Positions 1 through 64,000 of a stretch of 64,000 nucleotides of DNA are shown here, piece after piece. The DNA comes from an uncultured Pseudomonadota bacterium (GTDB lineage: Bacteria > Pseudomonadota > Alphaproteobacteria > Rs-D84). The first letter of the stretch is position 1, and the number at the start of each line of letters is the position of its first letter. The notes beneath the pieces were generated by a model. The model saw only the letters and a list, made by a program, of their open reading frames with translations. It ran no database searches and was not told the origin of the DNA. The DNA lies in assembly GCA_949290785.1 (NCBI GenBank), contig CASETE010000013.1:3529-67528 (forward strand). The letters are read 5' to 3'. A program made the translations under genes and the position numbers.

Positions 1-2355
1 TTTTTGATAAAACAAGGATATCAACGCGCAATAGTTGATGATGAGTTATACGATTTGTCTGCCGTTCCGCCTTTGGATAAAAATAAAAAGCATACGATGT
101 TCGTAATCGTAGATAGGTTGCAGATGCCGGCTGCAGATGCGTCGGATTCCGATAAAGAAGAATTTCGTTCCAGAATATATTCTTCGTTTGAGGCTTCGTT
201 GCGATTGGTGCCGGGGTCTGTGTTGGTACGTCGCTTGGATACAAATGAGGACAGTTTGTATTCGCAAAATTATGCTTGCCCAGTCAGCGGTTTTACCGTG
301 CCGAAAATAGAACCTAGGTTGTTTTCATTTAATGCGCCTATGGGGGCGTGCAGTGCTTGTGACGGTTTGGGCGTACAGTTAAACATGTCGCCAGATTTGG
401 TTATACCAGATCCGTCAAAGTCTATATTGGATGGGGCAATTGCGCCTTGGTCGCGTGGTGGAATGCTTAGTCAGTTTGAACATTTGTTAGATGCTTTACA
501 TAAAAAATATAAAATACCTCTTTCTAAGCCATGGCATACTTTGACGCCTGAACAAAAAAATCTGATTTTATATGGAAGCGGCGATGAAGCCATAAAAATT
601 AATTGGAACGGTTTTGTTTATGAAAAGCCTTATGAAGGGGTCATTCCTAATATAGAACGGCGCTGGCGAGAATCGGAATCAGAGGCAATGCGCGCTGAAT
701 TGGCAAAATATCAGTCGGAAAAGCCGTGCCCGGTTTGTCATGGTAAGCGCTTGAATATTCAGGCTTTGTGCGTAAGGGTTAATAATAAAGATATCATGGA
801 TGTTTGTGATATGTCTGTTGATGATTCTTTGCGCTGGTTTACGAATTTACCAAACTGTTTATCACAAAAAGATAATGATATTGCAAAAATGATTTTGCGT
901 GAAATTACAAGCCGATTGCACTTCTTGCAAAACGTTGGGTTAGGGTATTTGACTTTATCAAGAATGGCTGGAACTTTATCTGGCGGGGAAGCGCAAAGAA
1001 TTAGACTGGCTTCTCAGATAGGCAGCGGGTTATCGGGCGTTCTGTACGTCTTGGACGAGCCTTCTATTGGTTTGCATCAAAGCGATAACGATAAATTACT
1101 GGATACGTTAAAAATGTTGCGTGATAAAGATAATACTGTAATTGTCGTTGAACACGACGAAGACGCGATGCGCGCAGCCGATTTCTTGGTAGATATAGGG
1201 CGGGGCGCAGGCGTTAACGGCGGAAATGTCGTTGTCGCAGGTAAGCCGGCAGATGTAATTAAATGCAAGGATTCTTTGACGGGTCAATATTTATCTGGGG
1301 CGCGCAAAATAGATGTTCCAAAAAAACGGCGCGCGGGTAACGGGCATATGATTTCTGTATGCGGTGCGTGTGAAAATAACTTAAAGAATATAAATGTAGA
1401 TTTTCCATTAGGTACGTTTATTGCTTTGACCGGCGTTTCCGGTTCTGGTAAGTCAACTTTGTTACTAGATACATTGTACCCCGCGTTGATGCGTGCTTTA
1501 TATAACTCTAAGCTAGAAGTCGGAAAGCATGATATCATTCGCGGTATGGAAAACGTGGACAAGGTCGTTGATATTGATCAGTCGCCCATTGGACGTACGC
1601 CACGCAGTAATCCTGCAACTTATACGGGCGTATTTACTAATATTCGCGATTTCTTTGCGGGGCTGCCAGAAGCAAAAGCACGCGGTTACACGTCTGGCAG
1701 ATTCTCGTTTAATGTAAAGGGTGGTCGTTGCGAGGCGTGTCAGGGTGACGGACAGATAAAAATAGAAATGAATTTCTTGGCCGATGTGTATGTAGAATGT
1801 GATAAGTGTCACGGTGCCCGATATAACGACGAAACCTTGGCTGTTAAATATAAAGGAAAGTCCATTGCAGATGTGTTGGATATGACTGTTGACGAAGCGT
1901 ATAGGTTCTTTATTAATGTTCCACAAATTGCCAGAAAGTTAGAGTTATTAAAGCGGGTAGGCCTAGATTATATTAAACTGGGGCAAAGTTCTTTGGATTT
2001 ATCCGGCGGCGAAGCGCAAAGAATTAAACTTTCAAAAGAACTGGCAGCACGCAGTACGGGGCAAACTATTTATATTTTAGACGAACCGACAACAGGTTTA
2101 CATTTTGAAGATATAAAAATGTTGTTATCTGTTCTTCACGAATTGGTAGACCAGGGAAATACCGTAATTGTGATTGAACATAACTTGGAAGTGATAAAAA
2201 CTGCTGACTGGATTATTGATTTGGGGCCTGCCGGTGGGGCAGGTGGCGGGCGCGTTATTGCAACTGGGACGCCCGAACAAATTGCCGATGTTCCGGAATC
2301 GCTTACAGGTAAATATTTAAAGAAGTATCTGGACAAACCGCAAAAGAAAAAATAA
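1..2355 (+). CDS. uvrA: UvrA excinuclease ABC subunit A, 5' end cut by the window edge
   Basis: The ORF is open to nt 1. It has two ABC modules (Walker A GVSGSGKST, two LSGGEAQR signatures, VLDEPS/ILDEPT Walker B) and CxxC zinc modules (CPVCHGKR; CEACQGDG..CDKCHG). Confidence 0.97.
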   Translation, partial: FLIKQGYQRAIVDDELYDLSAVPPLDKNKKHTMFVIVDRLQMPAADASDSDKEEFRSRIYSSFEASLRLVPGSVLVRRLDTNEDSLYSQNYACPVSGFTVPKIEPRLFSFNAPMGACSACDGLGVQLNMSPDLVIPDPSKSILDGAIAPWSRGGMLSQFEHLLDALHKKYKIPLSKPWHTLTPEQKNLILYGSGDEAIKINWNGFVYEKPYEGVIPNIERRWRESESEAMRAELAKYQSEKPCPVCHGKRLNIQALCVRVNNKDIMDVCDMSVDDSLRWFTNLPNCLSQKDNDIAKMILREITSRLHFLQNVGLGYLTLSRMAGTLSGGEAQRIRLASQIGSGLSGVLYVLDEPSIGLHQSDNDKLLDTLKMLRDKDNTVIVVEHDEDAMRAADFLVDIGRGAGVNGGNVVVAGKPADVIKCKDSLTGQYLSGARKIDVPKKRRAGNGHMISVCGACENNLKNINVDFPLGTFIALTGVSGSGKSTLLLDTLYPALMRALYNSKLEVGKHDIIRGMENVDKVVDIDQSPIGRTPRSNPATYTGVFTNIRDFFAGLPEAKARGYTSGRFSFNVKGGRCEACQGDGQIKIEMNFLADVYVECDKCHGARYNDETLAVKYKGKSIADVLDMTVDEAYRFFINVPQIARKLELLKRVGLDYIKLGQSSLDLSGGEAQRIKLSKELAARSTGQTIYILDEPTTGLHFEDIKMLLSVLHELVDQGNTVIVIEHNLEVIKTADWIIDLGPAGGAGGGRVIATGTPEQIADVPESLTGKYLKKYLDKPQKKK

Positions 2356-2372
2356 TATCATAATAAAGGAGT

Positions 2373-2882
2373 ATGAAAATGTTTGGATTTGGCAAAAAGA
2401 AAAAAGAAAAAATTAGTCCTATTGAAAACGAACAAATAACGGATAAAGAATTACAACAGTTGGAAGAAAAAATACCCAGCGGCATGAAAGAAACCGCGCA
2501 ACGTATGATGTCAGGTCAATTTGACATGAATGATATGTTGGCGCAGTTAAAACAAATTAAAAAAATGAGTAATTTTAGCGGATTGTTAAAAATGGTGCCC
2601 GGTATGTCTGGTGCGGTATCCGCTATGAAAGAAAAAATTAAAGACGGCAGTGTGGACGCGCAGATAAAAATATTAGAGGCTATGACCGCCGCTGAACGGG
2701 CCGAGCCGGAAAAAATATTTGCCAACGCAAAAGCAAGAATTGCAGAAACCGCAGGTTGTACGGTTCGCGACGTTGAACATATGATAAAGCAATATACTAA
2801 AATGCGCCAGCAGATGGCAATGATTCAAAAAATGGGCGGTATGGAAGCAGTTATGGAAAAAATGAGGAAGCAAGGAGTATAA
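2373..2882 (+). CDS. Stand-alone SRP54/Ffh M-domain-like protein (no NG GTPase domain)
   Basis: 169 aa. FDMNDMLAQLKQIKKM, KMVPGM, MTAAERAEPEKI, ARIAETAGCTVRDVEHMIKQY and a Met-rich tail resemble the Ffh M domain as remembered. AGGAG at 2367-2371 favours the second ATG (2379) as the true start. Confidence 0.7.
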   Translation: MKMFGFGKKKKEKISPIENEQITDKELQQLEEKIPSGMKETAQRMMSGQFDMNDMLAQLKQIKKMSNFSGLLKMVPGMSGAVSAMKEKIKDGSVDAQIKILEAMTAAERAEPEKIFANAKARIAETAGCTVRDVEHMIKQYTKMRQQMAMIQKMGGMEAVMEKMRKQGV

Positions 2883-2888
2883 TAAAAT

Positions 2889-3179
2889 ATGGGCCGACGA
2901 AGGTTGATAAACCTAAAAAATAGCGTAAAAAAATTATTAGATAAAAATCCTATCGGCATAGAAGCACCGTTTTCTTGTTACAGAAAGACAGACGATAACA
3001 AACGTCGCTTATTAGGGTTCGTTGTGGTTGTAAAATATAGGTATAGAGCGAATAAAGAACAGGTGTTTGTCGTCAAAAATCAATGCCCAGAAGATAGGAA
3101 GATTGCTTTAAGAAATGCTATTAATTTTTATAACTTGATTAAGGAGCAGATTTATAAGGATAATCAACATGAACATTAA
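2889..3179 (+). CDS. Small basic hypothetical protein, divergent member of a 3-gene paralogous set
   Basis: 96-aa ORF starting 6 nt after the previous stop. Its 3' end overlaps the next ATG by 11 nt. The LLGFVVVVKYRYRANKEQVF core resembles the strand-rich core of the next two genes. Confidence 0.55.
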   Translation: MGRRRLINLKNSVKKLLDKNPIGIEAPFSCYRKTDDNKRRLLGFVVVVKYRYRANKEQVFVVKNQCPEDRKIALRNAINFYNLIKEQIYKDNQHEH

Positions 3180-3444
3180 TTTTAAAAAATTATTTGATTG
3201 GGAAATTAAATGCGTTACAGAACCGTATCGCTTTGTTGATTTTGAAACGGGGGCAAAAGGCTTTAAGGTCAGGGTGCTTTACGTTCATCACGGTTGTAAA
3301 GACAAGTGTTTTGATACGAAAAATCAGCAATCGTGGGCTTGTTATTCGTCAGCGGAAGCGGCGGCTAAAGCATATTATCGTTGTATGATGGAAAAGTATT
3401 TGCATCAGCAAGAGAAAAAAGGGCAGAAAATATATGGTCGTTAA
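3169..3444 (+). CDS. Small hypothetical protein, paralogue 2 (possible AP2/integrase-type DNA-binding fold)
   Basis: 91 aa. It shares NFKK-FDW-IK-V-EP and G(F/Y)(K/Q)V-V-Y-HHG-K-K-F with the next gene. It overlaps both neighbours by 11 nt. Confidence 0.6.
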   Translation: MNINFKKLFDWEIKCVTEPYRFVDFETGAKGFKVRVLYVHHGCKDKCFDTKNQQSWACYSSAEAAAKAYYRCMMEKYLHQQEKKGQKIYGR

Positions 3445-3688
3445 CTTTAAAAAGATTTTTGATTGGTCTATTAAAAGCGTATCCGAGCCGGTGTACGTTT
3501 GGAATGGGGCTAATTATACTGGGTATCAGGTCGTTGTAGAATATAAACATCACGGTACGAAAAAGAAGTTTTTTTATTTAATGGATAAAAAATATAATTT
3601 TGGTAGATGGGGTAATGCCGGGTTCGTGGCAAGTGAATACGCGCAGAAAATGAAACAAAAGCAGAAAAATAGAGATAAAATAAGATAA
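3434..3688 (+). CDS. Small hypothetical protein, paralogue 3
   Basis: 84 aa. MVVNFKKIFDWSIKSVSEP...GYQVVVEYKHHGTKKKFF parallels the preceding gene. Its stop lies 2 nt before the rlmE ATG. Confidence 0.6.
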   Translation: MVVNFKKIFDWSIKSVSEPVYVWNGANYTGYQVVVEYKHHGTKKKFFYLMDKKYNFGRWGNAGFVASEYAQKMKQKQKNRDKIR

Positions 3689-3690
3689 AT

Positions 3691-4350
3691 ATGAAAATTC
3701 TAAATAAAAAAATTGCTGCAAAAAAATCTTCTGTTGCTTGGATTCAACGTCAGGCAAACGATCCTTATGTTGCGCGTGCGCACAAAGAAGGATATCGGGC
3801 GCGTGCCGTTTATAAACTGATTGAAATAAACGATAAATTCAAATTTTTAAAAAACGGGCAGGTTGTGGTAGATTTAGGCGCTGCACCAGGTTCGTGGACG
3901 CAATATGTAAAACGCGAATTTCCAAAGTCTAGGGTGTTTGCAATGGATTTGTTAGAAATAACACCCATACCCGACGTTGAATTTTATAAGGGGGATTTTA
4001 CAACAGACGAGGCGCTTGATTGGTTAGTTGGCAAACTTAATTTGCCCGAAGATGTAACAGAACATGGTACGGTTGATGTGGTGTTGTCAGATATGGCACC
4101 AAATACAGTTGGTCATAAAAAAACAGATCATTTACGACAGATGGTGTTGCTGGAATATGCGTTTGATTTTGCGAAACGTGCGCTAAAACCGGGCGGTACA
4201 TTCGTTGCAAAGTCTTTTACCGGCGGAACAACGGGCGATTTATTAAAGCAAATTAAGGACTGTTTTGAATCTGTGCATCATATAAAGCCTCCTGCTTCTC
4301 GCAAAGATTCTGTAGAGATGTTTATTGTCGCAATGGGATACAAAAGATAA
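3691..4350 (+). CDS. rlmE: 23S rRNA (uridine2552-2'-O)-methyltransferase RlmE/FtsJ
   Basis: WIQRQANDPYV..A.KEGYRARAVYKLIEI and the SAM motif VVDLGAAPGSWTQY; length 219 aa. Confidence 0.93.
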   Translation: MKILNKKIAAKKSSVAWIQRQANDPYVARAHKEGYRARAVYKLIEINDKFKFLKNGQVVVDLGAAPGSWTQYVKREFPKSRVFAMDLLEITPIPDVEFYKGDFTTDEALDWLVGKLNLPEDVTEHGTVDVVLSDMAPNTVGHKKTDHLRQMVLLEYAFDFAKRALKPGGTFVAKSFTGGTTGDLLKQIKDCFESVHHIKPPASRKDSVEMFIVAMGYKR

Positions 4351-4412
4351 TTGTATTAATTTTTCAAATATGATAAAATACGTGTAAGTTGATATTATTG
4401 GCAGAGAGAAAT

Positions 4413-4718
4413 ATGAAAAAAGTATTTTACTGTCTATGGTTTTGTGTTGTGTGCATTTTGGGTTTGTTCCAGCCTGCTTATTGTGATTTGACTTCCAAGG
4501 CTTATGTCGGATATGTTGTCGCCGCCAAAGAAGACATATCAAATAAAGTAACTAATTTTGAGGGTGCAAACGCAACAGATACAAAGTATCCCAGTGCGCT
4601 GGCAGTAAAAACGGAACTTGGCACCAAGGTTGATACCGGTGCAGACGCCATCCAAACAATGCAAGGTAAATATACTGTGTCTGGTACTTTATACGTTCCA
4701 ACACCGCCCTTGCCATAA
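4413..4718 (+). CDS. Small secreted protein (101 aa), possible partner of the giant repeat protein
   Basis: The ATG at 4413 gives the signal peptide MKKVFYCLWFCVVCILGLFQPAYC. A KYPSALAVKTELGTKVD motif is echoed in the N-terminus of the next protein. The listed TTG at 4389 is less likely. Confidence 0.6.
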   Translation: MKKVFYCLWFCVVCILGLFQPAYCDLTSKAYVGYVVAAKEDISNKVTNFEGANATDTKYPSALAVKTELGTKVDTGADAIQTMQGKYTVSGTLYVPTPPLP

Positions 4719-4749
4719 GTATAGGTATTTTTGTAATATTATAACGAAG

Positions 4750-7700
4750 ATGTTAAAACGAATCGTTCGTAGTTTTTTTATTATGTTATTTTTACCGTGT
4801 GCTTGTTGGGGGGCGGTGGCGGTTAATGTGGACTATATTCATTCTTTGATCAGGCGCGATTGGGGTGTTGATATTCCTTATTATCCAAGCGCGGTAAATC
4901 AAATTGCGAATGTAGAGTATTTGTTAAAGGTGGTTGATAAAACAAACGCCTTGTTAAACGGTACCGCTACGACAAGTTACGGTACAGACGAACATTACGC
5001 TACTAAGCAGGCGGTTGACACGGTTGCGACAATTGATGCGGTGGACAGGTTAATCGTCATAGAACCAGAATTTTTCGTAAAAACCACATCGGATACAACG
5101 AATTTTTCTTTCATAATAAGCGCGGCAGGTATTTATTCTATTGATTGGGGAAATTATAAAGAAAGAATAGTTAAAACAGATACAACGCCAATCATATATA
5201 GCCACGATTATAATACCGCAGGTACATATACAATCGGCATTGGTGGTCAGGCAAATAATTATTCAACAGACAGCACGACGGCTGCGGTATCTTTTAAAGC
5301 CAATACGAACATTGCGGGTATTTCGGGCAGTTTGGGCGCTATATTCGGTACATTAGAAAACGGTGCACAGCCTGTTTTCTATCAAACGTTTGGTGGTTGT
5401 ACAAATTTATCAAGTACCATACCAGAAACTTTATTTTCTGGCGTCAGCGGTACACCGATTAAGTATATGTTTTATGGTTTATTTGAGGGTTGTACCAAGT
5501 TAACGGGCGAAATTCCGGCAAATTTATTCTCTGGTTTAAGGGGCGAACCTGGGAAAGCAATGTTTCAAAATACGTTTAGCGAATGCGCTTCGCTATCGGG
5601 GGCGATACCGGAAAGATTGTTTGGTGGAATATCGGGTGCGCCGGCTTCGCATATGTTTTCACAAACTTTTTATAATTGTTCTGGTTTGACTGGTCCCATA
5701 CCCGAAAATTTGTTTGGTTTAATAAGCGGTAATCCTGCGCCTTATATGTTTTATGCGACTTTTAATGGGTGCTCTAAGTTGAACGGTGAAATTCCTGGGG
5801 CTTTGTTTGCAGGGGTAAACGGCGCTCCTGCGGAGTTTATGTTTCAAGGACTTTTTGCTAATTGTAATAGGTTAACTGGCAGTATACCGGAAACGTTATT
5901 TGCTGGCGTTCAGGGGGCGCCCGCAGAGTCAATGTTTCGTAGCACTTTTTATAATTGTTCTTCGCTGTCTGGCGGTTTGTCGGCGCGGCTGTTTGCTGGT
6001 ATTTCTGGCACGCCCGCCAAGGATATGTATTATCAGACGTTTTACGGTTGTTCCGGATTGACAGAGAATTTGCCGAGTAATGTATTCGGCTCTATCGTCG
6101 GAAGACCGGCAGAGGGTATGTATTACAGCACGTTTTATAATTGTATAAGGCTAACAGGTAAAATACCCCAAGGGTTGTTCGGGGACTTGACAGACACGCC
6201 TGCAACAAATATGTTCAGCCAGACTTTTTATAATTGTAACAAACTAGATGGATTGTCTGCGCGTATGCCAGATGGCAGATTCTTGTACGATGTTTACGGG
6301 CGCGATTTGGATTACGGGTTGAACATGTATCGTAACGCGACAGGATTGCAAGAGTATCCTTTTATACCAGTAAAGTGGGGCGGCTTGGGCGTAGAACCAA
6401 AATTCACGGTAACAACGACGTCAGATACGAAAACTTTTTCTTTCAAAATCAGTGCCCAAGGGGTGTTCTATATAGATTGGGGTGACGGTAACTATGAGAC
6501 AATCAATAAAAGCGATACTAACGATACGACATATACCCATGTATATGATGCTGCAGGCAGTTATGAAATCGGAATCGCGGGAACAGCCAGAAATTATTCG
6601 GAAAACGAACAGTTCGCCGCAATAAGTTTTTATGCAAATCAAAATGTTGCAGGTATTTCGGGCAGTTTAGGTGCTATATTTGGCACGTTATCAGACGGCT
6701 TGCAGCCACGTTTTAGGTCTACGTTTGGTGGGTGTACGAATTTAACCGGAACAATACCAGAAGAATTATTCAGTGGTATTACGGGACAACCAACCAGTTT
6801 CATGTTCACCGGATTATTTGATTCGTGTTCAAGGTTAACCGGCACAATACCGGAAAGGCTGTTTTCAGGTTTGTCGGGTGTTCCTACGGAATCTTTGTTC
6901 GCGATAACGTTTCGTGCGTGTTCTTCTTTGGAGGGCTCTATACCGGAAAGGTTGTTCAGCGGCATATCCGGAAAGCCTACGTTAGATTTATTCAGGTCTA
7001 CATTTGAAAGTTGTACTGGGTTGTCGGGCTCAATACCAGCACGGTTGTTTTCGGGCATTTCTGGTGCGCCCGCAGAGAATATGTTTATGGGGACGTTTTT
7101 TGATTGCTCTGGCTTGACGGGTTCTATACCCGAAGGGCTATTTGGTGGGATTTATGGTCAACCGGCACCGGGAATGTTTATGGTTACTTTTGAAAGATGC
7201 GCAAGGTTACAAAATCAAATTCCAGAACGATTGTTCGCCGGTATATCCGGTGCGCCGGCGCCAAGAATGTTTCGCGGAACGTTTTCACAATGTGGAAAAC
7301 TAACAGGGCCTTTGCCTGACAACTTGTTTTCTGGTATATCGGGCGCGCCCGCAGAAGATATGTTTATGGGGACGTTTTATAGTGATATTGGCATTGACGG
7401 TGATATTCCCGTTGGATTTTTCGGAAATCTAACTTCTGCACCCGCGTCAGGCATGTTTGTTGAAACGTTTATGAATTGTAATCGTTTAAGCGGTCCTTCT
7501 GCGCGTACATCAAACGGCGATTTCTTGTATGACATTTACGGACGCGATTCGGATTACGGGCTGGATATGTATAAGGACGCAGTTAATCTGGACGATTATG
7601 AATTTATTCCGAAAAAGTGGGGCGGGTTGGGGCGCGTGCCGGCAGAGTTCGTCGTTACAACAACGCCAGACACAACGGAGTTTTCGGTTAATATTGCTGC

Positions 7701-9915
7701 CAAGGGCGATTTCACTATTGATTGGGGTGACGGCACCGTAGACGAAATAACGCAAACCGTCGTTACAAAAAAGACTTATTCGCATACGTACAGCGCGGCG
7801 GGCAGTTATTCTGTTGGTTTGTCGGGACAGGCAACAGCATATACGACATCTAATACAAGCGTGGTAAGTTTTTCAGAATCCACAAGTGTGGCGGGTATAT
7901 CGGGCAGTTTGGGCGCGATATTCGGCACTTTATCAGACGGTTCGCAACCAAGGTTTTATAGGACGTTTTATAACCACACAAATTTACATGGTGAAATACC
8001 CGCAACGTTATTTGACGGGATAACGGGGCAACCTGTAACGGCAATGTTTTATAGTACTTTTGAAGGTTGTACGGGGTTAAGCGGGGAAATCCCATCGGGA
8101 TTGTTTGCTGGTTTGGACGGGACGCCGACCATACAATTGTTTTTTCATACTTTTGAGGGTTGCACAGGTTTAAGTGGGAATATACCATCGGGGTTATTTG
8201 CGGGAATACAAGGATTGCCGGCTGCGAATATGTTTGCGGGGACCTTTCTAAATTGCACTGGGTTGAACGGAACAATACCGTCGGGTTTGTTTTCCGGTAT
8301 TTCTGGTGCGCCAGCAGCGAACATGTTTAATTCTACGTTTGCCGGTTGCACGGGTTTATCTGGTGCGATACCGTCAACATTGTTTTCCGGCATATCTGGT
8401 GCGCCAGCCACGAACATGTTTACAGGGACTTTTTCGGGGTGCAGTGGTTTAACGTCAATACCGTCAAACCTGTTTGCAGGAATTCAAGGTGCCCCGGCAT
8501 CATATATGTTCAAGGAAACATTCGCGAATTGTACGGGGCTGACGACAATTCCGGGGGCGTTGTTTGCAGGGATTCAGGGTGCGCCAAATACTTATATGTT
8601 TCAAGGGACTTTTTCTGGGTGCAGTAATTTGATTGCACTGCCGGATGACTTATTTGCCGGCATTTCTGGGGCGGGCAAGGGGTATATGTATGACGCAACA
8701 TTTAAAAATTGTACAGGGTTGACGGGAACCATACCTGTGGGATATTTTGGTGATTTAACAGAAACCAAGGCAACGTATATGTTCAGGGAAACTTTTTTGA
8801 ATTGCGCCGGTTTGACGGGTGATTCTGCGCGTTTACTGGACGGTCGGTATTTATATGATGTGTATGGACGTACTGGGACGTACGGGCGAAATATGTATCA
8901 GGGCGCGACGGGTTTGTACGATTATCCATTTATACCGACAGCCTGGGGTGGTTTAGGGCTGGAACCAGAGTTTTATATAACAACAACCCCGGACACAAGC
9001 GTATTTTCAATTTATTTAGGTGCGGCCGGTAATTTCACGATTAACTGGGGTGACGGTAATACAGAAAACATAACCAAGACAGATACCGCCAGCACAAGTT
9101 ATTCGCACAACTATGATACAGCGGGCGAATATTTGATAACGTTATCTGGGAAAGCCACAGAATATTCTGCGCCAAGTTCAACGACACCCGGTGTAATTAC
9201 TTTTGGATATAGTTCTAAAATTGCGGATATTGAAGGCAGTTTGGGACAGATATTTAGTACGTTGGCAGATGGTTCGCAACCAAAATTTGCGAATACGTTT
9301 GCTTATGCTAGTAATTTAACAGGGACGATACCACAATATTTATTTCATAACATTCGTGGCGAACCTGTACCATATATGTTTTATAATACTTTTTCGGGGT
9401 GCAGTGGTTTAACTGGCAGTATACCATCAGATTTATTTGCAGGAATCCAGGGTGCGCCCGCAGAAAGTATGTTTGCCAGCACATTTCGTGGCTGCAGTGG
9501 TTTAACGGGCAGTATACCATCAGATTTATTTGCAGGAATCCAGGGCGCACCCGCAGAAGGTATGTTTTTTTCTACATTTGGGGCCTGTACGGGTTTAACT
9601 TCGTTACCAGCGGGGTTGTTTGATGGTATTTCCGGTGATTGTGCAACAGGCATGTATGCAGGATGTTTTAGTGGATGTACGGGGTTAAGCGGACAAATCC
9701 CGTTGGGCTTTTTCGGTGATTTAACAGAGGTTGGTGCAAATGGTGCATTTGAAGGCACTTTTATGCGTTGTGGTCCCGGTTTAACAGGACCTTCGGCGAG
9801 ATTACCAGACGGTCGGTATTTGTATAATGTCTATGATGGCGGAACTGGCGCCGGAATGTATAGAGATGATACCGGGTTAACTGATTATAGCAGCATACCA
9901 GCTAATTGGAAGTAA
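4750..9915 (+). CDS. Giant secreted modular surface protein: 4 x (PKD-like head + 31-aa LRR/DUF285-like repeats)
   Basis: The ATG at 4750 gives the Sec signal peptide MLKRIVRSFFIMLFLPCACWGAVA. Length is 1721 aa. Four super-modules each carry IDWGDG...Y.H.Y..AG.Y and 6-10 copies of C.GLTG.IP..LF.GI.GAP...MF..TF. Confidence 0.85.
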   Translation: MLKRIVRSFFIMLFLPCACWGAVAVNVDYIHSLIRRDWGVDIPYYPSAVNQIANVEYLLKVVDKTNALLNGTATTSYGTDEHYATKQAVDTVATIDAVDRLIVIEPEFFVKTTSDTTNFSFIISAAGIYSIDWGNYKERIVKTDTTPIIYSHDYNTAGTYTIGIGGQANNYSTDSTTAAVSFKANTNIAGISGSLGAIFGTLENGAQPVFYQTFGGCTNLSSTIPETLFSGVSGTPIKYMFYGLFEGCTKLTGEIPANLFSGLRGEPGKAMFQNTFSECASLSGAIPERLFGGISGAPASHMFSQTFYNCSGLTGPIPENLFGLISGNPAPYMFYATFNGCSKLNGEIPGALFAGVNGAPAEFMFQGLFANCNRLTGSIPETLFAGVQGAPAESMFRSTFYNCSSLSGGLSARLFAGISGTPAKDMYYQTFYGCSGLTENLPSNVFGSIVGRPAEGMYYSTFYNCIRLTGKIPQGLFGDLTDTPATNMFSQTFYNCNKLDGLSARMPDGRFLYDVYGRDLDYGLNMYRNATGLQEYPFIPVKWGGLGVEPKFTVTTTSDTKTFSFKISAQGVFYIDWGDGNYETINKSDTNDTTYTHVYDAAGSYEIGIAGTARNYSENEQFAAISFYANQNVAGISGSLGAIFGTLSDGLQPRFRSTFGGCTNLTGTIPEELFSGITGQPTSFMFTGLFDSCSRLTGTIPERLFSGLSGVPTESLFAITFRACSSLEGSIPERLFSGISGKPTLDLFRSTFESCTGLSGSIPARLFSGISGAPAENMFMGTFFDCSGLTGSIPEGLFGGIYGQPAPGMFMVTFERCARLQNQIPERLFAGISGAPAPRMFRGTFSQCGKLTGPLPDNLFSGISGAPAEDMFMGTFYSDIGIDGDIPVGFFGNLTSAPASGMFVETFMNCNRLSGPSARTSNGDFLYDIYGRDSDYGLDMYKDAVNLDDYEFIPKKWGGLGRVPAEFVVTTTPDTTEFSVNIAAKGDFTIDWGDGTVDEITQTVVTKKTYSHTYSAAGSYSVGLSGQATAYTTSNTSVVSFSESTSVAGISGSLGAIFGTLSDGSQPRFYRTFYNHTNLHGEIPATLFDGITGQPVTAMFYSTFEGCTGLSGEIPSGLFAGLDGTPTIQLFFHTFEGCTGLSGNIPSGLFAGIQGLPAANMFAGTFLNCTGLNGTIPSGLFSGISGAPAANMFNSTFAGCTGLSGAIPSTLFSGISGAPATNMFTGTFSGCSGLTSIPSNLFAGIQGAPASYMFKETFANCTGLTTIPGALFAGIQGAPNTYMFQGTFSGCSNLIALPDDLFAGISGAGKGYMYDATFKNCTGLTGTIPVGYFGDLTETKATYMFRETFLNCAGLTGDSARLLDGRYLYDVYGRTGTYGRNMYQGATGLYDYPFIPTAWGGLGLEPEFYITTTPDTSVFSIYLGAAGNFTINWGDGNTENITKTDTASTSYSHNYDTAGEYLITLSGKATEYSAPSSTTPGVITFGYSSKIADIEGSLGQIFSTLADGSQPKFANTFAYASNLTGTIPQYLFHNIRGEPVPYMFYNTFSGCSGLTGSIPSDLFAGIQGAPAESMFASTFRGCSGLTGSIPSDLFAGIQGAPAEGMFFSTFGACTGLTSLPAGLFDGISGDCATGMYAGCFSGCTGLSGQIPLGFFGDLTEVGANGAFEGTFMRCGPGLTGPSARLPDGRYLYNVYDGGTGAGMYRDDTGLTDYSSIPANWK
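5062..6393 (+). repeat. Super-module 1 of the giant protein gene (about 444 codons, 10 short repeats)
   Basis: Starts EPEFFVKTTSDTTNFSF and ends FIPVKWGGLGV. Confidence 0.8.
6394..7638 (+). repeat. Super-module 2 (about 415 codons, about 9 short repeats)
   Basis: Starts EPKFTVTTTSDTKTFSF and ends FIPKKWGGLGRV. Confidence 0.8.
7639..8961 (+). repeat. Super-module 3 (about 441 codons, about 10 short repeats)
   Basis: Starts PAEFVVTTTPDTTEFSV and ends FIPTAWGGLGL. Confidence 0.8.
8962..9912 (+). repeat. Super-module 4 (about 317 codons, about 6 short repeats)
   Basis: Starts EPEFYITTTPDTSVFSI and ends SSIPANWK. Confidence 0.8.
9400..9567 (+). repeat. Near-identical 93-bp tandem duplication inside module 4
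   Basis: tgcagtggtttaac(t/g)ggcagtataccatcagatttatttgcaggaatccaggg... occurs at 9400 and 9493. I count about 4 mismatches in 75 nt. Confidence 0.85.
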
Positions 9916-9916
9916 T

Positions 9917-9943
9917 AAAAAACCGTCATAACGACGGTTTTTA
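9917..9943. terminator. Bidirectional Rho-independent terminator between the giant gene and rnhA
   Basis: aaaaaaccgtc-ataac-gacggtttttt; stem flanked by an A-run and a T-run. Confidence 0.75.
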
Positions 9944-10369
9944 TTTCAGTTTTTCTGCAGCAGTGCGCGCCAGTTCGTCCACACGTTCGTTCATCGCGTT
10001 GCCCGCATGTCCCTTGACCCATACCCAATGGATTTTTTTGTCTTGGGATATTGTGTCCAGTTGTTGCCACAGTTCCTTGTTCTTTACAGGCTTGTTTGAT
10101 GCGCCTTTCCAGTTGTTGTTTTTCCAACGTGCCAACCATACCTGCATACCGTTCTTGACGTATTGGCTGTCCGTGTGAATTTCAACCTCGGTATGATGAC
10201 GGGCGGCGTTCAACGCACGTATAACAGCGGTTAATTCCATGCGGTTGTTCGTCGTGTCAGGTTCACCACCGCTTCTTTCGGCCGTTTCTTGACCGTTCGT
10301 CGCAATAAATGCCCAACCGCCTGGGCCAGGATTCCCAAGACAACTGCCGTCTGTCCATATTTTTAACAT
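9941..10369 (-). CDS. rnhA: Ribonuclease HI
   Basis: IWTDGSCLGNPGPGGWAFI...TTNNRMELTAVIRAL...TDSQYV...WVKGHAG...NERVDELAR. Confidence 0.95.
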   Translation of the reverse strand: MLKIWTDGSCLGNPGPGGWAFIATNGQETAERSGGEPDTTNNRMELTAVIRALNAARHHTEVEIHTDSQYVKNGMQVWLARWKNNNWKGASNKPVKNKELWQQLDTISQDKKIHWVWVKGHAGNAMNERVDELARTAAEKLK

Positions 10370-10405
10370 TTTTTATTTCCTCGTTTTGTGTTATAATATC
10401 ATAAA

Positions 10406-12190
10406 ATGAGATTTGATGCCAAACAATTAACAGAAATGTCTTCAGCTGCCAAGGCGTATGCGTTGGACGCTATTCGTTGTGCAGGTTCTGGACATGTCGG
10501 TATAGTATTGGGAACCGGCGATATCATAACAACAATATATGCGAACTTTTTGCGTCGCGGTCAGGATAAGTTCGTCTTGTCCGCCGGTCATGGCAGTGCT
10601 TTGTTATATGCCGTTCTGAAATTGGCCGGGTATGATATCGGTGACTTAAAGTCGTTCAGAAAACTTGGCGGACTGCCGGGACATCCAGAATTACATGTGG
10701 ACGGCGTCTTTGCAACGACAGGACCTTTGGGGCAGGGGGTGGCAAACGCCGTTGGACTGGCGTTGGCCGCAAAAATAAAAAAGTCTGATGAACGTATTTA
10801 TTGTTTATGCAGCGACGGCGATTTGATGGAAGGCGTCGCAACAGAAGCCATCGCCTTTGCCGGAAGATACAAGTTAGATAACTTGATTTTGTTGTGGGAT
10901 GATAACGGCGTCAGCATTGACGGAACGGCCTTGACCGATATAAGTGTCCCCGAACGTATGCAGGCAAGCGGTTGGCGGACTTTCAAGACGCCTGGTAATA
11001 ACTTTGATAAACTGGACAGGGTTTTGCGCGATGCCGTTGCGATTCGGGCGCCGGTATTTGTTCAGTGTAAAACAGTTATAGGTAACGGTTCGTCGTTGGC
11101 GGGCAGCCCCAGCGCACACGGGTTGGCTTTGTCGGATGAAGAGTTAGTAAATCTTATTAAAAATTTTTCTTCTGAAGTCGGCGAACGGTTGTGGAAAAAC
11201 GTCGCCGAAAATGCCAGCGCTAAATATGTCGTGCGTCAGGTGGACGTTTGCCCCAAAAATATATCTGCACCACATGCAGCAAGTGACGTTTCTACGCGGG
11301 AATTGTCCGAACAATTTTTGCAAAGTTTAATTGCAAGCGGTGTCGCGTTAATCGGGGGTAGTGCGGATTTGTCCGCCAGTACAGGCGCAAAAACCAAGGC
11401 GCATATTGATATCTCGCCACGCGGCTTTAACGGTAATTTCATTCACTATGGTGTGCGAGAGCATGCAATGGCGGCAATAATGAACGGTATGACCGTCGCA
11501 GGACTGCGGGTATATGGTTCTACGTTTTTGGTGTTTAGCGATTATATGCGACCGGCGATTCGTTTGTCGGCTTTATCTGGATTGCCTGTTGTCTATGTGT
11601 TTTCTCACGATAGTATCGCTGTCGGTGCCGATGGACCAACGCATCAGCCCGTAGAACAGTTGGCGTCCTTGCGATTGATACCGAACTTAAATGTTTTTAG
11701 GCCTTGTAACGGGGCAGAGGTTAAGCATGCTTGGTGTCGCGCAATATCAGAAACAAATAAACCAACGGCAATTGTTCTTTCCAGACAGAAAATAAAACAA
11801 ATTGATACGCCGGATGAAGCAGATATATCACGCGGGGCGTATGTAATACATAAATCAACCGCTAAACGTATAAAGGCCACCATTATCGCTACGGGCAGCG
11901 AAGTACCTTTGGCGGTGGCTGTCGCACAAAAACTGGGCGAAAGCGTTCAAGTAGTAAGTATGCCGTCTGTAGAAGTGTTTCGTGCACAAGACGAAAAATA
12001 TAAAAAAGATATATTGCGCGGATTCATAATAGCAATAGAAGCAGGCGTGACCGCTCCGTGGTTTGAGTTCGCAGATGCAGTCGTGGGCGTTGTTTCTTTC
12101 GGCGTTTCGGGTCCGGGGGACGCTGTGTATTCTCATTTTGGATTTGACATAGATACAATTGTGCGCGATATTTCTAAAAGATTAAAGTAG
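10406..12190 (+). CDS. tkt: Transketolase (short 594-aa form)
   Basis: AGSGHVG, SAGHGSALLYAVL, GHPE, GPLGQGVANAVG, LCSDGDLMEGV, YGVREHAM and SHDSIAVGADGPTHQPVEQL motifs. Confidence 0.93.
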   Translation: MRFDAKQLTEMSSAAKAYALDAIRCAGSGHVGIVLGTGDIITTIYANFLRRGQDKFVLSAGHGSALLYAVLKLAGYDIGDLKSFRKLGGLPGHPELHVDGVFATTGPLGQGVANAVGLALAAKIKKSDERIYCLCSDGDLMEGVATEAIAFAGRYKLDNLILLWDDNGVSIDGTALTDISVPERMQASGWRTFKTPGNNFDKLDRVLRDAVAIRAPVFVQCKTVIGNGSSLAGSPSAHGLALSDEELVNLIKNFSSEVGERLWKNVAENASAKYVVRQVDVCPKNISAPHAASDVSTRELSEQFLQSLIASGVALIGGSADLSASTGAKTKAHIDISPRGFNGNFIHYGVREHAMAAIMNGMTVAGLRVYGSTFLVFSDYMRPAIRLSALSGLPVVYVFSHDSIAVGADGPTHQPVEQLASLRLIPNLNVFRPCNGAEVKHAWCRAISETNKPTAIVLSRQKIKQIDTPDEADISRGAYVIHKSTAKRIKATIIATGSEVPLAVAVAQKLGESVQVVSMPSVEVFRAQDEKYKKDILRGFIIAIEAGVTAPWFEFADAVVGVVSFGVSGPGDAVYSHFGFDIDTIVRDISKRLK

Positions 12191-12202
12191 TGTTGCGTAC
12201 GT

Positions 12203-12910
12203 ATGTCAAATTATGAATTTGTTTTATCTTCCGGTGAAAAGGTGCCTGTTATCATAAACTCGCGTCGCGGGTTGCGTAATATTACGTTACGACCTAAAAC
12301 GAATCCTGCAGTTCAAATTCATATTTCAAAACCTTGGTTGACGCCGACGTCTGTGGCGCTACGTTTTTTGGAACAAAAACGTTCTTGGTGCGAGCGCGTA
12401 TTTGCTAAAAATCCGGCTAAAATCCGCATCAATGACGGCGATGAAATAGAATTCTTGGGATATAAAGTAACAGTTAAGCATAATCCAGCAATGCGTTCGG
12501 ATGAATTCGTACAGTGCGAAGACGGCAGGTGCGTTTTGTTTGTTGGGGGCGGTGCAGATATGCTGGAACGACGCGTTCGCGATTTTATAAAAGCGCGCTT
12601 TTTGTTGACGGTAAAGCAAATTATTAAAACAACACCAAAAGATTTTTGGCCTAAAAAAATTTCTGTTCGAGATACTTCTTCTAGGTGGGGCAGTTGTTCC
12701 ACGACTGGTACCATGTCTTTCTCGTGGCGTTTGGCGTTTGCCCCGCCCGAGGTTATGCGATATGTCGTTATGCACGAATTAGCGCATCAAAAGTATATGG
12801 ACCATTCACCAGACTTTTGGAAACAGGTGTCGGAACTTTACGGGTTCGGCGTAGAACGGGCAAAGCGGTGGCTGAACGTGCACGGTGCAGAACTGCACAA
12901 ATATTTTTAA
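12203..12910 (+). CDS. YgjP/DUF45-type (M48-like) zinc metallohydrolase
   Basis: SRWGSCS... followed by the HELAHQKYMDHSPDFW zinc motif; 235 aa. Confidence 0.8.
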   Translation: MSNYEFVLSSGEKVPVIINSRRGLRNITLRPKTNPAVQIHISKPWLTPTSVALRFLEQKRSWCERVFAKNPAKIRINDGDEIEFLGYKVTVKHNPAMRSDEFVQCEDGRCVLFVGGGADMLERRVRDFIKARFLLTVKQIIKTTPKDFWPKKISVRDTSSRWGSCSTTGTMSFSWRLAFAPPEVMRYVVMHELAHQKYMDHSPDFWKQVSELYGFGVERAKRWLNVHGAELHKYF

Positions 12911-12911
12911 C

Positions 12912-12939
12912 TTGTTTATTTATATCAATAGTTTATACT
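12912..12939 (+). promoter_or_regulatory. Sigma70-like promoter for the structured RNA
   Basis: TTGTTT (12912-12917), 16-nt spacer, TATACT (12934-12939). Confidence 0.4.
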
Positions 12940-12946
12940 GAATATT

Positions 12947-13165
12947 GAATCAACAGGGATGTTGGTTCGGGGACTTAGCAAGCCCGTATCTGTATGACGC
13001 GAAAGCGTTAAAATCCGCCAACGGCGTGCCGTTGGATTGCCTGGCCCGTGGGTCGGGTTGTGTCGGCCATACAACAGATTATTTAATATAATCGAAAACC
13101 GACAGATCATTTACAGATATGATTTGCTAACTTCCCGACCACCAAGAAATCTGGTGGTTTTTGTT
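12947..13165 (+). ncRNA. Unclassified structured RNA (6S-like RNA or cis-acting leader of the downstream OMP gene)
   Basis: Long-range helix: 12963-13005 (ggttcggggacttagcaa..cgtatctgta) pairs with 13109-13140 (tacagatatg..ttgctaacttcccgacc). Internal hairpins are acgc-GAAA-gcgt and ccaacgg-cgtg-ccgttgg. A terminator accacc-aagaaatc-tggtggttttt ends at 13165. Confidence 0.5.
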
Positions 13166-13194
13166 TAACTGTTAGACAAAAAAAGGAAGAGGCA

Positions 13195-13935
13195 ATGAAA
13201 AAAGTACTATGTGGTTCAATGTTTGCATTGGTTGCGACCGGTGCAATGGCAAATGGGTTCTATATCAATCCACAGGTTGCGTACAGCATCACGTCGGTTG
13301 AAGAATCACGTGTTGAAAAATCCGCACAAAATGGTTCTTGGGCTGAATTTGTGAATAACAAGCACGAATCTTGGGCTGATAAGGGACATCAATTTTCACC
13401 AAAAATTGCGGTCGGTTACGAATTTGATATGGATAAGGCCGGTATTTTATCTGTTGAAGCCGAATATGGCGAAGTAGATAATTTCTTTAATGCGGTTGGG
13501 TTCGATATGGCAGAAAATGGTGATATGCCAAACGACACAGATGTCAGAAACTTTACATATGACGAACGTACGTTGGGCTTGAATCTGAAATATGGATATA
13601 AAGTTTATAAATTTATTCCATATGTAACGGCAGGTATCGGGTACACGACAATAGAATCCGAAAATAATTTCCGCAGTGGCCGCTATTTCTGGGAAACACC
13701 GGCAACAACGGAAAATATGTCGTGGAATATCGGCGTTGGTGTCGAAGTGCCGTTGACCGATAATGTCGCGTTCAATGTAGCGTATAAATACACCGACCTG
13801 GGCAGTGTTGAATATACAAACGGTATGTTCTATGACAATCATACCGCGGGCCAGGGCGGAATGACGCGTGTGTTTGATTCAGATGTTGATTTGGATAAGC
13901 ACGAAATCATCGCTGGTGTTAAACTGTCGTTCTAA
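13195..13935 (+). CDS. Outer-membrane beta-barrel protein (Omp25/OmpA-barrel-like)
   Basis: Signal peptide MKKVLCGSMFALVATGAMA, alternating aromatic/Gly strands, C-terminal ...AGVKLSF. Confidence 0.75.
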   Translation: MKKVLCGSMFALVATGAMANGFYINPQVAYSITSVEESRVEKSAQNGSWAEFVNNKHESWADKGHQFSPKIAVGYEFDMDKAGILSVEAEYGEVDNFFNAVGFDMAENGDMPNDTDVRNFTYDERTLGLNLKYGYKVYKFIPYVTAGIGYTTIESENNFRSGRYFWETPATTENMSWNIGVGVEVPLTDNVAFNVAYKYTDLGSVEYTNGMFYDNHTAGQGGMTRVFDSDVDLDKHEIIAGVKLSF

Positions 13936-13959
13936 TACCCGCAATATGGTTTGGTTGAT

Positions 13960-13990
13960 ATGCCACGAATTTTTCGGGGCATATTTTTAT
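13960..13990 (+). terminator. Rho-independent terminator after the OMP gene
   Basis: atgccacgaa-ttt-ttcggggcat followed by atttttat. Confidence 0.65.
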
Positions 13991-13997
13991 AAAAAAC

Positions 13998-14025
13998 TTG
14001 AAAATCGCGGATTTTTGGGTAATAT
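13998..14025 (+). promoter_or_regulatory. Sigma70-like promoter with an embedded AAAATC-N3-GATTTT palindrome (upstream of hisS)
   Basis: TTGAAA (13998-14003), 16-nt spacer, TAATAT (14020-14025). The palindrome is at 14001-14015. Confidence 0.5.
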
Positions 14026-14158
14026 TTTAGTGTGAATATTCAAAATTTCATTTCTTTCACGTTGCATCACGCCCGTTGGGCGGGGTGTTTATAGCGTTTT
14101 GCGATTTCATATGATATAATGCGTTTATGTATAATTATCCGCGTTGGTGCGGACACAA

Positions 14159-15466
14159 ATGGGAAATAAAAAAATGGAATTAAAATCAACAAAAACTTTA
14201 TCGGGATTTATAGAATTATTGCCGGCACAACAGCGTTGCTTTGACGAATGCGCGGCGCGTATGCAGCGTGTGCTGAAAACAGCTGGGTTTGCACATCTGG
14301 ATTTGCCGGCTATTGAACGTGCAGAAGTTTTGACTGATAAAGATAATTGGGATGAAATAGAAACGCAGATGTTTTTATTTCAAAAAGGTGATACTAAAAT
14401 GGGATTGCGCTATGACGGGACTGTCGGGCTGTCTCGTTATGTTGCAGGACATATAAATGATTTAGTTTTCCCTTTTAGAGCATATCAGTTTGCGCGCAAT
14501 TATCGCGGGGAAAGACCGCAACGCGGGCGCTATCGCGAATTTTATCAGATGGATTTGGATATCATGGGAATTGATACCTTGTCCGAAAATTATGATGCGG
14601 AAATAGTGGCTACTTTGGCAAACGCGTATGGCGCAGTACAAGAATTCATCGGACCTGTAAATATTCGTATAGGTAATCGCAGATTTTGGAATGCTTTGTT
14701 TGAAAAATTGAATTTGACAGAACAACAACAAAGGGCAGCTTTTATACTGATTGATAAAAAAGACAAAATCAAAGATTTTTACGATGGTTTAGTTGATGAA
14801 ATCGGTGTAGATGCCGCCGACGAAATAAATAAAGTCTTTTCAAATGGTTGTCGGTCTTTTGCTGGCGCGTCGTCTGATATAGATGCCGCCATCACAGAGA
14901 TGGATAATTTTATGTCTTTATTGGATTCTATGGGAATTAAAAACGCTAAAATTGATTTAGGCATAATGCGTGGGCATTCTTATTATACGGGAATAGTGTT
15001 TGAATTTTTCTTGGATAGATTTCCCGAATTGGGCGCGATTGGCGGCGGGGGCAGGTATGAAAATCTTACCTCTAAATTTTCAAAAACGAAAATCATAGGT
15101 GTTGGGGCTGCGGTTGGTTTTTCGCGCTTGATGGTGGCTTTGATGGACGATAATAAGATAGATTTGTCGTCGTTTGAACAGCCTGTGAAAGCGGCTGTAT
15201 TGGTAATGGGGGCGGAACAAGTGCAATATGCAATGGGGGTATTGGCAGACCTGCGAAATGCAGAAATTGTGTCTGTTCCTTATCTGGATGCCGGCAAGAA
15301 ATTTAAAAATCAGGTTGAATTTGCCGATAAAATCAAAGCACGTTTCAGTTTGATTGTCGGCGAAAACGAACGTAAAAACAATGTGTTGTCTGTGAAAGAT
15401 ATGTTGTCGGGAACGCAACAAACGCTGGACATTAAATCAACAATTGAATTATTAAAGACCGTTTAA
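14159..15466 (+). CDS. hisS: Histidine--tRNA ligase
   Basis: Motif 2 YRGERPQRGRYREFYQMD, GGGGRYENL, and a C-terminal anticodon-binding-like domain. The start is ambiguous (TTG 14144, ATG 14159, ATG 14174). Confidence 0.88.
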   Translation: MGNKKMELKSTKTLSGFIELLPAQQRCFDECAARMQRVLKTAGFAHLDLPAIERAEVLTDKDNWDEIETQMFLFQKGDTKMGLRYDGTVGLSRYVAGHINDLVFPFRAYQFARNYRGERPQRGRYREFYQMDLDIMGIDTLSENYDAEIVATLANAYGAVQEFIGPVNIRIGNRRFWNALFEKLNLTEQQQRAAFILIDKKDKIKDFYDGLVDEIGVDAADEINKVFSNGCRSFAGASSDIDAAITEMDNFMSLLDSMGIKNAKIDLGIMRGHSYYTGIVFEFFLDRFPELGAIGGGGRYENLTSKFSKTKIIGVGAAVGFSRLMVALMDDNKIDLSSFEQPVKAAVLVMGAEQVQYAMGVLADLRNAEIVSVPYLDAGKKFKNQVEFADKIKARFSLIVGENERKNNVLSVKDMLSGTQQTLDIKSTIELLKTV

Positions 15467-15467
15467 A

Positions 15468-16532
15468 ATGATAATAGAGCAAAAATTAAAAGATATTCAA
15501 AATCGCGCAAATGAAATAGAAGCTCAGATGAATTCTGGGCAGGTTTCCGGTACAGAATTGACTAAATTGTCAAAAGAATATTCGAGATTGTCGGGGATTT
15601 TACCCTTGATTTCAGAATATTTCCAGGTGACTCAGGGTATTGCAGATGCAACTGAAATGTTACATGACGAGGAATTAAAATCTATCGCGGCGCAACAGTT
15701 GGCGGAACTAAATCACAAGTTACCAGAAGTAGAAAGAAATTTACAAATTGCATTGTTGCCTCGTGATGAAGCGGATGATAATAGCGTTATTATGGAAATT
15801 CGTGCCGGCGTTGGCGGCGAGGAATCCGCGCTTTTTGCCGGTGATTTATATAATATGTATAAGTCTTATGCATTGCGCAACGGTTGGAAGACAGAGGTCA
15901 TTGAAGAAAACGCAACGTCTTTGAATGGTTATAAGGAAGTCGTTTTTAAAATTGATGGCGTCGGCGCGTATGCGCGTATGAAGTTTGAATCTGGTATTCA
16001 TCGCGTTCAGCGCGTTCCAGAAACCGAAGCAGGTGGCAGAATACACACCAGTGCCGCGTCCGTCGCCGTTATGCCAGAGGCAAAAGATATTGACGTAGTA
16101 ATAGAAGACAAAGATATACGAATCGATGTCTTTCGTGCGTCTGGTGCAGGCGGACAACACGTTAATAAAACAGACAGCGCGGTAAGAATTACGCACTTTC
16201 CAACGGGTATAGTTGTATCTTGTCAAAACGAAAGAAGTCAGTTCCAAAATAAAGCAACTGCTATGGCGGTTTTGCGCGCAAAAATTTATGAAAAGCAACG
16301 GCAAGAGCAAATTAATGCCAGTAACGCGTCTCGTAAAAGTATGGTTGGGTCCGGTGACAGAAGCGAGAAAATAAGAACATATAATTTTCCGGAACAACGT
16401 GTTACAGACCACAGAATAAAACTGACTTTGTATAAATTGGACGATGTTCTTGCTGGCGGGCAGGGGTTGGACGAGATGATAGATGCTTTAACCACTGCTG
16501 ATCAGTTAGAAAGATTGGCAAACTTAGAATAA
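15468..16532 (+). CDS. prfA: Peptide chain release factor 1
   Basis: RVQRVPETE (PxT tripeptide of RF1) and SGAGGQHVNKTDSAVRITH. Confidence 0.96.
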   Translation: MIIEQKLKDIQNRANEIEAQMNSGQVSGTELTKLSKEYSRLSGILPLISEYFQVTQGIADATEMLHDEELKSIAAQQLAELNHKLPEVERNLQIALLPRDEADDNSVIMEIRAGVGGEESALFAGDLYNMYKSYALRNGWKTEVIEENATSLNGYKEVVFKIDGVGAYARMKFESGIHRVQRVPETEAGGRIHTSAASVAVMPEAKDIDVVIEDKDIRIDVFRASGAGGQHVNKTDSAVRITHFPTGIVVSCQNERSQFQNKATAMAVLRAKIYEKQRQEQINASNASRKSMVGSGDRSEKIRTYNFPEQRVTDHRIKLTLYKLDDVLAGGQGLDEMIDALTTADQLERLANLE

Positions 16533-16556
16533 AAAACACCCGTTTGGGTGTTTTTA
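16531..16556. terminator. Bidirectional terminator between prfA and the convergent OMP gene
   Basis: aaaaaacaccc-gttt-gggtgttttt. Confidence 0.75.
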
Positions 16557-17645
16557 AAATATATATTTCATTGAAAAACCGCCGTTCCAACCGCTTCGCC
16601 CACCATCATGACGGTTTAGGTGCAGAGATATGTAAAAACTATCAATAGACTTTTCTATACCTATGCCATATTCTGAATAATTATCAGTGTCTAAAAAGTT
16701 CGTGGTGGTGGAGTTTATGTTGATGTCGCCGCCATAGTTGCTAACGAAAGCATATTTTACACCGATGTAACCGAACCAACCATTATAAATATTTTTTATT
16801 GCCCGAATAAACGGAGTAAATTCAAACGTGGATAAGTTATCGTTTTGTACGATTTCGCTTGTTGAATATGTGTAATCTGCCGACTTTATCCATGTATAAC
16901 CGCCGTACAAGCCGGGCTGTAACATAAAAGTACTATCCAGCGGTATGTCATAGGTCATGTTAAATGATGCGCCTAGCCAAGTGTTTGAAAAATCTTTGTC
17001 CGCATATAACGCCGTGACCTCATTATATAAGGTACCAGTATCAAACGCGACAGCGAAATTCAAATTATTTATATTATATCCTGCGTAAAAACCTATGAAA
17101 CCGCCGTTTTCAGATATATGCAGATAATCGTTTGATTGGTCTCCGCCTACATAGCCGCCAAAAAAGCCAATCTTTGCGGGGTTGTCCCATAATTTTTCAT
17201 CGCCAGATAGACCTAACATTAATAAGTCGTAATCAGAATCTAATCTGCCATACCCGTTAATGTTTACATCTTCATCAAAATGATTCCAATTTAACCATAG
17301 GTTACCAACTGTGTCCGAATATAAATCGTCACCACCATTGCGTCCCTTTATAGAATTCGGTGCGGCGTCGGTCACGTTGTATTCGCCGTATAAAGATTCT
17401 GTCCCGTATACCGGCATTTTGCCATATAAGTTCGGGGAATTATGACTTATGTTTGAATTTAACGCGTTCTTAGTTTGAAAAGTTTGCATTGCTTGAAGCA
17501 TTATTGAATGTTGTATCGCGCCGATGTTGTTTGCAGAGATGTTGTTAGCGAATAAATGGCTGTTGTTACTGTTTATCGGCATGGCGATAGCATCATTTAT
17601 CTGAAATAAAAGTCCCGACAATACGAATAGTGAAACTTTTTTCAT
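16554..17645 (-). CDS. Autotransporter-type beta-barrel outer membrane protein with a very short passenger
   Basis: Signal peptide MKKVSLFVLSGLLFQINDAIA. The barrel has GFFGGYVGG / GFIGFYAGY strands and ends in a terminal aromatic ...FSMKYIF. Confidence 0.7.
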   Translation of the reverse strand: MKKVSLFVLSGLLFQINDAIAMPINSNNSHLFANNISANNIGAIQHSIMLQAMQTFQTKNALNSNISHNSPNLYGKMPVYGTESLYGEYNVTDAAPNSIKGRNGGDDLYSDTVGNLWLNWNHFDEDVNINGYGRLDSDYDLLMLGLSGDEKLWDNPAKIGFFGGYVGGDQSNDYLHISENGGFIGFYAGYNINNLNFAVAFDTGTLYNEVTALYADKDFSNTWLGASFNMTYDIPLDSTFMLQPGLYGGYTWIKSADYTYSTSEIVQNDNLSTFEFTPFIRAIKNIYNGWFGYIGVKYAFVSNYGGDININSTTTNFLDTDNYSEYGIGIEKSIDSFYISLHLNRHDGGRSGWNGGFSMKYIF

Positions 17646-17809
17646 TTTTATATCTCCCTCTCTCGTATTTTATTGTCTATTTAGTATAATTATAGCACAA
17701 AATTCCTGATTTAAAACTGATATTTGCCAAGTCATAAGTCTAAATTGCATAGATTTATTATTGAATTTTTATTGTTTACGGGGGCTTTTTTTAGTATCAT
17801 ATAAAAGAT

Positions 17810-18373
17810 ATGAAAAAAGAATTTGATTTTGTTTTAGATAAACCGATTGTAATGGTTGGGTTGATGGGGGCAGGAAAAACAAGCGTTGGTCGTGCTTTGG
17901 CAAGACGTCTGGGAATACCGTTCGTTGATTCTGATAAAGAAATAGAGGCGGCAGCGGGCTGTAGCGTTGTTGATATTTTCGCGATGTACGGTGAAAAAGA
18001 GTTTCGTCGGGTGGAACAAAAGGTAATAGAAAGAATTTTGGACACGCCGCCTGCGCAGAAAGTTCTTTCAACGGGCGAGGGCGCCTTTATAACACCTGCC
18101 ATACGACAAATGCTGTTACAGCGTGCGGTTACCATCTGGTTAAAAGCCGATTTGGATTTGTTGGTGAAAAGAACCAATTTTAGAAATACACGGCCACAGT
18201 TGTTGCATGCGGATAGCAGGCAAATTTTGGCTCAACTAATCAAAGAAAGATACGATACGTATGCTATGGCGGATATAACCGTAGAAACCAAAGACGAAAG
18301 TCTAAGAAAAACGTTGGAAAAAGTGGAATTTGCTATAAAAAAACACACGCAAAAAAGGGAAAAAAATGGCTAA
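17810..18373 (+). CDS. aroK: Shikimate kinase
   Basis: VMVGLMGAGKTSVGRALARRLGIPFVDSDKEIE...FR..E. Confidence 0.93.
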   Translation: MKKEFDFVLDKPIVMVGLMGAGKTSVGRALARRLGIPFVDSDKEIEAAAGCSVVDIFAMYGEKEFRRVEQKVIERILDTPPAQKVLSTGEGAFITPAIRQMLLQRAVTIWLKADLDLLVKRTNFRNTRPQLLHADSRQILAQLIKERYDTYAMADITVETKDESLRKTLEKVEFAIKKHTQKREKNG

Positions 18374-18926
18374 ACACAAATTGTTATCGGAATTTCGTGC
18401 ATTTATAGAGCGGGGCAGTGCAATTGATATGGCAGTCGGTATCATTGTGGGTAGTGTGATGACCGGGTTGGTTAATTCTTTGGTGTCTGACGTTTTGATG
18501 CCGCCGATTGGCGCTTTGATTGGGAACGTTGATTTTTCTCAGTTCTTTATAGTTTTATCGGGCGGAACGCCCGGGGCGCATTATAATACGATTGCCGAAG
18601 CCCAAGCGGCAGGGGCAGCAACCATGAATGTCGGAAATTTCTTAAATTCTGTGGTTAGTTTTCTGATAACGATGTTTGCAATATTTTTACTTGTACGTTC
18701 TATAAATAAAGTAAGAGCAAAAAAAGTCTTTTTAGGAACAAGGTTTTGTCCATATTGCAAGTCTTCTATTAGTGTGGCGGCAACGAAGTGTCCTAATTGT
18801 TGCTCGAAAGTGAAGCCAGAAAAAAGCGTTGTGGTCGATGATAAAACTATCAATTTACGTTCCGATATCAAAAAAATAACAAAAGTAGCCAGTAAAAAAA
18901 TTTCAAAAATAACAAAGAGTTTATAA
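18366..18926 (+). CDS. mscL: Large-conductance mechanosensitive channel MscL with a C-terminal zinc-ribbon extension
   Basis: EFRAFIERGSAIDMAVGIIVG...LMPPIG and a second TM segment, then CPYCKSSISVAATKCPNCCSKV and a Lys-rich tail. Confidence 0.92.
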   Translation: MAKHKLLSEFRAFIERGSAIDMAVGIIVGSVMTGLVNSLVSDVLMPPIGALIGNVDFSQFFIVLSGGTPGAHYNTIAEAQAAGAATMNVGNFLNSVVSFLITMFAIFLLVRSINKVRAKKVFLGTRFCPYCKSSISVAATKCPNCCSKVKPEKSVVVDDKTINLRSDIKKITKVASKKISKITKSL

Positions 18927-19298
18927 TAAAATATAATGTAATATATTAATAAAAAGTAAAACTTGGGTTGTTGCGTGTTTGATAGATTGAATACGTGATA
19001 TAAGGAACAAAGTTTTACTTTTTTTGATTTTATGGCGCGTTGAATAGTTTGGTAATTATGTGTGTATTATGTATAGTTTTGTGCCATCGGTTTATGTTGG
19101 ATTTTGACTTTTAGGCTTTGGGTGTTTTTTTACGCCGCACAAGTACTGTTGTTATACAATTTGTTCGTATTTGTTTCTTATATGTGGGATGTTTATATGT
19201 TTGTATAATACTTTCAAAGTGTGTTTTATCTCTTTGTATAAAGATTAATTTTAATACGCGTTTAATTTTGGAATGGTGCGGATAAAAATCTGTTTTGT

Positions 19299-19680
19299 GG
19301 CGATGTTTTTATTTTTATGTTTATTGATGAATGTGTTTTTTTTGGGGGTGAATGGCGTTTTTTTGTTTTGGTGGGGGTTGGGTATTAATTTTATATCTGA
19401 ATTGTGAAATAGTTTAGGCAAGAAGCCGTTAAGAACCCGTTTTGGTGGCGCCGTTTTTGGTTTTATTGTTATTGATGAGTGTTCTTTTTACATGGGGGTG
19501 GAATTGGTGGTATTTTATTTTGATGAGGTCTGTATTTAATGTCTGAATTTATTACGTATTAAAAGACTGTAAAATTATTGGCCAACGTGCACAAAATACT
19601 CTCTGTAATAAACAGTCTTGCTATATATCAAAGACGGGCGACGCAGTGTGTAATTGTTTTTTTTGTGGGGATGATTGGAC
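19299..19680 (+). repeat. Three degenerate tandem units (about 148-175 bp) with a T-run + GGGGG + TGRATTGG core
   Basis: ttattgatga at 19321 and 19469. GGGGG at 19344 and 19494, GGGG at 19667. Units align at roughly two-thirds identity by eye. Confidence 0.6.
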
Positions 19681-20149
19681 ACTTTTAGAATGTATAATGT
19701 GTTTTTTGTAACTTTTATAAAAAGTATTTTGTTATTTGCTTGTATTATGTATAGTTTAGTCTTCAAAACGTTGCAAATGACGTGGGTTGTGGTGCTTGTT
19801 GGTGTTTCTGTGTAATCAGTTGTTTATATAAAATAATATAGAAAATACAACGAGTTAAATTTTGACGAGTAGGGCTTTTACGTTGTTTTAACCGAATTTG
19901 TTTGTTAAGGGGTGAAGATCAAAGTTTGTGTTGTTGAAGCGGGTCGGTTTTGTTTTGTGTTGCTGTGTTGTTGTATGGAATTTTTTTGTCGTCTTGCGGG
20001 GCCCGCATCTATATGAATCGAATTTGTAAAAGGGTGCTTGCTGTGTTTTGGGACATTTTTTGTGCATGTGTTTTGTCTTCGCTGTGGTTTTCGTTTGGTG
20101 AGGATTGTATCGGTCGTAACGATAGATAGGTTATAATACGTATAAGGCG

Positions 20150-20169
20150 CATAATGTCGCGACATTATG
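20150..20169. repeat. Perfect 20-bp palindrome cataatgtcg/cgacattatg
   Basis: Read directly. It shares the CATAATGT half-site with the inverted repeat at 20191. Confidence 0.9.
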
Positions 20170-20190
20170 TTGATTTACGAAGTAAATGAA

Positions 20191-20209
20191 CATAATGTGC
20201 ATTATACGC
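20191..20209 (+). repeat. Left inverted repeat of the AT-rich three-gene cassette
   Basis: cataatgtgcattatacgc matches the reverse complement of 21639-21657 at 17/19 positions. Confidence 0.6.
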
Positions 20210-20296
20210 ACGCAAGCGGGCGGGGCGGGGATACCAAATACGAAAAAACAAGCATGCTTTTCATCGTTTGATTCTTATTAAAATAAAGGATTAAAC

Positions 20297-20644
20297 ATGA
20301 TTAAAAATAAACCTTGTTATCGTAATACTGAAAAACTATTGTTTAGATATTTTCAAAGATTAAGATTATTAAAGCATTTTTCAAAACCTACCGAATATAT
20401 TCATGATATTATTTATGAATCTAATGCGTCAATTTGTGACGTTGGCCTTGTATTAAATAATCTAAACCTAACTAATGAACAGTCCGAAATTATTATAAAG
20501 TATTGTTCTAAGGGGCATGCACCTTTTATAAAAAATTCAAACGATTTTAACGTGTGGATTGACGCAATACATATTATACATAACGAATTTATAAAAAGAA
20601 ATATGATAAAAGGCATTTTGTATTCGTCTGAATATATTTGCTAA
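20297..20644 (+). CDS. Cassette gene 1: 115-aa hypothetical protein, possible sigma region-4/ArpU-like HTH
   Basis: Very AT-rich ORF with an AAGGA RBS. LNLTNEQSEIIIKYCSKG resembles a region-4-type helix-turn-helix; this is inference only. Confidence 0.55.
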   Translation: MIKNKPCYRNTEKLLFRYFQRLRLLKHFSKPTEYIHDIIYESNASICDVGLVLNNLNLTNEQSEIIIKYCSKGHAPFIKNSNDFNVWIDAIHIIHNEFIKRNMIKGILYSSEYIC

Positions 20645-20657
20645 AAAAGGATTATAA

Positions 20658-20987
20658 ATGTTAAAAGATTTATTAAATGCTTTATACGCAATTAAAGACA
20701 ATACGCGTTTAGGATTGTTAATTCGGTCTGGTCAAGATTTTGAACCGCAAAATGACGATGAATATCATGCTAAATGTTTATATTGCGAATTGTTAAAACA
20801 TTTTTTTGATGATAAATACAGCGCATATATTACGGCTGATACTATTAAACAAATTCTTGATTTGCGAAATGAAATATACAACCCGCAAAAAATACCACGT
20901 GTTGCTATGTATTTAAGAAATAAACTGCGTCCGGCACAACCGTTAACTGATGATTGGATTGTGTGGTTTGTTCGCAGATTTAGATAA
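20658..20987 (+). CDS. Cassette gene 2: 109-aa hypothetical protein
   Basis: AT-rich ORF 13 nt after gene 1, with an AAGGA-type RBS. No family recognised. Confidence 0.5.
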   Translation: MLKDLLNALYAIKDNTRLGLLIRSGQDFEPQNDDEYHAKCLYCELLKHFFDDKYSAYITADTIKQILDLRNEIYNPQKIPRVAMYLRNKLRPAQPLTDDWIVWFVRRFR

Positions 20988-21008
20988 TAAAAAATAAAGG
21001 TTGAAACT

Positions 21009-21350
21009 ATGAATAATTATAACATAATTGAAAATCATAATGAATATAAAAAAATCATGAAAAGAAAACAAACTATTACAAAAAAAGCAATAAAAAAGGC
21101 AATTCATGCTTTTTGCGATTTAGGCGGTTTTCAAATGCAACACATAGTCCGTTTGCGTATGTATAGTAAAGACAGGCTAATATTTGCAGGCATAGATTTA
21201 TTACATTTGCAAAATGCTATCCTTGAACTGCCTGATAGGGCATTAGAAGCAGTAAGTCAGTACGGCTATGATGAACCTTATTGTAAGGCAGATTTAGATT
21301 ATGCGCTTTCTATTTTGTCCGATAAATTAAAATTAAACGTTATTTATTAA
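21009..21350 (+). CDS. Cassette gene 3: 113-aa hypothetical protein, possible HTH
   Basis: AT-rich ORF with an AAGGT RBS. LQNAILELPDRALEAVSQYGYDE is reminiscent of sigma region 4. Confidence 0.5.
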   Translation: MNNYNIIENHNEYKKIMKRKQTITKKAIKKAIHAFCDLGGFQMQHIVRLRMYSKDRLIFAGIDLLHLQNAILELPDRALEAVSQYGYDEPYCKADLDYALSILSDKLKLNVIY

Positions 21351-21353
21351 TAA

Positions 21354-21381
21354 TATAGGCGGATTACGCCTATATTTTTTT
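21354..21381 (+). terminator. Rho-independent terminator after cassette gene 3
   Basis: tataggcg-gatta-cgcctata followed by ttttttt. Confidence 0.75.
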
Positions 21382-21638
21382 ATTCTTATTTATAAATAAA
21401 TAAATAAACAAATAATTATAATTATAACTATAATTATAAGGATTTAATAAAATTAAAATATTTTTTTAGCCACGTGCAAAAAATATTTTTTTAATAAATG
21501 CCGGTTTTCTGCGAAAAAAATCATTTTGTAAAAAATGTTTTTTATGATAAAATATTTTTTATCAAGCGGGGAAATGTAGGAGGTTGTTTTTTGTGTTTTG
21601 TAGACCCGCCCAGCATTACGGAGTAATGCGCACGCAAG

Positions 21639-21657
21639 GCGTATAATGTATATTATG
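21639..21657 (-). repeat. Right inverted repeat of the cassette
   Basis: gcgtataatgtatattatg; its reverse complement is cataatatacattatacgc. Confidence 0.6.
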
Positions 21658-21940
21658 TATACTTATGTTATTCGTTGTGGGGTGTTTTTTTGTGTGTTTT
21701 TGTTTTTTTATATTTTTTTGTGTTTTATGTCCGATTGGTATTTTTTTTGATCAGCGTGCTTGTTTTTTATATTTATTTTTTTATTAATAATTTTTATTTA
21801 ATACATAAAATATTATTTTGTTTATACAAATATAAAATGGTTTAATTTTATGTTAAATAAAATTTTGTTTGTATGATTTATGGCTGTTGTTTTTGTTACT
21901 CTTTATGTCGTTTTAGTGCGCTTGTACCCTATTTTTGAAC

Positions 21941-22150
21941 TTTTTGCTTGTTTTTTGTAAAAAAAACCAGAATTCCGGGCGTTTTTGAGTGTTTTTTGTC
22001 TTTTTTTGTGTTTTTTCGGAAAAAAGGAGGTTGGCGATGAGAAGTTTGTGTTATTGAGTCTCTGTGGTTTCATCGCCATATTGCAAATAAGGTGCTTTTT
22101 TGCTTGTTTTTTTGTGAAAAAGCCAGATTTTTGCGAATTTTTGTGCATCC
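21941..22150 (+). repeat. Direct repeat pair with 156-bp period in tract B
   Basis: tttttgcttgttttttgtaaaaaaaaccagaattccgggcgtttttg (21941) versus ttttttgcttgtttttttgtgaaaaagccagatttttgcgaatttttg (22096). Confidence 0.6.
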
Positions 22151-22478
22151 TTGGTCCTTTTGTATTTCTTTTTGGAGTAAAAGCGTGTTTTTTTTGCTTG
22201 GTTGTTAGTCTGAAAATGGAACGTTTTTAAAAGTTTGTGTGTGTTTAGGTGGACTTGCGTCGTTTTACGGTTTGTTTTTTGCTGTGGTGTGTAATATCTG
22301 AAAGGTGGTGTTTTTTTACCTGTTTTCAATTAAAATATTTTATTAATATAATAAAATAATAATTTGAAAAGATTTTATATTTTTTATTTTTTTATCGTAA
22401 TTTTTTATCTTTTTGTGTGTTGTGGCTTTTGTTTTTGTCTTCTTGAAAATGGATGTTTTTTGAGGTAAAATATTAAGT

Positions 22479-23192
22479 ATGAGACTTGATCAAGAATTAG
22501 TTAATAGAAATATTTATCCAACTCGTGCTAAAGCTGTGGCGGGAATAAAAAGCGGCTTGGTGCGGGTAAATGGTGTTGTCGCCAGTAAGGCAAGTCAAAA
22601 TGTTTCGGATAAAGACGATGTGATGGGAGATAAATTGCCTTATATGTCTGGTCGTGGTAGTTTGAAGTTGAAATATGCTTTGGATTTTTTTAAAGTAAAT
22701 CCAAATGGTTATGTTTGTTTGGATGTTGGTGCGAGTACAGGCGGTTTTACAGAAGTTTTATTAAAGCGTGGTGCTAAAAAAGTGATTGCTGTTGATGTTG
22801 GAACTGGGCAGTTGGTGCCAGAATTATATAACAATCCGAAAGTGGTGGCACTGGAAAAAACAGACGTTCGTAAATTGGTGCCTTTTGAAAAGGTTGATTT
22901 GATTGTTGTTGATGTTTCTTTTATTTCGTTGGTTAATATTGCGGACAGTTTATTACGTTGGAATGCTGATAAGATGATATTGCTTGTAAAGCCTCAGTTT
23001 GAGGTAGATAGGGCAATTGCTGCAAAAAATAACGGCGTTATAAAATCTGAATTTGATAGACAGCAAAGTGCGGATAAGGTGAGGAAGTGCTTTGAGGATT
23101 TGGATTTTGTGTGTGCTGGTGTAGTTGAGTCGCCTGTTCGTGGTGGTAGTGGAAATGTAGAATTTTTAATGTATCTTGAAAAAGATATATAA
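22479..23192 (+). CDS. tlyA: TlyA-family rRNA (cytidine-2'-O)-methyltransferase
   Basis: N-terminal S4 domain (RLDQELVNRNIYPTRAKA...I..G.V.VNG) followed by the FtsJ-type motif CLDVGASTGGFTEVLL. Confidence 0.92.
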   Translation: MRLDQELVNRNIYPTRAKAVAGIKSGLVRVNGVVASKASQNVSDKDDVMGDKLPYMSGRGSLKLKYALDFFKVNPNGYVCLDVGASTGGFTEVLLKRGAKKVIAVDVGTGQLVPELYNNPKVVALEKTDVRKLVPFEKVDLIVVDVSFISLVNIADSLLRWNADKMILLVKPQFEVDRAIAAKNNGVIKSEFDRQQSADKVRKCFEDLDFVCAGVVESPVRGGSGNVEFLMYLEKDI

Positions 23193-24212
23193 TTAAGTTG
23201 ATTTTTAGTGTTAAATATTGTCTTTGGTGTTTTTTGAAAAAATTTCTAATAAAACAAACGTTCAAACACCGGGCTTTTAACGGCTTATAAAAAACAATGT
23301 TAAAAAATATACAAAATGTGTGGCATGTTTTATTGATTTTATGAAAGGCCGCCCACTTATAATTAAACGAATATGAAAACGTATACTTTTTATCAATACT
23401 TCTTAAAATAATTGATTGCAGAGATGATAAAAGATACGAACTTCAAATTATCCGAAAACTTATAATTGTTTGAGAGTGTCGTTTTTTATCGGTGATGTCG
23501 TTAGAAATATGAATATGGTGTTTTTTGTTATTACGCAGATTGCTGTATGATAATCGGGTGGCACCCTTTCTATATAAAAACATCAAACAGATAAACATAG
23601 TATAGTAAATAACGAAACGTATTGTCCGGTGTACCGGTTTTTTGTGAACCTGTGCATAATTAATCAACATTTAATAGCGCCCTTTAATCTGAAAGCAAGA
23701 AAATAAGCCTTAAACAGAAATATTAAAGGGGCAAGTTTTAGAAAAAATGTTTGCGACCGAATTTGTGCTATTAGTACAGTCAAAAAATGCGCTATATTTC
23801 AAAGCATATTTAAACCCCTGTTTGTTTTATCCTTAAAAGCTAAAACAGTGCCCTATTCTTTTTTATTTATTGTTTGTTTTTACTGTTGTTTTTTTTATTT
23901 TGGAAAATCCCGGATTTTTATAAATGTGACCTGGATAATTATATGTATATAAGGTTAGTTTTTATCAAATGCGTATGGTATACATAAATCTGTGATGATT
24001 TTTGGTAAAAGCAAACTTGGTTGTATTGGTTAGGAGTGAGTGTGGACAAGGCTCGTTTATTCTTTTAAGTTTTTTGTTTATCAAGTGCTATTTATCTTGG
24101 AAAATCGTGGTATAAAATGTGTTTGTATTATGTTGCGTTATAAAAACGCTTGCTTCTTGCTGTGTGGTTTATGTGAAAAAACGCTCCGTCAGGAGCGTTT
24201 TTGTCGTTGTTT
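23193..24212 (+). other. Gene-poor tract C (1.0 kb) between tlyA and rpiB
   Basis: Only short low-complexity ORFs. It contains two copies of the TTGGAAAATC..GG..TATAAA(A)TGTG motif (23900, 24097). Confidence 0.65.
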
Positions 24213-24659
24213 TTACGAAATTTTTTGTATTCTGCGAACGCGCCTTTCTACTTCGTCAAATGGGCTTTCTAGGAAGGCCTGGGCGCAAAGGAAGGCGATT
24301 TCTATGTCTATATCGTCAGCAGACAGCGCCAGTACGTTTATGTCATCGTGGAATCTGTCGTCGCGCGCTTGTTCTGGTCGGTTACATCTGGATGCGCGCA
24401 AATGACGATAGCGGTTAGCGGCGATTTCCATCCCTGCCCCCGTTCCGCATATTAATATGCCACGAGATTTTGCATCGTTTTGCATTTCGTCGGCAAGGCT
24501 TTGTGCTATGTCGGGGAAATCTACGATTTTATTTGGGTTATCAACGCCAAGGTTTACAACAGAATATCCCGCAGCGGTTAACATTTCTATTAAATATAGT
24601 TTTAATCCCACGCCCCTGTGGTCTGAACCGATATATACTTTTGAAATTGTTTTATTCAT
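24213..24659 (-). CDS. rpiB: Ribose-5-phosphate isomerase B
   Basis: VYIGSDHRG..LK...GILICGTGAGMEIAANRY. The ATG at 24659 overlaps the bactofilin stop by 8 nt. Confidence 0.9.
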   Translation of the reverse strand: MNKTISKVYIGSDHRGVGLKLYLIEMLTAAGYSVVNLGVDNPNKIVDFPDIAQSLADEMQNDAKSRGILICGTGAGMEIAANRYRHLRASRCNRPEQARDDRFHDDINVLALSADDIDIEIAFLCAQAFLESPFDEVERRVRRIQKIS

Positions 24660-25011
24660 TCTTTTTGTCCTTTTCCTTTCTTTTGGCAAGTTTACATTCC
24701 AGACCTGTATTGCCGGTGATGTTTAGTGTATAATAAGATAATGTGCCTGTCATTTGTGCGTTACTGAACACGTTTGCAATATTTACTGTTGCCGGACCGT
24801 CAAGCATGCCGTGTAAAAACAAGTTGTTTGCGTGGACTTTGCCAACTACTTTTCCGCCGCGGCCAATTACCACTGTATCCGCAATTACGTTGCCGATAAC
24901 GTTACCGTGAATTTGAACCGTATGGTCTGTTTTTATGTCGCCGGTTAGTTTGCAACCTGCCCCGATTATTGTTGGTGATGTCTTTTCTTTTGCGTTTGTA
25001 AATGCTAACAT
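24652..25011 (-). CDS. Bactofilin (DUF583/CcmA family)
   Basis: Repetitive beta-helix pattern: IGAGCKLTGDIKTDHTVQIHGNVIGNVIADTVVIGRGGKVVGKVHANNLFLHG. Confidence 0.9.
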   Translation of the reverse strand: MLAFTNAKEKTSPTIIGAGCKLTGDIKTDHTVQIHGNVIGNVIADTVVIGRGGKVVGKVHANNLFLHGMLDGPATVNIANVFSNAQMTGTLSYYTLNITGNTGLECKLAKRKEKDKKNE

Positions 25012-25014
25012 TTT

Positions 25015-26292
25015 TTATTCCTTTACAAATTTTGACGGGTCAAACGGAACGCCTTTGTAGCGAATTTCATAGTGTAAATGCGGACCAGTAGAACGCCCGG
25101 TAGAGCCGCCAAGCCCAACAACTGTCCCAGGTCTAACCCAATCGCCGCGTGTTACCATTACTTGTGATAAATGTGCGTATAAAGTTGTAAAACCAAGACC
25201 GTGGTCAATTTCAACTGTTGTACCGTATCCTACGCGTTCGCCGGCAGAAACCACGCGACCTGGTGCAACCGCCATTAATTCTGTACCAATCTTGCCGGCA
25301 AAGTCAATTCCGCGATGGCGTTTTGGTTCGCCTGTGAACGGGTCATTGCGCATGCCGTATGAAGACGTTATTCTGACCTTGTCAACGGGGGCGCCAATTG
25401 GCAAAATGTTATTTAATTTTGATAAGCCGTGCCATAATTCTAGGTCTTCAGCCAATTTTTTATATTTTGGATCAAGTTCTTTATCAAAGTTTAGAGGACT
25501 GAATGCCGCGCCAACAAGCGGATTAGAATATTTATTTGCGTTGTTTATCAGTGTATTCTGGCTGATTCCAAGCGATGCAAGCGTGCTGTTAATATTCTTC
25601 ATGTTGTCACGCAATGCTTCTGTGTTTTCTGATGTTAGTTTTGATACCATGTCAACAATTTGGTTGTCGGCTTGACTGATTTTTTGCATGGTTTCCATCA
25701 TTTGCAAATTACGTTTCTTTAGTTCTTCGTTTTCAGCGCGCGTTAATTCAAATTCTGTTGAAAGTTCGGATAGTTTTGTATATTCAGCCATATAATCTTC
25801 GTTGGCGAACATTTCTGTTATTCGAGTGCGCAGGAAGTCCAATTCGCCCCAAGTCTTTACACGACTGTTCATCAAGTTTTCTTTATCAGCGTCGGTTAAG
25901 TTTTTCGTGTTTAAGATTTTGTCGTCTATGACGTTCAGGTTTCTGGTAAGTTCGTTATATTTTTTTAAGTATGTTTGCAAATCAGTCATTTGTCTTGCGT
26001 GTAATGCGCGGGCTTCTTCCAGTTGTTGCGTGCGTTTTTGTAACATAGGTCTGTGATATACAAAAACGTATGTGGACCAAGATGCCCATATAACTAACCC
26101 CAATTTGCCACAGAATTTGGTAAAGCGCCAAAAACTGCTTTGTTTAAATGTATAAACGTTGCCGCGCGGGGTGTCCATTACTGTAAATTCACGCGGAGGA
26201 AAAATTTTACTTATTAAGCGCCAAATAGCACGAAAAGGCGCCGTTATTAACGCCCATAAAGATGTAAAATGTCTTGTTATAAAATTAATCAT
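25015..26292 (-). CDS. Bitopic M23 (LytM) peptidase with coiled coil, LmdC-like
   Basis: N-terminal cytoplasmic tail, TM segment (LGLVIWASWSTYVFVY) and a long coiled coil. M23 motifs are HRGIDFAG...VEIDHG...YAHLS...GSTGRSTGPHLHYE. Confidence 0.9.
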   Translation of the reverse strand: MINFITRHFTSLWALITAPFRAIWRLISKIFPPREFTVMDTPRGNVYTFKQSSFWRFTKFCGKLGLVIWASWSTYVFVYHRPMLQKRTQQLEEARALHARQMTDLQTYLKKYNELTRNLNVIDDKILNTKNLTDADKENLMNSRVKTWGELDFLRTRITEMFANEDYMAEYTKLSELSTEFELTRAENEELKKRNLQMMETMQKISQADNQIVDMVSKLTSENTEALRDNMKNINSTLASLGISQNTLINNANKYSNPLVGAAFSPLNFDKELDPKYKKLAEDLELWHGLSKLNNILPIGAPVDKVRITSSYGMRNDPFTGEPKRHRGIDFAGKIGTELMAVAPGRVVSAGERVGYGTTVEIDHGLGFTTLYAHLSQVMVTRGDWVRPGTVVGLGGSTGRSTGPHLHYEIRYKGVPFDPSKFVKE

Positions 26293-26972
26293 ATCTTATT
26301 CAGTCTAGACAATACAGAGTCAATAGTCAAGCCGTCGCGTAAAACAGGCTCATAATTCATCTGCAAACCGCGGTATATAAGCGTCCCGCCCCTGCTGCCC
26401 AGGCGACCGCGAATTAATACCCTTTCTGCAAAATCTTTGGAGCCAAATAGAGGTAAAATAGTTATGTCGCCAAAAACATGTCCCATTTCAATAATGATTT
26501 TATGGCACACTTTCGCGTCAACTATCGTGCAAAAATATCCGCCAGGCTTTACCCGTGCAATGCATTTTTGGACCCATTTTTTTAGGTCAGCATTATGGTG
26601 CGCGTTATGTTTGGCGGGCGTGCCTTGAAAATAAGGAGGGTTCGTAATAACTATGTCAAATGTTTCTTGGGTTTTCCAATTAAGTATATTTTCTTGTAAT
26701 AATGATATATTTGCGTTGTTTAACTGTATATTATCGGTGCATAGTGATAGCATTTCTTGGGAAATGTCCAGTCCTGTTATGCTAATTCCTGGGTTGTGGG
26801 CCAACATACATAAAGAAACGCCACCTGTGCCAATTCCTACGTCTAGTGCTGTTTTTGCCTTGGTCGGTGCAAAAGCCGCCAACCAAACGGCATCAGATGT
26901 CGGGTTGTATAAACCGCGACGCATTTTTACTTTTCCACCCAGCAAAGTAAAAACTTCTTGTTTTTGTGTCAT
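26289..26972 (-). CDS. N6-adenine methyltransferase, TrmN6/YfiC-like
   Basis: ALDVGIGTGGVSL SAM motif and DIVITNPPYF. Its N-terminus resembles that of E. coli YfiC. The ATG at 26972 is preferred over the TTG at 26993. Confidence 0.75.
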   Translation of the reverse strand: MTQKQEVFTLLGGKVKMRRGLYNPTSDAVWLAAFAPTKAKTALDVGIGTGGVSLCMLAHNPGISITGLDISQEMLSLCTDNIQLNNANISLLQENILNWKTQETFDIVITNPPYFQGTPAKHNAHHNADLKKWVQKCIARVKPGGYFCTIVDAKVCHKIIIEMGHVFGDITILPLFGSKDFAERVLIRGRLGSRGGTLIYRGLQMNYEPVLRDGLTIDSVLSRLNKI

Positions 26973-27010
26973 ACCTATATAATAATTCAACAAAAATAAA
27001 AGGCAAGTTT

Positions 27011-28018
27011 ATGTTTGAAAATGTGGTTGTCGTACAAAGTGCTGTAAGCGCATTTAATAATGCGGCGTTGGTTGCGCCTGCTTTTTTGTGGTGGGCGATA
27101 TTGGCCCTGCCCTTGTTCGCGTTCGTTTATTTTTGTGGCAATATGTTCCTGGAACGTATCGGTTGGAAACAAAATAATTTATTAAAACCCTTTGCCTTAA
27201 CCGCGGTTGGTTTTACATTGGTGTGGATTATTTTGTTCGGTGGAAATTACGATGTTTTGCGTGACAATATAACCCTTTTGCCTTTTGTTGTTGCTGCTAT
27301 TACTTTTATGTCGGCGTTTTTTATGGGGGCTTATACCAAAGATATCAAGGTTGCCCCTTGGCGCGAATTGTCACGCGGAAATAAAATAAAACGCACATCG
27401 TTCGTTTTGCTTGTATTATTATTTGTGGGTTTGTCTGACTTACATACTTGGTGGGGACCGATTTTACAAATTGGTGCTTTGGCAGCAGGTGGAATGTTTG
27501 GCAGAAAATCTAAATATCAACCAAGTTTGGTTCCTGGGATGTTAATTGTAATGTTGGCAACGACAATTGCCATATTAATGCAACCAGAATATTTCAGATT
27601 CGGACAATTGGGTAGTTTGACGCCGTTACATCTGTTGTTTTTACTTTTTATAGGCGTATGTGCAGTTGCGACTATGGCTTTGCGTAATATCAAGCCAAGA
27701 AAACGTATAAGAAAAAGTGCGTATGTTAAATTAAAGTGGTTGGCACGTTTGATGACAGTTCTTTGTATTGCTTTATTCGTTTTTACAGAGTCCGTGCCTG
27801 TGTTCCTTGGGACTTTGGTTATGGTTGGGATTTTGTTCGCAATGTCAATCTGGCACGCTGAAGATGTGTCGCCACATATATCAGATAAAACTTTGGCTTT
27901 GGTATTAATGGCTTTTGGTACGGTAACTGTAATGCCTGTAATAACTTCGTTAGGAATATTGTATTGGATAAATACACCACAAGTAGATTTCTGGAAGCAG
28001 ATAAAATTCTTGTTATAA
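27011..28018 (+). CDS. Polytopic inner-membrane protein, function unknown
   Basis: 335 aa with about 8 hydrophobic segments. The ATG at 27011 is preceded by AAGG. No family recognised. Confidence 0.6.
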   Translation: MFENVVVVQSAVSAFNNAALVAPAFLWWAILALPLFAFVYFCGNMFLERIGWKQNNLLKPFALTAVGFTLVWIILFGGNYDVLRDNITLLPFVVAAITFMSAFFMGAYTKDIKVAPWRELSRGNKIKRTSFVLLVLLFVGLSDLHTWWGPILQIGALAAGGMFGRKSKYQPSLVPGMLIVMLATTIAILMQPEYFRFGQLGSLTPLHLLFLLFIGVCAVATMALRNIKPRKRIRKSAYVKLKWLARLMTVLCIALFVFTESVPVFLGTLVMVGILFAMSIWHAEDVSPHISDKTLALVLMAFGTVTVMPVITSLGILYWINTPQVDFWKQIKFLL

Positions 28019-28110
28019 TTTGTTATATTTCTTGAATACCAATCGGCCTTTTTATGATGTATTATCAGGCTTGTTAGTAATTAGTAATAAGAACAATAGG
28101 TCTTTAAAAA

Positions 28111-28908
28111 ATGATACATCCAACCGCTATTATTAAAGAAGGCGCTGTCATAGGGGCAGACTGCAAAATCGGTCCGTTTTGCATTGTGGGGCCAAATGTT
28201 GTTTTGGGCGATCGCGTAGAACTGATTTCAAACGTTGTAATTGACGGAAAAACTACTATTGGCGATGATTCTATTGTCTACCCTTTTGCTGTTCTTGGCG
28301 TGATGAGTCAGGATTTAAAATGGCAAGATGAATCTACTATGACGGGCCTGCGCATCGGAAAAAGATGCAAAATACGCGAATATGTAACAATACACTCTGG
28401 CACGCCAGCATCGGATGGTACCGTTATCGGAGATGATTGTCAGATTATGGTTAACGCTCATGTGGGACATGATTGCAAGGTCGGTAACAGTGTCGTTATG
28501 TCTAACTTGGTTCAAATCGCTGGACATGTAGAAATTGAAGATTTTGCGATTTTATCTGGTGGAACTATGGTTTTGCAATTTGCTCGTATTGGTAGAAACG
28601 CGTTTATTGGCGGCATGTCGGGTGTTGGTAATGACGTTTTACCTTATGCAATTTATGACGGTAATCCACGCGCCGTATATCGTACAATTAATCGTGTCGG
28701 TTTAATGCGGCACGGTTTTACTAACGAAGATATGCATGCTATACACTCTGTATATTCCGCGGTTTTTCATGGTACAGAAGGTACCGTTTCAGACAGATTG
28801 GCAAAAGTACGCAAGGAAGTAAAAAATAATAAGTATGCAATGGATGCAATTGATTTTATAGAAAATCGTTCTAAACGTGGAATTGGAACTTCTAAAAATG
28901 CAGAATAA
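28111..28908 (+). CDS. lpxA: Acyl-ACP--UDP-GlcNAc O-acyltransferase
   Basis: MIHPTAII..GA.IG....IGPFCIVG hexapeptide repeats and ...HVGHDC.VGN. Confidence 0.95.
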   Translation: MIHPTAIIKEGAVIGADCKIGPFCIVGPNVVLGDRVELISNVVIDGKTTIGDDSIVYPFAVLGVMSQDLKWQDESTMTGLRIGKRCKIREYVTIHSGTPASDGTVIGDDCQIMVNAHVGHDCKVGNSVVMSNLVQIAGHVEIEDFAILSGGTMVLQFARIGRNAFIGGMSGVGNDVLPYAIYDGNPRAVYRTINRVGLMRHGFTNEDMHAIHSVYSAVFHGTEGTVSDRLAKVRKEVKNNKYAMDAIDFIENRSKRGIGTSKNAE

Positions 28909-30037
28909 GAAAAAAATAAAAGTTTTTATTATCGCCGGCGAAGTATCCGGTGATGTATTGGGTGCCCGCATAATGCGCGAAATGCCTGATGCAGAATTTG
29001 TCGGTGTTGGCGGTGAAAATATGACGTCTGTCGGCTTGCGGTCTTTGTTCCCTATGTCTGATTTGGCTGTTATGGGGATTGTAGAGGTGTTGGCGCATGC
29101 AAAGACCCTGAAAAAAAGAATAAAAGAAACCGCAAACGCAATCATTTCAGAAAAGCCGGACGTCGTATTAACAATTGACGCACCGGGTTTTGCTAAAAAC
29201 GTTATTAAAACCGTTAGAAAATCTGAACAAGGGAAAGAGTTAATTAATAAGGGATTACGTTTTCATCATGTCGTTGCACCGCAGGTATGGGCTTGGCGCG
29301 AAGGACGTGCAAAAACATACGCACAAATTTTTGATAAGTTATATGCTTTTTTTGACTTTGAAGTTCCTTATTTTACTCGGCACGGATTGGATACAGTCGC
29401 TGTTGGACATCCAATTTCAGATGGTTTGATTGAAAGAAAAACAAAAAGAATACAATCAGGTAAGGATAAAATTATTACCCTGGTACCCGGCAGCAGAATG
29501 TCAGAGGTAAAAAGATTAATGCCTGTTTTTCAATCTGTTGCGGAAATGCTGATTGCAAATGGGTATTCTGGGTACAAGTTTGTTATCCCAACAGTTGAAA
29601 CCACAGCAGAATACGTTAAAAATCATATTAAACAGTGGAAAGTTAAACCGACTTTGATATCCAGCAGCGAAAGATATGAAGCGTATTCAAAGTCTTATAT
29701 CGCGATTGTTGTCAGTGGTACTGTCTCTGCGGAATTGGCAATGTTGCATATTCCAACGGTTGTCGTATATAAGATGAATCCTATTACAACATGGATAGGT
29801 AAAAGACTGATAAAAGTAAAGTGGGTATCGTTGGTTAATATTTTATTGAATAAAACAGTATACCCAGAAATACTTGGTTCAGATGTAAACGCGGAAAGAA
29901 TTTTAGATGCCTTTCAACAATTAACGATCCCAAGCGTAAGGGAAAAAATAATCAAGGATTTAAAAAGTGCAGATGCATTATGGCGAAAACCTGATGGTGC
30001 ACCAAGCGCATTAATTGCTGCACATGTTGTCGGATAA
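28898..30037 (+). CDS. lpxB: Lipid-A-disaccharide synthase
   Basis: KVFIIAGEVSGDVLGARIM, DAPGF and VPGSR motifs. The ATG at 28898 overlaps the lpxA stop. Confidence 0.93.
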   Translation: MQNKKKIKVFIIAGEVSGDVLGARIMREMPDAEFVGVGGENMTSVGLRSLFPMSDLAVMGIVEVLAHAKTLKKRIKETANAIISEKPDVVLTIDAPGFAKNVIKTVRKSEQGKELINKGLRFHHVVAPQVWAWREGRAKTYAQIFDKLYAFFDFEVPYFTRHGLDTVAVGHPISDGLIERKTKRIQSGKDKIITLVPGSRMSEVKRLMPVFQSVAEMLIANGYSGYKFVIPTVETTAEYVKNHIKQWKVKPTLISSSERYEAYSKSYIAIVVSGTVSAELAMLHIPTVVVYKMNPITTWIGKRLIKVKWVSLVNILLNKTVYPEILGSDVNAERILDAFQQLTIPSVREKIIKDLKSADALWRKPDGAPSALIAAHVVG

Positions 30038-30040
30038 AAT

Positions 30041-30070
30041 AAAAAAACGCCATTAGTTTGGCGTTTTTTT
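30041..30070. terminator. Bidirectional terminator between lpxB and the convergent 911-aa gene
   Basis: aaaaaaacgcca-ttagt-ttggcgttttttt. Confidence 0.75.
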
Positions 30071-30078
30071 ATTTCGGA

Positions 30079-32814
30079 TTATATGCCCAAACCTTCGGGT
30101 AGATTTGTCAATACGGTAGATGTGCCAGTTTGTTGGTCTATGGTTTCACATTGTCCGTCGGCGTTGGCAATACCATTAAATGGGCATACTTGGTTTTGTG
30201 AGCTTACAGGCTTTGTGCACCACTGTTTCGTTGTTGGTTGTGTCGTAGTGCTTGTCCAAGGTTCATAATTATTAGTCAGTGCCAAAGTGTCACAATTTTG
30301 GTCGTTTGCATCTGATGCACTTGTTGTTTGCTTTGGTGCAATTGGTAGCGCCGATACACATTTGGGGCTTTGACCATACTTACTTCTGCGGCCACCGTTT
30401 TCCCAACATAAACAAGCACCCCAAGATTGCGTGTCTACGTTCAAGTCGTAATCGCGTGGGCACATGTTTTCGTTTTCTCCGATAGAATAAATGTCGGTTA
30501 AATCTGGCATACCATTACTGCCCCCGTATTCAGTTGAATTTTCAAAGGTTGCCACGCATAATTCATCTTCTTTATATAGCCCGTCTTTGATAAATTGCAG
30601 TTCTACAAACCGACCCTGCAAGTTAATGCATTGTGTACTTAATATGTCTACGACTTGGTTATAAATTTCTGTCGCTACGCCGGTTGAACGAGGTGTGTGG
30701 TGTGAAAGTACACGTTTTTGACGTACGGTATTTGGTGCCACAGTAACGTCGGATTCTTCTGTCGCAAGTAAGCCATAGCGTCTAAATGTCGTTGTTATAT
30801 CGGTGTCTTCATCGGTTAACAAATAAAATACAGATTCGTTTTGATGCTTGCCCTTGCCTGCGGTTATTACATCAAACCCGCCGAATGCTTTTTCCATCAT
30901 CTCGGGCGAACTGCAAGAGTCAATGCTCTGTAATTGTTTTGCGCATTCTGATACCGGTTTGCTTGTGTCACGATTACCGTTTTCGTCATATTCGTACAAA
31001 GTAAACCATTGTAATGCCTGGCCCTTTTTAAATACACCGCTATATGGATAATAAAAGTTTTCATAGTTTGAACCGCCAAAACTGTCAAAGCACTGTTTGA
31101 CGACAGCCCTGCATGCTGTCAGGGTATCGGTGTCTTTTCTGTTGTTTATATAGTCCGCAATTATGTCACCAGAATTTTCATAAAACATCATGTTGCAAGA
31201 GTCAATATAATCACGGCAAATTTCAGTAGTTAAAGCGACTTTATCGGGTTGTAATAAAATGCTGCTGTCGTCACCTGTTAATTCCTTCATTGCATCCGTC
31301 AGTGCGGCGTCACTGTTTACGTAACACGCAGACACAAAATCAAAGCAGCCTTGTTTGATTTCTTCAACTTTTGATTTCTGGGCATAGTATATTGCCAGCA
31401 AGGCTTTATCAAGATATTCTTCCCAGACTACATCGGCCTGCTCTGTACACTTGTCCAATGCTGGTTCGGCGAATTTTTTTACGCGTTTTTCAAAGTTTTG
31501 CACAAAAGATTTATTAGATGTAACCTTGGATAATTTTTGTTGTGCAGCATCAACGCCGTCTGCAAATTTTAATAAATTTCCCAGTTCATAGAACTTTTCA
31601 ACACCCGCGATTGGTTTGCCCGTTGATACGTCTATGAATTCACCGTTATCCAAACATTTATGATAACCTGCCCCGCAGACCTCTTCGCTGAGTATCGCGG
31701 CTTCTACATTATTTACACACGTGGTAATGTCGTCAGAATTATGCTTTTGTCTGTTTTCTACGCGTGCCAAGTCCAACAGCGCGCTACTTTCACGGACCGC
31801 CGATTTCATTTCTTTTTGTTGCTGTTCTATGGCAGATTCAACGGTGTTACAGTCTTGTTCTATTGCCATTAAGTAAGCGGTTATCGCGCGTTGTAATTGC
31901 GCGTCTGTACAATCTGATTTGACGGCCTGACGACATTGCGGATAAACGGCGTTATATAAATTTTGACCGTTATAAGTGGCGATGATTTGGCCGGAATCGG
32001 CGGTGCCAAACGCGTTAACCGCATCAAACGATAAATTAATGCTGTTTAAGTCCGAATATTTGCCGCCGACGAAAGTGTCTTCGCCACGAATGGAATTCAT
32101 GATTGCTTGTAACAACGCCTTTGATGCAGACGTGTCAGAAGTTAAGGCGTTTTCCCCTTCGGATGCCGTTTTCATGGCCAATGCTTGCGCCGCCGTCATG
32201 CCGACGACATCAAGGTTTTCTGTAAATTCTGTCAGTTGGTTCCCAGCATCTTGCATTACATTGCGTACCTCGGTCAGTTCAAACACGCGGTTGCTGCAAG
32301 AACAACGTCTGTAATCATCGTTTTTTAAACTGCAAAATTGATCCATACATGTGAAATAAGCGTTTTTACATTGTTCGTATGCCGCCCCCGTGCGAGTTTC
32401 TGTTATTATGTCAGCAGTTTGATCTATTGCGGCCCTGGACACGTTTTGCGCTTGGGGGCGCGATGTAACGTTATTGGTTTTCGGCGTAATTGCAGAACGA
32501 GAAACGGTTGTAGATGCACTTCGCGATGCGTTAGTTGCGTTTGTTTTTGTGACAACGTTTTGTCTTTGAGCAGTTGTGCGTATTGCAGTGCGGCCAGCAC
32601 CAGCAGATATAGTGTTTGTTGCGTTTCGTGTAGAAATATTTGTGTTGTTCGTTCTGTTGGTTGTTGCGGTTCGTGCCGTTACATTTGCGACCGTGTTCGT
32701 TCCGCGTTCTGTAACGCTTGTTTGACGATTGGTCGCGTTTTCATCACGCACGGCAGCCGTTGCATAGGTCGCGCAAATCAAAGCTGAAAATATAAAAAAC
32801 AGAATTTTTTTCAT
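30079..32814 (-). CDS. 911-aa secreted Cys-rich protein with a T/N/R/A-rich low-complexity N-terminal region
   Basis: Signal peptide MKKILFFIFSALICATYATA, then about 130 aa of TN/RT-rich repeats, then a Cys-rich body (many paired Cys). No family recognised. Confidence 0.7.
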   Translation of the reverse strand: MKKILFFIFSALICATYATAAVRDENATNRQTSVTERGTNTVANVTARTATTNRTNNTNISTRNATNTISAGAGRTAIRTTAQRQNVVTKTNATNASRSASTTVSRSAITPKTNNVTSRPQAQNVSRAAIDQTADIITETRTGAAYEQCKNAYFTCMDQFCSLKNDDYRRCSCSNRVFELTEVRNVMQDAGNQLTEFTENLDVVGMTAAQALAMKTASEGENALTSDTSASKALLQAIMNSIRGEDTFVGGKYSDLNSINLSFDAVNAFGTADSGQIIATYNGQNLYNAVYPQCRQAVKSDCTDAQLQRAITAYLMAIEQDCNTVESAIEQQQKEMKSAVRESSALLDLARVENRQKHNSDDITTCVNNVEAAILSEEVCGAGYHKCLDNGEFIDVSTGKPIAGVEKFYELGNLLKFADGVDAAQQKLSKVTSNKSFVQNFEKRVKKFAEPALDKCTEQADVVWEEYLDKALLAIYYAQKSKVEEIKQGCFDFVSACYVNSDAALTDAMKELTGDDSSILLQPDKVALTTEICRDYIDSCNMMFYENSGDIIADYINNRKDTDTLTACRAVVKQCFDSFGGSNYENFYYPYSGVFKKGQALQWFTLYEYDENGNRDTSKPVSECAKQLQSIDSCSSPEMMEKAFGGFDVITAGKGKHQNESVFYLLTDEDTDITTTFRRYGLLATEESDVTVAPNTVRQKRVLSHHTPRSTGVATEIYNQVVDILSTQCINLQGRFVELQFIKDGLYKEDELCVATFENSTEYGGSNGMPDLTDIYSIGENENMCPRDYDLNVDTQSWGACLCWENGGRRSKYGQSPKCVSALPIAPKQTTSASDANDQNCDTLALTNNYEPWTSTTTQPTTKQWCTKPVSSQNQVCPFNGIANADGQCETIDQQTGTSTVLTNLPEGLGI

Positions 32815-32919
32815 CTCTTATATTTTATCTTAGCAAAATACAGAAATTTAGAGCAAGCACAAATTAATAAAATTTTTTACGACGAAAAGCGAAAAAATAT
32901 TTCTGATGCGATTTTCTTG

Positions 32920-32948
32920 TTGCAAAATGCGATAAGTTGCGTTATTAT
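32920..32948 (+). promoter_or_regulatory. Sigma70-like promoter of the tRNA cluster
   Basis: TTGCAA (32920-32925), 17-nt spacer, TATTAT (32943-32948), about 15 nt before the first tRNA. Confidence 0.55.
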
Positions 32949-32962
32949 GCACAAAGTTTTGT

Positions 32963-33049
32963 GGGCATATGGCGGAATTGGTAGACGCGCTAGTTTCAGG
33001 TACTAGTGGTAGCGATACCTTGGAAGTTCGAGTCTTCTTATGCCCACCA
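32963..33049 (+). tRNA. tRNA-Leu (anticodon CAG)
   Basis: Acceptor GGGCATA/TATGCCC, D arm GCG-GAATTGGTAGA-CGC, anticodon loop ttCAGgt, long variable arm, T loop TTCGAGT, encoded CCA. Confidence 0.92.
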
Positions 33050-33056
33050 TAAGAGT

Positions 33057-33132
33057 GGGGTTGTAGCTCAGTTGATAGAGCGCTACGTTCGCATCGTAGA
33101 GGTCGTGGGTTTGAGTCCCATCAGCTCCACCA
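33057..33132 (+). tRNA. tRNA-Ala (anticodon CGC), non-canonical A19/U56
   Basis: G3:U70 acceptor GGGGTTG/CAGCTCC, anticodon loop ttCGCat, D loop AGTTGATA, T loop TTTGAGT, encoded CCA. Confidence 0.88.
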
Positions 33133-33147
33133 GTTTTAAAGGTTGCA

Positions 33148-33234
33148 GGGGATATGGCGGAATGGTAGACGCTGAGGACTTAAAATCCTTTGGTTATTGC
33201 AACCGTGTGGGTTCAAGTCCCACTATCCCCACCA
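33148..33234 (+). tRNA. tRNA-Leu (anticodon UAA)
   Basis: Acceptor GGGGATA/TATCCCC, anticodon loop ctTAAaa, long variable arm, T loop TTCAAGT, encoded CCA. Confidence 0.92.
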
Positions 33235-33241
33235 CCTATTT

Positions 33242-33262
33242 AACCGCCTTATGCGGTTTTTT
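33242..33262 (+). terminator. Hairpin + T-run between tRNA-Leu(UAA) and tRNA-Val
   Basis: aaccgc-cttat-gcggtttttt, ending 8 nt before tRNA-Val. Confidence 0.55.
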
Positions 33263-33270
33263 ATATTTCG

Positions 33271-33347
33271 GGATGTGTAGCTCAGTTGGTTAGAGCGCTT
33301 CGTTCACATCGAAGAGGTCGTTGGTCCGAGTCCAATCACATCCACCA
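33271..33347 (+). tRNA. tRNA-Val (anticodon CAC), non-canonical C55
   Basis: Acceptor GGATGTG/CACATCC, anticodon loop ttCACat, T loop TCCGAGT, encoded CCA. Confidence 0.85.
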
Positions 33348-33569
33348 CAAAAATTTTATATGCTTGATTTTTCCTTGGATTTATGAATTACCCAGCCGAT
33401 ATTCGGGAACTAAATCCGCGCGATATTCCTGATTTTGATATTTTATATATGACTTGTTTAGAAACACAGGTTATTCGTTCAATATAAAGTAATAAACGAG
33501 AAATCTTTGTAGAGATTTTATTTATTTATAAATATTGGCTTGTCTTTTATAAAGTTTGCATTCTAAGAT

Positions 33570-33595
33570 AAAAACGCCCGGTTGGGCGTTTTTTT
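33570..33595 (-). terminator. Terminator of the 33.6-37.7 kb minus-strand operon (ACGCCC-stem family)
   Basis: aaaaacgccc-ggtt-gggcgttttttt; the TAA stop of the 105-aa gene sits in the arm. Confidence 0.75.
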
Positions 33596-33911
33596 ATCTT
33601 AGTCCTTTTGAGCGGCAGCACGCCGACGCGGCACTGCGCCAATCTGAATATTGTTTCCCGGGGGTACGCAAATCTTGCCACGGCTGCCAGCCGTTACATT
33701 TCTTGTTTTCACCTGTGCCCGTACATTTGACGTAACGGCGCAAAGAACACGTTTGATCGGAAATTTTTCCCGTATCGGTTGTGCACTTTACGACGACGTT
33801 TTGATTGCGTGCGTCGTTTCTGCCCAATTCTTTTGATGATAATAATTGATATGCGTTAGCATTGCCGATTGTTAAGAATATTGCTGATATAAATAATAAT
33901 AAACGTTTCAT
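33594..33911 (-). CDS. 105-aa secreted Cys-rich protein
   Basis: Signal peptide MKRLLLFISAIFLTIGNANA; 8 Cys in the mature part. Last gene of the operon. Confidence 0.6.
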   Translation of the reverse strand: MKRLLLFISAIFLTIGNANAYQLLSSKELGRNDARNQNVVVKCTTDTGKISDQTCSLRRYVKCTGTGENKKCNGWQPWQDLRTPGKQYSDWRSAASACCRSKGLR

Positions 33912-33986
33912 ATCTTTCCCCTTGTATAATTAGATTATAAAAATTTTTAAATCAAAAAACAATGGGTAAATGTTCGGCTTGTTTTT

Positions 33987-35837
33987 TTATTCAGACGTAG
34001 TCCAAGGTTGGTCGTTCATTATCAAATAATACAAAGATGCATCTGGCATGTCGGGATTTCTTATTACCGGTCTTACGACATAAATGTCAACATTGCAAGG
34101 ATGTGTGTTTTTGTCTTCTTGGGTTTGTTGTAAGTAAAAATGAAATTTATTCGCAAAATCCATTGCTTGTAAATAAGCCGCATCGTCGTCTTCCGGATTA
34201 ACAGAATCACCCTGCCACATCAACCACATACCATAATTGACAACATTTTCTTGTCCTTGCAAGTCGTCGGCAGAAAGTAGTGTTAACGGTTTAAAATCAA
34301 TATCGTTTGTAAAAGTACCTGTACTTGTTTCTGTAAAGTCGTACATATCACCCAAGAATACAAGCGCACCATATAAAAAACCGCCCATTTCTTCCATCTT
34401 TGTAAGTTTACCTAGGTTGCTCATTGTTGATTGAAACAGCCAGTCGCGTATACGCCCCGATTTCATACTGCTGCGCGCAACCGATGCGCTGCTGCGTAAT
34501 AATCTTCCGCCGGTATTTGCCGCTTTGAATGCACGCCATGTTCTGGCAATTATGTTTCCCCTTTGTTTAATGCGTATACCGCGCAAAGCGTTCCTGTATT
34601 TGTTTAATTCAGAAAACGTTTTTGACTGTTCTTGATATTTTTTGACATCATCGGTTTTCGCCAGTTCTTGTTGTGTCTTTTGTAACTTAGACAGTTCGTC
34701 GCTTTTTGCAGTGCGCAATTTATCAAAATCATCAAGGCTTTTAAAGTCGTCCGCATTCTTACCAAGTTTCATTAATTCGTCAGAATATGTTTTTTCTGCT
34801 GTCTTTAAATCTTCGGTCAATCGTGCAGTTTTGGATGCGTCGGCACCTTTCATGCTGTCTCGGATTGTATTTATTTGACGGTATGCATCGCGCGCCTTAT
34901 CAATGGAACTCAGTTCTTGTGTGGCTTTGGATACATCACCACCAATTTTAATATATTTAACAACGGATTCGGATTGCCGCAATGTTTTTAGTGATGCACT
35001 CAGGTTTTTTAATGTCCTGGACGCACGTGTCGCTTTTGTTATCCCCGTTAAAACTGCCCCGCCACCAGCGGTTGCAACTGTTATTACTACATCCAGGCCA
35101 ACCTCGGCATAGCCTATCCAAGAAAGATTTGCATCGCCCGCAACATAATAGTCGTTTGAATCGTCTTCTATATTTACGGTTTCGTGCATTGCCAAATTTA
35201 TTATATCATCGTCAGACGCAAGTGCGCTTTTACTTGTACAGTTATAACCTTTTGGATAAATAGAATCAATATTATCATTAATCCATTTCATTGATATAGT
35301 GTTGTTTTTATCCGGACCAACAAATTCGTCCAACGCACCTGCCTGCACGACCATTATCGCGTACCATGCTGGGTCGGTGTTTGTCCAGATTGACGCATCG
35401 TTCATGTCGCCTATTCTGGGACTTGGTGTGGCTTCTGTTATGGTTCGCTTTTCAGTTAACATTAAATGTTGTTTAAGTACTTTTGGTTGCGTTTCATAGT
35501 TAACTATAACCTGCCTTCCACCAGGGAAATTATACACAATTGGCAAGAATTTTATTGATTCATCTTCTGGTATGTTTTGTAATTCTGGGCAGTTTAATAC
35601 GTTTTGCAAAACGGTTTTTTCTTGGAAGGTTGAATAAATCCATTGTCTAATTTCTGTTTCTGGCGACGTTTCTGAAACCTGTCCCGCAGAGGCATAAAGC
35701 GCATTTTCAAGAACCTGAGTCGCACATTGTGTATCATCGTATGGTATATTGCCTGTTGTAATATCGGGCGTAATATCTGCTGAAAACGCAGGAGTTGAAA
35801 CAATTGTTAAAAGTAAAATAATCAAATATTTAAACAT
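33987..35837 (-). CDS. 616-aa exported membrane-anchored protein with a central coiled coil, function unknown
   Basis: Signal peptide MFKYLIILLLTIVSTPAFSA, two internal hydrophobic segments (VGLDVVITVATAGGGAVLTGI; MGGFLYGALVFLG) and a K/D/E-rich coiled coil between them. Confidence 0.7.
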   Translation of the reverse strand: MFKYLIILLLTIVSTPAFSADITPDITTGNIPYDDTQCATQVLENALYASAGQVSETSPETEIRQWIYSTFQEKTVLQNVLNCPELQNIPEDESIKFLPIVYNFPGGRQVIVNYETQPKVLKQHLMLTEKRTITEATPSPRIGDMNDASIWTNTDPAWYAIMVVQAGALDEFVGPDKNNTISMKWINDNIDSIYPKGYNCTSKSALASDDDIINLAMHETVNIEDDSNDYYVAGDANLSWIGYAEVGLDVVITVATAGGGAVLTGITKATRASRTLKNLSASLKTLRQSESVVKYIKIGGDVSKATQELSSIDKARDAYRQINTIRDSMKGADASKTARLTEDLKTAEKTYSDELMKLGKNADDFKSLDDFDKLRTAKSDELSKLQKTQQELAKTDDVKKYQEQSKTFSELNKYRNALRGIRIKQRGNIIARTWRAFKAANTGGRLLRSSASVARSSMKSGRIRDWLFQSTMSNLGKLTKMEEMGGFLYGALVFLGDMYDFTETSTGTFTNDIDFKPLTLLSADDLQGQENVVNYGMWLMWQGDSVNPEDDDAAYLQAMDFANKFHFYLQQTQEDKNTHPCNVDIYVVRPVIRNPDMPDASLYYLIMNDQPWTTSE

Positions 35838-35841
35838 AAAT

Positions 35842-37227
35842 TTATTTTTTATTTTGTATATTTGTGTATTCGTCTTTGGTTAAATAACAATATTGAATAA
35901 GACTGATATTCGGTTGAAAATACACTTTGTTGTCATCATTTATATCTAGTTTTTTACTATTTGCATTAATTGTATTTATATTACATTTATTTATAGCCAA
36001 TGGTTGCCAATAGTCGCGTCTATTTGTTACGCATACAAACATTTTTGGTTCTTGTAAGGGTGTTTCTTCAAATACAGTTTCCGCAGGCGCATAAATAACA
36101 GTACCTTGTGTGCAATAGTCGTTATCACATTCAAATACATTGCCTGGTAAATTGCTTATATTATTTGTGTTTGAAGATTGACGTCGTGCTTCGTTATAAG
36201 TCGTTGAATTGCTGTATAAAAATTCATTGTCATCAACATCTTGGAGTATGTTTAAGTATACAGATGTTCTTCCGCATAAGCCAGGATTTTTGCTTTGGGT
36301 TACTATAATTGGTTTTTTATCTTGTGATGAATCAGAAGCGGTATCGCTTGTTGAAGAAGAGTTCGTGGAATTTTTGTTATCTTTATTTGATTTATATTGT
36401 TCTTTTGTCTCTTCGTTCCCTTTTTGTTTTGTGTCTTCTTTTTTTGCTTCACCGTTATTAGAAGATGCATCAGATTGTGCGGATGTAGTGTCGTCAATTA
36501 TGTTGTTAATGGGTTTATAGGCCGATTTATCTTTGTACGGTGCATAACCAGACGCTAAGACCTGTTGTTTTTGTTCAAATGATAAATCCGCGAAAGTCGC
36601 GGGAAAATCTGTTTTTATTACTTGATTAGAACCCGCAGAGTTTTGTGCCTGCAATCGTTTAAGTTCTTCTTCACGGGCACGCATCTCGGTCTGCCAATTT
36701 GATTTCTGCGGTGGCGATGCGACATCTGTATTATTTTTTTTGTTGTTCGTTACATCAGGATTTGGAACAAGTGCTTCCGGAAAAGCAACCGCCTGCCCTG
36801 TTGGCGCGGCGTTGGAATTGTTTTTCTTGTAGGTTTCAAACGTCGGTTGTATATAAGCCGCACACGGCGTTACAAAATTATGTCCCGGTAAACTGGCCAA
36901 TTGAACGGTAATGGTTGGGTTTATATCCGTTAAACTGATATCCATACAATTGTTTCTGCTTGCACAATATGATTCTATCAATGCGCTGACAACCCGTTGA
37001 CAATCAGCCGTTGTAACGTCAGGACCCTGTACATATACTGGTACAGGCATGCGCTGATTATACGGACTGTCCGGCGTCCAAAATGGATTGGATGAATAGT
37101 TTTGTACGTTCTGGATTTGACCGTATTTAGAAAAAGGCTGATTCGGCGTCGGAAATGTCGTCGCGTCCGACGTACAAGGCATTAGAAAACAAATCCCTAA
37201 TAAAACGAAATAAAACCGCATTTTCAT
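35842..37227 (-). CDS. 461-aa secreted protein: two Cys-containing domains joined by an S/N/K/D-rich linker
   Basis: N-terminal hydrophobic leader MKMRFYFVLLGICFLMPCTSDA. The stop lies 4 nt before the next ATG. No family recognised. Confidence 0.7.
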   Translation of the reverse strand: MKMRFYFVLLGICFLMPCTSDATTFPTPNQPFSKYGQIQNVQNYSSNPFWTPDSPYNQRMPVPVYVQGPDVTTADCQRVVSALIESYCASRNNCMDISLTDINPTITVQLASLPGHNFVTPCAAYIQPTFETYKKNNSNAAPTGQAVAFPEALVPNPDVTNNKKNNTDVASPPQKSNWQTEMRAREEELKRLQAQNSAGSNQVIKTDFPATFADLSFEQKQQVLASGYAPYKDKSAYKPINNIIDDTTSAQSDASSNNGEAKKEDTKQKGNEETKEQYKSNKDNKNSTNSSSTSDTASDSSQDKKPIIVTQSKNPGLCGRTSVYLNILQDVDDNEFLYSNSTTYNEARRQSSNTNNISNLPGNVFECDNDYCTQGTVIYAPAETVFEETPLQEPKMFVCVTNRRDYWQPLAINKCNINTINANSKKLDINDDNKVYFQPNISLIQYCYLTKDEYTNIQNKK

Positions 37228-37257
37228 TCTCTATCCATTATCCCCGTTTATTTAACA

Positions 37258-37731
37258 TTATATCAAAAAACTTGTTATTATTAAAGCCAAAAATCCCCCG
37301 GCGATGAAGAACGGAGCAAAAGGTATGAACTGTTGTTTCTTGCGTAACCCCCATATGCCCCCAAAAAGACACGATAATACTAACGCTATGGACAGTCCTG
37401 TAAAGCCAAGCCATATACCGCCAACGCCTATTAATTTTATGTCGCCCATGCCGATGGGGTTGTCGTATTTATATTTACCCTTGTTTTTTATGCTGCCGAA
37501 TATCAGGCCTATAATTGTAGATAAAATGTATCCAAATGTCCCTGCCAGAGCACTTTCGCGCGGACCAATGTGCCACCATGGAAATAAGCTGACAATAAGC
37601 AGGCCTATTAACAACATCGGAAACAAATAGACGTCAGGGATAATTCTTCTACGTAAATCAGCCACAGATATCTTCCAGGCGCAAAATAACGCCCCCGCCA
37701 ATAAGCCGATAAAAAATATATACAAAATCAT
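37258..37731 (-). CDS. A24-family prepilin-type (CpaA-like) aspartic peptidase
   Basis: 157 aa, about 5 TM segments. ADLRRRIIPD (first Asp box), IGMGDIKLIGVGGIWLG (GxGDxKL box), IPFAPFFIAGG. Confidence 0.8.
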   Translation of the reverse strand: MILYIFFIGLLAGALFCAWKISVADLRRRIIPDVYLFPMLLIGLLIVSLFPWWHIGPRESALAGTFGYILSTIIGLIFGSIKNKGKYKYDNPIGMGDIKLIGVGGIWLGFTGLSIALVLSCLFGGIWGLRKKQQFIPFAPFFIAGGFLALIITSFLI

Positions 37732-37800
37732 ATTTTTCCCCCTTGCCTTTCGATTCGAAACTATGCTACACTTATATTGTAATTTAGAAAAGGGTTTTTT

Positions 37801-38373
37801 ATGAGCAAGGGTTGGGATAGTGTGATGTTGAAAAAATTAAAGGCCTTGACTGGTAAAGGCTTGTCAACATCTGAAATCGGTAAACGACTGGGAATGTCAA
37901 AGAATGCCGTTGTAGGTAAGTTAAATAGATTGGGGTGGAATTCCAAGGCCGGTGGCGTGACCAACACAAGTGGCGCCAAAACCCAAAAGAAGACCACGTC
38001 TAAAAAAACGGTTGTTGCGACAACCGGCAAAGTACAAAAAAAGCCCGGTATAATTTCGGCTATCAAAAGTGCCAAAAAGGCCGTTGGTAAAAAAACAACC
38101 GATACAAAAAAACGAGGCGGGGCCTGCGCAGACAAAAAATCTGTAACTAGTAGTAATCGGACGCTGAATAAAAACTTGGCAATGCACCAGCGAATAATTC
38201 AACATTCTTTGGAAATGGCTAATTTGAAACCGAATCAGTGTCGTTGGCCAATCGGTGACCCTGATTCTGAAAATTTTCATTTCTGTGGTGAACAGGTATT
38301 TGTTGGCAAGCCTTATTGTTATGAACACTGCAAGCAAGCATATCAGTTTAACCCACCTAAAAAAAATAAATAA
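37801..38373 (+). CDS. gcrA: GcrA cell-cycle regulator
   Basis: N-terminal W....L..L...GLSTSEIGKRLGMSKNAVVGKLNRLGW and C-terminal CRWPIGDP.....FCG......KPYCYEHC..AYQ. Confidence 0.92.
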   Translation: MSKGWDSVMLKKLKALTGKGLSTSEIGKRLGMSKNAVVGKLNRLGWNSKAGGVTNTSGAKTQKKTTSKKTVVATTGKVQKKPGIISAIKSAKKAVGKKTTDTKKRGGACADKKSVTSSNRTLNKNLAMHQRIIQHSLEMANLKPNQCRWPIGDPDSENFHFCGEQVFVGKPYCYEHCKQAYQFNPPKKNK

Positions 38374-38385
38374 GGGTCATACTAA

Positions 38386-40500
38386 ATGATAAGAGAGAGA
38401 GAAGCGTCTTACCTTCATTTTAAAGATTATCAAATTGATAATAACTCTTTGCGTGCCTTTTATGATAATGAAAACAAGTTGGTTTTTGTTCTTGATAATA
38501 CAATTACAGACATAAAACCAAATGTTATGTTGGTCATGAATCCTGTTGCTGACAGAAAGTGGGACGATATACTTTCTAATGATTATAATGTTGATTTGGA
38601 AACCGTAAGACCTAAAAAAGATAACAAATATCAAAAATTAGACGTTGAATATAGCGGATTGGGGGCTTATGAAAATTTAATTAACGCGTTTATGAACAAG
38701 TCAGATTTAACTGATGCGCTGGCGCTATTGCAATCGGTTCGTAATGTTGCAATGCAACGTTCGGCGACTGACAGACTGGAAACGGCCGAAAGTAACGCTG
38801 AAAAATCGCGTGAAACGATAGTAAAGACAAATCAAACAATTTCTGAATTGCAGGTAAAACTAAGACAATTGCGTGCAAAGTTGACGCAGCAGAAAAATCA
38901 AGTGGGAAAAGAGCCTACAAAACAATCGGCTTCTAAGATATTGCGAACCGAGGCGCAAATTGATGCGATAAACGAAAAGTTAGGTCGCGCAAAAAAACGT
39001 TTGGCGAACGCACAAAAAAGACTTGTTGCAGCAGATGAAGACGCTGAAACAGCGCGTGGTATTTTAGCGTTGCTGGATTCCTTGGGTTCTATGGAATTAA
39101 AGAAATATGAACAAAACGTAAATTTACCTGTTAAACAAGAACGTGGCGATGTGGTCATAAAAAAAGACGCGCCCGTGCCGGTACGGCAAAACGAACATAT
39201 TGAAAAAAATGTTCAAATAAGTAACAATGTAGTAAAAGAAACAAAGGCAGAAAAAATGGCAGACGAAGAAGTAAAACCATTATTTGATAAAGACCCGGAA
39301 ATATTAGATGAAGAATTGGCGTTTAAACCAATAGATTTTGGTTCTGGGACTGGCAATGGCGTGCAGTCTGTGGCACCAACAACAAACGTGTCTGATATGC
39401 AAACGACGCGTAATAATGATGTGGCTTTGGATTCTACGCCGTTATCTTTTACGCCGCCTGTTTCGTCTGTCGGTACGGATGCGAATAATTCTATGTCCCA
39501 GCAAGACAATCAAAGAACAGATAATGTTGTGCCAGAGAATAGACCGGCACCAGTCTTGGATGCTATTAAACCGGTGGAAATGCCGAATGTTAATACTATG
39601 CCGGAAACGCCAGATGATAATTTTCAAGTTACACCATCTGTGAAAGATGCGCCTGTTTCTGTTTCGCCTGTATCGTCAAATCCTGCACCGGTTGCACCTG
39701 TTTCTGGTATTGCGCCGGCGGCAAGACCACAGGCTCCAAGTGTTGCAGGTGGCGGTCGCCCTGTGTCGCCTATTACCGGTTCTGGTACGACCATGACGCC
39801 AGTGCCTAGAAAGCCGACTGTGGCATATTACGTTTTGTTAATCTTGTTGATAGCATTGTCCATATTTACTTTGTGGTTATATCAACAGAGAGGCGTCAAA
39901 AGCGAAGTTCCTGATTTGGCGCCAACAGTTCAACAAACAGAACCTGAAGTTGTTGCGGAAAAATCGGCTGCAGACGAAATGGAAAGTCCATTTATTCAAC
40001 CGGTTGCGCAGCCAAATCAGCAAGTGGATGAACAACAGCAGGTTGTACAGCAAGATATGGGGCAACCAGAACAACCTATGCAAACGCCTGAACAGGTAAC
40101 GGTCGTTGAAGAAGAAACTGTTGTGCAGGAACAAGAAGTTATGGCGCCAGCAGAAGATACTTCTATGAATGTGCCAGAGTCCGACACGATACAACCTACT
40201 GTGGTGCCAGAATATACTGCGCCTGCCCCGGTTGTTCCTACAGAAGATGAAGTAATCGCAAGCAAGCCTGCTTATAACGTTTCTCAGAATGAGAATATGT
40301 TTGTCGCGGATGAAGCCTATGAAACCGACGAACAGTTTTATGCCGAGGAACAGACGGTAAATGAAGGACAATTATGTCCTGATGGTACAAGCCCAGACGT
40401 TAACGGTTGTTGTACGGGTGAAGTTTATACTGATATGGGCAGTGCTGGGTTCAATTGTTGCCCAAGTACCGGTGGCGATTGCTTTGCGCCATTATTTTAA
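38386..40500 (+). CDS. 704-aa bitopic protein: cytoplasmic coiled coil, Pro-rich linker, TM, acidic Q/E/P-rich region, C-terminal Cys knot
   Basis: TM segment VAYYVLLILLIALSIFTLWLY at about residue 485. C-terminus CPDGTSPDVNGCCTGEVYTDMGSAGFNCCPSTGGDCFAPLF. The start lies 13 nt after the gcrA stop. Confidence 0.75.
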   Translation: MIREREASYLHFKDYQIDNNSLRAFYDNENKLVFVLDNTITDIKPNVMLVMNPVADRKWDDILSNDYNVDLETVRPKKDNKYQKLDVEYSGLGAYENLINAFMNKSDLTDALALLQSVRNVAMQRSATDRLETAESNAEKSRETIVKTNQTISELQVKLRQLRAKLTQQKNQVGKEPTKQSASKILRTEAQIDAINEKLGRAKKRLANAQKRLVAADEDAETARGILALLDSLGSMELKKYEQNVNLPVKQERGDVVIKKDAPVPVRQNEHIEKNVQISNNVVKETKAEKMADEEVKPLFDKDPEILDEELAFKPIDFGSGTGNGVQSVAPTTNVSDMQTTRNNDVALDSTPLSFTPPVSSVGTDANNSMSQQDNQRTDNVVPENRPAPVLDAIKPVEMPNVNTMPETPDDNFQVTPSVKDAPVSVSPVSSNPAPVAPVSGIAPAARPQAPSVAGGGRPVSPITGSGTTMTPVPRKPTVAYYVLLILLIALSIFTLWLYQQRGVKSEVPDLAPTVQQTEPEVVAEKSAADEMESPFIQPVAQPNQQVDEQQQVVQQDMGQPEQPMQTPEQVTVVEEETVVQEQEVMAPAEDTSMNVPESDTIQPTVVPEYTAPAPVVPTEDEVIASKPAYNVSQNENMFVADEAYETDEQFYAEEQTVNEGQLCPDGTSPDVNGCCTGEVYTDMGSAGFNCCPSTGGDCFAPLF

Positions 40501-40529
40501 GGTGCGGTTAATAAGCATATAAGTAAAAT

Positions 40530-40557
40530 AAAAAATCCGCATAACGCGGATTTTTTT
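40530..40557. terminator. Bidirectional terminator between the 704-aa gene and acpS
   Basis: aaaaaatccgc-ataa-cgcggattttttt. Confidence 0.75.
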
Positions 40558-40933
40558 ATAATTGTTCTATTACTACCATTGCGACACAATAATCGCCCTG
40601 GTCTGTCAGTGACAGATGTATTTTTGTTTTTTCGACGGTTAGGTTTTTTAATGTCGTTTTTGCCCCGCCTGCTAATAACAGTTCAGGCTTTCCTTTTTCA
40701 TCGTGTATGACTGAAACATCGGAAAAAGCAATTTCATCACCAAAGCCCGTACCCAAAGCTTTTAAGCAAGCCTCGCGCGCGGCCCAGAAATTAGCAAGAT
40801 GTTTTTCAGCGTTAGAGTTATCAGTATCTGCATATTCCAATTCTTTTTTTGTAAATATGCGTTGTTTTTTGAACGCAGACCAATCAAGAAATCGGTCACA
40901 TTCTACAAGATCAATGCCAATACCAAGTATCAC
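40556..40933 (-). CDS. acpS: Holo-[acyl-carrier-protein] synthase
   Basis: MILGIGIDLVE..RF....F....FT..E and ...AAREA.LKALGTG. Confidence 0.92.
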   Translation of the reverse strand: MILGIGIDLVECDRFLDWSAFKKQRIFTKKELEYADTDNSNAEKHLANFWAAREACLKALGTGFGDEIAFSDVSVIHDEKGKPELLLAGGAKTTLKNLTVEKTKIHLSLTDQGDYCVAMVVIEQL

Positions 40934-41020
40934 GGATATTTCCTCCCCTAGACTTTTGGTTAATCGATATGCGTCATACTAGACACTTTTAACCGATTCG
41001 TGCAAGCACAAAATATATTC

Positions 41021-41049
41021 TTGCATTTATTATTTGGTAATTGTATAAA
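41021..41049 (+). promoter_or_regulatory. Sigma70-like promoter of tRNA-Pro
   Basis: TTGCAT (41021-41026), 17-nt spacer, TATAAA (41044-41049), about 12 nt before the tRNA. Confidence 0.55.
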
Positions 41050-41060
41050 TAGGACTATGT

Positions 41061-41137
41061 CGGGGCGTAGCTCAGCCTGGTAGAGTACTTGCATGGGGTG
41101 CAAGGGGTCGCAGGTTCGATTCCTGTCGCCCCGACCA
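41061..41137 (+). tRNA. tRNA-Pro (anticodon GGG)
   Basis: Acceptor CGGGGCG/CGCCCCG, anticodon loop atGGGgt, T loop TTCGATT, encoded CCA. Confidence 0.92.
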
Positions 41138-41170
41138 GAAATAAGAAAAGCTGTGGATAATATTATCATT

Positions 41171-41494
41171 ATGATACATACAATTAATATCAAAGAAAAA
41201 TATTTCAACCTTATTAAATCTGGCGTAAAAACCGTTGAACTTAGATTGTATACTCGCCCATTTCAGCAAATAAAAATTGGGGATAAAATTCAATTTATAA
41301 ACCGTGATGAAAAATTTATAGCAACAGTTACGGGGTTTGTGTTGTCTGATACGTTTAAAAATTTGTTTACAATTATACCTGTAAGCGACGCTGGTTTTTC
41401 CTCTGTCGCAGACGCTTTGAATGTTATGGAGACTTTTTACCCTGTCAAAAGACAACTGGAACAAGGTGTCGTCGGAATAAAAATTAAAATATAA
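41171..41494 (+). CDS. ASCH-domain protein
   Basis: 107 aa. IKEKYFNLIKSGVKTVELRLY....IKIGDKIQF is typical of ASCH/YqfB-like proteins. The listed start at 41093 overlaps tRNA-Pro and is rejected. Confidence 0.6.
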   Translation: MIHTINIKEKYFNLIKSGVKTVELRLYTRPFQQIKIGDKIQFINRDEKFIATVTGFVLSDTFKNLFTIIPVSDAGFSSVADALNVMETFYPVKRQLEQGVVGIKIKI

Positions 41495-41810
41495 CCGAGG
41501 TTTAATAGGTTGAGTTTACGATTTGTATTTTAGGGTCAGAACCCGTTGGCGCAGAATCTTCTTGGCGGTTGGATACAGTCAAATAAATACCTAGCCAAAT
41601 GCAAATAAGAACTATAAGAGTAAATAATATAATCTGAGCAATTTTAAAAGACGTAATTTGTTTTGACAATTGTTGTTCCCTTGGTTTGTTACTTTGTATT
41701 TTATCAAATTATAAGAAGAAAAAATATCCGTTTTTATTCCTGAAAAAATTGATTTCTTAATGGATTTGCTATAATATTTCCTGTGAAAAAAGATTAACAA
41801 AGGTTGGCAT

Positions 41811-42695
41811 ATGTTCGTTACAGAAAAATTAAAAACGTTTTCTTGGGTAAATGTAGGTAATCCAGATCATGAAGATTTTGAAAAATTGCAAAACGAATAT
41901 AAAATAGATGAAGATACCATATCAGACATTCTGGACGCGGACGAACAGCCAAGGTTTGAGGTAGAAGACGATTACAAGGTCATCATCGTTCGTTTCCCCA
42001 TCATTAATCGTGAAATAGACACTTTATGGCATACAGAACCGTTATCTATCATTTATTCTGCTAATCGCGTCATAACGGTTTGTCGTAAACGTTGCGACTT
42101 GCTGGATAAAATCAAAAAGGACGAAAAAACATCCAGAGAAGAATTTATCCTGAACATAATTTATTATATTGCAGAATCTTATCTGCGGTCTGTGAAAGAG
42201 TTAAACAGGCGCGTCATAGAATCAAAAAAGATATTATTAGAACGCATTCGCAAAAAAGAATTGTTGGCGTTGTTAGAGGTTCAAAATAGTTATACGTTAT
42301 ATATGGCTGGTCTGAAAGGAAATCTGGCGGTGCTGGACAAGTTAGAAAAAGTGCGCGGTTTCGTAAAAACAGAAGAAACAAAAGAACTAACCGAAGATAC
42401 CAGAATAGAATTGTCCCAAGGAATAGAAGTTGTTACGTCGTACAGTAAGATGTTGAAATCAATCAAAGAAACGTTTGAAAGCGTCATTAATATGGATTCC
42501 AATACTTACATTAACAGACTAACTATGTGGAACATAATACTTGTGGTGCCGACGGTGGTCGTTGGTTATTACGGCATGAATATGAAGTTACCTTTTGCAG
42601 AAAACGAACAAACTGCCGTTGCAATTTTTGTGCTGATAATGGTTTTGTTGTTGGGCTTTGCTATGTTTAGTTTAATAAGACGTAGAATCGTATAA
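41811..42695 (+). CDS. corA: CorA-family Mg2+/Co2+ transporter
   Basis: YGMNMKLPF (GMN motif) between two C-terminal TM segments; 294 aa. Confidence 0.88.
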   Translation: MFVTEKLKTFSWVNVGNPDHEDFEKLQNEYKIDEDTISDILDADEQPRFEVEDDYKVIIVRFPIINREIDTLWHTEPLSIIYSANRVITVCRKRCDLLDKIKKDEKTSREEFILNIIYYIAESYLRSVKELNRRVIESKKILLERIRKKELLALLEVQNSYTLYMAGLKGNLAVLDKLEKVRGFVKTEETKELTEDTRIELSQGIEVVTSYSKMLKSIKETFESVINMDSNTYINRLTMWNIILVVPTVVVGYYGMNMKLPFAENEQTAVAIFVLIMVLLLGFAMFSLIRRRIV

Positions 42696-42703
42696 TTAAC
42701 TGT

Positions 42704-43252
42704 TTATAACACGGCAAGAATTTTGGCAAAATTATCTTGAACGTCACCGGGAACGGATACTTCTGAAAACTTTATGTTGGATAGTGTAGATAACCACTTT
42801 ATTGTCGGTAAAGTTTCTTGTTCAAATATCTGCAATCTTTTATTAATTATTGCGTCGCTGGCGTCGTCTGTGCGCCCGCCCCCTTCGCGTATACGTTTTT
42901 GTATTCGTTTAATTAGTATATCTTTGGGTACGGAAAGAAAAATAACGTGTATTTGGAATTCTTTTGAATATGTGTTTATCAGCCATTTTGCCTGTTCCAG
43001 CGTTCTTGGAAATCCATCTAATACTGCATCTTTGTCGGCAGAAATGTTGTTGGCAATTATTTGTATCAAGGTTTCAAACGGGACCAACGTACCTTGTTTG
43101 ATTATATTGTTAATGGTTGGGTTCGTCTTGGCAGAATTACGCAAAATGGCACCGGTTTCAATGTAATTGAAGTCGTATTTTTCGCATAGCATACGAGCAA
43201 AAGTTCCTTTGCCAACGCCCTGCCCGCCCATAAGAACAATCATTCTTTTCAT
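42704..43252 (-). CDS. adk: Adenylate kinase (short-lid type)
   Basis: P-loop GGQGVGKGT, LDGFPRTLEQA, R.DD....I.KRL. Confidence 0.85.
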   Translation of the reverse strand: MKRMIVLMGGQGVGKGTFARMLCEKYDFNYIETGAILRNSAKTNPTINNIIKQGTLVPFETLIQIIANNISADKDAVLDGFPRTLEQAKWLINTYSKEFQIHVIFLSVPKDILIKRIQKRIREGGGRTDDASDAIINKRLQIFEQETLPTIKWLSTLSNIKFSEVSVPGDVQDNFAKILAVL

Positions 43253-43272
43253 TATGATTTACATTATATCAT

Positions 43273-43309
43273 AAAAAACACAATCCAGCAAGTTTGCTGG
43301 ATTGTGTTT
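43273..43309 (-). terminator. Terminator downstream of rpsA
   Basis: aaaaaacacaatccagca-agtt-tgctggattgtgttt. Confidence 0.75.
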
Positions 43310-43332
43310 GGTATGCAAATCTAAGAAACATC

Positions 43333-45039
43333 TTATTTTTTGCTGTTTTCAATTGCTGCACCCAAAATGTCGCCCAAGACAGAGCCGCTGTCGGCCTGGT
43401 TTGAGTATTCTTTGACTGCTTGCTTTTCAAGTGTTACCTGCAAAGCACGAATTGAAAGTTTTACAGTATTGTTGTCAACAGAAACAACAGATGCTTCTAC
43501 GGTATCACCTACGTTGAACTTGCTTGTGTCTTGTTCAGATTTTTCACGAGACAAGTCTGTGCGACGAATGATGCCCTTGATGTCGTTTGGCAAGTCCAAA
43601 ATCAATTCATCTGGTGTGATTTCAGATACTGTTCCTGAAACAACGGCGCCTTTTTTAATAGAAGCCGCGTTATTGTCTGCACCTTCGGTTAATTGTTTAA
43701 TGCCCAAAGTGATGCGTTCTTTTTCAGGATTGATGTCCAAAATCTTTGCGGTGACTTCTTGGCCGCGAACGAATTTCTTTAATTCTTCTTCGTCCAGTTT
43801 ATTCCAAGACAAGTCGGAAATATGAACCATACCGTCTAAATCTGGCGTTAATGCAACGAATAAGCCAAATTCTGTTGTGTTCTTGATTGGGCCCGTTACA
43901 ACGTCGCCAACGTTATGCGTTTCGGCGAATTGTTTCCATGGGTTTGGTTGCAATTGTTTATAGCCCAATGAAATGCGACGTTTGTCTTGGTCAATGCCCA
44001 ATACAACAACGTTAATTTCTTGGCCGTTTTGCAGAACTTTGCTTGGGTGAATGTTTTTGTTCGTCCAAGACAATTCAGACATATGTACCAAACCTTCTAC
44101 ATTGTTGCCCAAGTCAACAAATGCGCCGTAATCGGTCAAAGAAGATACTTTACCGGTTACTGTATCGCCAACGTTGAATGCACGTGACGCGTTTTCCCAT
44201 GGGTCTTCTTCCAATTGCTTCGCGCCCAGTGAAATACGATGAGATTCTGGGTCAAATTGTATGACTTTGACTTTGATTTTCTGACCAACGTGTACCAATT
44301 CACGTGGGTGGTTTACGCGTTTCCAAGACAAATCTGTTACGTGTAACAAACCGTCAATGCCGCCTAAATCAATGAACACGCCATAGTCTGTGATGTTTTT
44401 GACAGTGCCTTCTATGACCGCGCCCAATTCAATGTTTTTCATTGCTTCTTTTTGTGCTGCTGCAATTGTGTCCGCCTGTATAGCACGACGAGAAACAATC
44501 GCGTTAGTGCGCAATGCATCCATTTTTAATACGCGGAACTTGTCCTTTAAACCGATTAAAGACTTTGCGTCGCGTACTGGTTTATGGTCAACTTGTGAAG
44601 AAGGCATAAACGCAAATACACCGTTGATATCAACTGTGTAGCCGCCACGAACAACGTCAATGATTGTTCCTTCTGGATCAATGCCTTCGGCAACAGTTTT
44701 TTCAAGTTCTTTCCAGGCCTTTTCAGCACGTGCCTTGGTATAAGACAAAACTGCTGTCCCTTCGCGAGATTCATATCTTTCTACGAATACATCAATGATG
44801 TCGCCAACAGATGGAACGGATGCGCCAAATTCTTTTAGCGGAACGCGCCCTTCTGATTTCAAGCCGACGTCAACCAACGCGAAATCACCGCGGATATCTT
44901 TCACGGTACCTTTGGTGGCATAGCCTTGCAAAGTTTCTTGGTTGCCATAGTTTTGATTAAACATCTGGACAAAATCTTCGCCAGATACAGGATTAAATAA
45001 ATCTTTGGATAAATCTTTCATAAGAGAAGTTTCATACAA
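43333..45039 (-). CDS. rpsA: 30S ribosomal protein S1
   Basis: 568 aa with six S1 motifs (G.V.G.V......G.FVDLG...GL.H.S). Confidence 0.97.
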   Translation of the reverse strand: MYETSLMKDLSKDLFNPVSGEDFVQMFNQNYGNQETLQGYATKGTVKDIRGDFALVDVGLKSEGRVPLKEFGASVPSVGDIIDVFVERYESREGTAVLSYTKARAEKAWKELEKTVAEGIDPEGTIIDVVRGGYTVDINGVFAFMPSSQVDHKPVRDAKSLIGLKDKFRVLKMDALRTNAIVSRRAIQADTIAAAQKEAMKNIELGAVIEGTVKNITDYGVFIDLGGIDGLLHVTDLSWKRVNHPRELVHVGQKIKVKVIQFDPESHRISLGAKQLEEDPWENASRAFNVGDTVTGKVSSLTDYGAFVDLGNNVEGLVHMSELSWTNKNIHPSKVLQNGQEINVVVLGIDQDKRRISLGYKQLQPNPWKQFAETHNVGDVVTGPIKNTTEFGLFVALTPDLDGMVHISDLSWNKLDEEELKKFVRGQEVTAKILDINPEKERITLGIKQLTEGADNNAASIKKGAVVSGTVSEITPDELILDLPNDIKGIIRRTDLSREKSEQDTSKFNVGDTVEASVVSVDNNTVKLSIRALQVTLEKQAVKEYSNQADSGSVLGDILGAAIENSKK

Positions 45040-45239
45040 AGTTTGCCGTCGCTAATTATGTTTTAGACTAGCGAGGTCTTGTGGGGTTAATCGGATTGAT
45101 AATGCGCCCACCCGCAAAATCAGACGGATTATAAAAGATTTTTTTTGAAAAAGCAAGGGTTTATAAAAATTTAACGCGGGTAAAAAATGTTGATACAATC
45201 ATTATATTATGTATTATATCCATAAAATGGAGATGTTAA

Positions 45240-45680
45240 ATGAATCCTATTAAAAACCATAATAACGTTAAAACTTTTGATGACATTAAAGATGCTTTAA
45301 AATATGGTGTACTTTTTGGCTGTACCGCTGCGATTGCTGGGGCGCTGTTTGTGAATTTGCGCATAATTAATCAACATTTAAATACACAGGATAAAAAAGA
45401 CAGTGATTTAATAGGGCTTTCTTTAAAAAATCGCTTTGAAACCGCATATTGTTTAAATACACCAGAAGAACATAAGTATTATTATGAAGAGCCTTATCAT
45501 AACGGTCATGCCGGTGAATTACAGAAAAAATATTATCCGGCACCAAAAAATACTTATTTTGTAATAGGTTATTCAGCCATGGTGGGGGCGCTGTTGGGCG
45601 CGGGCTTTGGCGCTAGCGGTCTTATATCAACAAGGGAAAAAACGCTTACTAACATGAAGCAAAATTCTCGTTCAAGATAA
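45240..45680 (+). CDS. 146-aa hypothetical membrane protein
   Basis: Two hydrophobic segments (GVLFGCTAAIAGALFV; VIGYSAMVGALLGAGFGASGL) and a Tyr-rich loop. No family recognised. Confidence 0.5.
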   Translation: MNPIKNHNNVKTFDDIKDALKYGVLFGCTAAIAGALFVNLRIINQHLNTQDKKDSDLIGLSLKNRFETAYCLNTPEEHKYYYEEPYHNGHAGELQKKYYPAPKNTYFVIGYSAMVGALLGAGFGASGLISTREKTLTNMKQNSRSR

Positions 45681-45702
45681 AAACGCCCGTTTGGGCGTTT
45701 TT
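45679..45702. terminator. Bidirectional palindromic terminator (ACGCCC-stem family) holding both convergent stop codons
   Basis: aagataaaaacgccc-gttt-gggcgtttttatct. The AGA-TAA of the plus-strand gene and of thyA lie in the two arms. Confidence 0.8.
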
Positions 45703-46639
45703 ATCTGGCGACGTCGCCTCTTAACTTTTTATGGTGCAAATAGTTCTTTAAGATAAAGTCCGTTGCGTGCCAGTTTAGCATACCATTCCAATTATCGTCA
45801 GGAATTTCAACCGTTGGCAAAGGTAGTGGATTGCGTGACAGTTGTTCTTTTACTTGCGATAAATGGTTCGTGTAAATGTGTATGTCGTGTAGTTCGCCTT
45901 TTAATATGCCCGGCTTCAGTCCAGATTCTTTTGCATATAACAACAACAACAGCGCATAACTGGCGATATTATAAGGTATGCCTAAGAACATATCGCACGA
46001 ACGTTGCGTCCATATCAAAGACAATTTGCCGTCTCTGACAACCAGTTGGTGCATTATATGGCATGGCGGTAAAGCCATTTGTGGCATTGCGGTTGGGTTC
46101 CATGCGCTTACAATAATTCGTCTGTCGTTTGGATTGTTTTTTAGTTTTTCTATTGCATTTTTTACTTGGTCAACGCCCGGTTTTTTAGGGTTAAAATTAT
46201 TTTCTGGATTTTTATGGTTCCATTTATACGTTCCGCCAAAGTGACGCCACTGAAATCCATATATAGGTCCCAAGTCGCGTTCTTTATCCATAATTTTGTT
46301 TCGTATAGAGTTTTTTTCGTCGTCCGACAGTTTCAACCCGGCGGTTTTCAAATTGTATTTTCTTTCTACTTTTATAGGATTTGCCCATTCGTCCCAAATG
46401 TGGCACTTTCTGTCTTGTAGCCATTTTTTATCGGTTATGCCGCGCAGAAAGAATTCTAATTCTGTCGCTATATTTTTTAGGCCCATTTGTTTAGTCGTTA
46501 TCAAAGGAAACCCCATGTCCATATCATGTACGAATACGGCCCCGGACCCCAGTCCGATATCTGGAATACCTGTCCTGTTGTTGCGTATATTTTTGTGGTT
46601 ATTGTAAATGTCGCTTAGGATTTCAAGATATGCTTTCAT
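45701..46639 (-). CDS. thyA: Thymidylate synthase ThyA (long 312-aa form)
   Basis: NRTG, ...PPCH...Q..V.DGKLS......RS.D.FLG.P.NIASYALL. Confidence 0.95.
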   Translation of the reverse strand: MKAYLEILSDIYNNHKNIRNNRTGIPDIGLGSGAVFVHDMDMGFPLITTKQMGLKNIATELEFFLRGITDKKWLQDRKCHIWDEWANPIKVERKYNLKTAGLKLSDDEKNSIRNKIMDKERDLGPIYGFQWRHFGGTYKWNHKNPENNFNPKKPGVDQVKNAIEKLKNNPNDRRIIVSAWNPTAMPQMALPPCHIMHQLVVRDGKLSLIWTQRSCDMFLGIPYNIASYALLLLLYAKESGLKPGILKGELHDIHIYTNHLSQVKEQLSRNPLPLPTVEIPDDNWNGMLNWHATDFILKNYLHHKKLRGDVAR

Positions 46640-46696
46640 GGATATTTCCCTTTTTATAATTGAGGAATATAGTACTCTGTAAGGAAATAAGTCAAC

Positions 46697-46722
46697 AAAA
46701 AACGCCCAAACGGGCGTTTTTT
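46697..46722 (-). terminator. Terminator downstream of tig; inverted copy of the 45679 hairpin
   Basis: aaaaaacgccc-aaac-gggcgtttttt, the reverse complement of the 45679 element including the loop. Confidence 0.8.
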
Positions 46723-48016
46723 ATTTAACAGTTGCTTGTTTGAATAGTTCTTCTGGTTTGACGCTTTTTTCTTTTGTTTTTACGTGTGTCAACATTGCGT
46801 CCAAAGCCTTGCGTTCAAAAATCATACCGCGCAACATGGCCAAAGCGTTTTGATTTTTGTTATAGAATTCAAACACTTGTTTTGGGTCTGGATAGCGTGA
46901 AGCCTCGGCCCAGATGGCGTGTTGCAGGTCGTCACGAGTTACCTCTACTTTATTTTGTGTTCCCCATTCTGCCAATATCAATCCAAGTTTTACACGACGT
47001 TCTGCTTCTTTACGTTCTTTTTTATCGTCCCATTTATGTTCTTTGTCGTTGGCGTGCATTCTGTCGTGTTCTTGTTTTGCCATATTGTATTCTTGGTCAA
47101 CCAAGATTTCTGGCAAATCCAATTTAACCTTATCCGCCAAGACGTCCAACAATTCATTACGCATTTCTTGTTTGGCCGCTTCGTCATATTGTTCGTTTAA
47201 GATTTTGCGAATATGTTCGCGCAGGTCTTTTACAGATTCTTGACCGATTGTTTTTGCAAATTCGTCATTTAGTTCTGGTAAGACATGCTTGCGAACTTCG
47301 TGAACTTTTACGGCAAAGCGTGCATCTTTTCCGGCCAATTCAGACGCGTGATAGTCTTTTGGAAATTTGACGTTTACATCAAATTCTTCACCTGCTTTGT
47401 GCCCGATGACTTGGTCTTCAAATCCAGGTATGAATGCGCCAGAGCCTAATATCAAATGGTGTTTTGTTGCGGCGCCGCCTTCAAATTGTTTATCGCCCAA
47501 GAAGCCTGTGAAATCAATAACTGCGGTATCGCCGTTTTGTGCAGCATAATCATCTGCTTGTTTTTCGGCAGTACTGCGACTTTTACGCAGGTTCTCTAAA
47601 GATTTTTCAACTTCTGCTTCATCAAGCGTGGTTGTTTTCTTTACAAGCGTGATTTTTTCTAAATCAATTGCCGGTAAAGTCGGTAATATGTCAAACTCCA
47701 TAGAGTATTCAACGTCTTTACCGATTTCCCAACCCGCCAAGTCGGCTTTGGGTGAGCCCGCCAAGCGAATTTTCTTTTCCGTTATATAATCGTTTAAATC
47801 TTTGTTCATCAGTTTATCAACGGCTTCGCCATAGGCAGACGCGTTATATTTTTGACGTAATACGGACAAAGGAATGTGGCCCGGACGAAAACCTGCCATT
47901 TTGGCTGTTTTTCCGTATTCCGTCAGGATTTCGTCGGCTGTTGCCTGCAAATCTGCGGCCGAAATAAAACCAGTGACAGAATAGTGTAAATCTTTGATTT
48001 TTTCTTTTTTAAACAT
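46721..48016 (-). CDS. tig: Trigger factor
   Basis: N-terminal GFRPGHIPLSVLRQKY ribosome-binding motif region, central FKBP-like domain (GFLGDKQFEGG), 431 aa. Confidence 0.95.
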   Translation of the reverse strand: MFKKEKIKDLHYSVTGFISAADLQATADEILTEYGKTAKMAGFRPGHIPLSVLRQKYNASAYGEAVDKLMNKDLNDYITEKKIRLAGSPKADLAGWEIGKDVEYSMEFDILPTLPAIDLEKITLVKKTTTLDEAEVEKSLENLRKSRSTAEKQADDYAAQNGDTAVIDFTGFLGDKQFEGGAATKHHLILGSGAFIPGFEDQVIGHKAGEEFDVNVKFPKDYHASELAGKDARFAVKVHEVRKHVLPELNDEFAKTIGQESVKDLREHIRKILNEQYDEAAKQEMRNELLDVLADKVKLDLPEILVDQEYNMAKQEHDRMHANDKEHKWDDKKERKEAERRVKLGLILAEWGTQNKVEVTRDDLQHAIWAEASRYPDPKQVFEFYNKNQNALAMLRGMIFERKALDAMLTHVKTKEKSVKPEELFKQATVK

Positions 48017-48104
48017 AGTTTTCCCCTAAGAGTAAATTGCGGAATGATTATACACGCTTTTTTTATAAACGCAACACAAAGTTGGGTTGCTGTAAAAAGA
48101 TTCA

Positions 48105-48129
48105 CAAAAAACCGCCACAGGCGGTTTTC
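48105..48129 (-). terminator. Terminator downstream of rpsI
   Basis: aaaaaaccgcc-aca-ggcggttttct. Confidence 0.7.
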
Positions 48130-48145
48130 TGTGAAATATTCGGCA

Positions 48146-48628
48146 TTAACGTTTGCTGAATTGCGTTGAACGACGCGCCTTGTGATGACCAAAGTGCTTA
48201 CGTTCTACGACGCGGCTGTCGCGTGTCAAGAAGCCTGCTGACTTCAACGCTTTGCGCAATTCTGGTTCGGCTTTTTCCAATGCTTTGGAAATGCCGTGTT
48301 TAACTGCGCCCGCTTGACCTGACAGACCACCGCCCATAACAATTGCGAATACGTCATATGCACCTTCGCGTTTTGTAACGCCAAAAGGTTGTGCGATTAT
48401 CATTTGCAACACTGGGCGACGGAAGTATTCAGCGATAGGTTTATCGTTAACGATTATGTTGCCCTTGCCCGCTTTTAAATAAACGCGTGCGACAGAGTCT
48501 TTACGTTTACCTGTTGCATATATTGCGTCATTCAATTTAATGTCGCTGGCAGCCTTCTTTGTCGCAGGGGCGGTTTTTTTAGTTGTTTTTACTGCCTTGG
48601 TTGCAGCAGTTTTCTTTGCTTCTGTCAT
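48146..48628 (-). CDS. rpsI: 30S ribosomal protein S9 with a K/A/T-rich N-terminal extension
   Basis: ATGKRK.SVARV.L..G.G.I.VN and the C-terminal [11 protein letters not shown]. Confidence 0.96.
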
Positions 48629-49101
48629 TATTCACCCCTTTTGTTTTTACGGTTCAAGCCAGCAAAGTCAATAACGATTGGTTTTTGTGCTGTGTGTTTA
48701 TGTTCTGCGCCCGCATAAACGTGCAGTTTGGTCAAGCGTTTGTTTGCCAATGCAACGGCGGTACGGCGCCCCATCATACGTTTGACGGCGTTTGTGACCA
48801 ACGTTTCAGGTTTTTCTTGGCGCATTTGCCCCAGTGTGCGTTCTTTCAAACCACCCGTCCACAAAGAGTGCCAAAAGAATTTTGTTTTATCTGCTTTTTT
48901 ACCAGACAATGCAATTTTGTCGGCGTTTATAATGATTACGTGGTCACCGCAGTCCATATTAGGTGTCCAAGTAGGTTTATGTTTGCCACGCAGGATGTTT
49001 GCGGTATATGCCGCCAGACGACCCAGTGTGCAGTCTGTTGCGTCAATCAGATACCATTTGGCCTCTAATTCGCATTTTTTTAACGATTTTGTCGCTGCCA
49101 T
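48628..49101 (-). CDS. rplM: 50S ribosomal protein L13
   Basis: [15 protein letters not shown]...[18 protein letters not shown]. The stop overlaps the rpsI ATG by 1 nt (TAATG). Confidence 0.96.
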
Positions 49102-49159
49102 TTTTTACCTTTTTTAATTATTTAGCGGGACAATTATGCCCCGCAACACCAGAAAAGTC

Positions 49160-49193
49160 AAGAAAAAATCATATGGTATTATATTACCATATT
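49160..49193 (-). terminator. Terminator downstream of the glycine-rich gene pair
   Basis: On the minus strand: atatggta-atataa-taccatat followed by gatttttt. Confidence 0.55.
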
Positions 49194-49195
49194 GT

Positions 49196-50173
49196 TTACA
49201 TTTTATAAATACGTACGAATGATACGTTGCTGGTGCCGGTTGAACCAGAACCACCATCACCGCCAACGCTTGTGGTCGTAGATGACCTTGCTATAACTGC
49301 AGCGCCGCCACCGCCACCGCCGTACGAATAAGCGTATTGTCCACCACATATATATGGCATTGTGGCCCCGCCCCTGCCACCATTAACTGTTACCAGTTCT
49401 GTACAGGCATATGTTTTACATGATGTTACATTGCCCCCGTCGCCGCCCGATAAACTTGTTCCGTTTTCGCCAGGATTTATAACAATGCCATCAGTTGGAT
49501 AGGTGTATTTATATTGCCAGTTTGCGCCGCCAACGCCGCTCGGTGCGCCACCACCACCACCACCAATACTGTATATAACAGCGTCGGGTTTGTGTTGTAA
49601 AAAACTTCTGGCGCCATTTATATGGTCGGGTAAATTAACGCCGCCGCCGAAACCGTTGCCAACCAATACTGTTGTTGAAGTAGCGACAAGGTTTCTTGCA
49701 CAGTCTTGTTTGGGTCTAGTACAGGTTTTCCCTGGTCCTCCATTTGCACGCCATACACGGTCGCCAATAACCAATATACTGTCAACCCCAGATGCCCCGC
49801 CGCCAAATGAACTTATGCATCCATTTGATATTATCGTTTTCCCTGGATTGCCGTCCCCGCCACGTAATGCGTATACCGTTGTGGGTTGCGATATGCTGAA
49901 TACCGCAGATATTGTCGTATTGTCATCAAAACCAATGTGGTCCAGGCAGTTTTCGTTTGCTGTACCAATACCACCGCGCATCTCTGCACGATAACAACCG
50001 GGTTGTAATACAACTTCGTTACATGTGTTGAAATTAGATGCCTCAAACACCAGTTCTTCTTCGCCCGTTAAAATACACTGGCCTACTGGTACATCGTTTA
50101 CCGCCTTGTACACATTACCATCAGGCGTTTTTACAAATACAGTTTGTGCCAAAAGCAGTGTTGTAAAAAACAT
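49196..50173 (-). CDS. Glycine-rich protein, paralogue B (325 aa)
   Basis: Short hydrophobic N-terminus. VLQPGCYRAEMRGGIG, YALRGGDGNPG, GGGASGVDSILVIG.R..RANGGPG, several GGGGGG runs, C-terminal GSGSTGTSNVSFVRIYKM. Confidence 0.75.
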   Translation of the reverse strand: MFFTTLLLAQTVFVKTPDGNVYKAVNDVPVGQCILTGEEELVFEASNFNTCNEVVLQPGCYRAEMRGGIGTANENCLDHIGFDDNTTISAVFSISQPTTVYALRGGDGNPGKTIISNGCISSFGGGASGVDSILVIGDRVWRANGGPGKTCTRPKQDCARNLVATSTTVLVGNGFGGGVNLPDHINGARSFLQHKPDAVIYSIGGGGGGAPSGVGGANWQYKYTYPTDGIVINPGENGTSLSGGDGGNVTSCKTYACTELVTVNGGRGGATMPYICGGQYAYSYGGGGGGAAVIARSSTTTSVGGDGGSGSTGTSNVSFVRIYKM

Positions 50174-50178
50174 AATGA

Positions 50179-51213
50179 TTATCCTATCTTATAAATTTTG
50201 ATAAAACTGGTTTCAGACGTCCCGGTACTGCCAGACGCGCCGGCACCACCGTCTGCACAGTCAGGGTCACACCATGCGGTACCATATGTTTTACAGGCGC
50301 TGTCAACCCGTCCATAACATATTGCACCGCCACCACCGCCACCATAAGATATGGCTGTTTGGCCACCACAAGAATATGTTACGTTTTGTCCGCCCGCGCC
50401 ACCAATAGCATTATTTGTGGTAACGGCATTCCCCAGCAGATTTGTTGCATTACCGCCCTTGCCGCCACCTGTGGTTGTGCCCGGCATGCTGGCAGTGGCG
50501 GAAAAGTTTGATGTGGTTTTTGAATTGTTTCCATTACCGCCACCGTTTATATTTGCGCCACCGCCACCGCCAGCACACAAAACAGCTGATGAAGCAGCAT
50601 ACGCAGCACCGCCATCGTTTATTGTCGTGTCTGAATAATTCCCGCCACCGCCACCACCGCAGTTATATTTATGGTTGGCGCCACCGCTTGGGAATGCCCG
50701 TGTTTGAAAATTCATACATCTGGTGCCTGGGCCACCGTTTGCGCGTATTGTACGGTTGCCAACAACCAATATACTGTCAACGCCCGATGCACCACCGCCT
50801 GGAACTTGGTGACCCGTAATTGTTGGTCCGTTGTTACCGTCGCCACCACGTAATGCGTATAAGGTTGTGGCATTGTTTAGTTTAAATATACTGGATACAT
50901 ATTCACCGGGTGATTTCATAGTGCCCGTTCCAGTATCACATCTGTATGGTTTACCGCCACTGCCACCACGGAGCTCGGCGCGATATATACCCGCAGGTAA
51001 TTCAAATGTTTGGCATGTGTTTATTGTGTTTTCTTCGTATACCAAGTGCTCGATACCGTCAAATATCCCACCGTCCAACGGCATAATCGGTACGTGATAA
51101 ATATCCCCAGAATGTGTCTTGACATGTATTGCGGGACTGGTTATTTGTTGTTCGCGTGCAACCAGTTCAACGTCGCCTACGTGTAAAGTCAAAGCCAATA
51201 AAGCCGCTATCAT
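50179..51213 (-). CDS. Glycine-rich protein, paralogue A (344 aa from the ATG at 51213)
   Basis: FELPAGIYRAELRGGSGG, YALRGGDGNNG, GGGASGVDSILVVGNRTIRANGGPG, GGGGGG runs, C-terminal GASGSTGTSETSFIKIYKIG. A G-run RBS lies 4 nt before the ATG. Confidence 0.75.
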   Translation of the reverse strand: MIAALLALTLHVGDVELVAREQQITSPAIHVKTHSGDIYHVPIMPLDGGIFDGIEHLVYEENTINTCQTFELPAGIYRAELRGGSGGKPYRCDTGTGTMKSPGEYVSSIFKLNNATTLYALRGGDGNNGPTITGHQVPGGGASGVDSILVVGNRTIRANGGPGTRCMNFQTRAFPSGGANHKYNCGGGGGGNYSDTTINDGGAAYAASSAVLCAGGGGGANINGGGNGNNSKTTSNFSATASMPGTTTGGGKGGNATNLLGNAVTTNNAIGGAGGQNVTYSCGGQTAISYGGGGGGAICYGRVDSACKTYGTAWCDPDCADGGAGASGSTGTSETSFIKIYKIG

Positions 51214-51306
51214 ATATCCCCCCAACACATACTTGTATTATCAGTAAGATAAAATACCTGTTTAATATTTAATGTTATCATAGAAATTTGTAAAACTTAT
51301 AGCAAC

Positions 51307-51334
51307 AAAAAAATGTCCCACCGGACATTTTTTT
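51307..51334 (-). terminator. Terminator downstream of the histidine kinase gene
   Basis: aaaaaaatgtcc-cacc-ggacattttttt. Confidence 0.75.
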
Positions 51335-51353
51335 GTAACTTTTTTTTACTTTT

Positions 51354-52634
51354 TTATATTGGTAAAACAACCCTGACTTTTAATCCGCCCAGTTCGCTGT
51401 TTTCCAAGAACATTTGTCCGCCATGGTTTTCAATGGCCGTTTGCGCAATAGACAGTCCCAAGCCCGTGCCACCGGTTTTGTCGCCGCGCGCTTCGTCTAA
51501 ACGAACAAAGGGACGTAACGCATCTTGCTTTTTGTCGTCTGGGATACCTGGACCGTCGTCTTCAATGATAACCTCTACTTGTTCGGGCGAGTCTTGTTCG
51601 GTAATTTTTATTTTAGTTTTTGAATAACGCGCCGCGTTTTCTATTATGTTACTGAATGCGCGCGCCAACGCCATCGGACGCGCGTAAAATTGTGCGGGTT
51701 CTTCTGGAAATTCCGTTTCTATTTTTTTGTCCGGTGCAGAATCACGCGCAATACGTAATAGCATTGCAGGTAATTCGGTCGCTTGCTCTATTTCCGGCAT
51801 CTCGCCGCGGGCAAAAGACAAATAACCGTTTACCATTTCTGTCATACGATCAATGTCGTGTAGTAAATCTTGTTTTGACGCAGAATCCGTTTCAAGCGAT
51901 AAACGCATACGGGTCAACGGCGCTTTTAAATCGTGGCTGACCGCGTTTAACATATCCGTTCTGGTGCGGTTGTAACGATTTAATCGCTCTTTCATAGTTA
52001 TCATTGCGGTTGCCGCTTCGCGGATTTCTTTTGAACCGGTCGGTTGAAAGCCCGGTGCATCTAGTCCGCGACCAAAACGACCCGCCGCTTTGGCGATTCT
52101 ACGTATGCTGCGCGTGTGCATTATGATAAACGGCGCAATCAATATTGATACGATTAATATTGAACCAATTAACCAGATTATAAATACCTCTGTACTTGTT
52201 GAATATATGCGATACAAAGATGTCCCAAATGTCGCAATCTGACCGTCGTTTGTAGGTACGTCTATGAATACAAGGCGTTTCCCCTTGTCTATGTATATCT
52301 GGGCCGGTCGTTTAAGGCGATTTGATAATTCCGATGCTAACATGCCCGCTTCGCGCGATTCGTTGTCGTTATAACGCGGACGATTAAGTTTTGAATTTAT
52401 CGTTACGTTTATACCAATGTCACGCGCCATGGATTGAACGGCCCCTTGCTCGCCCCGGTCCATGAAATTCATCATCGTTACAATTTCACCAGATAAACTG
52501 CGCGCCAAAGTCGCATGAACGCGCGTCCAGTGATTACCAAAAAAAACATTGGCAATTATTACCTGCGCAACAATAAGCGGTATCAATATCATTAATATAG
52601 TACGCCATAGAAAACTGCGTGGAATTAATCTCAT
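51354..52634 (-). CDS. Sensor histidine kinase (EnvZ-like: 2 TM, HAMP, HisKA, HATPase_c)
   Basis: H-box MLNAVSHDLKAPLT, N-box NIIENAARY, G-boxes DDGPGI and GTGLGLSIA. Confidence 0.9.
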   Translation of the reverse strand: MRLIPRSFLWRTILMILIPLIVAQVIIANVFFGNHWTRVHATLARSLSGEIVTMMNFMDRGEQGAVQSMARDIGINVTINSKLNRPRYNDNESREAGMLASELSNRLKRPAQIYIDKGKRLVFIDVPTNDGQIATFGTSLYRIYSTSTEVFIIWLIGSILIVSILIAPFIIMHTRSIRRIAKAAGRFGRGLDAPGFQPTGSKEIREAATAMITMKERLNRYNRTRTDMLNAVSHDLKAPLTRMRLSLETDSASKQDLLHDIDRMTEMVNGYLSFARGEMPEIEQATELPAMLLRIARDSAPDKKIETEFPEEPAQFYARPMALARAFSNIIENAARYSKTKIKITEQDSPEQVEVIIEDDGPGIPDDKKQDALRPFVRLDEARGDKTGGTGLGLSIAQTAIENHGGQMFLENSELGGLKVRVVLPI

Positions 52635-52658
52635 TTTAGTTTCCTTGTTCGGTTATCA

Positions 52659-53297
52659 TCAGGTATCGTTGGTTATAAGTTTGTAACCTTGCCCCCTGAT
52701 TGTTATTATGTCTATGTTTGATAATACACTATTTAATTTATTGCGCAAGCGTTTTGCAACCATCGGCGATGCAGGCGAAATATTCCCCACCGGCGACGTC
52801 AGATTTATAAGCAATTTCTTTTCTTCGCCCGATAACGCCAGTAATTTGGACGAAGAAGAACCAGCGGAATTTATAAAAAACTCGTTATCCAAGAAAATTA
52901 ACCCGTCGGGCATTTTGCTTTCTGTTGCTGTTACATTCTTCCTTATGATGTTATGCAGTCTTAGCACAAGTTCTTTTAACTGAAACGGTTTTGATAAATA
53001 ATCGTCTGCCCCGCCGGATAAGCCATCTATGGCGTTTTCCGCCCCGGTCATCGCCGTAAGCATTATAACAGGCGTCGCGTCGCCGGAATTGCGAATCTGC
53101 TTTAAAAAAGACAAACCGTCCATGCCCGTCATCATGCGGTCCAGAACAATCGCATCAACAGAGATTCTCGTTTTTACCTGTAAAGCATGTTCGGCAGATT
53201 CTGCAGTGATGACGTTAAAACCCTCGTTCCTTAATCCATTGGCCAAGGTTTTGCGCAACATGTCATCGTCGTCAATAATTAAAACCGTTTTGTTCAT
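52659..53297 (-). CDS. OmpR-family response regulator with a shortened winged-helix domain
   Basis: Receiver LIIDDD...LDRMMTGMDG...KPF. C-terminal LSGEEKKLLINL...RLRNKL...ITIRGQGYKL. Confidence 0.88.
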   Translation of the reverse strand: MNKTVLIIDDDDMLRKTLANGLRNEGFNVITAESAEHALQVKTRISVDAIVLDRMMTGMDGLSFLKQIRNSGDATPVIMLTAMTGAENAIDGLSGGADDYLSKPFQLKELVLRLHNIIRKNVTATESKMPDGLIFLDNEFFINSAGSSSSKLLALSGEEKKLLINLTSPVGNISPASPMVAKRLRNKLNSVLSNIDIITIRGQGYKLITNDT

Positions 53298-53336
53298 AAC
53301 CTATAATATAAACCATAAAATAAGAACAGCAACTTT

Positions 53337-54242
53337 TTATTTCTTTAATGGTTCTACTGCGTATTCGCCCGGTTGTATCGTGCTGTCCGTTACGTCAATG
53401 TCCATCGCAGCACGAAACTTCATACCGCTGGTTGAAAATTCCGTTTTAAATAACGCGTATCCCGTGCCGCCACCAGTCGTCGGCCCCTGCATGCCAAGAG
53501 AATAATAACCACCCAGAATTCCATAATCTAAGTCAATATAATCAATGCTGACCAGCAAAGAAACGTTACTTAGGCCGTCGCTTGTTATGTTACAAGCAAA
53601 TTCACGATTTGACAACGTCGCTTGAGAATTAATGGGGACCATTATGTCCATGACGGTTGGTTCGCATTGACGGTCTATGCCGTTTACTAAAAATTCATAA
53701 GTCATACCAACAGTGGCCTTGGATAAACCCGTTGATACGGTAACGCTGGAAATAGTTGCTTTTGGAATCTTTACCAGCGCATTTGCAATTCCACTGCGTA
53801 CAGGAAATGATATGCCAGATTGCAGACAGTCGCGCGAAAACGGATCCGCTTCGCAAATGTACAGTCTGGAATGTTGATTCATGTTGAACATGTTCGTCAG
53901 ACTGTTAAATAAAAACGTTCTTGTGATTCTGTCGTTCAGTTTGGTGCAACCGAAATTTCTGCATATTATCATAGGTCTGTCCGCAAACATAACCCCAGGA
54001 TGCAACGCCGCTTCTCTGTTGCGCATGTCTATTATGTTTTGGTCATAGTCCAGACTATCTGCCCTTTCCATAAACTCTGTCTCTGGAATAAAGTTTGGGT
54101 CGTCGGGATATGCATAATAAGACTGTACAGGCGTTTCCGTATATATGGTTTGGAAATCTGTGTACACAATGTCTTCGGTTGCGGCAAACGCCCCAACGCT
54201 TACAAAAATCCCGCAAAACATAGACAAAATGAATCTGTTCAT
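53337..54242 (-). CDS. 301-aa secreted hypothetical protein
   Basis: Signal peptide MNRFILSMFCGIFVSVGAFA; 6 Cys. Lies 39 nt upstream of the response regulator on the same strand. Confidence 0.6.
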   Translation of the reverse strand: MNRFILSMFCGIFVSVGAFAATEDIVYTDFQTIYTETPVQSYYAYPDDPNFIPETEFMERADSLDYDQNIIDMRNREAALHPGVMFADRPMIICRNFGCTKLNDRITRTFLFNSLTNMFNMNQHSRLYICEADPFSRDCLQSGISFPVRSGIANALVKIPKATISSVTVSTGLSKATVGMTYEFLVNGIDRQCEPTVMDIMVPINSQATLSNREFACNITSDGLSNVSLLVSIDYIDLDYGILGGYYSLGMQGPTTGGGTGYALFKTEFSTSGMKFRAAMDIDVTDSTIQPGEYAVEPLKK

Positions 54243-54381
54243 GCCTAAAATCCTTTCCTCTGTGTACGAATCTTAGAACATTATGCCCTATTATGTCAAA
54301 ACAAAAATATTTTTATTGAAAAACGTATTTCATTTGTTCTATAAACTATATCAATAAGTTCATAAAGCAGAGAGGCAGAAA

Positions 54382-55041
54382 ATGATAGATATAGTTATAC
54401 CAGGCGAAGCAGGTAAATTACACGCTGTATATCATAAGTCAAACATACCGTCGGCACCTTTGGCGGTCGTGTTGTCAGGTAACCCACGTCAGAAATACCA
54501 TATGAATGATAGGGTCTCTTATGCGATGTTCAGGGCGTTTATGGATATCGGCTTTTCTGTATTGCGCTTTAATTATCGTGGCGTCAACGATTCCGAAGGG
54601 GCAATCGGAACGACTTCGGAAAACATGTTGGATATCGCGACAGTCATAGATTGGATTCAAAATCGTAACGAAGATAGCGATAAAATATGGCTGGCTGGTA
54701 ATCAGTTAGGCGCGTGGTATGTGTTGCAAGTGATGATGCGCAGACCCGAAATTTCTGGCTTTGCTTTGGTGTCGCCTGATCCTTCTGTTTCTGACTTTGC
54801 GTTTTTGTCGCCACGCCCAAATCGGGGGCTGTTGTTGCAAGGCGGCGCGGAATCTGAAGACGCCAAGGCCTTTGCAACGCATCTGACGCAGATATTAAAA
54901 AAGCAAGCTCAAATAGACCTGGAAACCATACGAATAAAAAATTCGGATGCAATGTATTCTCAGCCGGTAGACTTGCGTCAGATGTATAACGATTTAAAGG
55001 CTTATGTCGGACGTGAAAACGAAGACAGTAAACTGCTATAA
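54382..55041 (+). CDS. Alpha/beta-fold hydrolase (small, 219 aa)
   Basis: ...LRFNYRGVNDSEG... then the nucleophile-elbow-like LAGNQLGAW. The family assignment is approximate. Confidence 0.6.
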   Translation: MIDIVIPGEAGKLHAVYHKSNIPSAPLAVVLSGNPRQKYHMNDRVSYAMFRAFMDIGFSVLRFNYRGVNDSEGAIGTTSENMLDIATVIDWIQNRNEDSDKIWLAGNQLGAWYVLQVMMRRPEISGFALVSPDPSVSDFAFLSPRPNRGLLLQGGAESEDAKAFATHLTQILKKQAQIDLETIRIKNSDAMYSQPVDLRQMYNDLKAYVGRENEDSKLL

Positions 55042-55059
55042 AGTATAAAGGCTTGTGTC

Positions 55060-56049
55060 GTGGAAACAAACGATAGATTTTTTAACCCTAATATACCAGA
55101 TGAAATGGCCGCTTCTATCAGACCAAGAGTCTTGTCTGATTTCATAGGCCACGATAGTTTAAAACAAAACTTGTCCGTATTTATATCGGGCGCGAAAAAT
55201 CGCGGCGAAGCAATGGACCATGTTTTGTTGTATGGTCCTCCGGGGTTGGGTAAAACTACTTTGGCACATATCGTTGCAAATGAATTGGGAACTAATTTTA
55301 GGGCGACTGCTGCACCTATGCTTACCAAGCAAGGCGATTTAGCCGCCATATTGACATCATTGGAACCTATGGATGTGTTGTTCATAGATGAAATACACAG
55401 GTTGCCAACCGCGATAGAAGAAGTCCTTTATTCCGCCATGGAAGACTTTAAGTTAGATATTATGCTGGGCGAAGGCCCCAGCGCGAAAAGCGTAAGAATT
55501 GACCTGCCCCCGTTTACTTTGGTTGGTGCGACCACACGTACGGGGCTGTTGTCTAACCCGTTGCGCGACAGGTTTGGCATCGATTTACGTTTGTCTTTTT
55601 ATTCAACGGCTGATTTAGCAAAAATCATTTCGCGCAGCGCAAATATCCTTGGGGTGCCAATTGATGAAGACGGTGCCGTCATGCTGGCGCAAAGCGCGCG
55701 CGGAACACCGCGTATAGCCAATAGATTGTTAAAACGAGCGCGCGATTTTGCTACTGCATTGGGGCGTGACAGGATATCGGGCGATACAATTAAAACGACT
55801 TTGTATCAGTTACACATAGACGCGTGCGGTCTGGACGAAATTGACCGTGAATATATTAGCGCAATTATAAAAAATTATGCCGGTGGCCCCGTCGGAATTG
55901 AAAATTTGGCTGCGACATTATCTGAGCCCGCCGATACCATAGAAGATGTTATAGAACCTTATTTGATGCAACTGGGGTTCGTTCAGCGTACGCCACGCGG
56001 TCGCGTCGTTACAGAGGCTGGATATGCACATCTGGGACTGGTCAAATGA
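55060..56049 (+). CDS. ruvB: Holliday junction branch-migration helicase RuvB
   Basis: RP..L.DFIGH......L.VFI.......[24 protein letters not shown], ...[16 protein letters not shown] start. Confidence 0.96.
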
Positions 56050-56666
56050 GCGATTTAATAGATTTTTTTAAGAATGCTGAAAAGTTACATTCCGAGGCGC
56101 GTACAACTGAATTATCCAGCGGAGCCAAGGAGTCTGTATCTTCGCATTCTTGGATGCTGTCTTTAATGGCGATTGTTTTTTTGCCAAAGTTAAAAGCGCG
56201 GCTTGATTTAACAAAGGTTTTAGAATTATGTACGGTGCACGATTTGGCGGAATCAGTTGTGCATGATATTCCCTTGCATCAGCAGATGAAAGATACAGAA
56301 TTATGTAAAACAAAGCATGATTGTGAAAAACGTGCGATATTTGATTTGGCCAATTTATCGGGTAATAAAGAATTAATTAGTCTGTGGCAGGAATATGAAA
56401 GTCGCCAAACGCCAGAAGCAAAATTTGTAAAACAGTTAGATTTGCTAGAAGTGGATTTACAAATAATGTGTTCGGCATCTTTAAAGTATGTTGCAGAGTA
56501 TGATAATGGCATATATTGGAAGATTTATTTTTCAGAAAATCGCGCTAAACCTTTTGAAGAAGAACCTGTTTTGATGGAGTTCTTTTTGCAGATAAGAAAA
56601 AATATAGAGGAACGCCTAAAAAAAGAATTAAACATAAATCCAGATGTATACAAGGGGTTAAAATAA
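56046..56666 (+). CDS. HD-domain phosphohydrolase (YfbR-like 5'-nucleotidase family)
   Basis: HSWMLSLMA...[13 protein letters not shown]. The start overlaps the ruvB stop by 4 nt. Confidence 0.7.
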
Positions 56667-57043
56667 TGAATAAAACACATCTTTTTCCTTTTTCTGTTGC
56701 TTATGCTGATACAGATGCGGGTGGCATTGTGTATCATGGACGATATATAGAGTTTGCAGAGCGCGCACGTATGCAATGGTTGCGCGGTATAAACTTACCC
56801 GATGGGGATGTCGGCTTTGTTGTGCGTGAATTAAACATAAAGTATCTGCGGCCCTTGCAACTGGGTGACGATTTTACGGTTGAAAGCGTGATTAACAAAA
56901 TTGGCGGCGCGTCGCTGGGGGCTGAACAAAAATTCGTGAAAGATGGGAATATTTGTGCTATAATGAACATTACAATTGCGTATCTTGGTTCGGACTTGCA
57001 TCCAAAGCGCATACCGGATAATATAATTCAAAAACTGTCATAA
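56666..57043 (+). CDS. ybgC: Tol-Pal-associated acyl-CoA thioesterase YbgC (4HBT fold)
   Basis: V.YADTDAGGIVYHGRYIEFAERAR..WLR. Positioned directly upstream of tolQ. Confidence 0.85.
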   Translation: MNKTHLFPFSVAYADTDAGGIVYHGRYIEFAERARMQWLRGINLPDGDVGFVVRELNIKYLRPLQLGDDFTVESVINKIGGASLGAEQKFVKDGNICAIMNITIAYLGSDLHPKRIPDNIIQKLS

Positions 57044-57065
57044 ATAAAATACAAAAGGGGAAAAA

Positions 57066-57560
57066 ATGACAAATACTTTTTCATTAGCGACTTTATTTAC
57101 GGGCGATTTAATGACTTTGTTTATATCGCTGGTTTTGGTTTTGGGCAGCGTGATTTCATGGGCCATAATAATTGAAAAAATTCGTTTGTGGCGTTATCAG
57201 AAGACTAACCCGATAAGAATAAAAGATTCCGATGATTTATCGCTGGTTGCTGATAAGTTAATCAAGCCGTTTGATAAAAATTTGTGGTTTTTATCAATGG
57301 TTTCTTATGTTGCACCGTTTATAGGTTTGTTTGGTACTATTTGGGGCGTAATGGATTCGTTTGCTTCTATTGGCGTAAACCAGTCTGTAAGCATTGGGGT
57401 TATTGCACCTGGGTTGGCGACTGCGCTGGGAACGACGGCTTTGGGGTTAATTGCGGCTGTTCCGGCGGCGATTGCGTATCAGTACTTTATAAAGAAAGCC
57501 GATGACTTGTACGATACTTTGTCTGAAAAGTGTCAAGAACTGAAGTGCAAACACAAATAA
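57066..57560 (+). CDS. tolQ: TolQ/ExbB-family proton-channel protein (short, 164 aa)
   Basis: APFIGLFGTIWGVM.SF......LATALGTTALGLIAAVPA..AY. Confidence 0.85.
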   Translation: MTNTFSLATLFTGDLMTLFISLVLVLGSVISWAIIIEKIRLWRYQKTNPIRIKDSDDLSLVADKLIKPFDKNLWFLSMVSYVAPFIGLFGTIWGVMDSFASIGVNQSVSIGVIAPGLATALGTTALGLIAAVPAAIAYQYFIKKADDLYDTLSEKCQELKCKHK

Positions 57561-57571
57561 GGGTAGAAATT

Positions 57572-57973
57572 ATGTCGCGTAGAAGACTACGAAATTCTGA
57601 TGCAAGTATTTCTTTAACGCCGATGATTGATGTCATGACGGTGTTATTGGCGGTGTTTATGGTTACGACGCCTATGATGACGACGGGTATCGATTTGAAT
57701 TTGCCACGTGCAGGACATTCTGCGCTGTCGGGTAACGACCACGCAATACAAATAAGCGTTGATTCCGCCGGACGTTATTACGTTGGGCAAAGTCAATTAA
57801 GTTTGAACGATGTGGTAAAGCGTGTTGTTGCAATGCGCGGCGAAAATTCACAACTGACTATAATGATAAACGGCGATACCAAGGCAGACTATGGTGCTGT
57901 CATGGCGGTTATGGGAAAATTAAAAGATGCTGGTTTCCAGCGCGTAGGGTTGCGCACACAATTGGATGATTAA
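57572..57973 (+). CDS. tolR: TolR/ExbD-family protein
   Basis: The ATG at 57572 gives MSRRRLR...ISLTPMIDVMTVLLAVFMV. The listed start at 57530 overlaps tolQ. Confidence 0.88.
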   Translation: MSRRRLRNSDASISLTPMIDVMTVLLAVFMVTTPMMTTGIDLNLPRAGHSALSGNDHAIQISVDSAGRYYVGQSQLSLNDVVKRVVAMRGENSQLTIMINGDTKADYGAVMAVMGKLKDAGFQRVGLRTQLDD

Positions 57974-57978
57974 AAGAT

Positions 57979-58737
57979 ATGAATATGGCAAATAGGTTTT
58001 CTGCAGAAAATGTATTAATGTCCGTTTGCGGCCACTTGTTATTAATTGCTATCATGATAACGTCTATTGCGGTTGTCGTTGATAGAGCCGAACTGGTTGC
58101 CTCTGATAGAATAGAGATTATGGAGATTGACTTAAACGCCGTCCGTGTCAGCGGCGATGAATCAATTTTATACAATGTGAACGCAGACCAAGAACCAGAA
58201 GAATCAACCGCAGAACAAGAACAAAAAGTTGAACCCGTTCCCCTGCCCGAACCTGAACCCGTTGTTGAAGAACAACCAATTGAAAACCCAAGTTTAGTAG
58301 AGGATAAACCTGTGCCGGTTACAGAATCAAAGGAACCCAGTGCGGATAAAAAAGACGTGGAACAACCAAAGAAAAAGAAAACGGTTGTTCGTGTAAACCG
58401 CGAGGTTGTGTCCTTGGACAGAACCCTGACAATATCTGTCATAGATGCGTTGCGCGTTGCGATGACGCGTTGTTGGGTAATTGATACAAACAGACCGGGG
58501 ATAAGTGACATTCGTGCGGTTGCGCACTTAACCATGCGCAAGAATGGGACTGTGCGCGACTTATGGTTTGAATCCGCCGCGCGTGAGCAGACCGACCCTG
58601 ATTTCGCGTATGTATTGCAGACAATTCGTCGCGCCATAGACGTTTGTCAGCCGTTAAAGATGTTGCCACCTAATGAATTTGAAAAGTGGGAAAAAATACA
58701 GTTAACTTTTTATCCCAGCCAAGGGAAAGTTATGTAA
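57979..58737 (+). CDS. tolA: TolA-like protein
   Basis: N-terminal TM segment, E/P/K-rich linker (EPVPLPEPEPVVEEQP) and a C-terminal TolA-type domain. Third gene after tolQR. Confidence 0.75.
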   Translation: MNMANRFSAENVLMSVCGHLLLIAIMITSIAVVVDRAELVASDRIEIMEIDLNAVRVSGDESILYNVNADQEPEESTAEQEQKVEPVPLPEPEPVVEEQPIENPSLVEDKPVPVTESKEPSADKKDVEQPKKKKTVVRVNREVVSLDRTLTISVIDALRVAMTRCWVIDTNRPGISDIRAVAHLTMRKNGTVRDLWFESAAREQTDPDFAYVLQTIRRAIDVCQPLKMLPPNEFEKWEKIQLTFYPSQGKVM

Positions 58738-58763
58738 AAAAACGCCGTTGTGGCGTTTTTTTT
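58736..58763. terminator. Bidirectional terminator shared by tolA and rnpB
   Basis: aaaaaaacgcc-gttgt-ggcgtttttttt. Confidence 0.8.
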
Positions 58764-59086
58764 ACAGATGCACGATAAGCCGGATTCTGTTCTGCCAAGG
58801 CCCAGTTTACTTAAACCAAACCAAGGTAGTGGGCATAATTAATCTGCATAATGTGTTACCACAAGATGTCAAGCCTTCTACCCGTTCCCAGACAAGGGAC
58901 TGTGTATAGGGAACCTATTTGAAGTTGCTGCGCATAGAGATTGCCCGTTTCACCCGAACTGAATCGGTTCGTCACTGTTGCTCTAATCGTCGGATTGCTC
59001 CGCTCGGTAAATTAGCCGATATGCTGTCCCAAGCAGTCCGGACTTTCCTCCGCCAAATATATGACGGCTATGCCCTGTGCATCTGT
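58764..59086 (-). ncRNA. rnpB: RNase P RNA, bacterial type A (compact, about 323 nt)
   Basis: The minus strand reads ACAGAUGCAC...GGCGGAGGAAAGUCCGGACUGC...ACAGAAUCCGGCUUAUCGUGCAUCUGU. Both P4 strands are conserved and the P1 termini are complementary. Confidence 0.93.
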
Positions 59087-59094
59087 ATAATGGT

Positions 59095-59122
59095 ATTGTA
59101 GTTATATTTGATAGAATTTCAA
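59095..59122 (-). promoter_or_regulatory. Sigma70-like promoter of rnpB
   Basis: Minus strand: TTGAAA (59122-59117), 16-nt spacer, TACAAT (59100-59095), 8 nt before the P1 5' end. Confidence 0.6.
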
Positions 59123-59214
59123 TTGTTTTTATAACACGGATGTTTTTTATAAATTTTTTACTTGCAAGACATATGGTATTTTTCATAAAATGCAAAGGTA
59201 CAAGAGAAATGTAA

Positions 59215-60846
59215 ATGGGAAGGACAGCGCGTTTTCTACGATATTTGTTATGTTTATGTATGTTGTTTTTCATAGGCAACGCCTTGGCTGCCACCTTTTC
59301 ATGTCCGACATATAAGACCTATACCAGTTGTAATTCTGGGTATTATATGACCGCCAGTTCGTCATCGTGGACGCCTGTAAGAACGCCCGCTGTTGGTAAC
59401 GCTTGTCGTCCTTGTTCCACGATGAATTCATATGTAACGGGCGCGTCATCAATAACATGTAGAGGTGGTACGTCTGTGCCCACCATCAAGTGTCCACCTG
59501 GAACGTATTATTTGGGGACAACGGGAACGAATAATCAACGATGTGCACCCTGCCCAGCCGGTAAGTATTGTAGAGGAATTCAGGTTAATTGGCAACCTGG
59601 ATTGGTAGAGGGATATCAAAATTGTCCCGATGGTTATCCAAACTCTGAAACTGGTGCATCAAGTATAAATGAATGTTATACAACATGTGTTGGGGGTACG
59701 CATGTTGTAGAGGCTAATGGTAGTTGTGAAGAAATAACGTCTGGTAATGTTTATATTGAAACGCACAAGGTATATTATGGTGATTTGTCGCCGGACACTA
59801 AAGACTGTCCTGAGGGATATGTAATAGAAGGTACAACATATACAGACCATGATTCTATTACTGATTGTGGAATTGGTTGTCCGGCTGGAACGCAGGTTGT
59901 TAACCCGGGCGAGGAATGCACAACGCCAGCGGGCAGTTGGTATACCGGTTCACATGTTGTTCCTGCGGGTGGAACGTCTGGGGACAATGTAAAATCTTGC
60001 CCTGCACCAGAACCCGTGCAGTATACAGGCGATGCGTGGGTGGATACCACGAATGTTTATGAAACACCAGATACAACTGAACCAACAAATCATGATGAAT
60101 TATACGATTGCAGAATTGATTGCAGGGGCAGTTATGTAATGAATCCGCATGAAACCTGTATTATGCCGAAAAATCAGGGACATTGGTACAAGGATATACA
60201 TTACGTTAATTGGGGCGATACCAGTGACCCAGAACCTTGTTGGCCGGACTTTTACAATAGCTTCTGTTATGCTGGTAATGCTAATGAAGAACCGGGTTGT
60301 CGTGATAGTGTTGATAAGTGTTTTTTAAGGTGTGGCCCTGGTCAATATTATTCATATCCAAATAATCCCGGGTGTCATGATGTTGGCGAGGGATATTGGG
60401 GACCAGGCGGTGCCGGAAAAACACAGAATGATTTTATGTGGCCAGAAGATGTTCCGGCGGCATTGCCACGTAACCCATGCCCAGAAGGTTTAACAACGCC
60501 TGGATTTGGTATCGGGGCAGATGAATTGGCAGATTGTGGACGCATATTATGGACAAACTATGTTAATGGGAACGGTATACAAACAAAATATTATTTGCGA
60601 ACGAAACAACGTTCCTATCCTACCCTGAAGTTTGAAATTGATAACAGGTATTACTATCTTGATTTGGTTTATGATGAAAAATATATGACCCATGATAATG
60701 AGGGGTTATGGCGTTTGTATAACATTCCATATGTTACTTCGCCGGAGTATCCTATCGGGTCAATCATGGCATTAGATGATTATCAAGAGTCTCTGAGATC
60801 GGATATGGGGCTTGCAATTCGCTTACAAATACCGCAATACCAATAA
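59215..60846 (+). CDS. 543-aa secreted Cys-rich protein with ephrin-receptor/TNFR-like CxxCPxGxY repeats
   Basis: Signal peptide ...LLCLCMLFFIGNALA. CPPGTYYLG....RCAPCPAGKYC, NCPDGYPNSETGASSINEC, GCPAGTQV. About 40 Cys. The Cys-free C-terminal region of about 100 aa is Tyr-rich. Confidence 0.75.
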   Translation: MGRTARFLRYLLCLCMLFFIGNALAATFSCPTYKTYTSCNSGYYMTASSSSWTPVRTPAVGNACRPCSTMNSYVTGASSITCRGGTSVPTIKCPPGTYYLGTTGTNNQRCAPCPAGKYCRGIQVNWQPGLVEGYQNCPDGYPNSETGASSINECYTTCVGGTHVVEANGSCEEITSGNVYIETHKVYYGDLSPDTKDCPEGYVIEGTTYTDHDSITDCGIGCPAGTQVVNPGEECTTPAGSWYTGSHVVPAGGTSGDNVKSCPAPEPVQYTGDAWVDTTNVYETPDTTEPTNHDELYDCRIDCRGSYVMNPHETCIMPKNQGHWYKDIHYVNWGDTSDPEPCWPDFYNSFCYAGNANEEPGCRDSVDKCFLRCGPGQYYSYPNNPGCHDVGEGYWGPGGAGKTQNDFMWPEDVPAALPRNPCPEGLTTPGFGIGADELADCGRILWTNYVNGNGIQTKYYLRTKQRSYPTLKFEIDNRYYYLDLVYDEKYMTHDNEGLWRLYNIPYVTSPEYPIGSIMALDDYQESLRSDMGLAIRLQIPQYQ

Positions 60847-60850
60847 ATAA

Positions 60851-60876
60851 TCCCTCGGGCTTACGCCCGGGGTATT
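60851..60876 (+). repeat. 26-nt subterminal hairpin repeat, copy 1
   Basis: tccctcgggcttacgcccggggtatt (cgggc-ttac-gcccg core hairpin). Confidence 0.9.
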
Positions 60877-60878
60877 GG

Positions 60879-61307
60879 CTACCACACGACTTTCAGTCGT
60901 CCCAAATCTTTTTGCCCCTGTTGTTCAATATATTTTTTGATTATCGTTTCGTCTATCCCTGCCGTTGATACAAAATACCCATCAGACCAAATACCGTCGT
61001 GCCTAAAATATGTTTTTTCAAGAAATGCGTACCTTTCTCTCATCTGCCTGCTGGTATTTGTTTTTATTATGCGAACTACGTTACCCACAGATATTGACGG
61101 TGCTACCGATATCAACATATGTATATGATCTCTATCGTGGTTTATTTCTAATATTTCTATCTGTGGGTAACGTTTACATATTATTTCTACGCATTTCTTG
61201 AAAAAACTAAACGTGCCATCATTGAATATTTTACGACGGTATTTGGTCGGTAAAACTATGTGATAACGGCAGTGATAGACATAATGTGAACCTAACGTTA
61301 ATTCCAT
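60879..61307 (-). CDS. tnpA: IS200-type Y1 (HUH) transposase TnpA
   Basis: YHCRYHIVLPTKYRRKIF, HUH motif DHIHMLISV, ...GIWSDGYFVSTAG...IKKYIEQQ (catalytic Tyr region). 142 aa and apparently intact. Confidence 0.93.
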   Translation of the reverse strand: MELTLGSHYVYHCRYHIVLPTKYRRKIFNDGTFSFFKKCVEIICKRYPQIEILEINHDRDHIHMLISVAPSISVGNVVRIIKTNTSRQMRERYAFLEKTYFRHDGIWSDGYFVSTAGIDETIIKKYIEQQGQKDLGRLKVVW

Positions 61308-61344
61308 ACCTTTATCTTAGAACAAAAGATTTGGGTTGTCTACA

Positions 61345-61370
61345 TCCCTCGGGCTTACGCCCGGGGTATT
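61345..61370 (+). repeat. 26-nt subterminal hairpin repeat, copy 2 (identical, same orientation)
   Basis: tccctcgggcttacgcccggggtatt. Confidence 0.9.
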
Positions 61371-61388
61371 ACGTCAGAACAATAAAAC

Positions 61389-61419
61389 AAAAAATCCCGC
61401 GTATCTTGCGGGATTTTTT
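61389..61419. terminator. Palindromic terminator next to the IS
   Basis: aaaaaatcccgc-gtatctt-gcgggatttttt. Confidence 0.7.
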
Positions 61420-61437
61420 ATATGAATGTTTTTTATA

Positions 61438-61665
61438 TCATCTTTTCTTTTCGCCTTGGTGTTTCGCACTTTGAAGGGCTGTGCGTAATGACTGCTCTGC
61501 AATTTGACGTATTTTTTGTGCAAATGTTCGCATGTTCATCGCGTCCGCAACACTGTCCCCAAATATTTGGGCAATATATTCAATCTGCGTCGGCGCAATT
61601 ACAAAAACTTCGCTGGTTATGTTTGATGGTTTCAGATTGTATACGTTTTCCCTGATTTCTCTCAT
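61438..61665 (-). CDS. 75-aa hypothetical protein
   Basis: ORF with the ATG at 61665 preceded by GAGGG, and a basic C-terminus. No family recognised; it may not be expressed. Confidence 0.35.
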   Translation of the reverse strand: MREIRENVYNLKPSNITSEVFVIAPTQIEYIAQIFGDSVADAMNMRTFAQKIRQIAEQSLRTALQSAKHQGEKKR

Positions 61666-61820
61666 ATTCAAAAGCCCTCGTTTTTATCGGAACCGATTAT
61701 ATTTTTTGTTTTTGTTCCGTTTTACCACTTGTTTGTTCGTTCGCTTGCATTATATCATAAAGTATCTTGACCGCAAGTCACAAAATTGCTATACCATTCT
61801 GGATAAGATAAGGAAAAAAG

Positions 61821-64000
61821 ATGTTAAAAAACGTAATTGGTAAATTAATTGGGTCCGCAAATGACCGCTTGGTTAAGTCTTATGATAAAACCGTTTCTTT
61901 GATTAACGATTTAGAGCCTAAATATCATGCAATGTCCGACGAACAGTTGCGGCAACAGACAGATGTGTTGCGCAAAAGACTGGCCGACGGGGAAAAAGAA
62001 AAAAATATCTTGCCAGATGCGTTCGCCCTTGTACGCGAGGCGTCCATTCGTACAATCGGACTGCGGCATTTTAATGTGCAAATGATCGGCGGTATGGTGC
62101 TGACAAACGGTCAAATCGCAGAAATGAAAACCGGTGAAGGTAAAACCTTGGTCGCAACATTGGCATTGTTCTTGAAAGCGTTGCACGGTAAAGGTGCACA
62201 CCTAATCACCGTTAACGACTATTTGGCGTCGCGCGACGCTAATTGGATGGGGCAAGTATATCGCTTTTTGGGAATGTCAATCGGTATAATTCAGCACGAT
62301 ATGACCGATGACGAAAGACGAAACGCGTATGCGTGCGACATTACTTATGTTACTAATTCTGAATTAGGATTTGATTATCTGCGCGATAACATGAAATTCT
62401 CTAAGGCGCAACAAGTGTTACGCCCGTTGTTCTTTGCTATCGTTGACGAAGTGGACAGCATTTTGATTGACGAAGCCAGAACGCCTTTAATCATATCGGG
62501 CCCGTCCGAAGATACCAGCGAACTTTATGAAAAAGTAGACGCCGTTGTCGCAAAACTTAATCCAGATGATTATAAAAAGGACGAAAAAGACCGTCATGTT
62601 ACCTTGACAGATGTCGGCGTGGACAGCGTGACACGCTTGCTGAAAGATGCGGGGTTGTTGATTGGTGATAATTTGTACGCTTCGGAAAACGCGCCCGTCG
62701 TCATGCATATACAGCAATCTTTGTTGGCGCATCATTTGTATCAGAAAAACGTTAATTATGTCGTTCGTAACGGTGAAATTTTAATCGTTGATGAATTTAC
62801 CGGACGCGTTATGACCGGCAGAAGATTCGGCAAGGGCTTACATCAGGCCATAGAAGCCAAAGAACACGTAAAAGTGCAACCAGAAAATCAGACTGTGTCC
62901 AGTATATCGTATCAGAACTTGTTCCGTCTGTATCCTACTTTATCAGGTATGACGGGTACCGCAATGACCGAGGCAACAGAGTTTGAAGAAATTTACAAGT
63001 TGCGCGTGGTTTCTATACCCACGAACCGTCCGGTTGCCCGCGTGGACCATCACGATGAAATTTATCGCAACAAAGACGAAAAGTATGATGCCATTATAAA
63101 GCAAATCAGCGAATGTATGGAACGTAAGCAGCCTGTATTGGTCGGTACAGTGTCCATCGAGAAATCTGAAGAATTGGCCGCAATTGTACGCGCAAAGCTG
63201 GGAATTCAGCCCGCAGTTTTGAACGCAAAGCACCATGAGTCAGAAGCGAAAATTGTCGCTCAGGCGGGGGCGCCTGGTGCTGTCACCATTGCTACGAACA
63301 TGGCAGGACGTGGTACAGATATTAAATTGGGTGGAAATGCCGAAGAATTAATCGCGACTTTGGATCCAGACGCAGATGATTTTGAAGCAAAAAAACAAGA
63401 AATTTATGAAACTATTGAAAAAAATAAAAAGCAAGTCTTAGATGCTGGTGGCCTGTATGTAATCGGAACGGAACGCCACGAATCGCGTCGTATTGATAAT
63501 CAGTTGCGCGGACGTAGCGGCAGACAAGGAGACCCAGGCGATTCAAAATTCTTCTTGGCGTTGGACGACGATTTAATGCGTATATTTGGGGCCGCGCGCT
63601 TGAACGGTATGTTGACAACGTTGGGATTGAAGCCCGGTGAAGCAATTACGCACCCTTGGATAACAAAAGCCTTGGAAAAAGCGCAAAAACGAGTAGAAGC
63701 AAGGTATTTTGAAGCGCGTAAAGAATTGTTAAAGTACGATGACGTTATGAACGAACAACGCGGCGTCGTTTATAAACAACGTGACGATTTAATGGTGTCT
63801 GATGACTTGGCCCCGCTGGCTAAGGAAATGATTGGTGACGTCGTTGAAATGATTTGCGAAAACAATATACCAGAAAAAACCACTCCGGCTGATTGGAATA
63901 CAAAGGGTATACATGACGCAATGTTGCGGACGTTCGCATTGGATATCACAGATATTGAAAAATGGAAAACAGACGAAACGATAACAGAGCATAAGGCGTT
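61821..64000 (+). CDS. secA: Preprotein translocase ATPase SecA, 3' end cut by the window edge (not in the ORF track)
   Basis: My own translation from the ATG at 61821 gives [19 protein letters not shown]...[27 protein letters not shown]...[12 protein letters not shown]...[19 protein letters not shown]. The frame stays open to nt 64000. Confidence 0.96.

Follow-up and report, generated by a model that had tools for sequence, protein, structure and literature searches.

The SRP, made up of Ffh and 4.5S RNA, and its receptor FtsY tend to be regarded as universally conserved, and their genes serve as core markers. In the window analysed here (the whole 64,000-nucleotide stretch of DNA from an uncultured Rs-D84 bacterium), a sequence-only reading had pointed to a short gene just past uvrA that encodes the M domain of Ffh alone. 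The locus raises three questions: where such a gene came from, what became of the other SRP components, and what an M domain could do by itself.

The short gene between uvrA and rlmE

The window begins with the 3′ part of uvrA, which runs off the window start (positions 1-2355, + strand; Pfam UvrA_DNA-bind, UvrA_inter and ABC_tran). The 169-aa ORF (2373-2882, +) starts 17 nt past the uvrA stop codon (2353-2355), as first described. While this reading frame stands, translation probably begins at its second ATG (2379), which gives a protein of 167 aa (2379-2882, +) beginning with MFGFGKKK. This start is preferred because three lines of evidence fit: the spacing of the Shine-Dalgarno sequence AAGGAG (2366-2371, +, read from the sequence; 7 nt 5′ of the ATG), the N-termini of the orthologues (MFGFGKKK in 76 of 80) and the lengths of database entries for the short protein (166-169 aa). 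Residue numbers below follow the 169-aa frame.

On its 3′ side the gene is followed by three overlapping paralogous mini-ORFs (96, 91 and 84 aa; 2889-3688, +), a variable insert without Pfam or NCBIfam match, and then by rlmE for an FtsJ-type 23S rRNA U2552 2′-O-methyltransferase (3691-4350, +; Pfam FtsJ, E = 1.8e-57; TIGR00438 and NF008390). Across 80 loci the mini-ORFs range from 0 to 3 copies with just 26-50% identity, and several species have rlmE immediately after the M gene; this variable copy number, the fast evolution and the absence from some species rule the mini-ORFs out as partners of the M gene. A promoter and terminator scan was uninformative (11 sites versus 9.8 expected).

The gene product matches the complete Pfam SRP_SPB model (PF02978; model positions 1-91 of 91, E = 8.7e-23, 81 bits against a cutoff of 27 bits; 82.3 bits in the whole-genome scan). 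The matching residues 49-148 (2517-2816, +) make up the M domain proper, with the finger loop and the Met-rich groove. The match to the ffh model TIGR00959 is restricted to model positions 314-427 of 428 and, at 84.9 bits, stays below the cutoff of 473.2. A phmmer search against the PDB aligned residues 27-152 with residues 304-431 of E. coli Ffh (2XXA, 5AKA and 1DUL; E ~1e-15), with no gaps from residue 50 onward. Neither the four-helix N domain (PF02881) nor the SRP-type GTPase G domain (PF00448) was matched in the protein, and PF00448 had no match in the whole genome. The full-length SRP_SPB match, together with the lack of N and G domain matches, bears out the original description of a stand-alone M domain with no NG domain upstream or downstream; nor was one found anywhere else in the genome.

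The AF2 model of the protein (mean pLDDT 76.7; 89-98 in the core and 66-79 in the finger-loop region) has the predicted M-domain fold, a helical bundle with finger loop and hydrophobic groove. A fold search with this model gave Z scores of 11-13.6 to M domains of SRP54/Ffh, with 13.6 reached both for 3ndb_B and for 4xco_D (1.7 Å, 93 residues); the comparison with 1dul_A gave Z 10.4 and 1.1 Å. Preceding the M domain is the GM linker (residues 24-47; 2442-2513, +), modelled as helices 24-32 and 36-47 and equivalent to residues 304-327 of E. coli Ffh. A C-terminal Met-rich helix and tail (residues 156-169, modelled helix 156-166; 2838-2879, +) correspond to the C-terminal part of ribosome-bound E. 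coli Ffh, up to residue 445-447 (5gad, 5gag and 5nco).

The N-terminal aromatic and basic motif MFGFGKKKK (2379-2405, +) is disordered in the AF2 model. Other NG-less genera start with MFGFGKKK, MFGLGKKK, MFNFGKKT or MAWFGRSKK. Such termini are similar to those of FtsY in sister genera (MFGKIGSK and similar) as well as to those of Ffh (MFESLSKK). The motif is too short to settle its origin; locus and start context favour an Ffh start, with Met-Phe probably the native start and GFG possibly left over from the GMGD with which the G domain ends.

Origin of the gene and its missing partners

The nearest NG-containing genera (g20-g24) have the gene order uvrA, full-length ffh, rlmE, and the clade with the short gene has uvrA, M gene, rlmE. 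The uvrA gene lies 5′ of the M gene in 79 of the 80 loci, and the ffh-rlmE order also occurs in genus g17 and in family f4; the order uvrA, M gene, rlmE seen in the window is real and conserved. Both forms of the gene share a start context, a Shine-Dalgarno sequence aaagga and then ATGTTTG, just past uvrA. Identity of the short protein to full-length Ffh of the nearest Rs-D84 genera is 38-49% over the GM linker and M domain. The ORF is an ffh orthologue reduced in place to these two parts; this identity follows from the common uvrA-rlmE locus and the common start context. Most probably a single in-frame deletion inside ffh took out the N and G domains and left the native Met-Phe start in place.

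The truncation took place a single time, in the lineage ancestral to both Candidatus Enterousia and its small sister genera of the order Rs-D84 (four at the least, probably five). A tree of UvrA plus RlmE separates NG-less from NG-containing genomes with 99% support, and the short forms of the NG-less genera share the motif FANAK.RI.E. In a search of 1.84 billion proteins, the sole other protein resembling the NG-less form was P0129; most other short M-domain matches have the canonical RNA motif and start inside the linker, and are probably pieces of normal Ffh.

The sequence-only reading had allowed for a paralogue or decoy, or for one half of a split ffh. Both ideas fail: no full-length ffh exists to which the gene could be paralogous, the gene sits at the ancestral ffh site, and no NG-only gene, FtsY or SRP RNA was found in this genome, in a closed relative or in 217 genomes of the clade. 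The source genome (97.4% complete) has no match to PF00448 or TIGR00064. Ffh proteins of sister genera, used as tblastn queries against it, matched the M part and no NG part; tblastn with FtsY queries from sister genera, and an NG HMM built for the order (unfiltered, six frames), reached E = 0.03 at best. The closed 958,618-bp chromosome OZ007020.1 has no SRP-type GTPase either. Order-wide, an SRP-type GTPase (Ffh NG or FtsY) was detected in 0 of 217 genomes of the NG-less clade, spread over six genera; elsewhere in the family all 22 genomes have one, and among genomes of other families 19 of 20 do.

Some weak matches were set aside. Those to PF00448 within the genus (E ~2e-4, ORFs of 454-481 aa) are the double GTPase Der/EngA, and tblastn matches to the Ffh N domain close to the end of the window (C13:67185-67511) fall by chance inside secA.

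SRP RNA called for a dedicated model. A scan with Rfam RF00169 found no SRP RNA in the source genome; this negative was dropped as proof of RNA loss, since the same model found the RNA in only one of five NG-containing relatives and missed it in four. We replaced it by a lineage-specific model, R1, and a core-motif scan. R1 matched in 16 of 17 NG-containing relatives and in none of 104 NG-less genomes; in the nearest NG-containing genus the 4.5S RNA is ~75 nt long (L151:1501-1579). The domain-IV core motif, present in all seven positive-control loci, was not found in the source genome or in the closed genome; pattern matches in two genomes (G263 and G267) are not real SRP RNA, as R1 placed the RNA elsewhere in both. 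Thus, neither an ftsY nor an SRP RNA gene was found in the clade with the M-only ffh; the genomes are MAGs of uncultured organisms, for which absence is to be read as 'not found', and closed genomes are concordant.

The binding groove, the RNA site and known relatives of the M domain

The part of the M domain that binds signals and the part that binds RNA appear to have had different fates. The M-only protein keeps 42 of the 51 positions at which full-length relatives have conserved hydrophobic residues, in agreement with the early impression that the signal-binding groove was retained, and the Met content is 11.2% in the short form versus 9.6% in full-length relatives. The SRP-RNA-binding motifs (residues 103-128; 2679-2756, +) are degraded, reading AMT..ERAEP.KIFANAKARIAETAG where relatives have SMT..ER.NP.....SRK.RIAKGSG. 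Three sites invariant in 19 full-length relatives are altered in nearly all 87 short forms (S103A, R119A and G126T); also altered is K125E, at a site with K in 63% of full-length relatives. By the phmmer alignment, S103, R119, G126 and K125 correspond to S382, R398, G405 and A404 of E. coli Ffh. The same alignment places S397-R398-K399-R400-R401 of E. coli opposite N118-A119-K120-A121-R122, so the replacement of SRKRR by NAKA had been read correctly. Net charge is +5.0 in the short form versus +8.9 in relatives, a loss of about four positive charges. Overall, groove, finger loop and C-terminal helix have been kept and the invariant RNA-contacting residues lost.

Full-length bacterial Ffh (TIGR00959; PF02881 + PF00448 + PF02978) shares with the M-only protein the locus, the start and the M-domain fold; the M-only protein differs in having no N and G domains, degraded RNA motifs, and neither FtsY nor 4.5S RNA found beside it. 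RNA-free organellar SRP54 proteins (cpSRP54 of seed plants, mtFfh of some protists) show that loss of SRP RNA is accompanied by mutations in both RNA motifs of the M domain (PMC8321541), and the same two changes are correlated in the Enterousia clade. However, cpSRP54 and mtFfh still have a working NG domain and a receptor of the FtsY type, and cpSRP54 function needs GTPase activity (PMC11427828), whereas both GTPases are gone here. Life without Ffh and FtsY is implied for the organelle-like insect endosymbionts Carsonella and Portiera, as ffh and ftsY are listed for Evansia and not for these relatives (PMC4122945); we found no report of an M-only remnant among endosymbionts. Their genomes are several-fold smaller and host-dependent, unlike Enterousia with its full Sec/YidC machinery, large secretome, ~900 genes and an M domain under selection.

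The closest analogue is MAP67/mL105 of mitochondria (Tetrahymena, 6Z1P chain AT; Toxoplasma, 9I05 and 9G6K; Polytomella), an NG-less M-domain protein that sits at the tunnel exit of the mitoribosome and touches the insertase (PMC7326499, PMC9576764, PMC8321541). It likewise is a separate Ffh M domain without N and G domains and without SRP RNA in a system of alphaproteobacterial descent, and its proposed origin is an internal deletion of N and G, as for the protein described here. MAP67 is essential in the two apicomplexans tested, so an M-only protein can matter. The AF2 model matched the mL105 orthologues with Z of 10.3 (9i05_AI), 9.5 (6z1p_AT) and 8.0 (9g6k_Le). MAP67, however, is eukaryotic, nuclear-encoded, part of the mitoribosome and probably derived from a duplicate of mtFfh, while the Enterousia protein is bacterial and the sole ffh copy. 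The loss of N and G falls within a single family of Rs-D84 and at the native ffh site, and there is no significant sequence match (mL105 chains were absent from the PDB matches to the M-only protein at E <= 0.001); the resemblance is therefore convergent rather than due to common descent, and the in-place synteny shows that the Enterousia truncation arose separately and recently.

One could take the gene for a functionless fragment of ffh heading for loss, in view of the disappearance of its NG domain, of FtsY and of SRP RNA and the decay of its RNA-binding motif. We consider this very improbable. The short ORF is undamaged at each of the 80 species-level loci and across six genera; its dN/dS of ~0.065 matches that of its housekeeping neighbours (0.071 for rlmE and 0.042 for uvrA; synonymous sites are near saturation); many alignment columns are 100% conserved; and strongly reduced genomes would have deleted a useless gene. 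Such conservation is that expected of a working gene under strong purifying selection. Hardly more credible is the idea that an NG-type GTPase, a receptor or an RNA does exist and is too divergent to detect, lies on unassembled DNA or comes from a host or partner cell. The blindness of RF00169 in four of five NG-containing relatives lent it some substance, as does the biology of the organisms, which are uncultured and probably partner-dependent (PMC12306168). Yet R1 and the core motif regained sensitivity and still gave nothing in the 104 NG-less genomes, the unfiltered NG HMM and the closed genomes were negative, and the degraded RNA motif with its lost charge is consistent with real RNA loss.

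What an M domain could do alone

The NG-less genomes still encode SecY, SecA, SecB, trigger factor and YidC (one copy), and the clients of targeting are present as well: a large secretome and dozens of polytopic membrane proteins among ~900 genes. The explanation that we find best, and somewhat better than even, combines truncation of ffh in place with a GTP- and RNA-free role of the product in signal binding. The M-only protein would bind the hydrophobic segments, signal or transmembrane, of proteins still nascent or just made, as the alignments and the model of its groove suggest, and would help them to the intact SecYEG/SecA/YidC machinery.

Within this explanation we tentatively favour an mL105-like arrangement, even though as a specific proposal it is doubtful. 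The protein would sit constitutively at the ribosomal tunnel exit via its M domain and C-terminal helix, permanently linking ribosome and nascent chain to the membrane or the insertase; the conserved MFGFGKKK would add a contact with membrane or ribosome. A simple tether would thereby take the place of the GTPase-timed SRP/FtsY shuttle. Ribosome association of this kind is indirectly suggested by the conserved C-terminal helix, which aligns with that of ribosome-bound Ffh. The isolated M domain of E. coli runs with 50S and 70S ribosomes (PMC2921155). As regards docking, the N domain, the main dock of Ffh on uL23/uL29, is lost, and binding is not assured. No compensating feature was seen, such as a basic, ribosome-binding YidC tail of Oxa1/YidC2 type; the C-terminus of YidC is short whether or not a genome encodes an NG domain.

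About as likely as the tunnel-exit arrangement is a cytosolic holdase, similar to SecB or cpSRP, that would act post-translationally and off the ribosome, shielding hydrophobic segments and handing them to SecA, SecYEG or YidC; the 'chaperone-like' role first suggested for the gene is thus live. The conserved groove and Met richness, the loss of the ribosome dock and the presence of SecA, SecB and YidC would all suit it, and E. coli SRP can insert small membrane proteins post-translationally (PMC7549839). It sits less easily with the facts that SecB and trigger factor already cover chaperoning, that the conserved C-terminal helix is equivalent to the tunnel-contacting part in both Ffh and mL105, and that the E. 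coli M domain by itself occurs on ribosomes. A different use of ribosome binding, in which the protein would chiefly damp or pause membrane-protein synthesis on cytosolic ribosomes and serve quality control instead of targeting, seems unlikely to us. Its basis is that the overexpressed M domain of E. coli selectively limits expression of membrane proteins with mRNA level and protein stability unchanged, an effect on which co-expression of 4.5S RNA made no difference (PMC2921155). That effect is known from overexpression only, a protein that did nothing but inhibit would come at a high cost if no step at the membrane released it, and no sequence feature specifically favours this role.

If the tunnel-exit arrangement is true, a living bacterial lineage has independently replayed the abandonment of SRP by mitochondria, and co-translational membrane targeting is possible without the SRP GTPase, given a normal Sec/YidC system. 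The clade is in any case a natural experiment on an M domain acting alone and on membrane-protein targeting without a GTPase cycle. As an independent bacterial parallel to the origin of mL105/MAP67, it makes testable a step that for early mitochondria is only inferred. In a literature search that covered part of the journals, no account of a bacterial M-only Ffh came up.

The clade, with bacteria common in the guts of humans and farm animals, comprises more than 200 species-level genomes of at least five, probably six, genera without a trace of either GTPase or of the RNA; the cargo-binding module alone has been kept, under selection as strong as on housekeeping genes. Two practical points follow for genome annotation: missing ffh and ftsY markers in these MAGs should not count as incompleteness, and the 4.5S RNA of the NG-containing relatives, which is shortened, escapes the Rfam model for bacterial SRP RNA.

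A stand-alone M domain between uvrA and rlmE

The 3′ part of uvrA occupies positions 1-2355, from the window start to the stop codon, and 17 nt past it lies the M gene, a forward-strand ORF of 169 aa (2373-2882). The complete Pfam SRP_SPB model (positions 1-91) matched residues 49-148 (E-value 8.7e-23; 81 bits, with a cutoff of 27); no other domain was matched in the Pfam search. Of the NCBIfam ffh model, the ORF matched the final quarter alone (positions 314-427 of 428). In a phmmer search of the PDB, residues 27-152 were aligned with E. coli Ffh 304-431 with no gaps from residue 50; therefore, the E. coli number equals the residue number plus 279. The profile match and this alignment bear out the sequence-only reading, in which the ORF had been aligned by eye with the Ffh M domain and the SRKRR motif was seen to be replaced by NAKA(R). 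The M-only protein is Ffh by descent, yet it is not Ffh by N domain, G domain, model score or RNA motifs. Public records list it as ‘hypothetical’ or under an automatically assigned domain name.

The gene probably starts at the second ATG (2379); the sequence AAGGAG (2366-2371) is situated 7 nt before it, MFGFGKKK opens 76 of 80 orthologues and database copies of the protein are 166-169 aa long. An intact M ORF (163-179 aa) was present in 80 out of 80 species-level loci. The median dN/dS (Nei-Gojobori method) was 0.065, with synonymous sites near saturation; in the same loci dN/dS was 0.071 for rlmE and 0.042 for uvrA. Orthologues had 78-94% protein identity to the copy in the source genome, on par with UvrA and RlmE. 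Judged by these comparisons of sequences, the M gene is a functioning gene.

Three small overlapping ORFs (2889-3688) separate the M gene from rlmE (3691-4350). They are paralogous and encode 96, 91 and 84 aa; in 80 species their copy number ranges from 0 to 3 with identity of just 26-50%, thus they make up a variable, fast-evolving insert. By eye, the second and third show a block of beta-strands and then an ‘AAAKAY’-type helix, recalling AP2-like DNA-binding domains; there was no match in Pfam or NCBIfam to back this likeness. Directly past rlmE is a 1765-aa ORF (4618-9915), whose product is a giant, highly variable protein: among 80 related loci, its first 400 residues were matched in just 3 (44-98% identity).

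SRP GTPases and SRP RNA in order Rs-D84

All genomes considered here are MAGs of uncultured organisms, and ‘absent’ means not found among those searched. In the source genome, G000 (999,534 bp in 23 contigs, 97.4% complete), ORF 2373-2882 was the one SRP_SPB match. Profile search detected no GTPase domain of the SRP54 type, and thus neither an Ffh NG domain nor FtsY; the ftsY model had no match. The sequence-only reading had allowed for one half of a split ffh; the genome search for a full-length ffh or an NG-only gene found the M-domain ORF, while the other half, an NG domain, was found nowhere in G000. With ten full-length Ffh of sister families as tblastn queries, G000 matched the M part alone (38-44% identity, from about query residue 300); with sister FtsY, the best matches were 37-residue P-loop segments with E-values of 0.03 or worse. 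An NG HMM derived from Ffh of the same order and run unfiltered against 10,873 six-frame segments of G000 gave a best E-value of 0.037. Near the window end, Ffh N-domain queries had weak tblastn matches, which fall within secA (∼61842 to the end; G000:C13:65370-66515 and beyond) and are due to chance. The sister-family FtsY (loci L128-L137) are short, ∼290-320 aa, and lack the A domain; most have an amphipathic N-terminus of the MF.K.G.K type, similar to the MFGFGKKK tip of the M-only protein.

A close relative of the M-only protein is encoded in >500 species-level genomes of the GTDB collection. Candidatus Enterousia, an uncultured gut alphaproteobacterium of order Rs-D84 (PMC12306168), has genomes of ∼0.9 Mb; its closed circular chromosome OZ007020.1 (958,618 bp) had no SRP GTPase of any kind. 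In an order-wide survey of 259 genomes, each at least 85% complete, PF00448 was found in none of 207 Enterousia genomes, nor in G000, nor in five small genera of the same family (g11, 0/2; g14, 0/4; g15, 0/1; g18, 0/1; g19, 0/1). It was found in all 22 genomes of the family's nine remaining genera and in 19 of 20 genomes of other families. A few weak PF00448 matches in Enterousia were Der/EngA. The M domain was present in 255 of the 259 genomes; its frame was 154-273 aa from stop to stop (∼82-90 bits) in the listed NG-less genomes and 436-561 aa (∼93-117 bits) in intact NG-containing genes. Two NG-containing relatives had a seemingly interrupted ffh frame: in G052:C66:1037-2048 the NG part (329 aa) and the M part (152 aa) are in separate frames, and G256:C8:15460-16428 has a single in-frame TAG inside the NG match. 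These interruptions may be sequencing errors, or early decay or splitting of ffh.

The Rfam search for bacterial SRP RNA had no match in G000. The model RF00169 matched SRP RNA in 13 of 16 genomes of other families, and in the closest NG-containing genera it matched 1 of 5 genomes, below threshold (26 bits versus the gathering cutoff of 40). This result by itself would mislead about RNA loss in the family: the sub-threshold match is a real, shortened 4.5S RNA of ∼79 nt with the domain-IV core GGUCAGGG-GGAA-CCAGCAGCC. Such RNAs, ∼75-80 nt long and ∼60% GC, occur in NG-containing genera of the same family (e.g. L151:1501-1579, minus strand, and L153:1472-1548, plus strand) and constitute a blind spot of SRP RNA annotation in Rs-D84, as Rfam missed them in four of five genomes. 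The core motif KCAGG..GNRA..AGCAGC was present in 7 of 7 positive-control loci; it was found nowhere in the entire G000 genome or in the closed Enterousia genome. We built covariance model R1 from an alignment of RNAs, two from this family and six from others. It matched 16 of 17 NG-containing genomes of the family versus 0 of 104 NG-less genomes (Enterousia, 0/96; G000; g11, 0/2; g14, 0/3; g15, 0/1; g18, 0/1), hence the RNA, the NG domain and the receptor disappeared jointly.

Truncation of ffh at its own locus

Genera g20-g24, which are NG-containing, have uvrA, full-length ffh and rlmE in this order; in genus g17 and family f4 ffh is immediately 5′ of rlmE. The order uvrA, short M gene, rlmE, whose recurrence in relatives was in question, was conserved in 77-79 of 80 Enterousia loci and also in g11, g14, g15 and g19. 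The M gene is ffh itself, truncated in place in a single event.

In the nearest genera full-length ffh starts with ATGTTTGAY; in G263 this start is located 35 nt past the uvrA stop, preceded by the Shine-Dalgarno sequence aaagga. The short gene starts with ATGTTTGGA, 23 nt past the uvrA stop, with aaaggag ahead; the matching contexts indicate that the native start was retained. The distance from Gly3 to FD.ND in the shortest-linker forms (g19) is 32 residues, and that from GMGD at the G-domain end to FD.ND in full-length proteins is 33 (counted by hand), which suggests a junction of Met-Phe to about GMGD. The N-terminal motif and FANAK[TAV]RI[AS]E are common to all NG-less genera examined.

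A maximum likelihood tree of the UvrA C-terminal part and RlmE (633 columns, LG+G4, 22 taxa; g18 not included, nor g17 and f4, which had no uvrA in the fetched stretch) recovered a split (99% ultrafast bootstrap) with every NG-less taxon on the same side; with midpoint rooting these taxa adjoin NG-containing g22. The tree points to one truncation event. A more divergent NG-less M-only protein, P0129 (138 aa, 49% identity), is encoded in a 2.6-kb ENA metagenome contig; it starts with MGLFGKKKE and has a degraded motif, AMT..ER..P..IFNAQKERIAAD, which suggests that the NG-less protein family extends past the sampled genera.

Retained residues, predicted fold and proposed function

Comparison of 87 short forms with 19 full-length relatives showed that the hydrophobic groove is retained: 42 of 51 conserved hydrophobic positions persist, those lost being mostly at what was the G-M junction. 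A large number of M-domain columns show 100% conservation, and Met content is 11.2% (9.6% in full-length proteins). The RNA-binding site has decayed. Four residues invariant in full-length proteins are changed in the short set, G66S, S103A, R119A and G126T (E. coli G345, S382, R398 and G405), and K125E (E. coli A404) is a further replacement; R398 and the GSG turn reportedly contact 4.5S RNA in the 1DUL work. The M-domain net charge decreased from +8.9 to +5.0. In plastid and mitochondrial Ffh loss of the RNA is likewise linked with mutated RNA motifs (PMC8321541).

The AlphaFold2 model (39-sequence alignment; mean pLDDT 76.7, pTM 0.63) has predicted disorder in residues 1-23, two linker helices, a core with pLDDT 89-98 and a C-terminal helix (156-166). 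It matched signal-bound and ribosome-bound SRP54/Ffh M domains with Z-scores of 11-13.6 (1.7 Å over 93 residues for 4xco_D; residues 31-169 covered by 5gad_i) and mitoribosomal mL105 orthologues with 10.3 (9i05_AI), 9.5 (6z1p_AT) and 8.0 (9g6k_Le); unrelated folds scored below 5.

SecY, SecA, YidC (each in a single copy), SecB and trigger factor are encoded in NG-less and NG-containing genomes alike; YidC was not seen to have a long basic C-terminal tail like that of Oxa1/YidC2. By a crude hydrophobic-window count, ∼66 proteins have at least three hydrophobic segments and 27 at least six, so co-translational insertion has clients. The M-only protein would still bind hydrophobic signal or transmembrane segments, using no GTP and no RNA, and may aid their handover to SecYEG, SecA or YidC.

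That it does so at the ribosome exit is possible but tentative, and made plausible by two precedents. The M domain of E. coli Ffh, taken in isolation, co-migrates with 70S and 50S ribosomes; it also curbs the expression of membrane proteins selectively, an effect that co-expression of 4.5S RNA left unaltered (PMC2921155). At the exit of the mitoribosome tunnel lies mL105, likewise an M-domain protein lacking NG; its C-terminal helix is inside the tunnel, and it touches the insertase (PMC7326499, PMC9576764). However, the main ribosome dock, the N domain, is lost, and no compensating feature was found when looked for. The sequence data fit a cytosolic holdase equally well, and we regard that alternative, too, as possible but tentative. 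A translation governor, hidden partners or a relic each take a small share. The near-invariant MFGFGKKK tip, where two aromatics adjoin a lysine run carried by a flexible linker, might, speculatively, contact membrane or rRNA.

In the literature searched we found no M-only Ffh described from a bacterium, and SRP goes unmentioned in the Enterousia papers. Complete loss of SRP is implied for organelle-like insect endosymbionts (PMC4122945). RNA-free SRP54 forms occur in plastids and in some mitochondria, but the GTPases are retained there. The M-only protein resembles MAP67/mL105, the mitochondrial M-domain-only derivative of Ffh, but the two truncations arose independently.

Follow-up and report, generated by a model that had tools for sequence, protein, structure and literature searches.

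The window analysed here, a 64,000-nucleotide stretch of contig CASETE010000013.1, derives from a reduced-genome alphaproteobacterium of the gut, which is uncultured and belongs to order Rs-D84 ("Candidatus Enterousia"-like). The genomes of Rs-D84 are mostly smaller than 1 Mb (671–1,611 kb among the genomes compared) and lack biosynthetic pathways, and a dependence on partners has been proposed (PMC12306168). The cell is diderm, as the window carries lpxA, lpxB and an OMP beta-barrel gene. The size of the giant gene had been read correctly in a preliminary description: it encodes 1,721 aa from the ATG at 4750, and the second largest gene in the window encodes 911 aa. Taking all parts of the explanation together, we consider it reasonably probable that this gene and the small one upstream form an operon encoding a modular LRR protein for cell-cell attachment and a helper built from fibre repeats. 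The features on which the argument is based are the following:

4370–4398, + strand: putative promoter-like site, ATGATA-17-TATTAT extended by TG, preceding the partner gene (consensus scan only)
4413–4718, + strand: partner gene, 101 aa, with a signal peptide (ORF and sequence); parts: an LTSKAYV motif, one unit of ~45 aa (KEDISNKV...TDTKYPSALAVK) and a C-terminal motif, QTMQGKYTVSGTLYVPTPPLP
4750–9915, + strand: giant gene from ATG 4750, with 1,721 codons and a stop, within an open frame of 4618–9915
4750–4812, + strand: signal peptide of the giant, aa 1–21, read from the sequence, with AxA sites at the same position in homologues
4813–5061, + strand: N-terminal domain of the giant, aa 22–104, three strand-plus-helix units (VNVDYIHSLI, IANVEYLLKVVD, YATKQAVDTV...)
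9918–9942, both strands: bidirectional intrinsic terminator common to the giant gene and the convergent rnhA (terminator scan), with a hairpin of -12.4 kcal/mol (z = -3.9)

Short-read metagenome bins are known to mis-assemble repetitive genes, and a giant gene with four repeated modules could accordingly result from faulty assembly or be a pseudogene in decay; we regard both as extremely improbable. The same four-module gene recurs, collinear and at 95–97% nucleotide identity, in an ENA scaffold (159 kb), a Logan contig and the GTDB species representative CASFOK01, the locus of the last stopping within module 4. In the independent ENA and Logan assemblies the product has 1,722 aa and is 94% identical to the giant. 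The DNA of the modules is only 53–60% identical between them, and the longest exact repeat inside the gene is 38 nt. In addition, the reading frame stays open for 5.2 kb, an orthologue at locus L003 is intact with four modules, and an intact orthologue with two modules occupies the equivalent, syntenic locus of OZ007020.1, a closed long-read genome of 958,618 bp. The agreement of three independent assemblies and the divergence of the modules thus show that the four-module gene is genuine.

The giant is composed of the signal peptide, a helical N-terminal domain and four super-modules, each consisting of a PKD-like beta-sandwich, a solenoid of 31-aa units and a cap. HMMs derived from these parts recovered four heads (aa 103–190, 547–635, 962–1049 and 1403–1493) and four caps (aa 500–547, 914–961, 1356–1403 and 1679–1721), which supports four consecutive super-modules with the borders initially drawn from the sequence:

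5062–6393, + strand: super-module 1, aa 105–548 (HMM census); PKD-like head 5056–5319, nine 31-aa units 5398–6234, cap 6247–6390
6394–7638, + strand: super-module 2, aa 549–963 (HMM census); head 6388–6654, eight units 6733–7476, cap 7489–7632
7639–8961, + strand: super-module 3, aa 964–1404 (HMM census); head 7633–7896, nine units 7975–8802, cap 8815–8958
8962–9912, + strand: super-module 4, aa 1405–1721 (HMM census); head 8956–9228, five units 9307–9765, terminal cap 9784–9912

The AF2 model of aa 1–548 (pLDDT 94.5, pTM 0.88), which covers one module, predicts in order helices, a beta-sandwich at 108–193 (six strands at 108–170 plus 188–193) and a repeat solenoid in which every 31 aa contribute two short beta-bridges, the sandwich and solenoid of super-module 1 having a pLDDT of 95–99. 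In each module the PKD-like Ig domain packs on the N-terminal end of the LRR-type solenoid, which is closed by the C-terminal cap. The N-terminal domain of ~80 aa is helical (AF2 helices 27–38, 55–70 and 91–101; pLDDT about 90) and was found by HMM search in 59 of the 121 family members. The giant is therefore an N-terminal helical domain with four rigid putative binding modules.

The proposed PKD type of the heads holds only in part. The heads have in common with PKD surface proteins (PF00801/PF18911) the WGDG...H.Y...G.Y signature and a predicted beta-sandwich, and PF00801 matches the giant in three stretches, the best being aa 973–1036 in the head of super-module 3. However, its score of 23.5 bits equals the gathering score exactly, and PF18911 (PKD_4) gives 21.5 bits, under its 27-bit cutoff; the call is borderline, and the PKD membership of the heads is marginal. 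Many homologues match PKD above the giant's own score. Foldseek against the PDB yielded no significant Ig or PKD match for the head. PamR (NCBIfam NF058578; bioRxiv 10.64898/2026.03.03.709456) is an RbmA-like protein that acts as terminator/anchor of the Pam pilus in CPR; a 43-residue part of its FnIII-like domain aligns with each head, over profile positions 184–226 only. The giant was rejected as a PamR equivalog (59.9 bits vs. a cutoff of 300 over the 297-position model), and it also differs from PamR in having neither a C-terminal TM helix nor a pilus operon and in belonging to another lineage.

The period of 31 aa was seen by the unit HMM in 24 of 27 intervals. Altogether 31 units were detected, and the number per module is five to nine (9, 8, 9 and 5) instead of the six to ten originally counted. 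The motif C..L..(.)[IL]P..[LVF]F is present in 26 copies, against at most one in 1,000 shuffles. Within the unit, C1, L4, I8, P9, L12, F13, G15, I16, G18, P20, M24, F25, T28 and F29 are conserved, and the positions between these core residues are variable. Across the family, the period forms a continuous range of 28–31 aa.

A resemblance of these units to BspA/DUF285-type repeats, noted by eye in the preliminary description, is borne out by the repeats of homologues and by the predicted fold, but not by direct matches of the giant itself. At E ≤ 1 the giant has no match to Pfam LRR_5 (PF13306; gathering threshold 27.7 bits) or DUF285 (PF03382; 25 bits), and in NCBIfam it has no match of the 26-residue bacterial surface repeat kind (TIGR02167), whereas full-length homologues with units of 28–29 aa exceed both Pfam thresholds. 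P0033 and P0061, which align with the full-length giant at E-values of 1e-282 and 1e-234, match LRR_5 at 68 bits on equivalent repeats, the unit HMM of the giant and LRR_5 covering the same residues (1121–1236 in P0033 and 1763–1902 in P0061). The same unit HMM also recognises the repeats of a third relative, P0090, that match DUF285 at 162 bits. The solenoid unit thus derives from the BspA/TpLRR-DUF285 repeat, with a length of 31 residues and a long loop.

With the BspA-like/TpLRR proteins (LRR_5; Tannerella forsythia BspA, Trichomonas vaginalis TvBspA), the giant shares the repeat logic ...F..C..L...IP..L...I....F..C, and both families are dynamic, with variation in repeat number and large paralogue expansions. 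The TpLRR unit comprises about 23 aa, whereas the unit of the giant, with an additional G-I-x-G-A-P loop, lies outside this short period; furthermore, each solenoid of the giant has a PKD-like domain before it and a specific cap after it, and the module is concatenated one to eight times. The DUF285/TIGR02167 proteins of Mycoplasma, Listeria and phages have the MF..F..C..L signature in common with the giant and occur also in reduced-genome, host-dependent bacteria. They differ in their period (about 26 aa, not 31), and the giant, from a diderm organism, has no lipoprotein anchor and adds a PKD head and a cap to form the super-module.

Against the PDB, Foldseek of the AF2 model gave no matches at E ≤ 1e-3, the top match being the LRR of the plant NLR RPP1 (E 0.14, TM 0.18); a sequence profile retrieved only the LRR of FLS2 at E 3.5e-5, via the LTGxIP motif, and, at E = 0.91, 4fs7, which is an LRR_5 entry. 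Against BFVD, Foldseek matched a phage 'Leucine-rich repeat protein' (E 2.4e-18, TM 0.52), three phage 'Bacterial surface protein 26-residue repeat' proteins (E 1.9e-11, 1.3e-7 and 8.1e-4) and a phage 'PKD domain-containing protein' (E 1.3e-8), with predicted models on both sides. Since the top fold matches are phage proteins, the pair might be phage-derived, the giant being the receptor-binding or tail-fibre module of a prophage remnant and the partner a tail-fibre-like stalk fragment. Tandem arrays of the partner's 45-aa unit (KEDxSNKV...TDxQYPSAxAV), with as many as 16 copies, do occur in large proteins, and PTR (PF12789, 'phage tail repeat like', 122.8 bits) or Phage_tail_C (PF24243, 25.3 bits vs. 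a cutoff of 23.7) is present in some of these. Such an origin is nonetheless very unlikely. Virion proteins lack signal peptides, whereas one is predicted for each of the two proteins; rlmE and rnhA-tkt flank the locus in a synteny conserved across species in which the giant is ~55% identical; and no phage genes were found flanking it. Moreover, the partner had no tblastn match in 50,697 phage records, a pattern scan of IMG/VR found no relative of the N-terminal domain plus head, and all PHROG matches were insignificant.

As to the partner, the preliminary description had derived a two-gene unit from motifs shared with the N-terminus of the giant. YPSA[LV] is literally present in both proteins, but their similarity is not significant: BLASTP of the partner against the first 100 aa of the giant gave E = 4.1, not above chance, the N-domain HMM scored 2.7 bits on the partner, hhalign of the partner and the giant N-terminus returned a probability of 0.2%, and the best hit of the partner-unit HMM on N-termini of the giant's family had E = 0.14 (4.9 bits). 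The residual match, the signal peptide plus IA[SN]xxY[VI], is weak (18 bits). The two-gene unit draws its support instead from conserved adjacency, a partner being directly upstream in 39 of 73 family genes, and from synteny of the pair in other species; in L003 the syntenic protein of 172 aa is 49% identical to the partner (E 6e-21). No Pfam, NCBIfam or PHROG model matches the partner, which has no curated family, and 250 relatives were found among 1.84e9 representatives. An alignment of 21 small relatives, together with 50 ORFs in the loci, defines a family into which the partner fits, with a signal peptide, [IV]ASxxYV, zero to n 45-aa units and a C-terminal QT[ML]xGxYxVxGxxxVPTxPLP. Its monomer model is poor (pLDDT 68, pTM 0.28).

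The partner could also be a mere neighbour, an independent secreted peptide functionally unlinked to the giant. Its lack of significant similarity to the giant is consistent with this, as are the relatives of its repeat in many other protein contexts and a second putative promoter-like site at 4710–4739 (consensus scan), which could drive the giant gene alone. The partner is not essential to the family either, since it is missing from 34 of the 73 genes, among them every locus that was examined in the genome with the greatest expansion. However, the 39 paired loci, from many species, keep a same-strand partner ending about 65–125 nt before the N-terminal domain of the giant (outliers: 211, 274 and 568 nt). 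In the tandem arrays L061, L069, L071 and L075 every giant-like gene comes with a partner of its own, and the position is constant even though the length varies from 65 to 199 aa. We therefore find an unrelated neighbour somewhat unlikely. The two-gene operon, with an intergenic gap of 31 nt in which the terminator scan found no terminator, forms one part of the explanation that we favour as a whole.

Sec export is predicted for both proteins from their N-terminal sequences. The giant begins with MLKRIVRSFFIMLFLPCACWG followed by AVAV, with a basic n-region and a hydrophobic core, and classical signal peptides with AxA sites occur at the equivalent place in its homologues, in agreement with the signal peptide originally proposed; AF2 models a helix at 2–13 and then a low-pLDDT segment at 16–20. 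By reading of the sequence, the lipobox [LVI][ASTVI][GAS]C is absent from the giant (...FLPCACWG) and from the partner (...QPAYC, followed by D), and lipoproteins were rejected for both, also in view of the AxA sites of the homologues. Two further classes were discarded for the giant: a Type V autotransporter adhesin (no Autotransporter or YadA-anchor Pfam match, and a C-terminus that is an LRR cap) and a Type I-secreted RTX/BAP-like adhesin (an N-terminal signal peptide, and no RTX/HemolysinCabind match). No TM anchor, C-terminal sorting domain or known outer-membrane route was recognised in the giant, whose final cap simply terminates in ...IPANWK. With no lipobox, autotransporter barrel, sorting signal or recognisable outer-membrane route, a periplasmic location may hold. 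The giant would then stay in the periplasm or envelope, or leave as a soluble factor, and serve as a scaffold, capture nutrients or ligands, or modulate immunity as an LRR effector; in Mycoplasma bovis, a DUF285 protein has been described as secreted and as interacting with beta-actin of the host (PMC8707762).

The family of the giant argues against this alternative. Its homologues (E down to 0, 26–55% identity) carry PF13306 LRR_5, PF03382 DUF285, PKD, Flg_new and Ephrin_rec_like, so that the same modules are joined to typical extracellular domains. The members have one to eight modules, most commonly three, and the four-fold repetition, contrary to what had been supposed, is not unusual for this family, because 113 of 121 members have at least two modules and 22 exactly four. 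The comparison of module number suggested at the outset revealed a difference between species at the syntenic locus (4, 4, 2 and 1 modules), and the MAG JAAVBP01 contains at least 21 paralogous loci. Between strains, the last module is the most divergent segment of 18 kb:

9001–9900, + strand: strain-variable stretch of module 4 (comparison with strain L001)

Here, identity to L001 falls to 92, 82 and 67% in consecutive 300-nt bins, compared with about 100% at 5701–8400. Strain mosaicism extends to the neighbouring housekeeping genes, and this variability is therefore not unique to the giant. The stretch also contains, at 9392–9567, a 93-nt tandem duplication with copies 92% identical; TRF, which detects only the youngest unit copies, reports a period of 93 nt at 8253–8422 (module 3) and 9392–9599 (module 4). 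Paralogue expansion, changes in module number and a strain-variable last module fit exposed binding proteins, and the conserved N-terminal domain, like the partner, hints at an attachment of some kind. We consequently judge a periplasmic or soluble protein unlikely, and a cell-attached, multivalent adhesin remains our preferred reading.

The giant is a variant of the BspA-like LRR surface proteins, which are extracellular, and is probably such an adhesin, with a putative surface location and ligand. An adherence role is documented for BspA-like proteins of other organisms, including TvBspA (PMC6701047, PMC2843621). In the proposed mechanism, the cell would display or release the giant, whose solenoids, through their variable faces, would bind ligands on another cell, which may be a bacterium, a protist or the host mucosa; the role in host interaction or adhesion first put forward is likewise inferred. 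Modules in series may provide multivalency or several specificities, and specificity could be diversified through gain and loss of units and modules, recombination and paralogue expansion. The partner, a presumably co-expressed and secreted member of a fibre-repeat family, probably has a part in anchoring, assembling or extending the giant.

A comparable arrangement is known from the internalins of Listeria (InlA/InlB), Sec-exported surface proteins that bind host receptors via the concave face of the solenoid. As in the giant, an LRR solenoid and an Ig-like domain are rigidly paired as a binding module, but in the giant the order is reversed, with the Ig-like domain first, the LRR is of another class and period (22 aa in internalins, 31 in the giant), there is no LPXTG or GW anchor, and sequence similarity was absent in all searches. 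The family of the giant is large, uncharacterised and lineage-restricted. Every relative with a name is a MAG assigned to Alphaproteobacteria or Ca. Enterousia, and the sample labels of these MAGs include goat, sheep, buffalo, yak, roe deer, chicken, wild-mouse and Hadza.

The window is chromosomal DNA of a bacterium, carrying tRNAs, RNase P class A, uvrA, rlmE, rnhA, tkt, lpxA, lpxB and gcrA. Its longest open reading frame (4618-9915, + strand) encodes, from the ATG at 4750, a protein of 1,721 aa (hereafter, the giant), and the ORF calls thus bear out the preliminary description, in which this was the largest gene of the window. Support for this start comes from another sample, in which a 94%-identical protein begins three codons earlier (MTKMLKR...), and from more distant homologues, whose N-termini are without exception classical signal peptides, the AxA end lying a few residues ahead of the conserved motif [IV]ANVEY[IV]H. 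From its N-terminal sequence and the signal peptides of the homologues, we infer that the giant is exported by Sec. HMMs made from the four heads, four caps and 25 repeat units implied by the preliminary description located the parts of the super-modules as follows.

Window 4750-9915, + strand: gene of the giant
PKD-like heads: aa 103-190, 547-635, 962-1049 and 1403-1493 of the giant
Caps: aa 500-547, 914-961, 1356-1403 and 1679-1721 of the giant

The heads and caps agree with the borders proposed earlier for the four super-modules, and the unit HMM found 31 repeat units between them (9+8+9+5 per module), with a spacing of exactly 31 aa for 24 of the 27 intervals. In the giant, the unit motif was counted 26 times, compared with at most one occurrence in 1,000 shuffles. 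The original anatomy and coordinates were therefore right, with the sole correction that a module holds 5-9 units rather than 6-10. Conserved unit positions are C1, L4, G6, I8, P9, L12, F13, G15, I16, G18, P20, M24, F25, T28 and F29, and the positions between them are variable. No further member of the family was found in the 64-kb window.

The possibility that the four-module structure is an assembly artefact was rejected, because the same gene was recovered from other assemblies and the modules are diverged. The gene lies in the same context in a 159-kb ENA scaffold and a Logan contig (collinear, with 97.1% nucleotide identity to the window along 17.9 kb), and the GTDB species representative CASFOK010000021 carries it as well (95.3% over 8.6 kb), its locus stopping within module 4. 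The mutual nucleotide identity of the four modules is just 53–60% and exact repeats within the gene reach 38 nt at most, so short-read assemblers would not mix up the modules. An intact orthologue also occupies the same locus in OZ007020.1, the closed long-read genome (958,618 bp) of a related species.

Comparison with a conspecific strain (L001) in 300-nt bins showed that the interior of the gene (5701-8400) is 99–100% identical, with the final 900 nt falling to 92, 82 and 67%, the lowest values over 18 kb. One allele of module 4 is common to this strain and the species representative; the window has another, with a 92%-identical tandem duplication of 93 nt (one unit) at 9392-9567. The whole region, including rlmE and the small ORFs, is mosaic between strains, which indicates that recombination is general here and that the distal module is the extreme case.

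The HMM check suggested in the preliminary description gave a divided result: a single Pfam PKD match was obtained at 23.5 bits, exactly the gathering score and therefore borderline, and neither LRR_5 nor DUF285 matched the giant even at E≤1. In NCBIfam, the four heads matched a 43-residue piece of the FnIII-like PamR with 59.9 bits vs a cutoff of 300; on this sub-threshold score and the PamR paper, membership was rejected, and only a common beta-sandwich motif is retained. A homologue search with the giant returned 245 proteins at E≤1e-5. Among the 120 homologues listed, most carry PKD or PKD_4, nine LRR_5 and six DUF285, with Flg_new and Ephrin_rec_like in others; Flg_new, Ephrin_rec_like and PKD-type domains are typical of extracellular proteins. 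The repeat spacing within the family is continuous from 28 to 31 aa (31 aa in 1,044 of 2,056 spacings), and the members recognised by Pfam are those with units of 28–29 aa: LRR_5 reaches 68 bits in the homologues P0033 and P0061, and DUF285 162 bits in P0090. These Pfam matches coincide with the repeats matched by the unit HMM of the giant. Together with the continuous spacing, this indicates that the 31-aa unit derives, judged by its sequence relatives, from the BspA/TpLRR-DUF285 repeat, with a long loop and a sequence that has diverged beyond the curated models. The likeness to BspA/DUF285 noted earlier by eye is thus upheld through the homologues with 28–29-aa units, although the giant itself fails both models.

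Structure prediction, also suggested earlier, gave a very confident model for aa 1–548 of the giant (AlphaFold2 with 76 family sequences; pLDDT 94.5, pTM 0.88). The N-domain (~80 aa after the signal peptide) is predicted as three strand-plus-helix units, followed by a beta-sandwich (108–193) and a regular, non-helical solenoid in which every 31 residues contribute two short beta-bridges. The architecture is modular, combining Ig-like domains with LRR-type solenoids. A Foldseek search of the model against the PDB returned nothing at E≤1e-3, the best match being a plant NLR LRR (E 0.14); the family profile matched among PDB sequences only the plant FLS2 LRR (E 3.5e-5), through its LTGxIP motif, with the JCSG LRR_5 structure 4fs7 at E 0.91. 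Foldseek also found 15 predicted phage proteins at E≤1e-3, one named “Leucine-rich repeat protein” (E 2.4e-18, TM 0.52) and others “Bacterial surface protein 26-residue repeat” and “PKD domain-containing protein.” The BFVD entry A0A8S5RYD6 (Myoviridae sp. ctNQV2, 538 aa) has nearly the same predicted head-plus-solenoid (TM 0.52, 24% identity, 586 columns), and the module may, on these models, also serve phages as a receptor-binding device. In IMG/VR, a scan with the N-domain and head alignment gave 40 pattern matches, none of them confirmed. A prophage origin, an autotransporter, a T1SS adhesin and a lipoprotein were each considered for the locus and rejected.

The giant gene and its partner are organised as an operon. 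The partner (4413-4718, + strand) encodes 101 aa with a signal peptide and ends 31 nt before the giant ATG; no terminator was found between the two, and a bidirectional one lies beyond the giant gene at 9918-9942. This perfect intrinsic terminator (AAAAACCGTC-ATAAC-GACGGTTTTT) is common to the giant gene and the convergent rnhA and occupies the intergenic space of just ~25 nt. For 39 of the 73 family genes with enough upstream sequence, the partner HMM detected a small ORF immediately upstream on the same strand, most of these ORFs ending 65–125 nt ahead of the N-domain start and a few farther off; in the remaining 34 genes, the upstream DNA is non-coding. In tandem arrays each giant-like copy has its own partner. 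Four such loci (L061, L069, L071 and L075) hold partner-giant-partner-giant cassettes, every single-module family gene being paired with a 65–89-aa partner of its own, suggesting that the pair duplicates as one unit.

The two-gene unit postulated in the preliminary description is consequently sustained by adjacency and synteny, not by the motifs the two proteins were said to share: BLASTP gave E 4.1, the N-domain HMM 2.7 bits and hhalign a probability of 0.2%, and the partner-unit HMM had no significant match among the N-termini of the giant family. The two mature chains begin similarly, with IA[SN]xxY[VI] immediately behind the signal peptide (18 bits with the signal peptide included, which accounts for most of the score), a likeness that is no more than suggestive. 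The partner consists of a signal peptide, [IV]ASxxYV, 0 to n units (KEDxSNKVTxLxxxSTDxQYPSAxAV) and QT[ML]AGxYTVxGxLxVPTPPLP; that of a syntenic species has 172 aa and two ~45-aa units (49% identity, E 6e-21). A word-indexed homologue search with the partner returned only itself, and exhaustive phmmer yielded 250 representatives (E≤1e-3). In larger proteins, reaching 3,151 aa, the unit is repeated as many as 16 times; some of these large proteins have a match to Pfam PTR (122.8 bits; phage tail repeat like) or to Phage_tail_C (25.3 bits vs a cutoff of 23.7). The partner itself matched no curated family in Pfam, NCBIfam or PHROGs and nothing in the phage genome collection by tblastn; PHROGs also gave nothing significant for the N-domain or for the trio of small ORFs upstream. 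The AlphaFold2 monomer of the partner was of low confidence (pLDDT 68) and was left out of the fold search; such a model would fit, without proving, folding only in an oligomer.

The order rlmE-[partner]-[giant]-rnhA-tkt is syntenic across related species, and the comparison of module number between genomes that had been proposed revealed differences at this locus.

Syntenic orthologue L003: 4 modules, 1,548 aa
Syntenic orthologue L008 (closed genome): 2 modules
Syntenic orthologue L009: 1 module with 16 units

In one more genome, a tandem of several family genes occupies the rlmE-rnhA position. The fourfold repetition, earlier considered unusual, is ordinary for the family, as 22 of 121 members have four heads; one head was counted in 8, two in 31, three in 51, five in 7, six in 1 and eight in 1. 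Of the 121 members, 59 have the 80-aa N-domain. The genome scan was run with a compact alignment (A2), since the 5,645-column alignment A1 lacked enough conserved stretches. At least 21 paralogous N-domain-carrying genes were found in the MAG JAAVBP01 (“Mgla_MAG_35-bin_11”). Of the 79 distinct loci that the scan gave, 21 come from this MAG, a high proportion for its genome size class.

JAAVBP01 loci: L010-L025, L030, L038, L039, L043, L046, L063, L068

The organisation in JAAVBP01 differs from that in the window: all its family genes examined lack the small partner and have several hundred bases of non-coding DNA in front. Every named relative is a MAG labelled either Alphaproteobacteria or Candidatus Enterousia; the samples were from goat, sheep, water buffalo, yak, roe deer, chicken and wild mouse or were Hadza-labelled. 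The family is restricted to one lineage, has expanded within it and shows turnover of modules and units, with a strain-variable distal module.

NCBI places Enterousia as Alphaproteobacteria incertae sedis, and GTDB in the order Rs-D84, whose genomes, mostly <1 Mb, lack amino acid, nucleotide and lipid biosynthesis and respiration (PMC12306168). These bacteria, widespread in animal and human guts, have been proposed to be obligate symbionts or parasites dependent on other cells; for attachment, the same paper names only “hypothetical membrane-bound proteins,” with no mention of the giant family, adhesins, surface proteins or repeats (PMC12306168). When Rs-D84 was combined with leucine-rich repeat in a literature search, the top-ranked papers covered the LRR term only and none Rs-D84.

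LRR solenoids and PKD domains both serve as scaffolds for the binding of proteins or glycans, and reduced-genome, partner-dependent bacteria depend on surface adhesins. BspA-like proteins mediate adherence (PMC2843621, PMC6701047). On this established knowledge, the giant is rather likely to be a multivalent binding protein: its variable solenoid faces would serve to recognise ligands on a second cell, and its anchoring or extension would be aided by the partner. The cell is diderm (lpxA, lpxB, an OMP barrel), yet the giant has no recognisable route across the outer membrane or anchor; for this reason a periplasmic or soluble role, which we regard as unlikely, retains some weight. In elaborating the multivalent binding protein, one may speculate that the partner and the N-domain form a previously undescribed Rs-D84 attachment appendage. 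The fibre-repeat partner would oligomerise, forming a stalk or an anchor that could be adjusted in length (from 0 to many 45-aa units), chains of PKD-LRR modules would be displayed on it, and the expanded, recombining paralogues would set the host cell (bacterium, protist or epithelium) latched onto; taken jointly, these steps are quite improbable. Were they true, the 31-residue solenoid would be a structurally new LRR class without a solved representative.

By homology, the giant belongs to the BspA/DUF285 repeat superfamily; it would work like these surface proteins, and it resembles internalins in its Ig-plus-LRR logic. It differs from BspA/DUF285 proteins in failing the curated models, in its longer period, in the head-solenoid-cap super-module, in the distinct N-domain and in the conserved partner gene. 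Since the 31-aa repeat escapes the LRR_5 and DUF285 models, family genes are annotated as “hypothetical,” the other NCBI name being “leucine-rich repeat protein”; a dedicated repeat profile would improve the annotation of Rs-D84 MAGs. Its lineage restriction, the at least 21 copies in one genome, the varying module number and the strain-variable last module make the family an obvious candidate for Rs-D84 attachment: a solid, well-delimited candidate system for an enigmatic gut lineage, without surprise in kind. The family supplies proteins for expression, for use as host or ligand baits and for structure solution. If the giant is an ordinary adhesin, it is a useful, unsurprising extension of the BspA-like proteins.

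Several other features of the window were recorded. A 169-aa ORF (2373-2882, + strand) consists of the SRP54/Ffh M (signal-peptide-binding) domain alone (PF02978, 81 bits), without the NG GTPase domain. Such a stand-alone protein is unusual; the ORF also follows uvrA directly in L001, L003, L006, L008 and L009. Downstream, three overlapping tandem ORFs of 96, 91 and 84 aa (2889-3179, 3169-3444 and 3434-3688, + strand) have no Pfam and no significant PHROG match; the latter two are clear paralogues (FKK[LI]FDW.IK...HHG.K.K.F). Conspecific strains have three copies and L003 two, and the stretch is among the most strain-variable (85–88% vs L006).

The GC content falls to 0.29–0.32 at 20000-24000, compared with about 0.40–0.45 elsewhere, and few long ORFs occur there besides a TlyA-like S4/FtsJ methyltransferase (22479-23192). 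Large ORFs without any Pfam family (911, 616, 461 and 704 aa; 30079-37731, - strand, and 38386-40500, + strand) surround the tRNA cluster and adjoin a 157-aa type IV prepilin peptidase (A24, 37258-37731) and GcrA (37801-38373); this block may comprise pilus, secretion or surface components of a reduced genome. Finally, a 349-aa ORF (50179-51228, - strand) next to a two-component system (51354-53297) has a weak match to the ALK/LTK glycine-rich domain (25.2 bits vs a cutoff of 24.5) and may encode another secreted glycine-rich protein.

Follow-up and report, generated by a model that had tools for sequence, protein, structure and literature searches.

The window analysed here, 64,000 nucleotides from an uncultured alphaproteobacterium (contig CASETE010000013.1), holds a short AT-rich cassette of three small genes between inverted repeats, and the question it raises is what kind of element this is and how it came to lie in the chromosome. 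A first-pass annotation had read the cassette as a small foreign module, possibly a miniature mobile element. That reading is borne out, and the repeats at its boundaries are functional and kept together with the genes. The annotation had also matched it to no described element; the kind of element is nevertheless a described one, an IMEX (integrative mobile element exploiting Xer). We consider it likely that the cassette is an IMEX of about 1.5 kb that lacks a recombinase, resides at dif, at which the bacterium resolves entangled chromosomes, and would use the host XerC and XerD proteins through a two-site folded hairpin resembling that of the cholera-toxin phage CTXphi.

The cassette and the chromosomal dif site

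The three ORFs described in the first pass lie on the same strand, each preceded by AAGG, and are followed by the terminator it had placed there (stem at 21352-21376, then a T-run; Table 1). The predicted difference in composition is also found: the cassette genes have 28.6% GC against 40.8% for the window, and their GC3 is 0.21-0.24 against 0.28-0.39 in the neighbouring genes. The perfect 20-bp palindrome (20150-20169), the direct repeat ATACGCACGCAAG/ATGCGCACGCAAG (20204-20216 and 21626-21638) and the inverted repeat (20191-20209 against 21639-21657, 17/19) are all present, and the last can be extended to 27 nt at 81% (20183-20209 against 21639-21665). The repeats are far beyond chance expectation; they accompany the genes in all copies that were found, and the right repeat is kept throughout the genus. 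The unit spans 20144-21664 with sharp edges at both positions, and the element is about 1,492 bp in size. The cassette sits in about 5 kb of gene-poor DNA.

Table 1. Features of the element and its junctions, in window coordinates.
Feature	Position	Strand	Description
Left-junction XerC-type arm	20144-20154	+	AAGGCGCATAA; in the model, from the chromosome's original dif
Site A	20155-20178	+	10-nt centre TGTCGCGACA, then XerD-type arm with stem extension TTATGTTGATTTAC; 5' arm of hairpin
Hairpin loop	20179-20181	+	GAA
Site B, inverted dif-like	20182-20209	-	minus strand GCGTATAA-TGCACA-TTATGTTCATTTAC; 3' arm of hairpin; left repeat of the first-pass annotation
Operon leader	20210-20296	+	contains G-rich block 20216-20230
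p1	20297-20644	+	115 aa; orphan, most variable of the three
p2	20658-20987	+	109 aa; orphan, most conserved of the three; six helices predicted
p3	21009-21350	+	113 aa; orphan; long basic N-terminal helix, compact C-terminal domain
Intrinsic terminator of operon	21352-21386	+	10-pair stem, then T-run
AT-rich block	21386-21447	+	(ATAA)n, then ATTATAATTATAA..TATAATTATAAG
Promoter-like site, extended -10	21526-21553	+	TTGTAA-16 nt-TG-TAAAAT; points at att site
Small perfect hairpin	21613-21629	+	GCATTAC-GGA-GTAATGC; just inside right end
Element's own XerC-type arm	21636-21646	+	AAGGCGTATAA; perfect complement of site B's TTATACGC
Rebuilt dif	21636-21664	+	element's XerC arm, chromosomal centre TGTATA and XerD arm
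Chromosomal part of rebuilt dif	21647-21664	+	centre TGTATA and XerD arm TTATGTATACTT

Judged by its sequence, copy number and gene order, the right-hand repeat is the single chromosomal dif site of the host. We took dif to be 28 bp, with XerC and XerD arms of 11 bp each on either side of a 6-bp centre, and compared AAGGCGTATAA-TGTATA-TTATGTATACT with the E. coli site (PMC3025954); 21-22 of the 28 positions match and the centre is identical. The window's own genome (G000) has one canonical copy. The last 29 bp of the unit are matched at 93-100% in 244 of the 327 genomes of the order, usually once per genome, and the gene order aroK-(mscL)-dif-tlyA is conserved in relatives.

Genes that appear to encode XerC-like and XerD-like proteins are present in the same genome. 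The XerD candidate (Protein 1, 288 aa, contig C6) has its best match to NF001399 'tyrosine recombinase' (308.7 bits, cut-off 279) and scores 294 bits against TIGR02225 XerD, below the curated equivalog cut-off. The XerC candidate (Protein 2, 304 aa, contig C7) is best matched by TIGR02224 XerC with 293 bits, again below the curated equivalog cut-off. We also located dif relative to the replication terminus. On the complete 958,618-bp contig of congener G249, cumulative GC skew has its minimum at 178 kb and its maximum at 690 kb; dif, at 571 kb, is terminus-proximal yet about 120 kb from the skew maximum, with the terminus located only approximately and on this single complete congener contig. 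The distance from dnaA to dif is 22-25% of the genome in two complete relatives, and GC skew along the window's own contig showed no clean switch.

Two inverted dif-like sites at the left end

The left end has a more elaborate structure. Its 66 bp (20144-20209) read as two inverted dif-like sites, A and B, with centres of 10 and 6 nt, which are predicted to form a hairpin as in the attP of CTXphi. In CTXphi, the attP1 centre is 12 bp and the attP2 centre 5-7 bp, and the two sites are in inverted orientation (PMC4246890). The att DNA folds with a free energy of -38.4 kcal/mol (z = -7.9). The window's element thus has the CTX-type arrangement, in which an extended-centre and a short-centre dif-like site stand inverted and can pair within a strand, and its stems show compensatory changes across 13 elements. 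All type I copies, the window's element among them, have a site A centre of 10-13 nt that begins with TG(T); the opening triplet is TGT, and TTT in the sole host whose dif centre is TTTATA.

Covariation follows the predicted pairing. The element's XerC arm and the site B arm form Watson-Crick pairs in 11 of 13 elements and a G-T pair in the other 2, the XerC arm of site B covarying with the right-end XerC arm. The distal stem shows compensatory changes between copies (TTTAC/GTAAA, GTTGC/GCAAC, GCCGC/GCGGC and TTTGCGC/GCGCAAA). The left-junction XerC arm, at which the homology block with other copies begins, has a C at the position of the T/A found in site B and in the element's own arm, and in this window the pairing is broken by this left, chromosomal arm, as the model predicts. 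The junctions are those of the XerC side, with the hairpin arms together at one end, while the opposite end has the element's XerC arm fused to a centre and XerD arm from the chromosome.

Two proposals of the first-pass annotation give way to this structure. The perfect palindrome that was said to guard the cassette is really a 10-nt central region that differs between copies: it is perfect in this copy alone, and the other centres are TGTGGCGACA, TGGGGCGACA or TGTCGCCACA. The motif CATAATGT, put forward as an operator for the cassette's own proteins, makes up the inner parts of the XerC- and XerD-binding arms of the dif-like sites, and this 8-mer is not enriched across the window (6 found against 4.1 expected). 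We dropped the operator role for two reasons, namely that the motif belongs to the Xer arms and that copies differ in the palindrome.

The cassette could instead be a 'dif module' like those of Acinetobacter plasmids, moved by Xer recombination of double-stranded DNA with no folded hairpin, in which case site A would be an incidental relic. The pdif modules of Acinetobacter do resemble the element in their kilobase-sized cargo, inverted Xer sites and lack of a recombinase, and here too the three genes of a small, recombinase-less unit are bracketed by site B and dif in inverted orientation. However, pdif modules are plasmid-borne, have no hairpin pair and do not target a chromosomal dif. We regard this explanation as very improbable, because all type I copies have site A, its centre being long in each of them, and the homology block includes it; because sites A and B stand back to back, with compensatory changes in the stem extension beyond the protein-binding arms; and because in one circular or tandem contig (L058, below) centre A directly follows the element's XerC arm, just as the hairpin model predicts.

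Integration through a folded att site could proceed as follows. When the element is free, its pair of inverted dif-like sites would fold into one hairpin, arising either from single-stranded DNA or from a cruciform extruded from a double-stranded circle, and would present XerC- and XerD-binding arms about a bulged centre. Host XerC would then swap one strand pair at the border of the XerC arm and the centre, aided by the TGT that centre A shares with the dif centre TGTATA, and the junction would be resolved by replication. The expected outcome is that both hairpin arms lie at the left, behind the chromosomal XerC arm, and that an intact dif is rebuilt at the right. Recombination by XerC/XerD, the choice of strand exchanged and the single-stranded stage are all things that we infer from sequence. 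For CTXphi, integration is by XerC-only exchange and is completed by replication (PMC4246890).

Copies, empty sites and gene content

We searched for further copies and for empty sites, as the first pass had proposed, and found both; the bounding repeats stay with the genes. L005 and G247 carry the unit at 96-97.5% identity, while their hisS, prfA, aroK and tlyA genes are only 69-72% identical, and dS is 0.08-0.23 in the cassette and saturated in aroK and tlyA. The family is carried by only 6 of 256 congeners; most congeners lack the element at this dif, and empty sites are seen among them. Joining 20144-20154 to 21647-21664 yields a 29-mer identical to the empty sites of L022 and L023. The insertion is exactly at dif, with dif or dif-like flanks and empty sites in relatives.

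In the contig L058, a 77-nt terminal repeat defines a 1,496-bp unit that is colinear with the predicted circle and 96.2% identical. Its joint reads tail-GCGTATAA|TGTCGC(C/G)ACA-, so that the element's XerC arm runs straight onto centre A and TGTATA is missing. This is the joint of a circular or tandem form of the element, and together with the near-identity across species it is evidence of horizontal movement or a free form. L058 could be a tandem chromosomal array instead of a free circle. Searches of IMG/VR viral contigs and of JGI metagenome contigs did not recover the family.

Several non-coding parts of the element are conserved with it. The leader is 98.9% conserved relative to L005, and its G-rich block can pair with CCCGCCC (21605-21611) in the fold of the circular joint. 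The promoter-like site is kept in all type I and type II tails, and would read over attP into p1-p3 solely in a circular or tandem form. Among the non-coding blocks, the AT-rich one is the most highly conserved in either element type, and is a candidate origin or protein-binding array. A search of 18800-22600 against Rfam gave only sub-threshold noise.

The genes p1-p3 are the element's only ORFs, and the tyrosine recombinase genes of G000 are on other contigs. Neither the ORF list nor family searches revealed a recombinase, replication-initiator or capsid gene in the element, which must therefore rely on host or helper functions. It also has no HUH or Rep-like gene, hence no element-encoded rolling-circle initiator of the CTX type, and we accordingly class it as CTXphi-like in how its att site works, without placing it in the CTXphi phage family. 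An IS200/IS605-type element with subterminal hairpins was considered and rejected, as both an HUH/Y1 transposase and a conserved His-hydrophobic-His motif are lacking.

The dN/dS values of 0.02-0.34 (0.06-0.34 for p1, 0.02-0.22 for p3) mark p1-p3 as real genes under purifying selection. No credible match was found for any of them in Pfam (E <= 1), PHROGs, NCBIfam or PADLOC, or in sequence-profile searches of the PDB, and they show no detectable paralogy among themselves. Homologues of p1 occur only in these elements, apart from one solo gene, 31% identical, in another family of the order. For p2, which has 41 invariant columns and an AlphaFold2 model with a pLDDT of 88, an exhaustive HMM search of 1.84 billion representative proteins returned only its own family. 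The sigma region-4/ArpU-type helix-turn-helix segments that the first pass proposed in proteins 1 and 3 gained no sequence match in Pfam, PHROGs, NCBIfam or the PDB. The p3 model (pLDDT 82) resembles sigma region 4 only below significance (E about 3, probability 0.28), and Foldseek comparisons of the p2 and p3 models with the PDB, and of p2 with BFVD, gave nothing at E < 0.1. The three small, basic orphan proteins are probably DNA-binding regulators or accessory factors.

A unit with no replication, structural or recombination genes in gene-poor surroundings might also be what is left, decayed and immobile, of a larger prophage or plasmid formerly integrated at dif, its genes being leftovers or domesticated regulators, and relict sites do lie near dif in the relatives L015 and L055. 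Decay accords poorly with the strong purifying selection on the genes, with the near-identity across species despite saturated flanks and with the apparent circular or tandem form. Furthermore, the same three genes, tail, ends and size are kept in at least five hosts, and also in a sister type of the element. We therefore think it highly unlikely that the cassette is such a remnant, and continue to treat it as a mobile IMEX.

Microvirus prophages and other Xer-dependent elements

The sister type (type II) is a mirror image with a different att design, and the junctions of type II relatives follow the pattern expected of exchange on the XerD side. This suggests that type II is a mirrored, XerD-side version of the folded-att trick. 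The same dif also harbours microvirus prophages, in 13 of the 256 congeners (Candidatus Enterousia), and these use both att designs of the mini-elements, either the hairpin with a long and a short centre or a 7-nt centre. The 66-bp hairpin of the window's element is 73-79% identical to those of G170, G173, G177 and G251. In the G170 and G177 prophages, which have the same hairpin, the genes are antisense to the reactive orientation, which means that the folded strand is not always the virion strand.

These prophages raise the possibility that the cassette is a satellite of Microviridae that copied their att module, relies on the Rep of a helper for its replication and travels in microvirus capsids as a single strand of 1.5 kb. 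Its content would then be limited to the att hairpin, three proteins that manipulate the helper or host, and an AT-rich block acting in cis as an origin or in packaging, with lysogeny through host XerC/XerD. The lack of replication and capsid genes in the element would fit, as would a stretch of about 130-150 nt (the att-adjacent end of the tail plus dif) common to type II relatives and microvirus-bearing loci, and a tail-like remnant beside the microvirus of G286. However, beyond att we found no protein or DNA similarity to microviruses: tblastn of p1-p3 against the microvirus loci gave nothing (E <= 1 for G170 and G177, E <= 0.01 for all 13 loci). The microvirus prophages also lack the conserved AT-rich block, for which reason we dropped a shared origin with them. 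None of the six genomes carrying the family has a microvirus capsid gene, and G000 has no PF02305 match, where a Microviridae prophage would carry Phage_F major capsid and Rep genes. The absence of the family from IMG/VR viral contigs also speaks against this reading. On balance, we think a satellite of this kind unlikely. In the improbable event that it is correct, the p1-p2-p3 elements may be the first satellites or hitchhikers of Microviridae, circles of 1.5-2 kb dependent on a helper for replication and transfer, and the two mirror-image att designs (XerC-side and XerD-side) would let two elements flank one dif.

The IMEX reading that we favour places the element closest to CTXphi and its satellite RS1, which likewise have no recombinase of their own and integrate at dif. 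In CTXphi as in the element, homology to the dif centre is found only beside the XerC arm, one centre is over-long (12 bp in CTXphi, 10-13 nt in the element) and the other short (5-7 bp and 6-7, respectively), and integrated copies have both sites at one end and the rebuilt dif at the other, with tandem or circular joints. The hairpin loop is 3 nt in the element and about 90 nt in CTXphi, which makes cruciform extrusion from double-stranded DNA conceivable for the element. Unlike CTXphi, the element has no RstA-type rolling-circle initiator, no inovirus genes and no related proteins, and its host is a tiny-genome gut alphaproteobacterium instead of Vibrio cholerae. At 1.5 kb it is smaller than both CTXphi (6.9 kb) and RS1 (2.7 kb). 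It is also smaller than the IMEXs named in PMC4246890.

Two further kinds of IMEX offer comparisons. Enterobacterial gokushovirus prophages (EC6098 and relatives) integrate at dif by XerC/XerD (Kirchberger & Ochman 2020, PMC7062461); each is a complete virus, 4.3-4.7 kb in size, and only one phage dif-motif is described for them (PMC7062461). Like the element, they are small, circular, integrase-less and located at dif, but the element has a two-site hairpin and no viral genes; the Enterousia microviruses occupy its very dif site, with the same att designs. TLCphi is reported to be a XerD-first IMEX satellite phage with the Xer activator XafT (PMC6744903, PMC9226527), and it has its own replication module (PMC4246890). 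Both TLCphi and the element are small, non-autonomous IMEXs found beside other IMEXs at one dif. The XerD-first mode of TLCphi is matched by the XerD-side junction pattern of the type II relatives, whereas the window's element is of the XerC-side type, and p1-p3 have no credible Pfam family at E <= 1 to set beside XafT.

IMEXs are known chiefly from filamentous phages of Vibrio, Xanthomonas and relatives, from a gonococcal island and, recently, from enterobacterial gokushoviruses. The element described here would place a CTXphi-style two-site hairpin on a unit of about 1.5 kb with no viral, replication or recombination gene, in uncultured gut alphaproteobacteria with genomes of roughly 1 Mb, and the folded-att trick would not be limited to inoviruses. 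The analysis also identifies dif for the genus Candidatus Enterousia, and p1-p3 could have new functions in replication or as Xer accessories. In these reduced genomes, the dif region emerges as a hot spot at which unrelated mini-elements and microviruses share att modules.

The cassette and the dif site at its right end

The three ORFs, AAGG sites, terminator, palindrome and 17/19 inverted repeat described in the first-pass annotation are all present as it stated, and the AT-richness that it noted is borne out, the cassette genes having 28.6% GC (GC3 ~0.22) against 40.8% for the window.

Features of the cassette and loci of related elements (positions are those of the window unless a locus is named)
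Feature	Location	Strand	Remarks
Site A (left end, first site)	within 20144-20209		XerC arm GCGCATAA, 10-nt centre TGTCGCGACA, XerD arm TTATGTTGATTTAC
Hairpin loop	within 20144-20209		GAA
Site B (inverted site)	within 20144-20209		XerD arm, 6-nt centre TGCACA, XerC arm
Perfect palindrome	20150-20169		
Inverted repeat	20191-20209 (19-mer) and 21639-21657		17/19; repeat search extends to 27 nt at 81%
p1 ORF	20297-20644	+	AAGG-type ribosome-binding site upstream
p2 ORF	20658-20987	+	AAGG-type ribosome-binding site upstream
p3 ORF	21009-21350	+	AAGG-type ribosome-binding site upstream
Terminator	21352-21376		downstream of p3
AT-rich block	21386-21447		conserved, non-coding tail
Extended -10 promoter-like site	21526-21553		points at att site
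Type II loci	L032 2150-4154 (G145); L038 2845-4908; L042; L043/L034 (G282:C10); L033 (G191); L056		
Microvirus prophage loci	L030 1546-7512 (G170); L031 1932-7679 (G177); L045, L046, L049, L053 and others		

The last 29 bp of the unit, AAGGCG[T/C]ATAA-TGTATA-TTATGTATA[C/G]TT, were found at 93-100% identity in 244 of the 327 genomes of the order, usually once per genome, and in the inspected loci they always lie between aroK/mscL and tlyA, without other flanking similarity. They agree with the E. coli dif sequence given in PMC3025954 in 21-22 of 28 positions and share its 6-bp centre. The window's genome holds one canonical dif copy and one gene each for an XerC-like and an XerD-like recombinase. 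When 20155-21646 is deleted in silico, the resulting 29-mer is the same sequence as the empty sites in two congeners. Judged by sequence, the right end of the cassette is the chromosomal dif, although in the complete contig of a congener the site is ~120 kb off the GC-skew maximum and so shows this defining feature only loosely. In that contig (G249:C1, 958,618 bp; L065-L112), cumulative GC skew has its minimum at 178 kb and its maximum at 690 kb; dnaA (348 kb) and dif (571 kb) both lie away from these extremes. A 405-aa phage-type tyrosine integrase, unrelated to the dif locus, is a further product of the window's genome (G000:C9:45665-46168; L029).

Metagenome scaffold L005, which carries a copy from another species, has the gene order of the window: hisS, prfA, an outer-membrane protein gene, aroK, cassette, tlyA. 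Its housekeeping genes share only 69-72% identity with those of the window, and identity over 20144-21664 is 97.5%, falling off abruptly at the edges. Synonymous sites of aroK and tlyA are saturated, and those of the cassette have diverged by 0.08-0.23. Only three other genomes of the order hold full copies (G282, G247 and G233); G145, G191 and a second site in G282 carry divergent relatives. By these comparisons, the cassette is a discrete unit that has moved between species.

A predicted folded attachment site at the left end

Sites A and B form a hairpin whose layout is that given for CTXphi, in which attP1 (12-bp centre) and attP2 (5-7-bp centre), inverted to each other, fold into attP(+), XerC exchanges one strand pair and replication completes integration (PMC4246890). 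The palindrome is formed by the inner half of each arm beside the long centre; in other copies that centre reads TGTGGCGACA or TGGGGCGACA, so we regard the palindrome's perfect symmetry as accidental.

A CTX-type model predicts that the right end would carry the element's own XerC arm, joined to the centre and XerD arm of the chromosome, and that the chromosome's XerC arm would lie at the left junction. Five tests bear on this model. Across 13 elements, the right-end arm is complementary to the site B arm, with a Watson-Crick pair (T/A or C/G) in 11 and a G-T pair in two; the window's left arm (C) breaks pairing with site B, as expected of a chromosomal arm. The stem extends past the protein-binding arms with compensatory substitutions (TTTAC/GTAAA, GTTGC/GCAAC, GCCGC/GCGGC and TTTGCGC/GCGCAAA). 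The long centre starts with TGT, as the dif centre does, and with TTT in the sole host that has TTTATA as its dif centre. Folded as DNA, the predicted circular joint has a free energy of -38.4 kcal/mol, compared with -18.2 ± 2.6 in shuffles (z = -7.9). Finally, the metagenome contig L058 (1,573 bp) carries a terminal repeat of 77 nt and so represents a 1,496-bp circle or tandem unit, which aligns colinearly with the predicted circle (96.2% identity) and whose joint runs from tail-GCGTATAA directly into TGTCGCCACA-TTATGTTGATTTAC-GAA-..., without TGTATA.

[quoted passage not shown] The earlier reading of the cassette as foreign and mobile stands, but the repeats that it took for operators are the right-end dif and left dif-like sites with their Xer arms, and the unit that it recognized as no described element belongs to a known kind.

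Gene products and non-coding tail

The three genes are under purifying selection (dN/dS 0.02-0.34) and encode mildly basic proteins (pI 8.6-9.0), none of which had a match in Pfam, PHROGs, NCBIfam, PADLOC or PDB sequences. The most conserved, p2, is modelled with confidence (pLDDT 88) as a fold of six helices; no fold match was found in PDB or BFVD, and no relatives outside its own family among 1.84 billion representative proteins. The p3 model combines a long basic helix with a compact C-terminal domain, and its likeness to sigma region 4 is not significant. A single distant solo homologue of p1 occurs in another family of the order. This chromosomal gene (G030; L004 1429-1806, minus strand; 125 aa, 31% identity) neighbours a gene for a DUF374-like acyltransferase and a small gene with a product that appears HTH-like by eye, with no recognisable dif at its position. 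No replication initiator, capsid or recombinase gene was found in the element.

Two blocks of the non-coding tail, the AT-rich block and the promoter-like site, are kept across all relatives. Conservation of the AT-rich block equals or exceeds that of the genes in G233 (L010; 92% versus 74-90%) and in locus L035 (77.5% versus 58-73%). Transcription from the promoter would cross attP into p1-p3 in a circular or tandem form and run outward over dif in the integrated form.

Related elements and turnover at dif

The p1-p3 gene set also occurs with a mirror-image att design, which we name type II (the window-like design being type I): a 7-nt-centre dif-like site adjoins p1, and at the tail end an inverted dif-like site lies ~10-100 nt ahead of the true dif. 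This junction pattern fits XerD-side exchange, the mirror image of the CTX geometry. Type II elements are 1.8-2.0 kb long and carry a fourth small gene in addition to p1-p2-p3; in L038, a unit of inverted site, ~95 nt and dif-like site is present at both ends. In G282 a single dif appears to be flanked by both types (mscL, type I, dif, type II, 7-nt-centre site, spacer, tlyA), in an array split across two contig ends (L008, end of C21; L034, end of C10); the spacer adjoining tlyA is 72% identical to window 21665-22476.

Long gene-free, T/G-rich, strand-skewed spacers surround dif in the window (18927-20143, 21665-22478 and 23193-24212) in an otherwise compact genome; conservation of the right one in G282 is 72%. 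No similarity to any of the elements was found, so the spacers are not obvious remnants of elements. Relict inverted dif-like sites lie next to dif in L015 (1545-1573) and in G286 (L055 3062-3631), the latter with a gene-less tail-like stretch also next to dif; these sites suggest past element turnover.

Microviridae prophages occur in 13 of the 256 congeners, at or beside the same dif in the loci examined, and use both att designs. Complete prophages are 4.3-5.9 kb long, with genes for a capsid F-type protein, a pilot protein and a Rep that contains an HYH motif. Two-site hairpins of the CTX-like kind are present in six. Relative to the reactive hairpin, their genes are antisense in G170 and G177 and sense in G173, a hint that the substrate may be a cruciform or a replicative form. 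The cassette could be a satellite of these microviruses, with which it shares att designs, the dif site and a 66-bp hairpin 73-79% identical to theirs. However, no similarity was found outside att and no capsid gene in any genome that carries the cassette family, so a satellite relationship is possible but unsupported. As an IMEX, the element represents a new, unusually small variant of this class.
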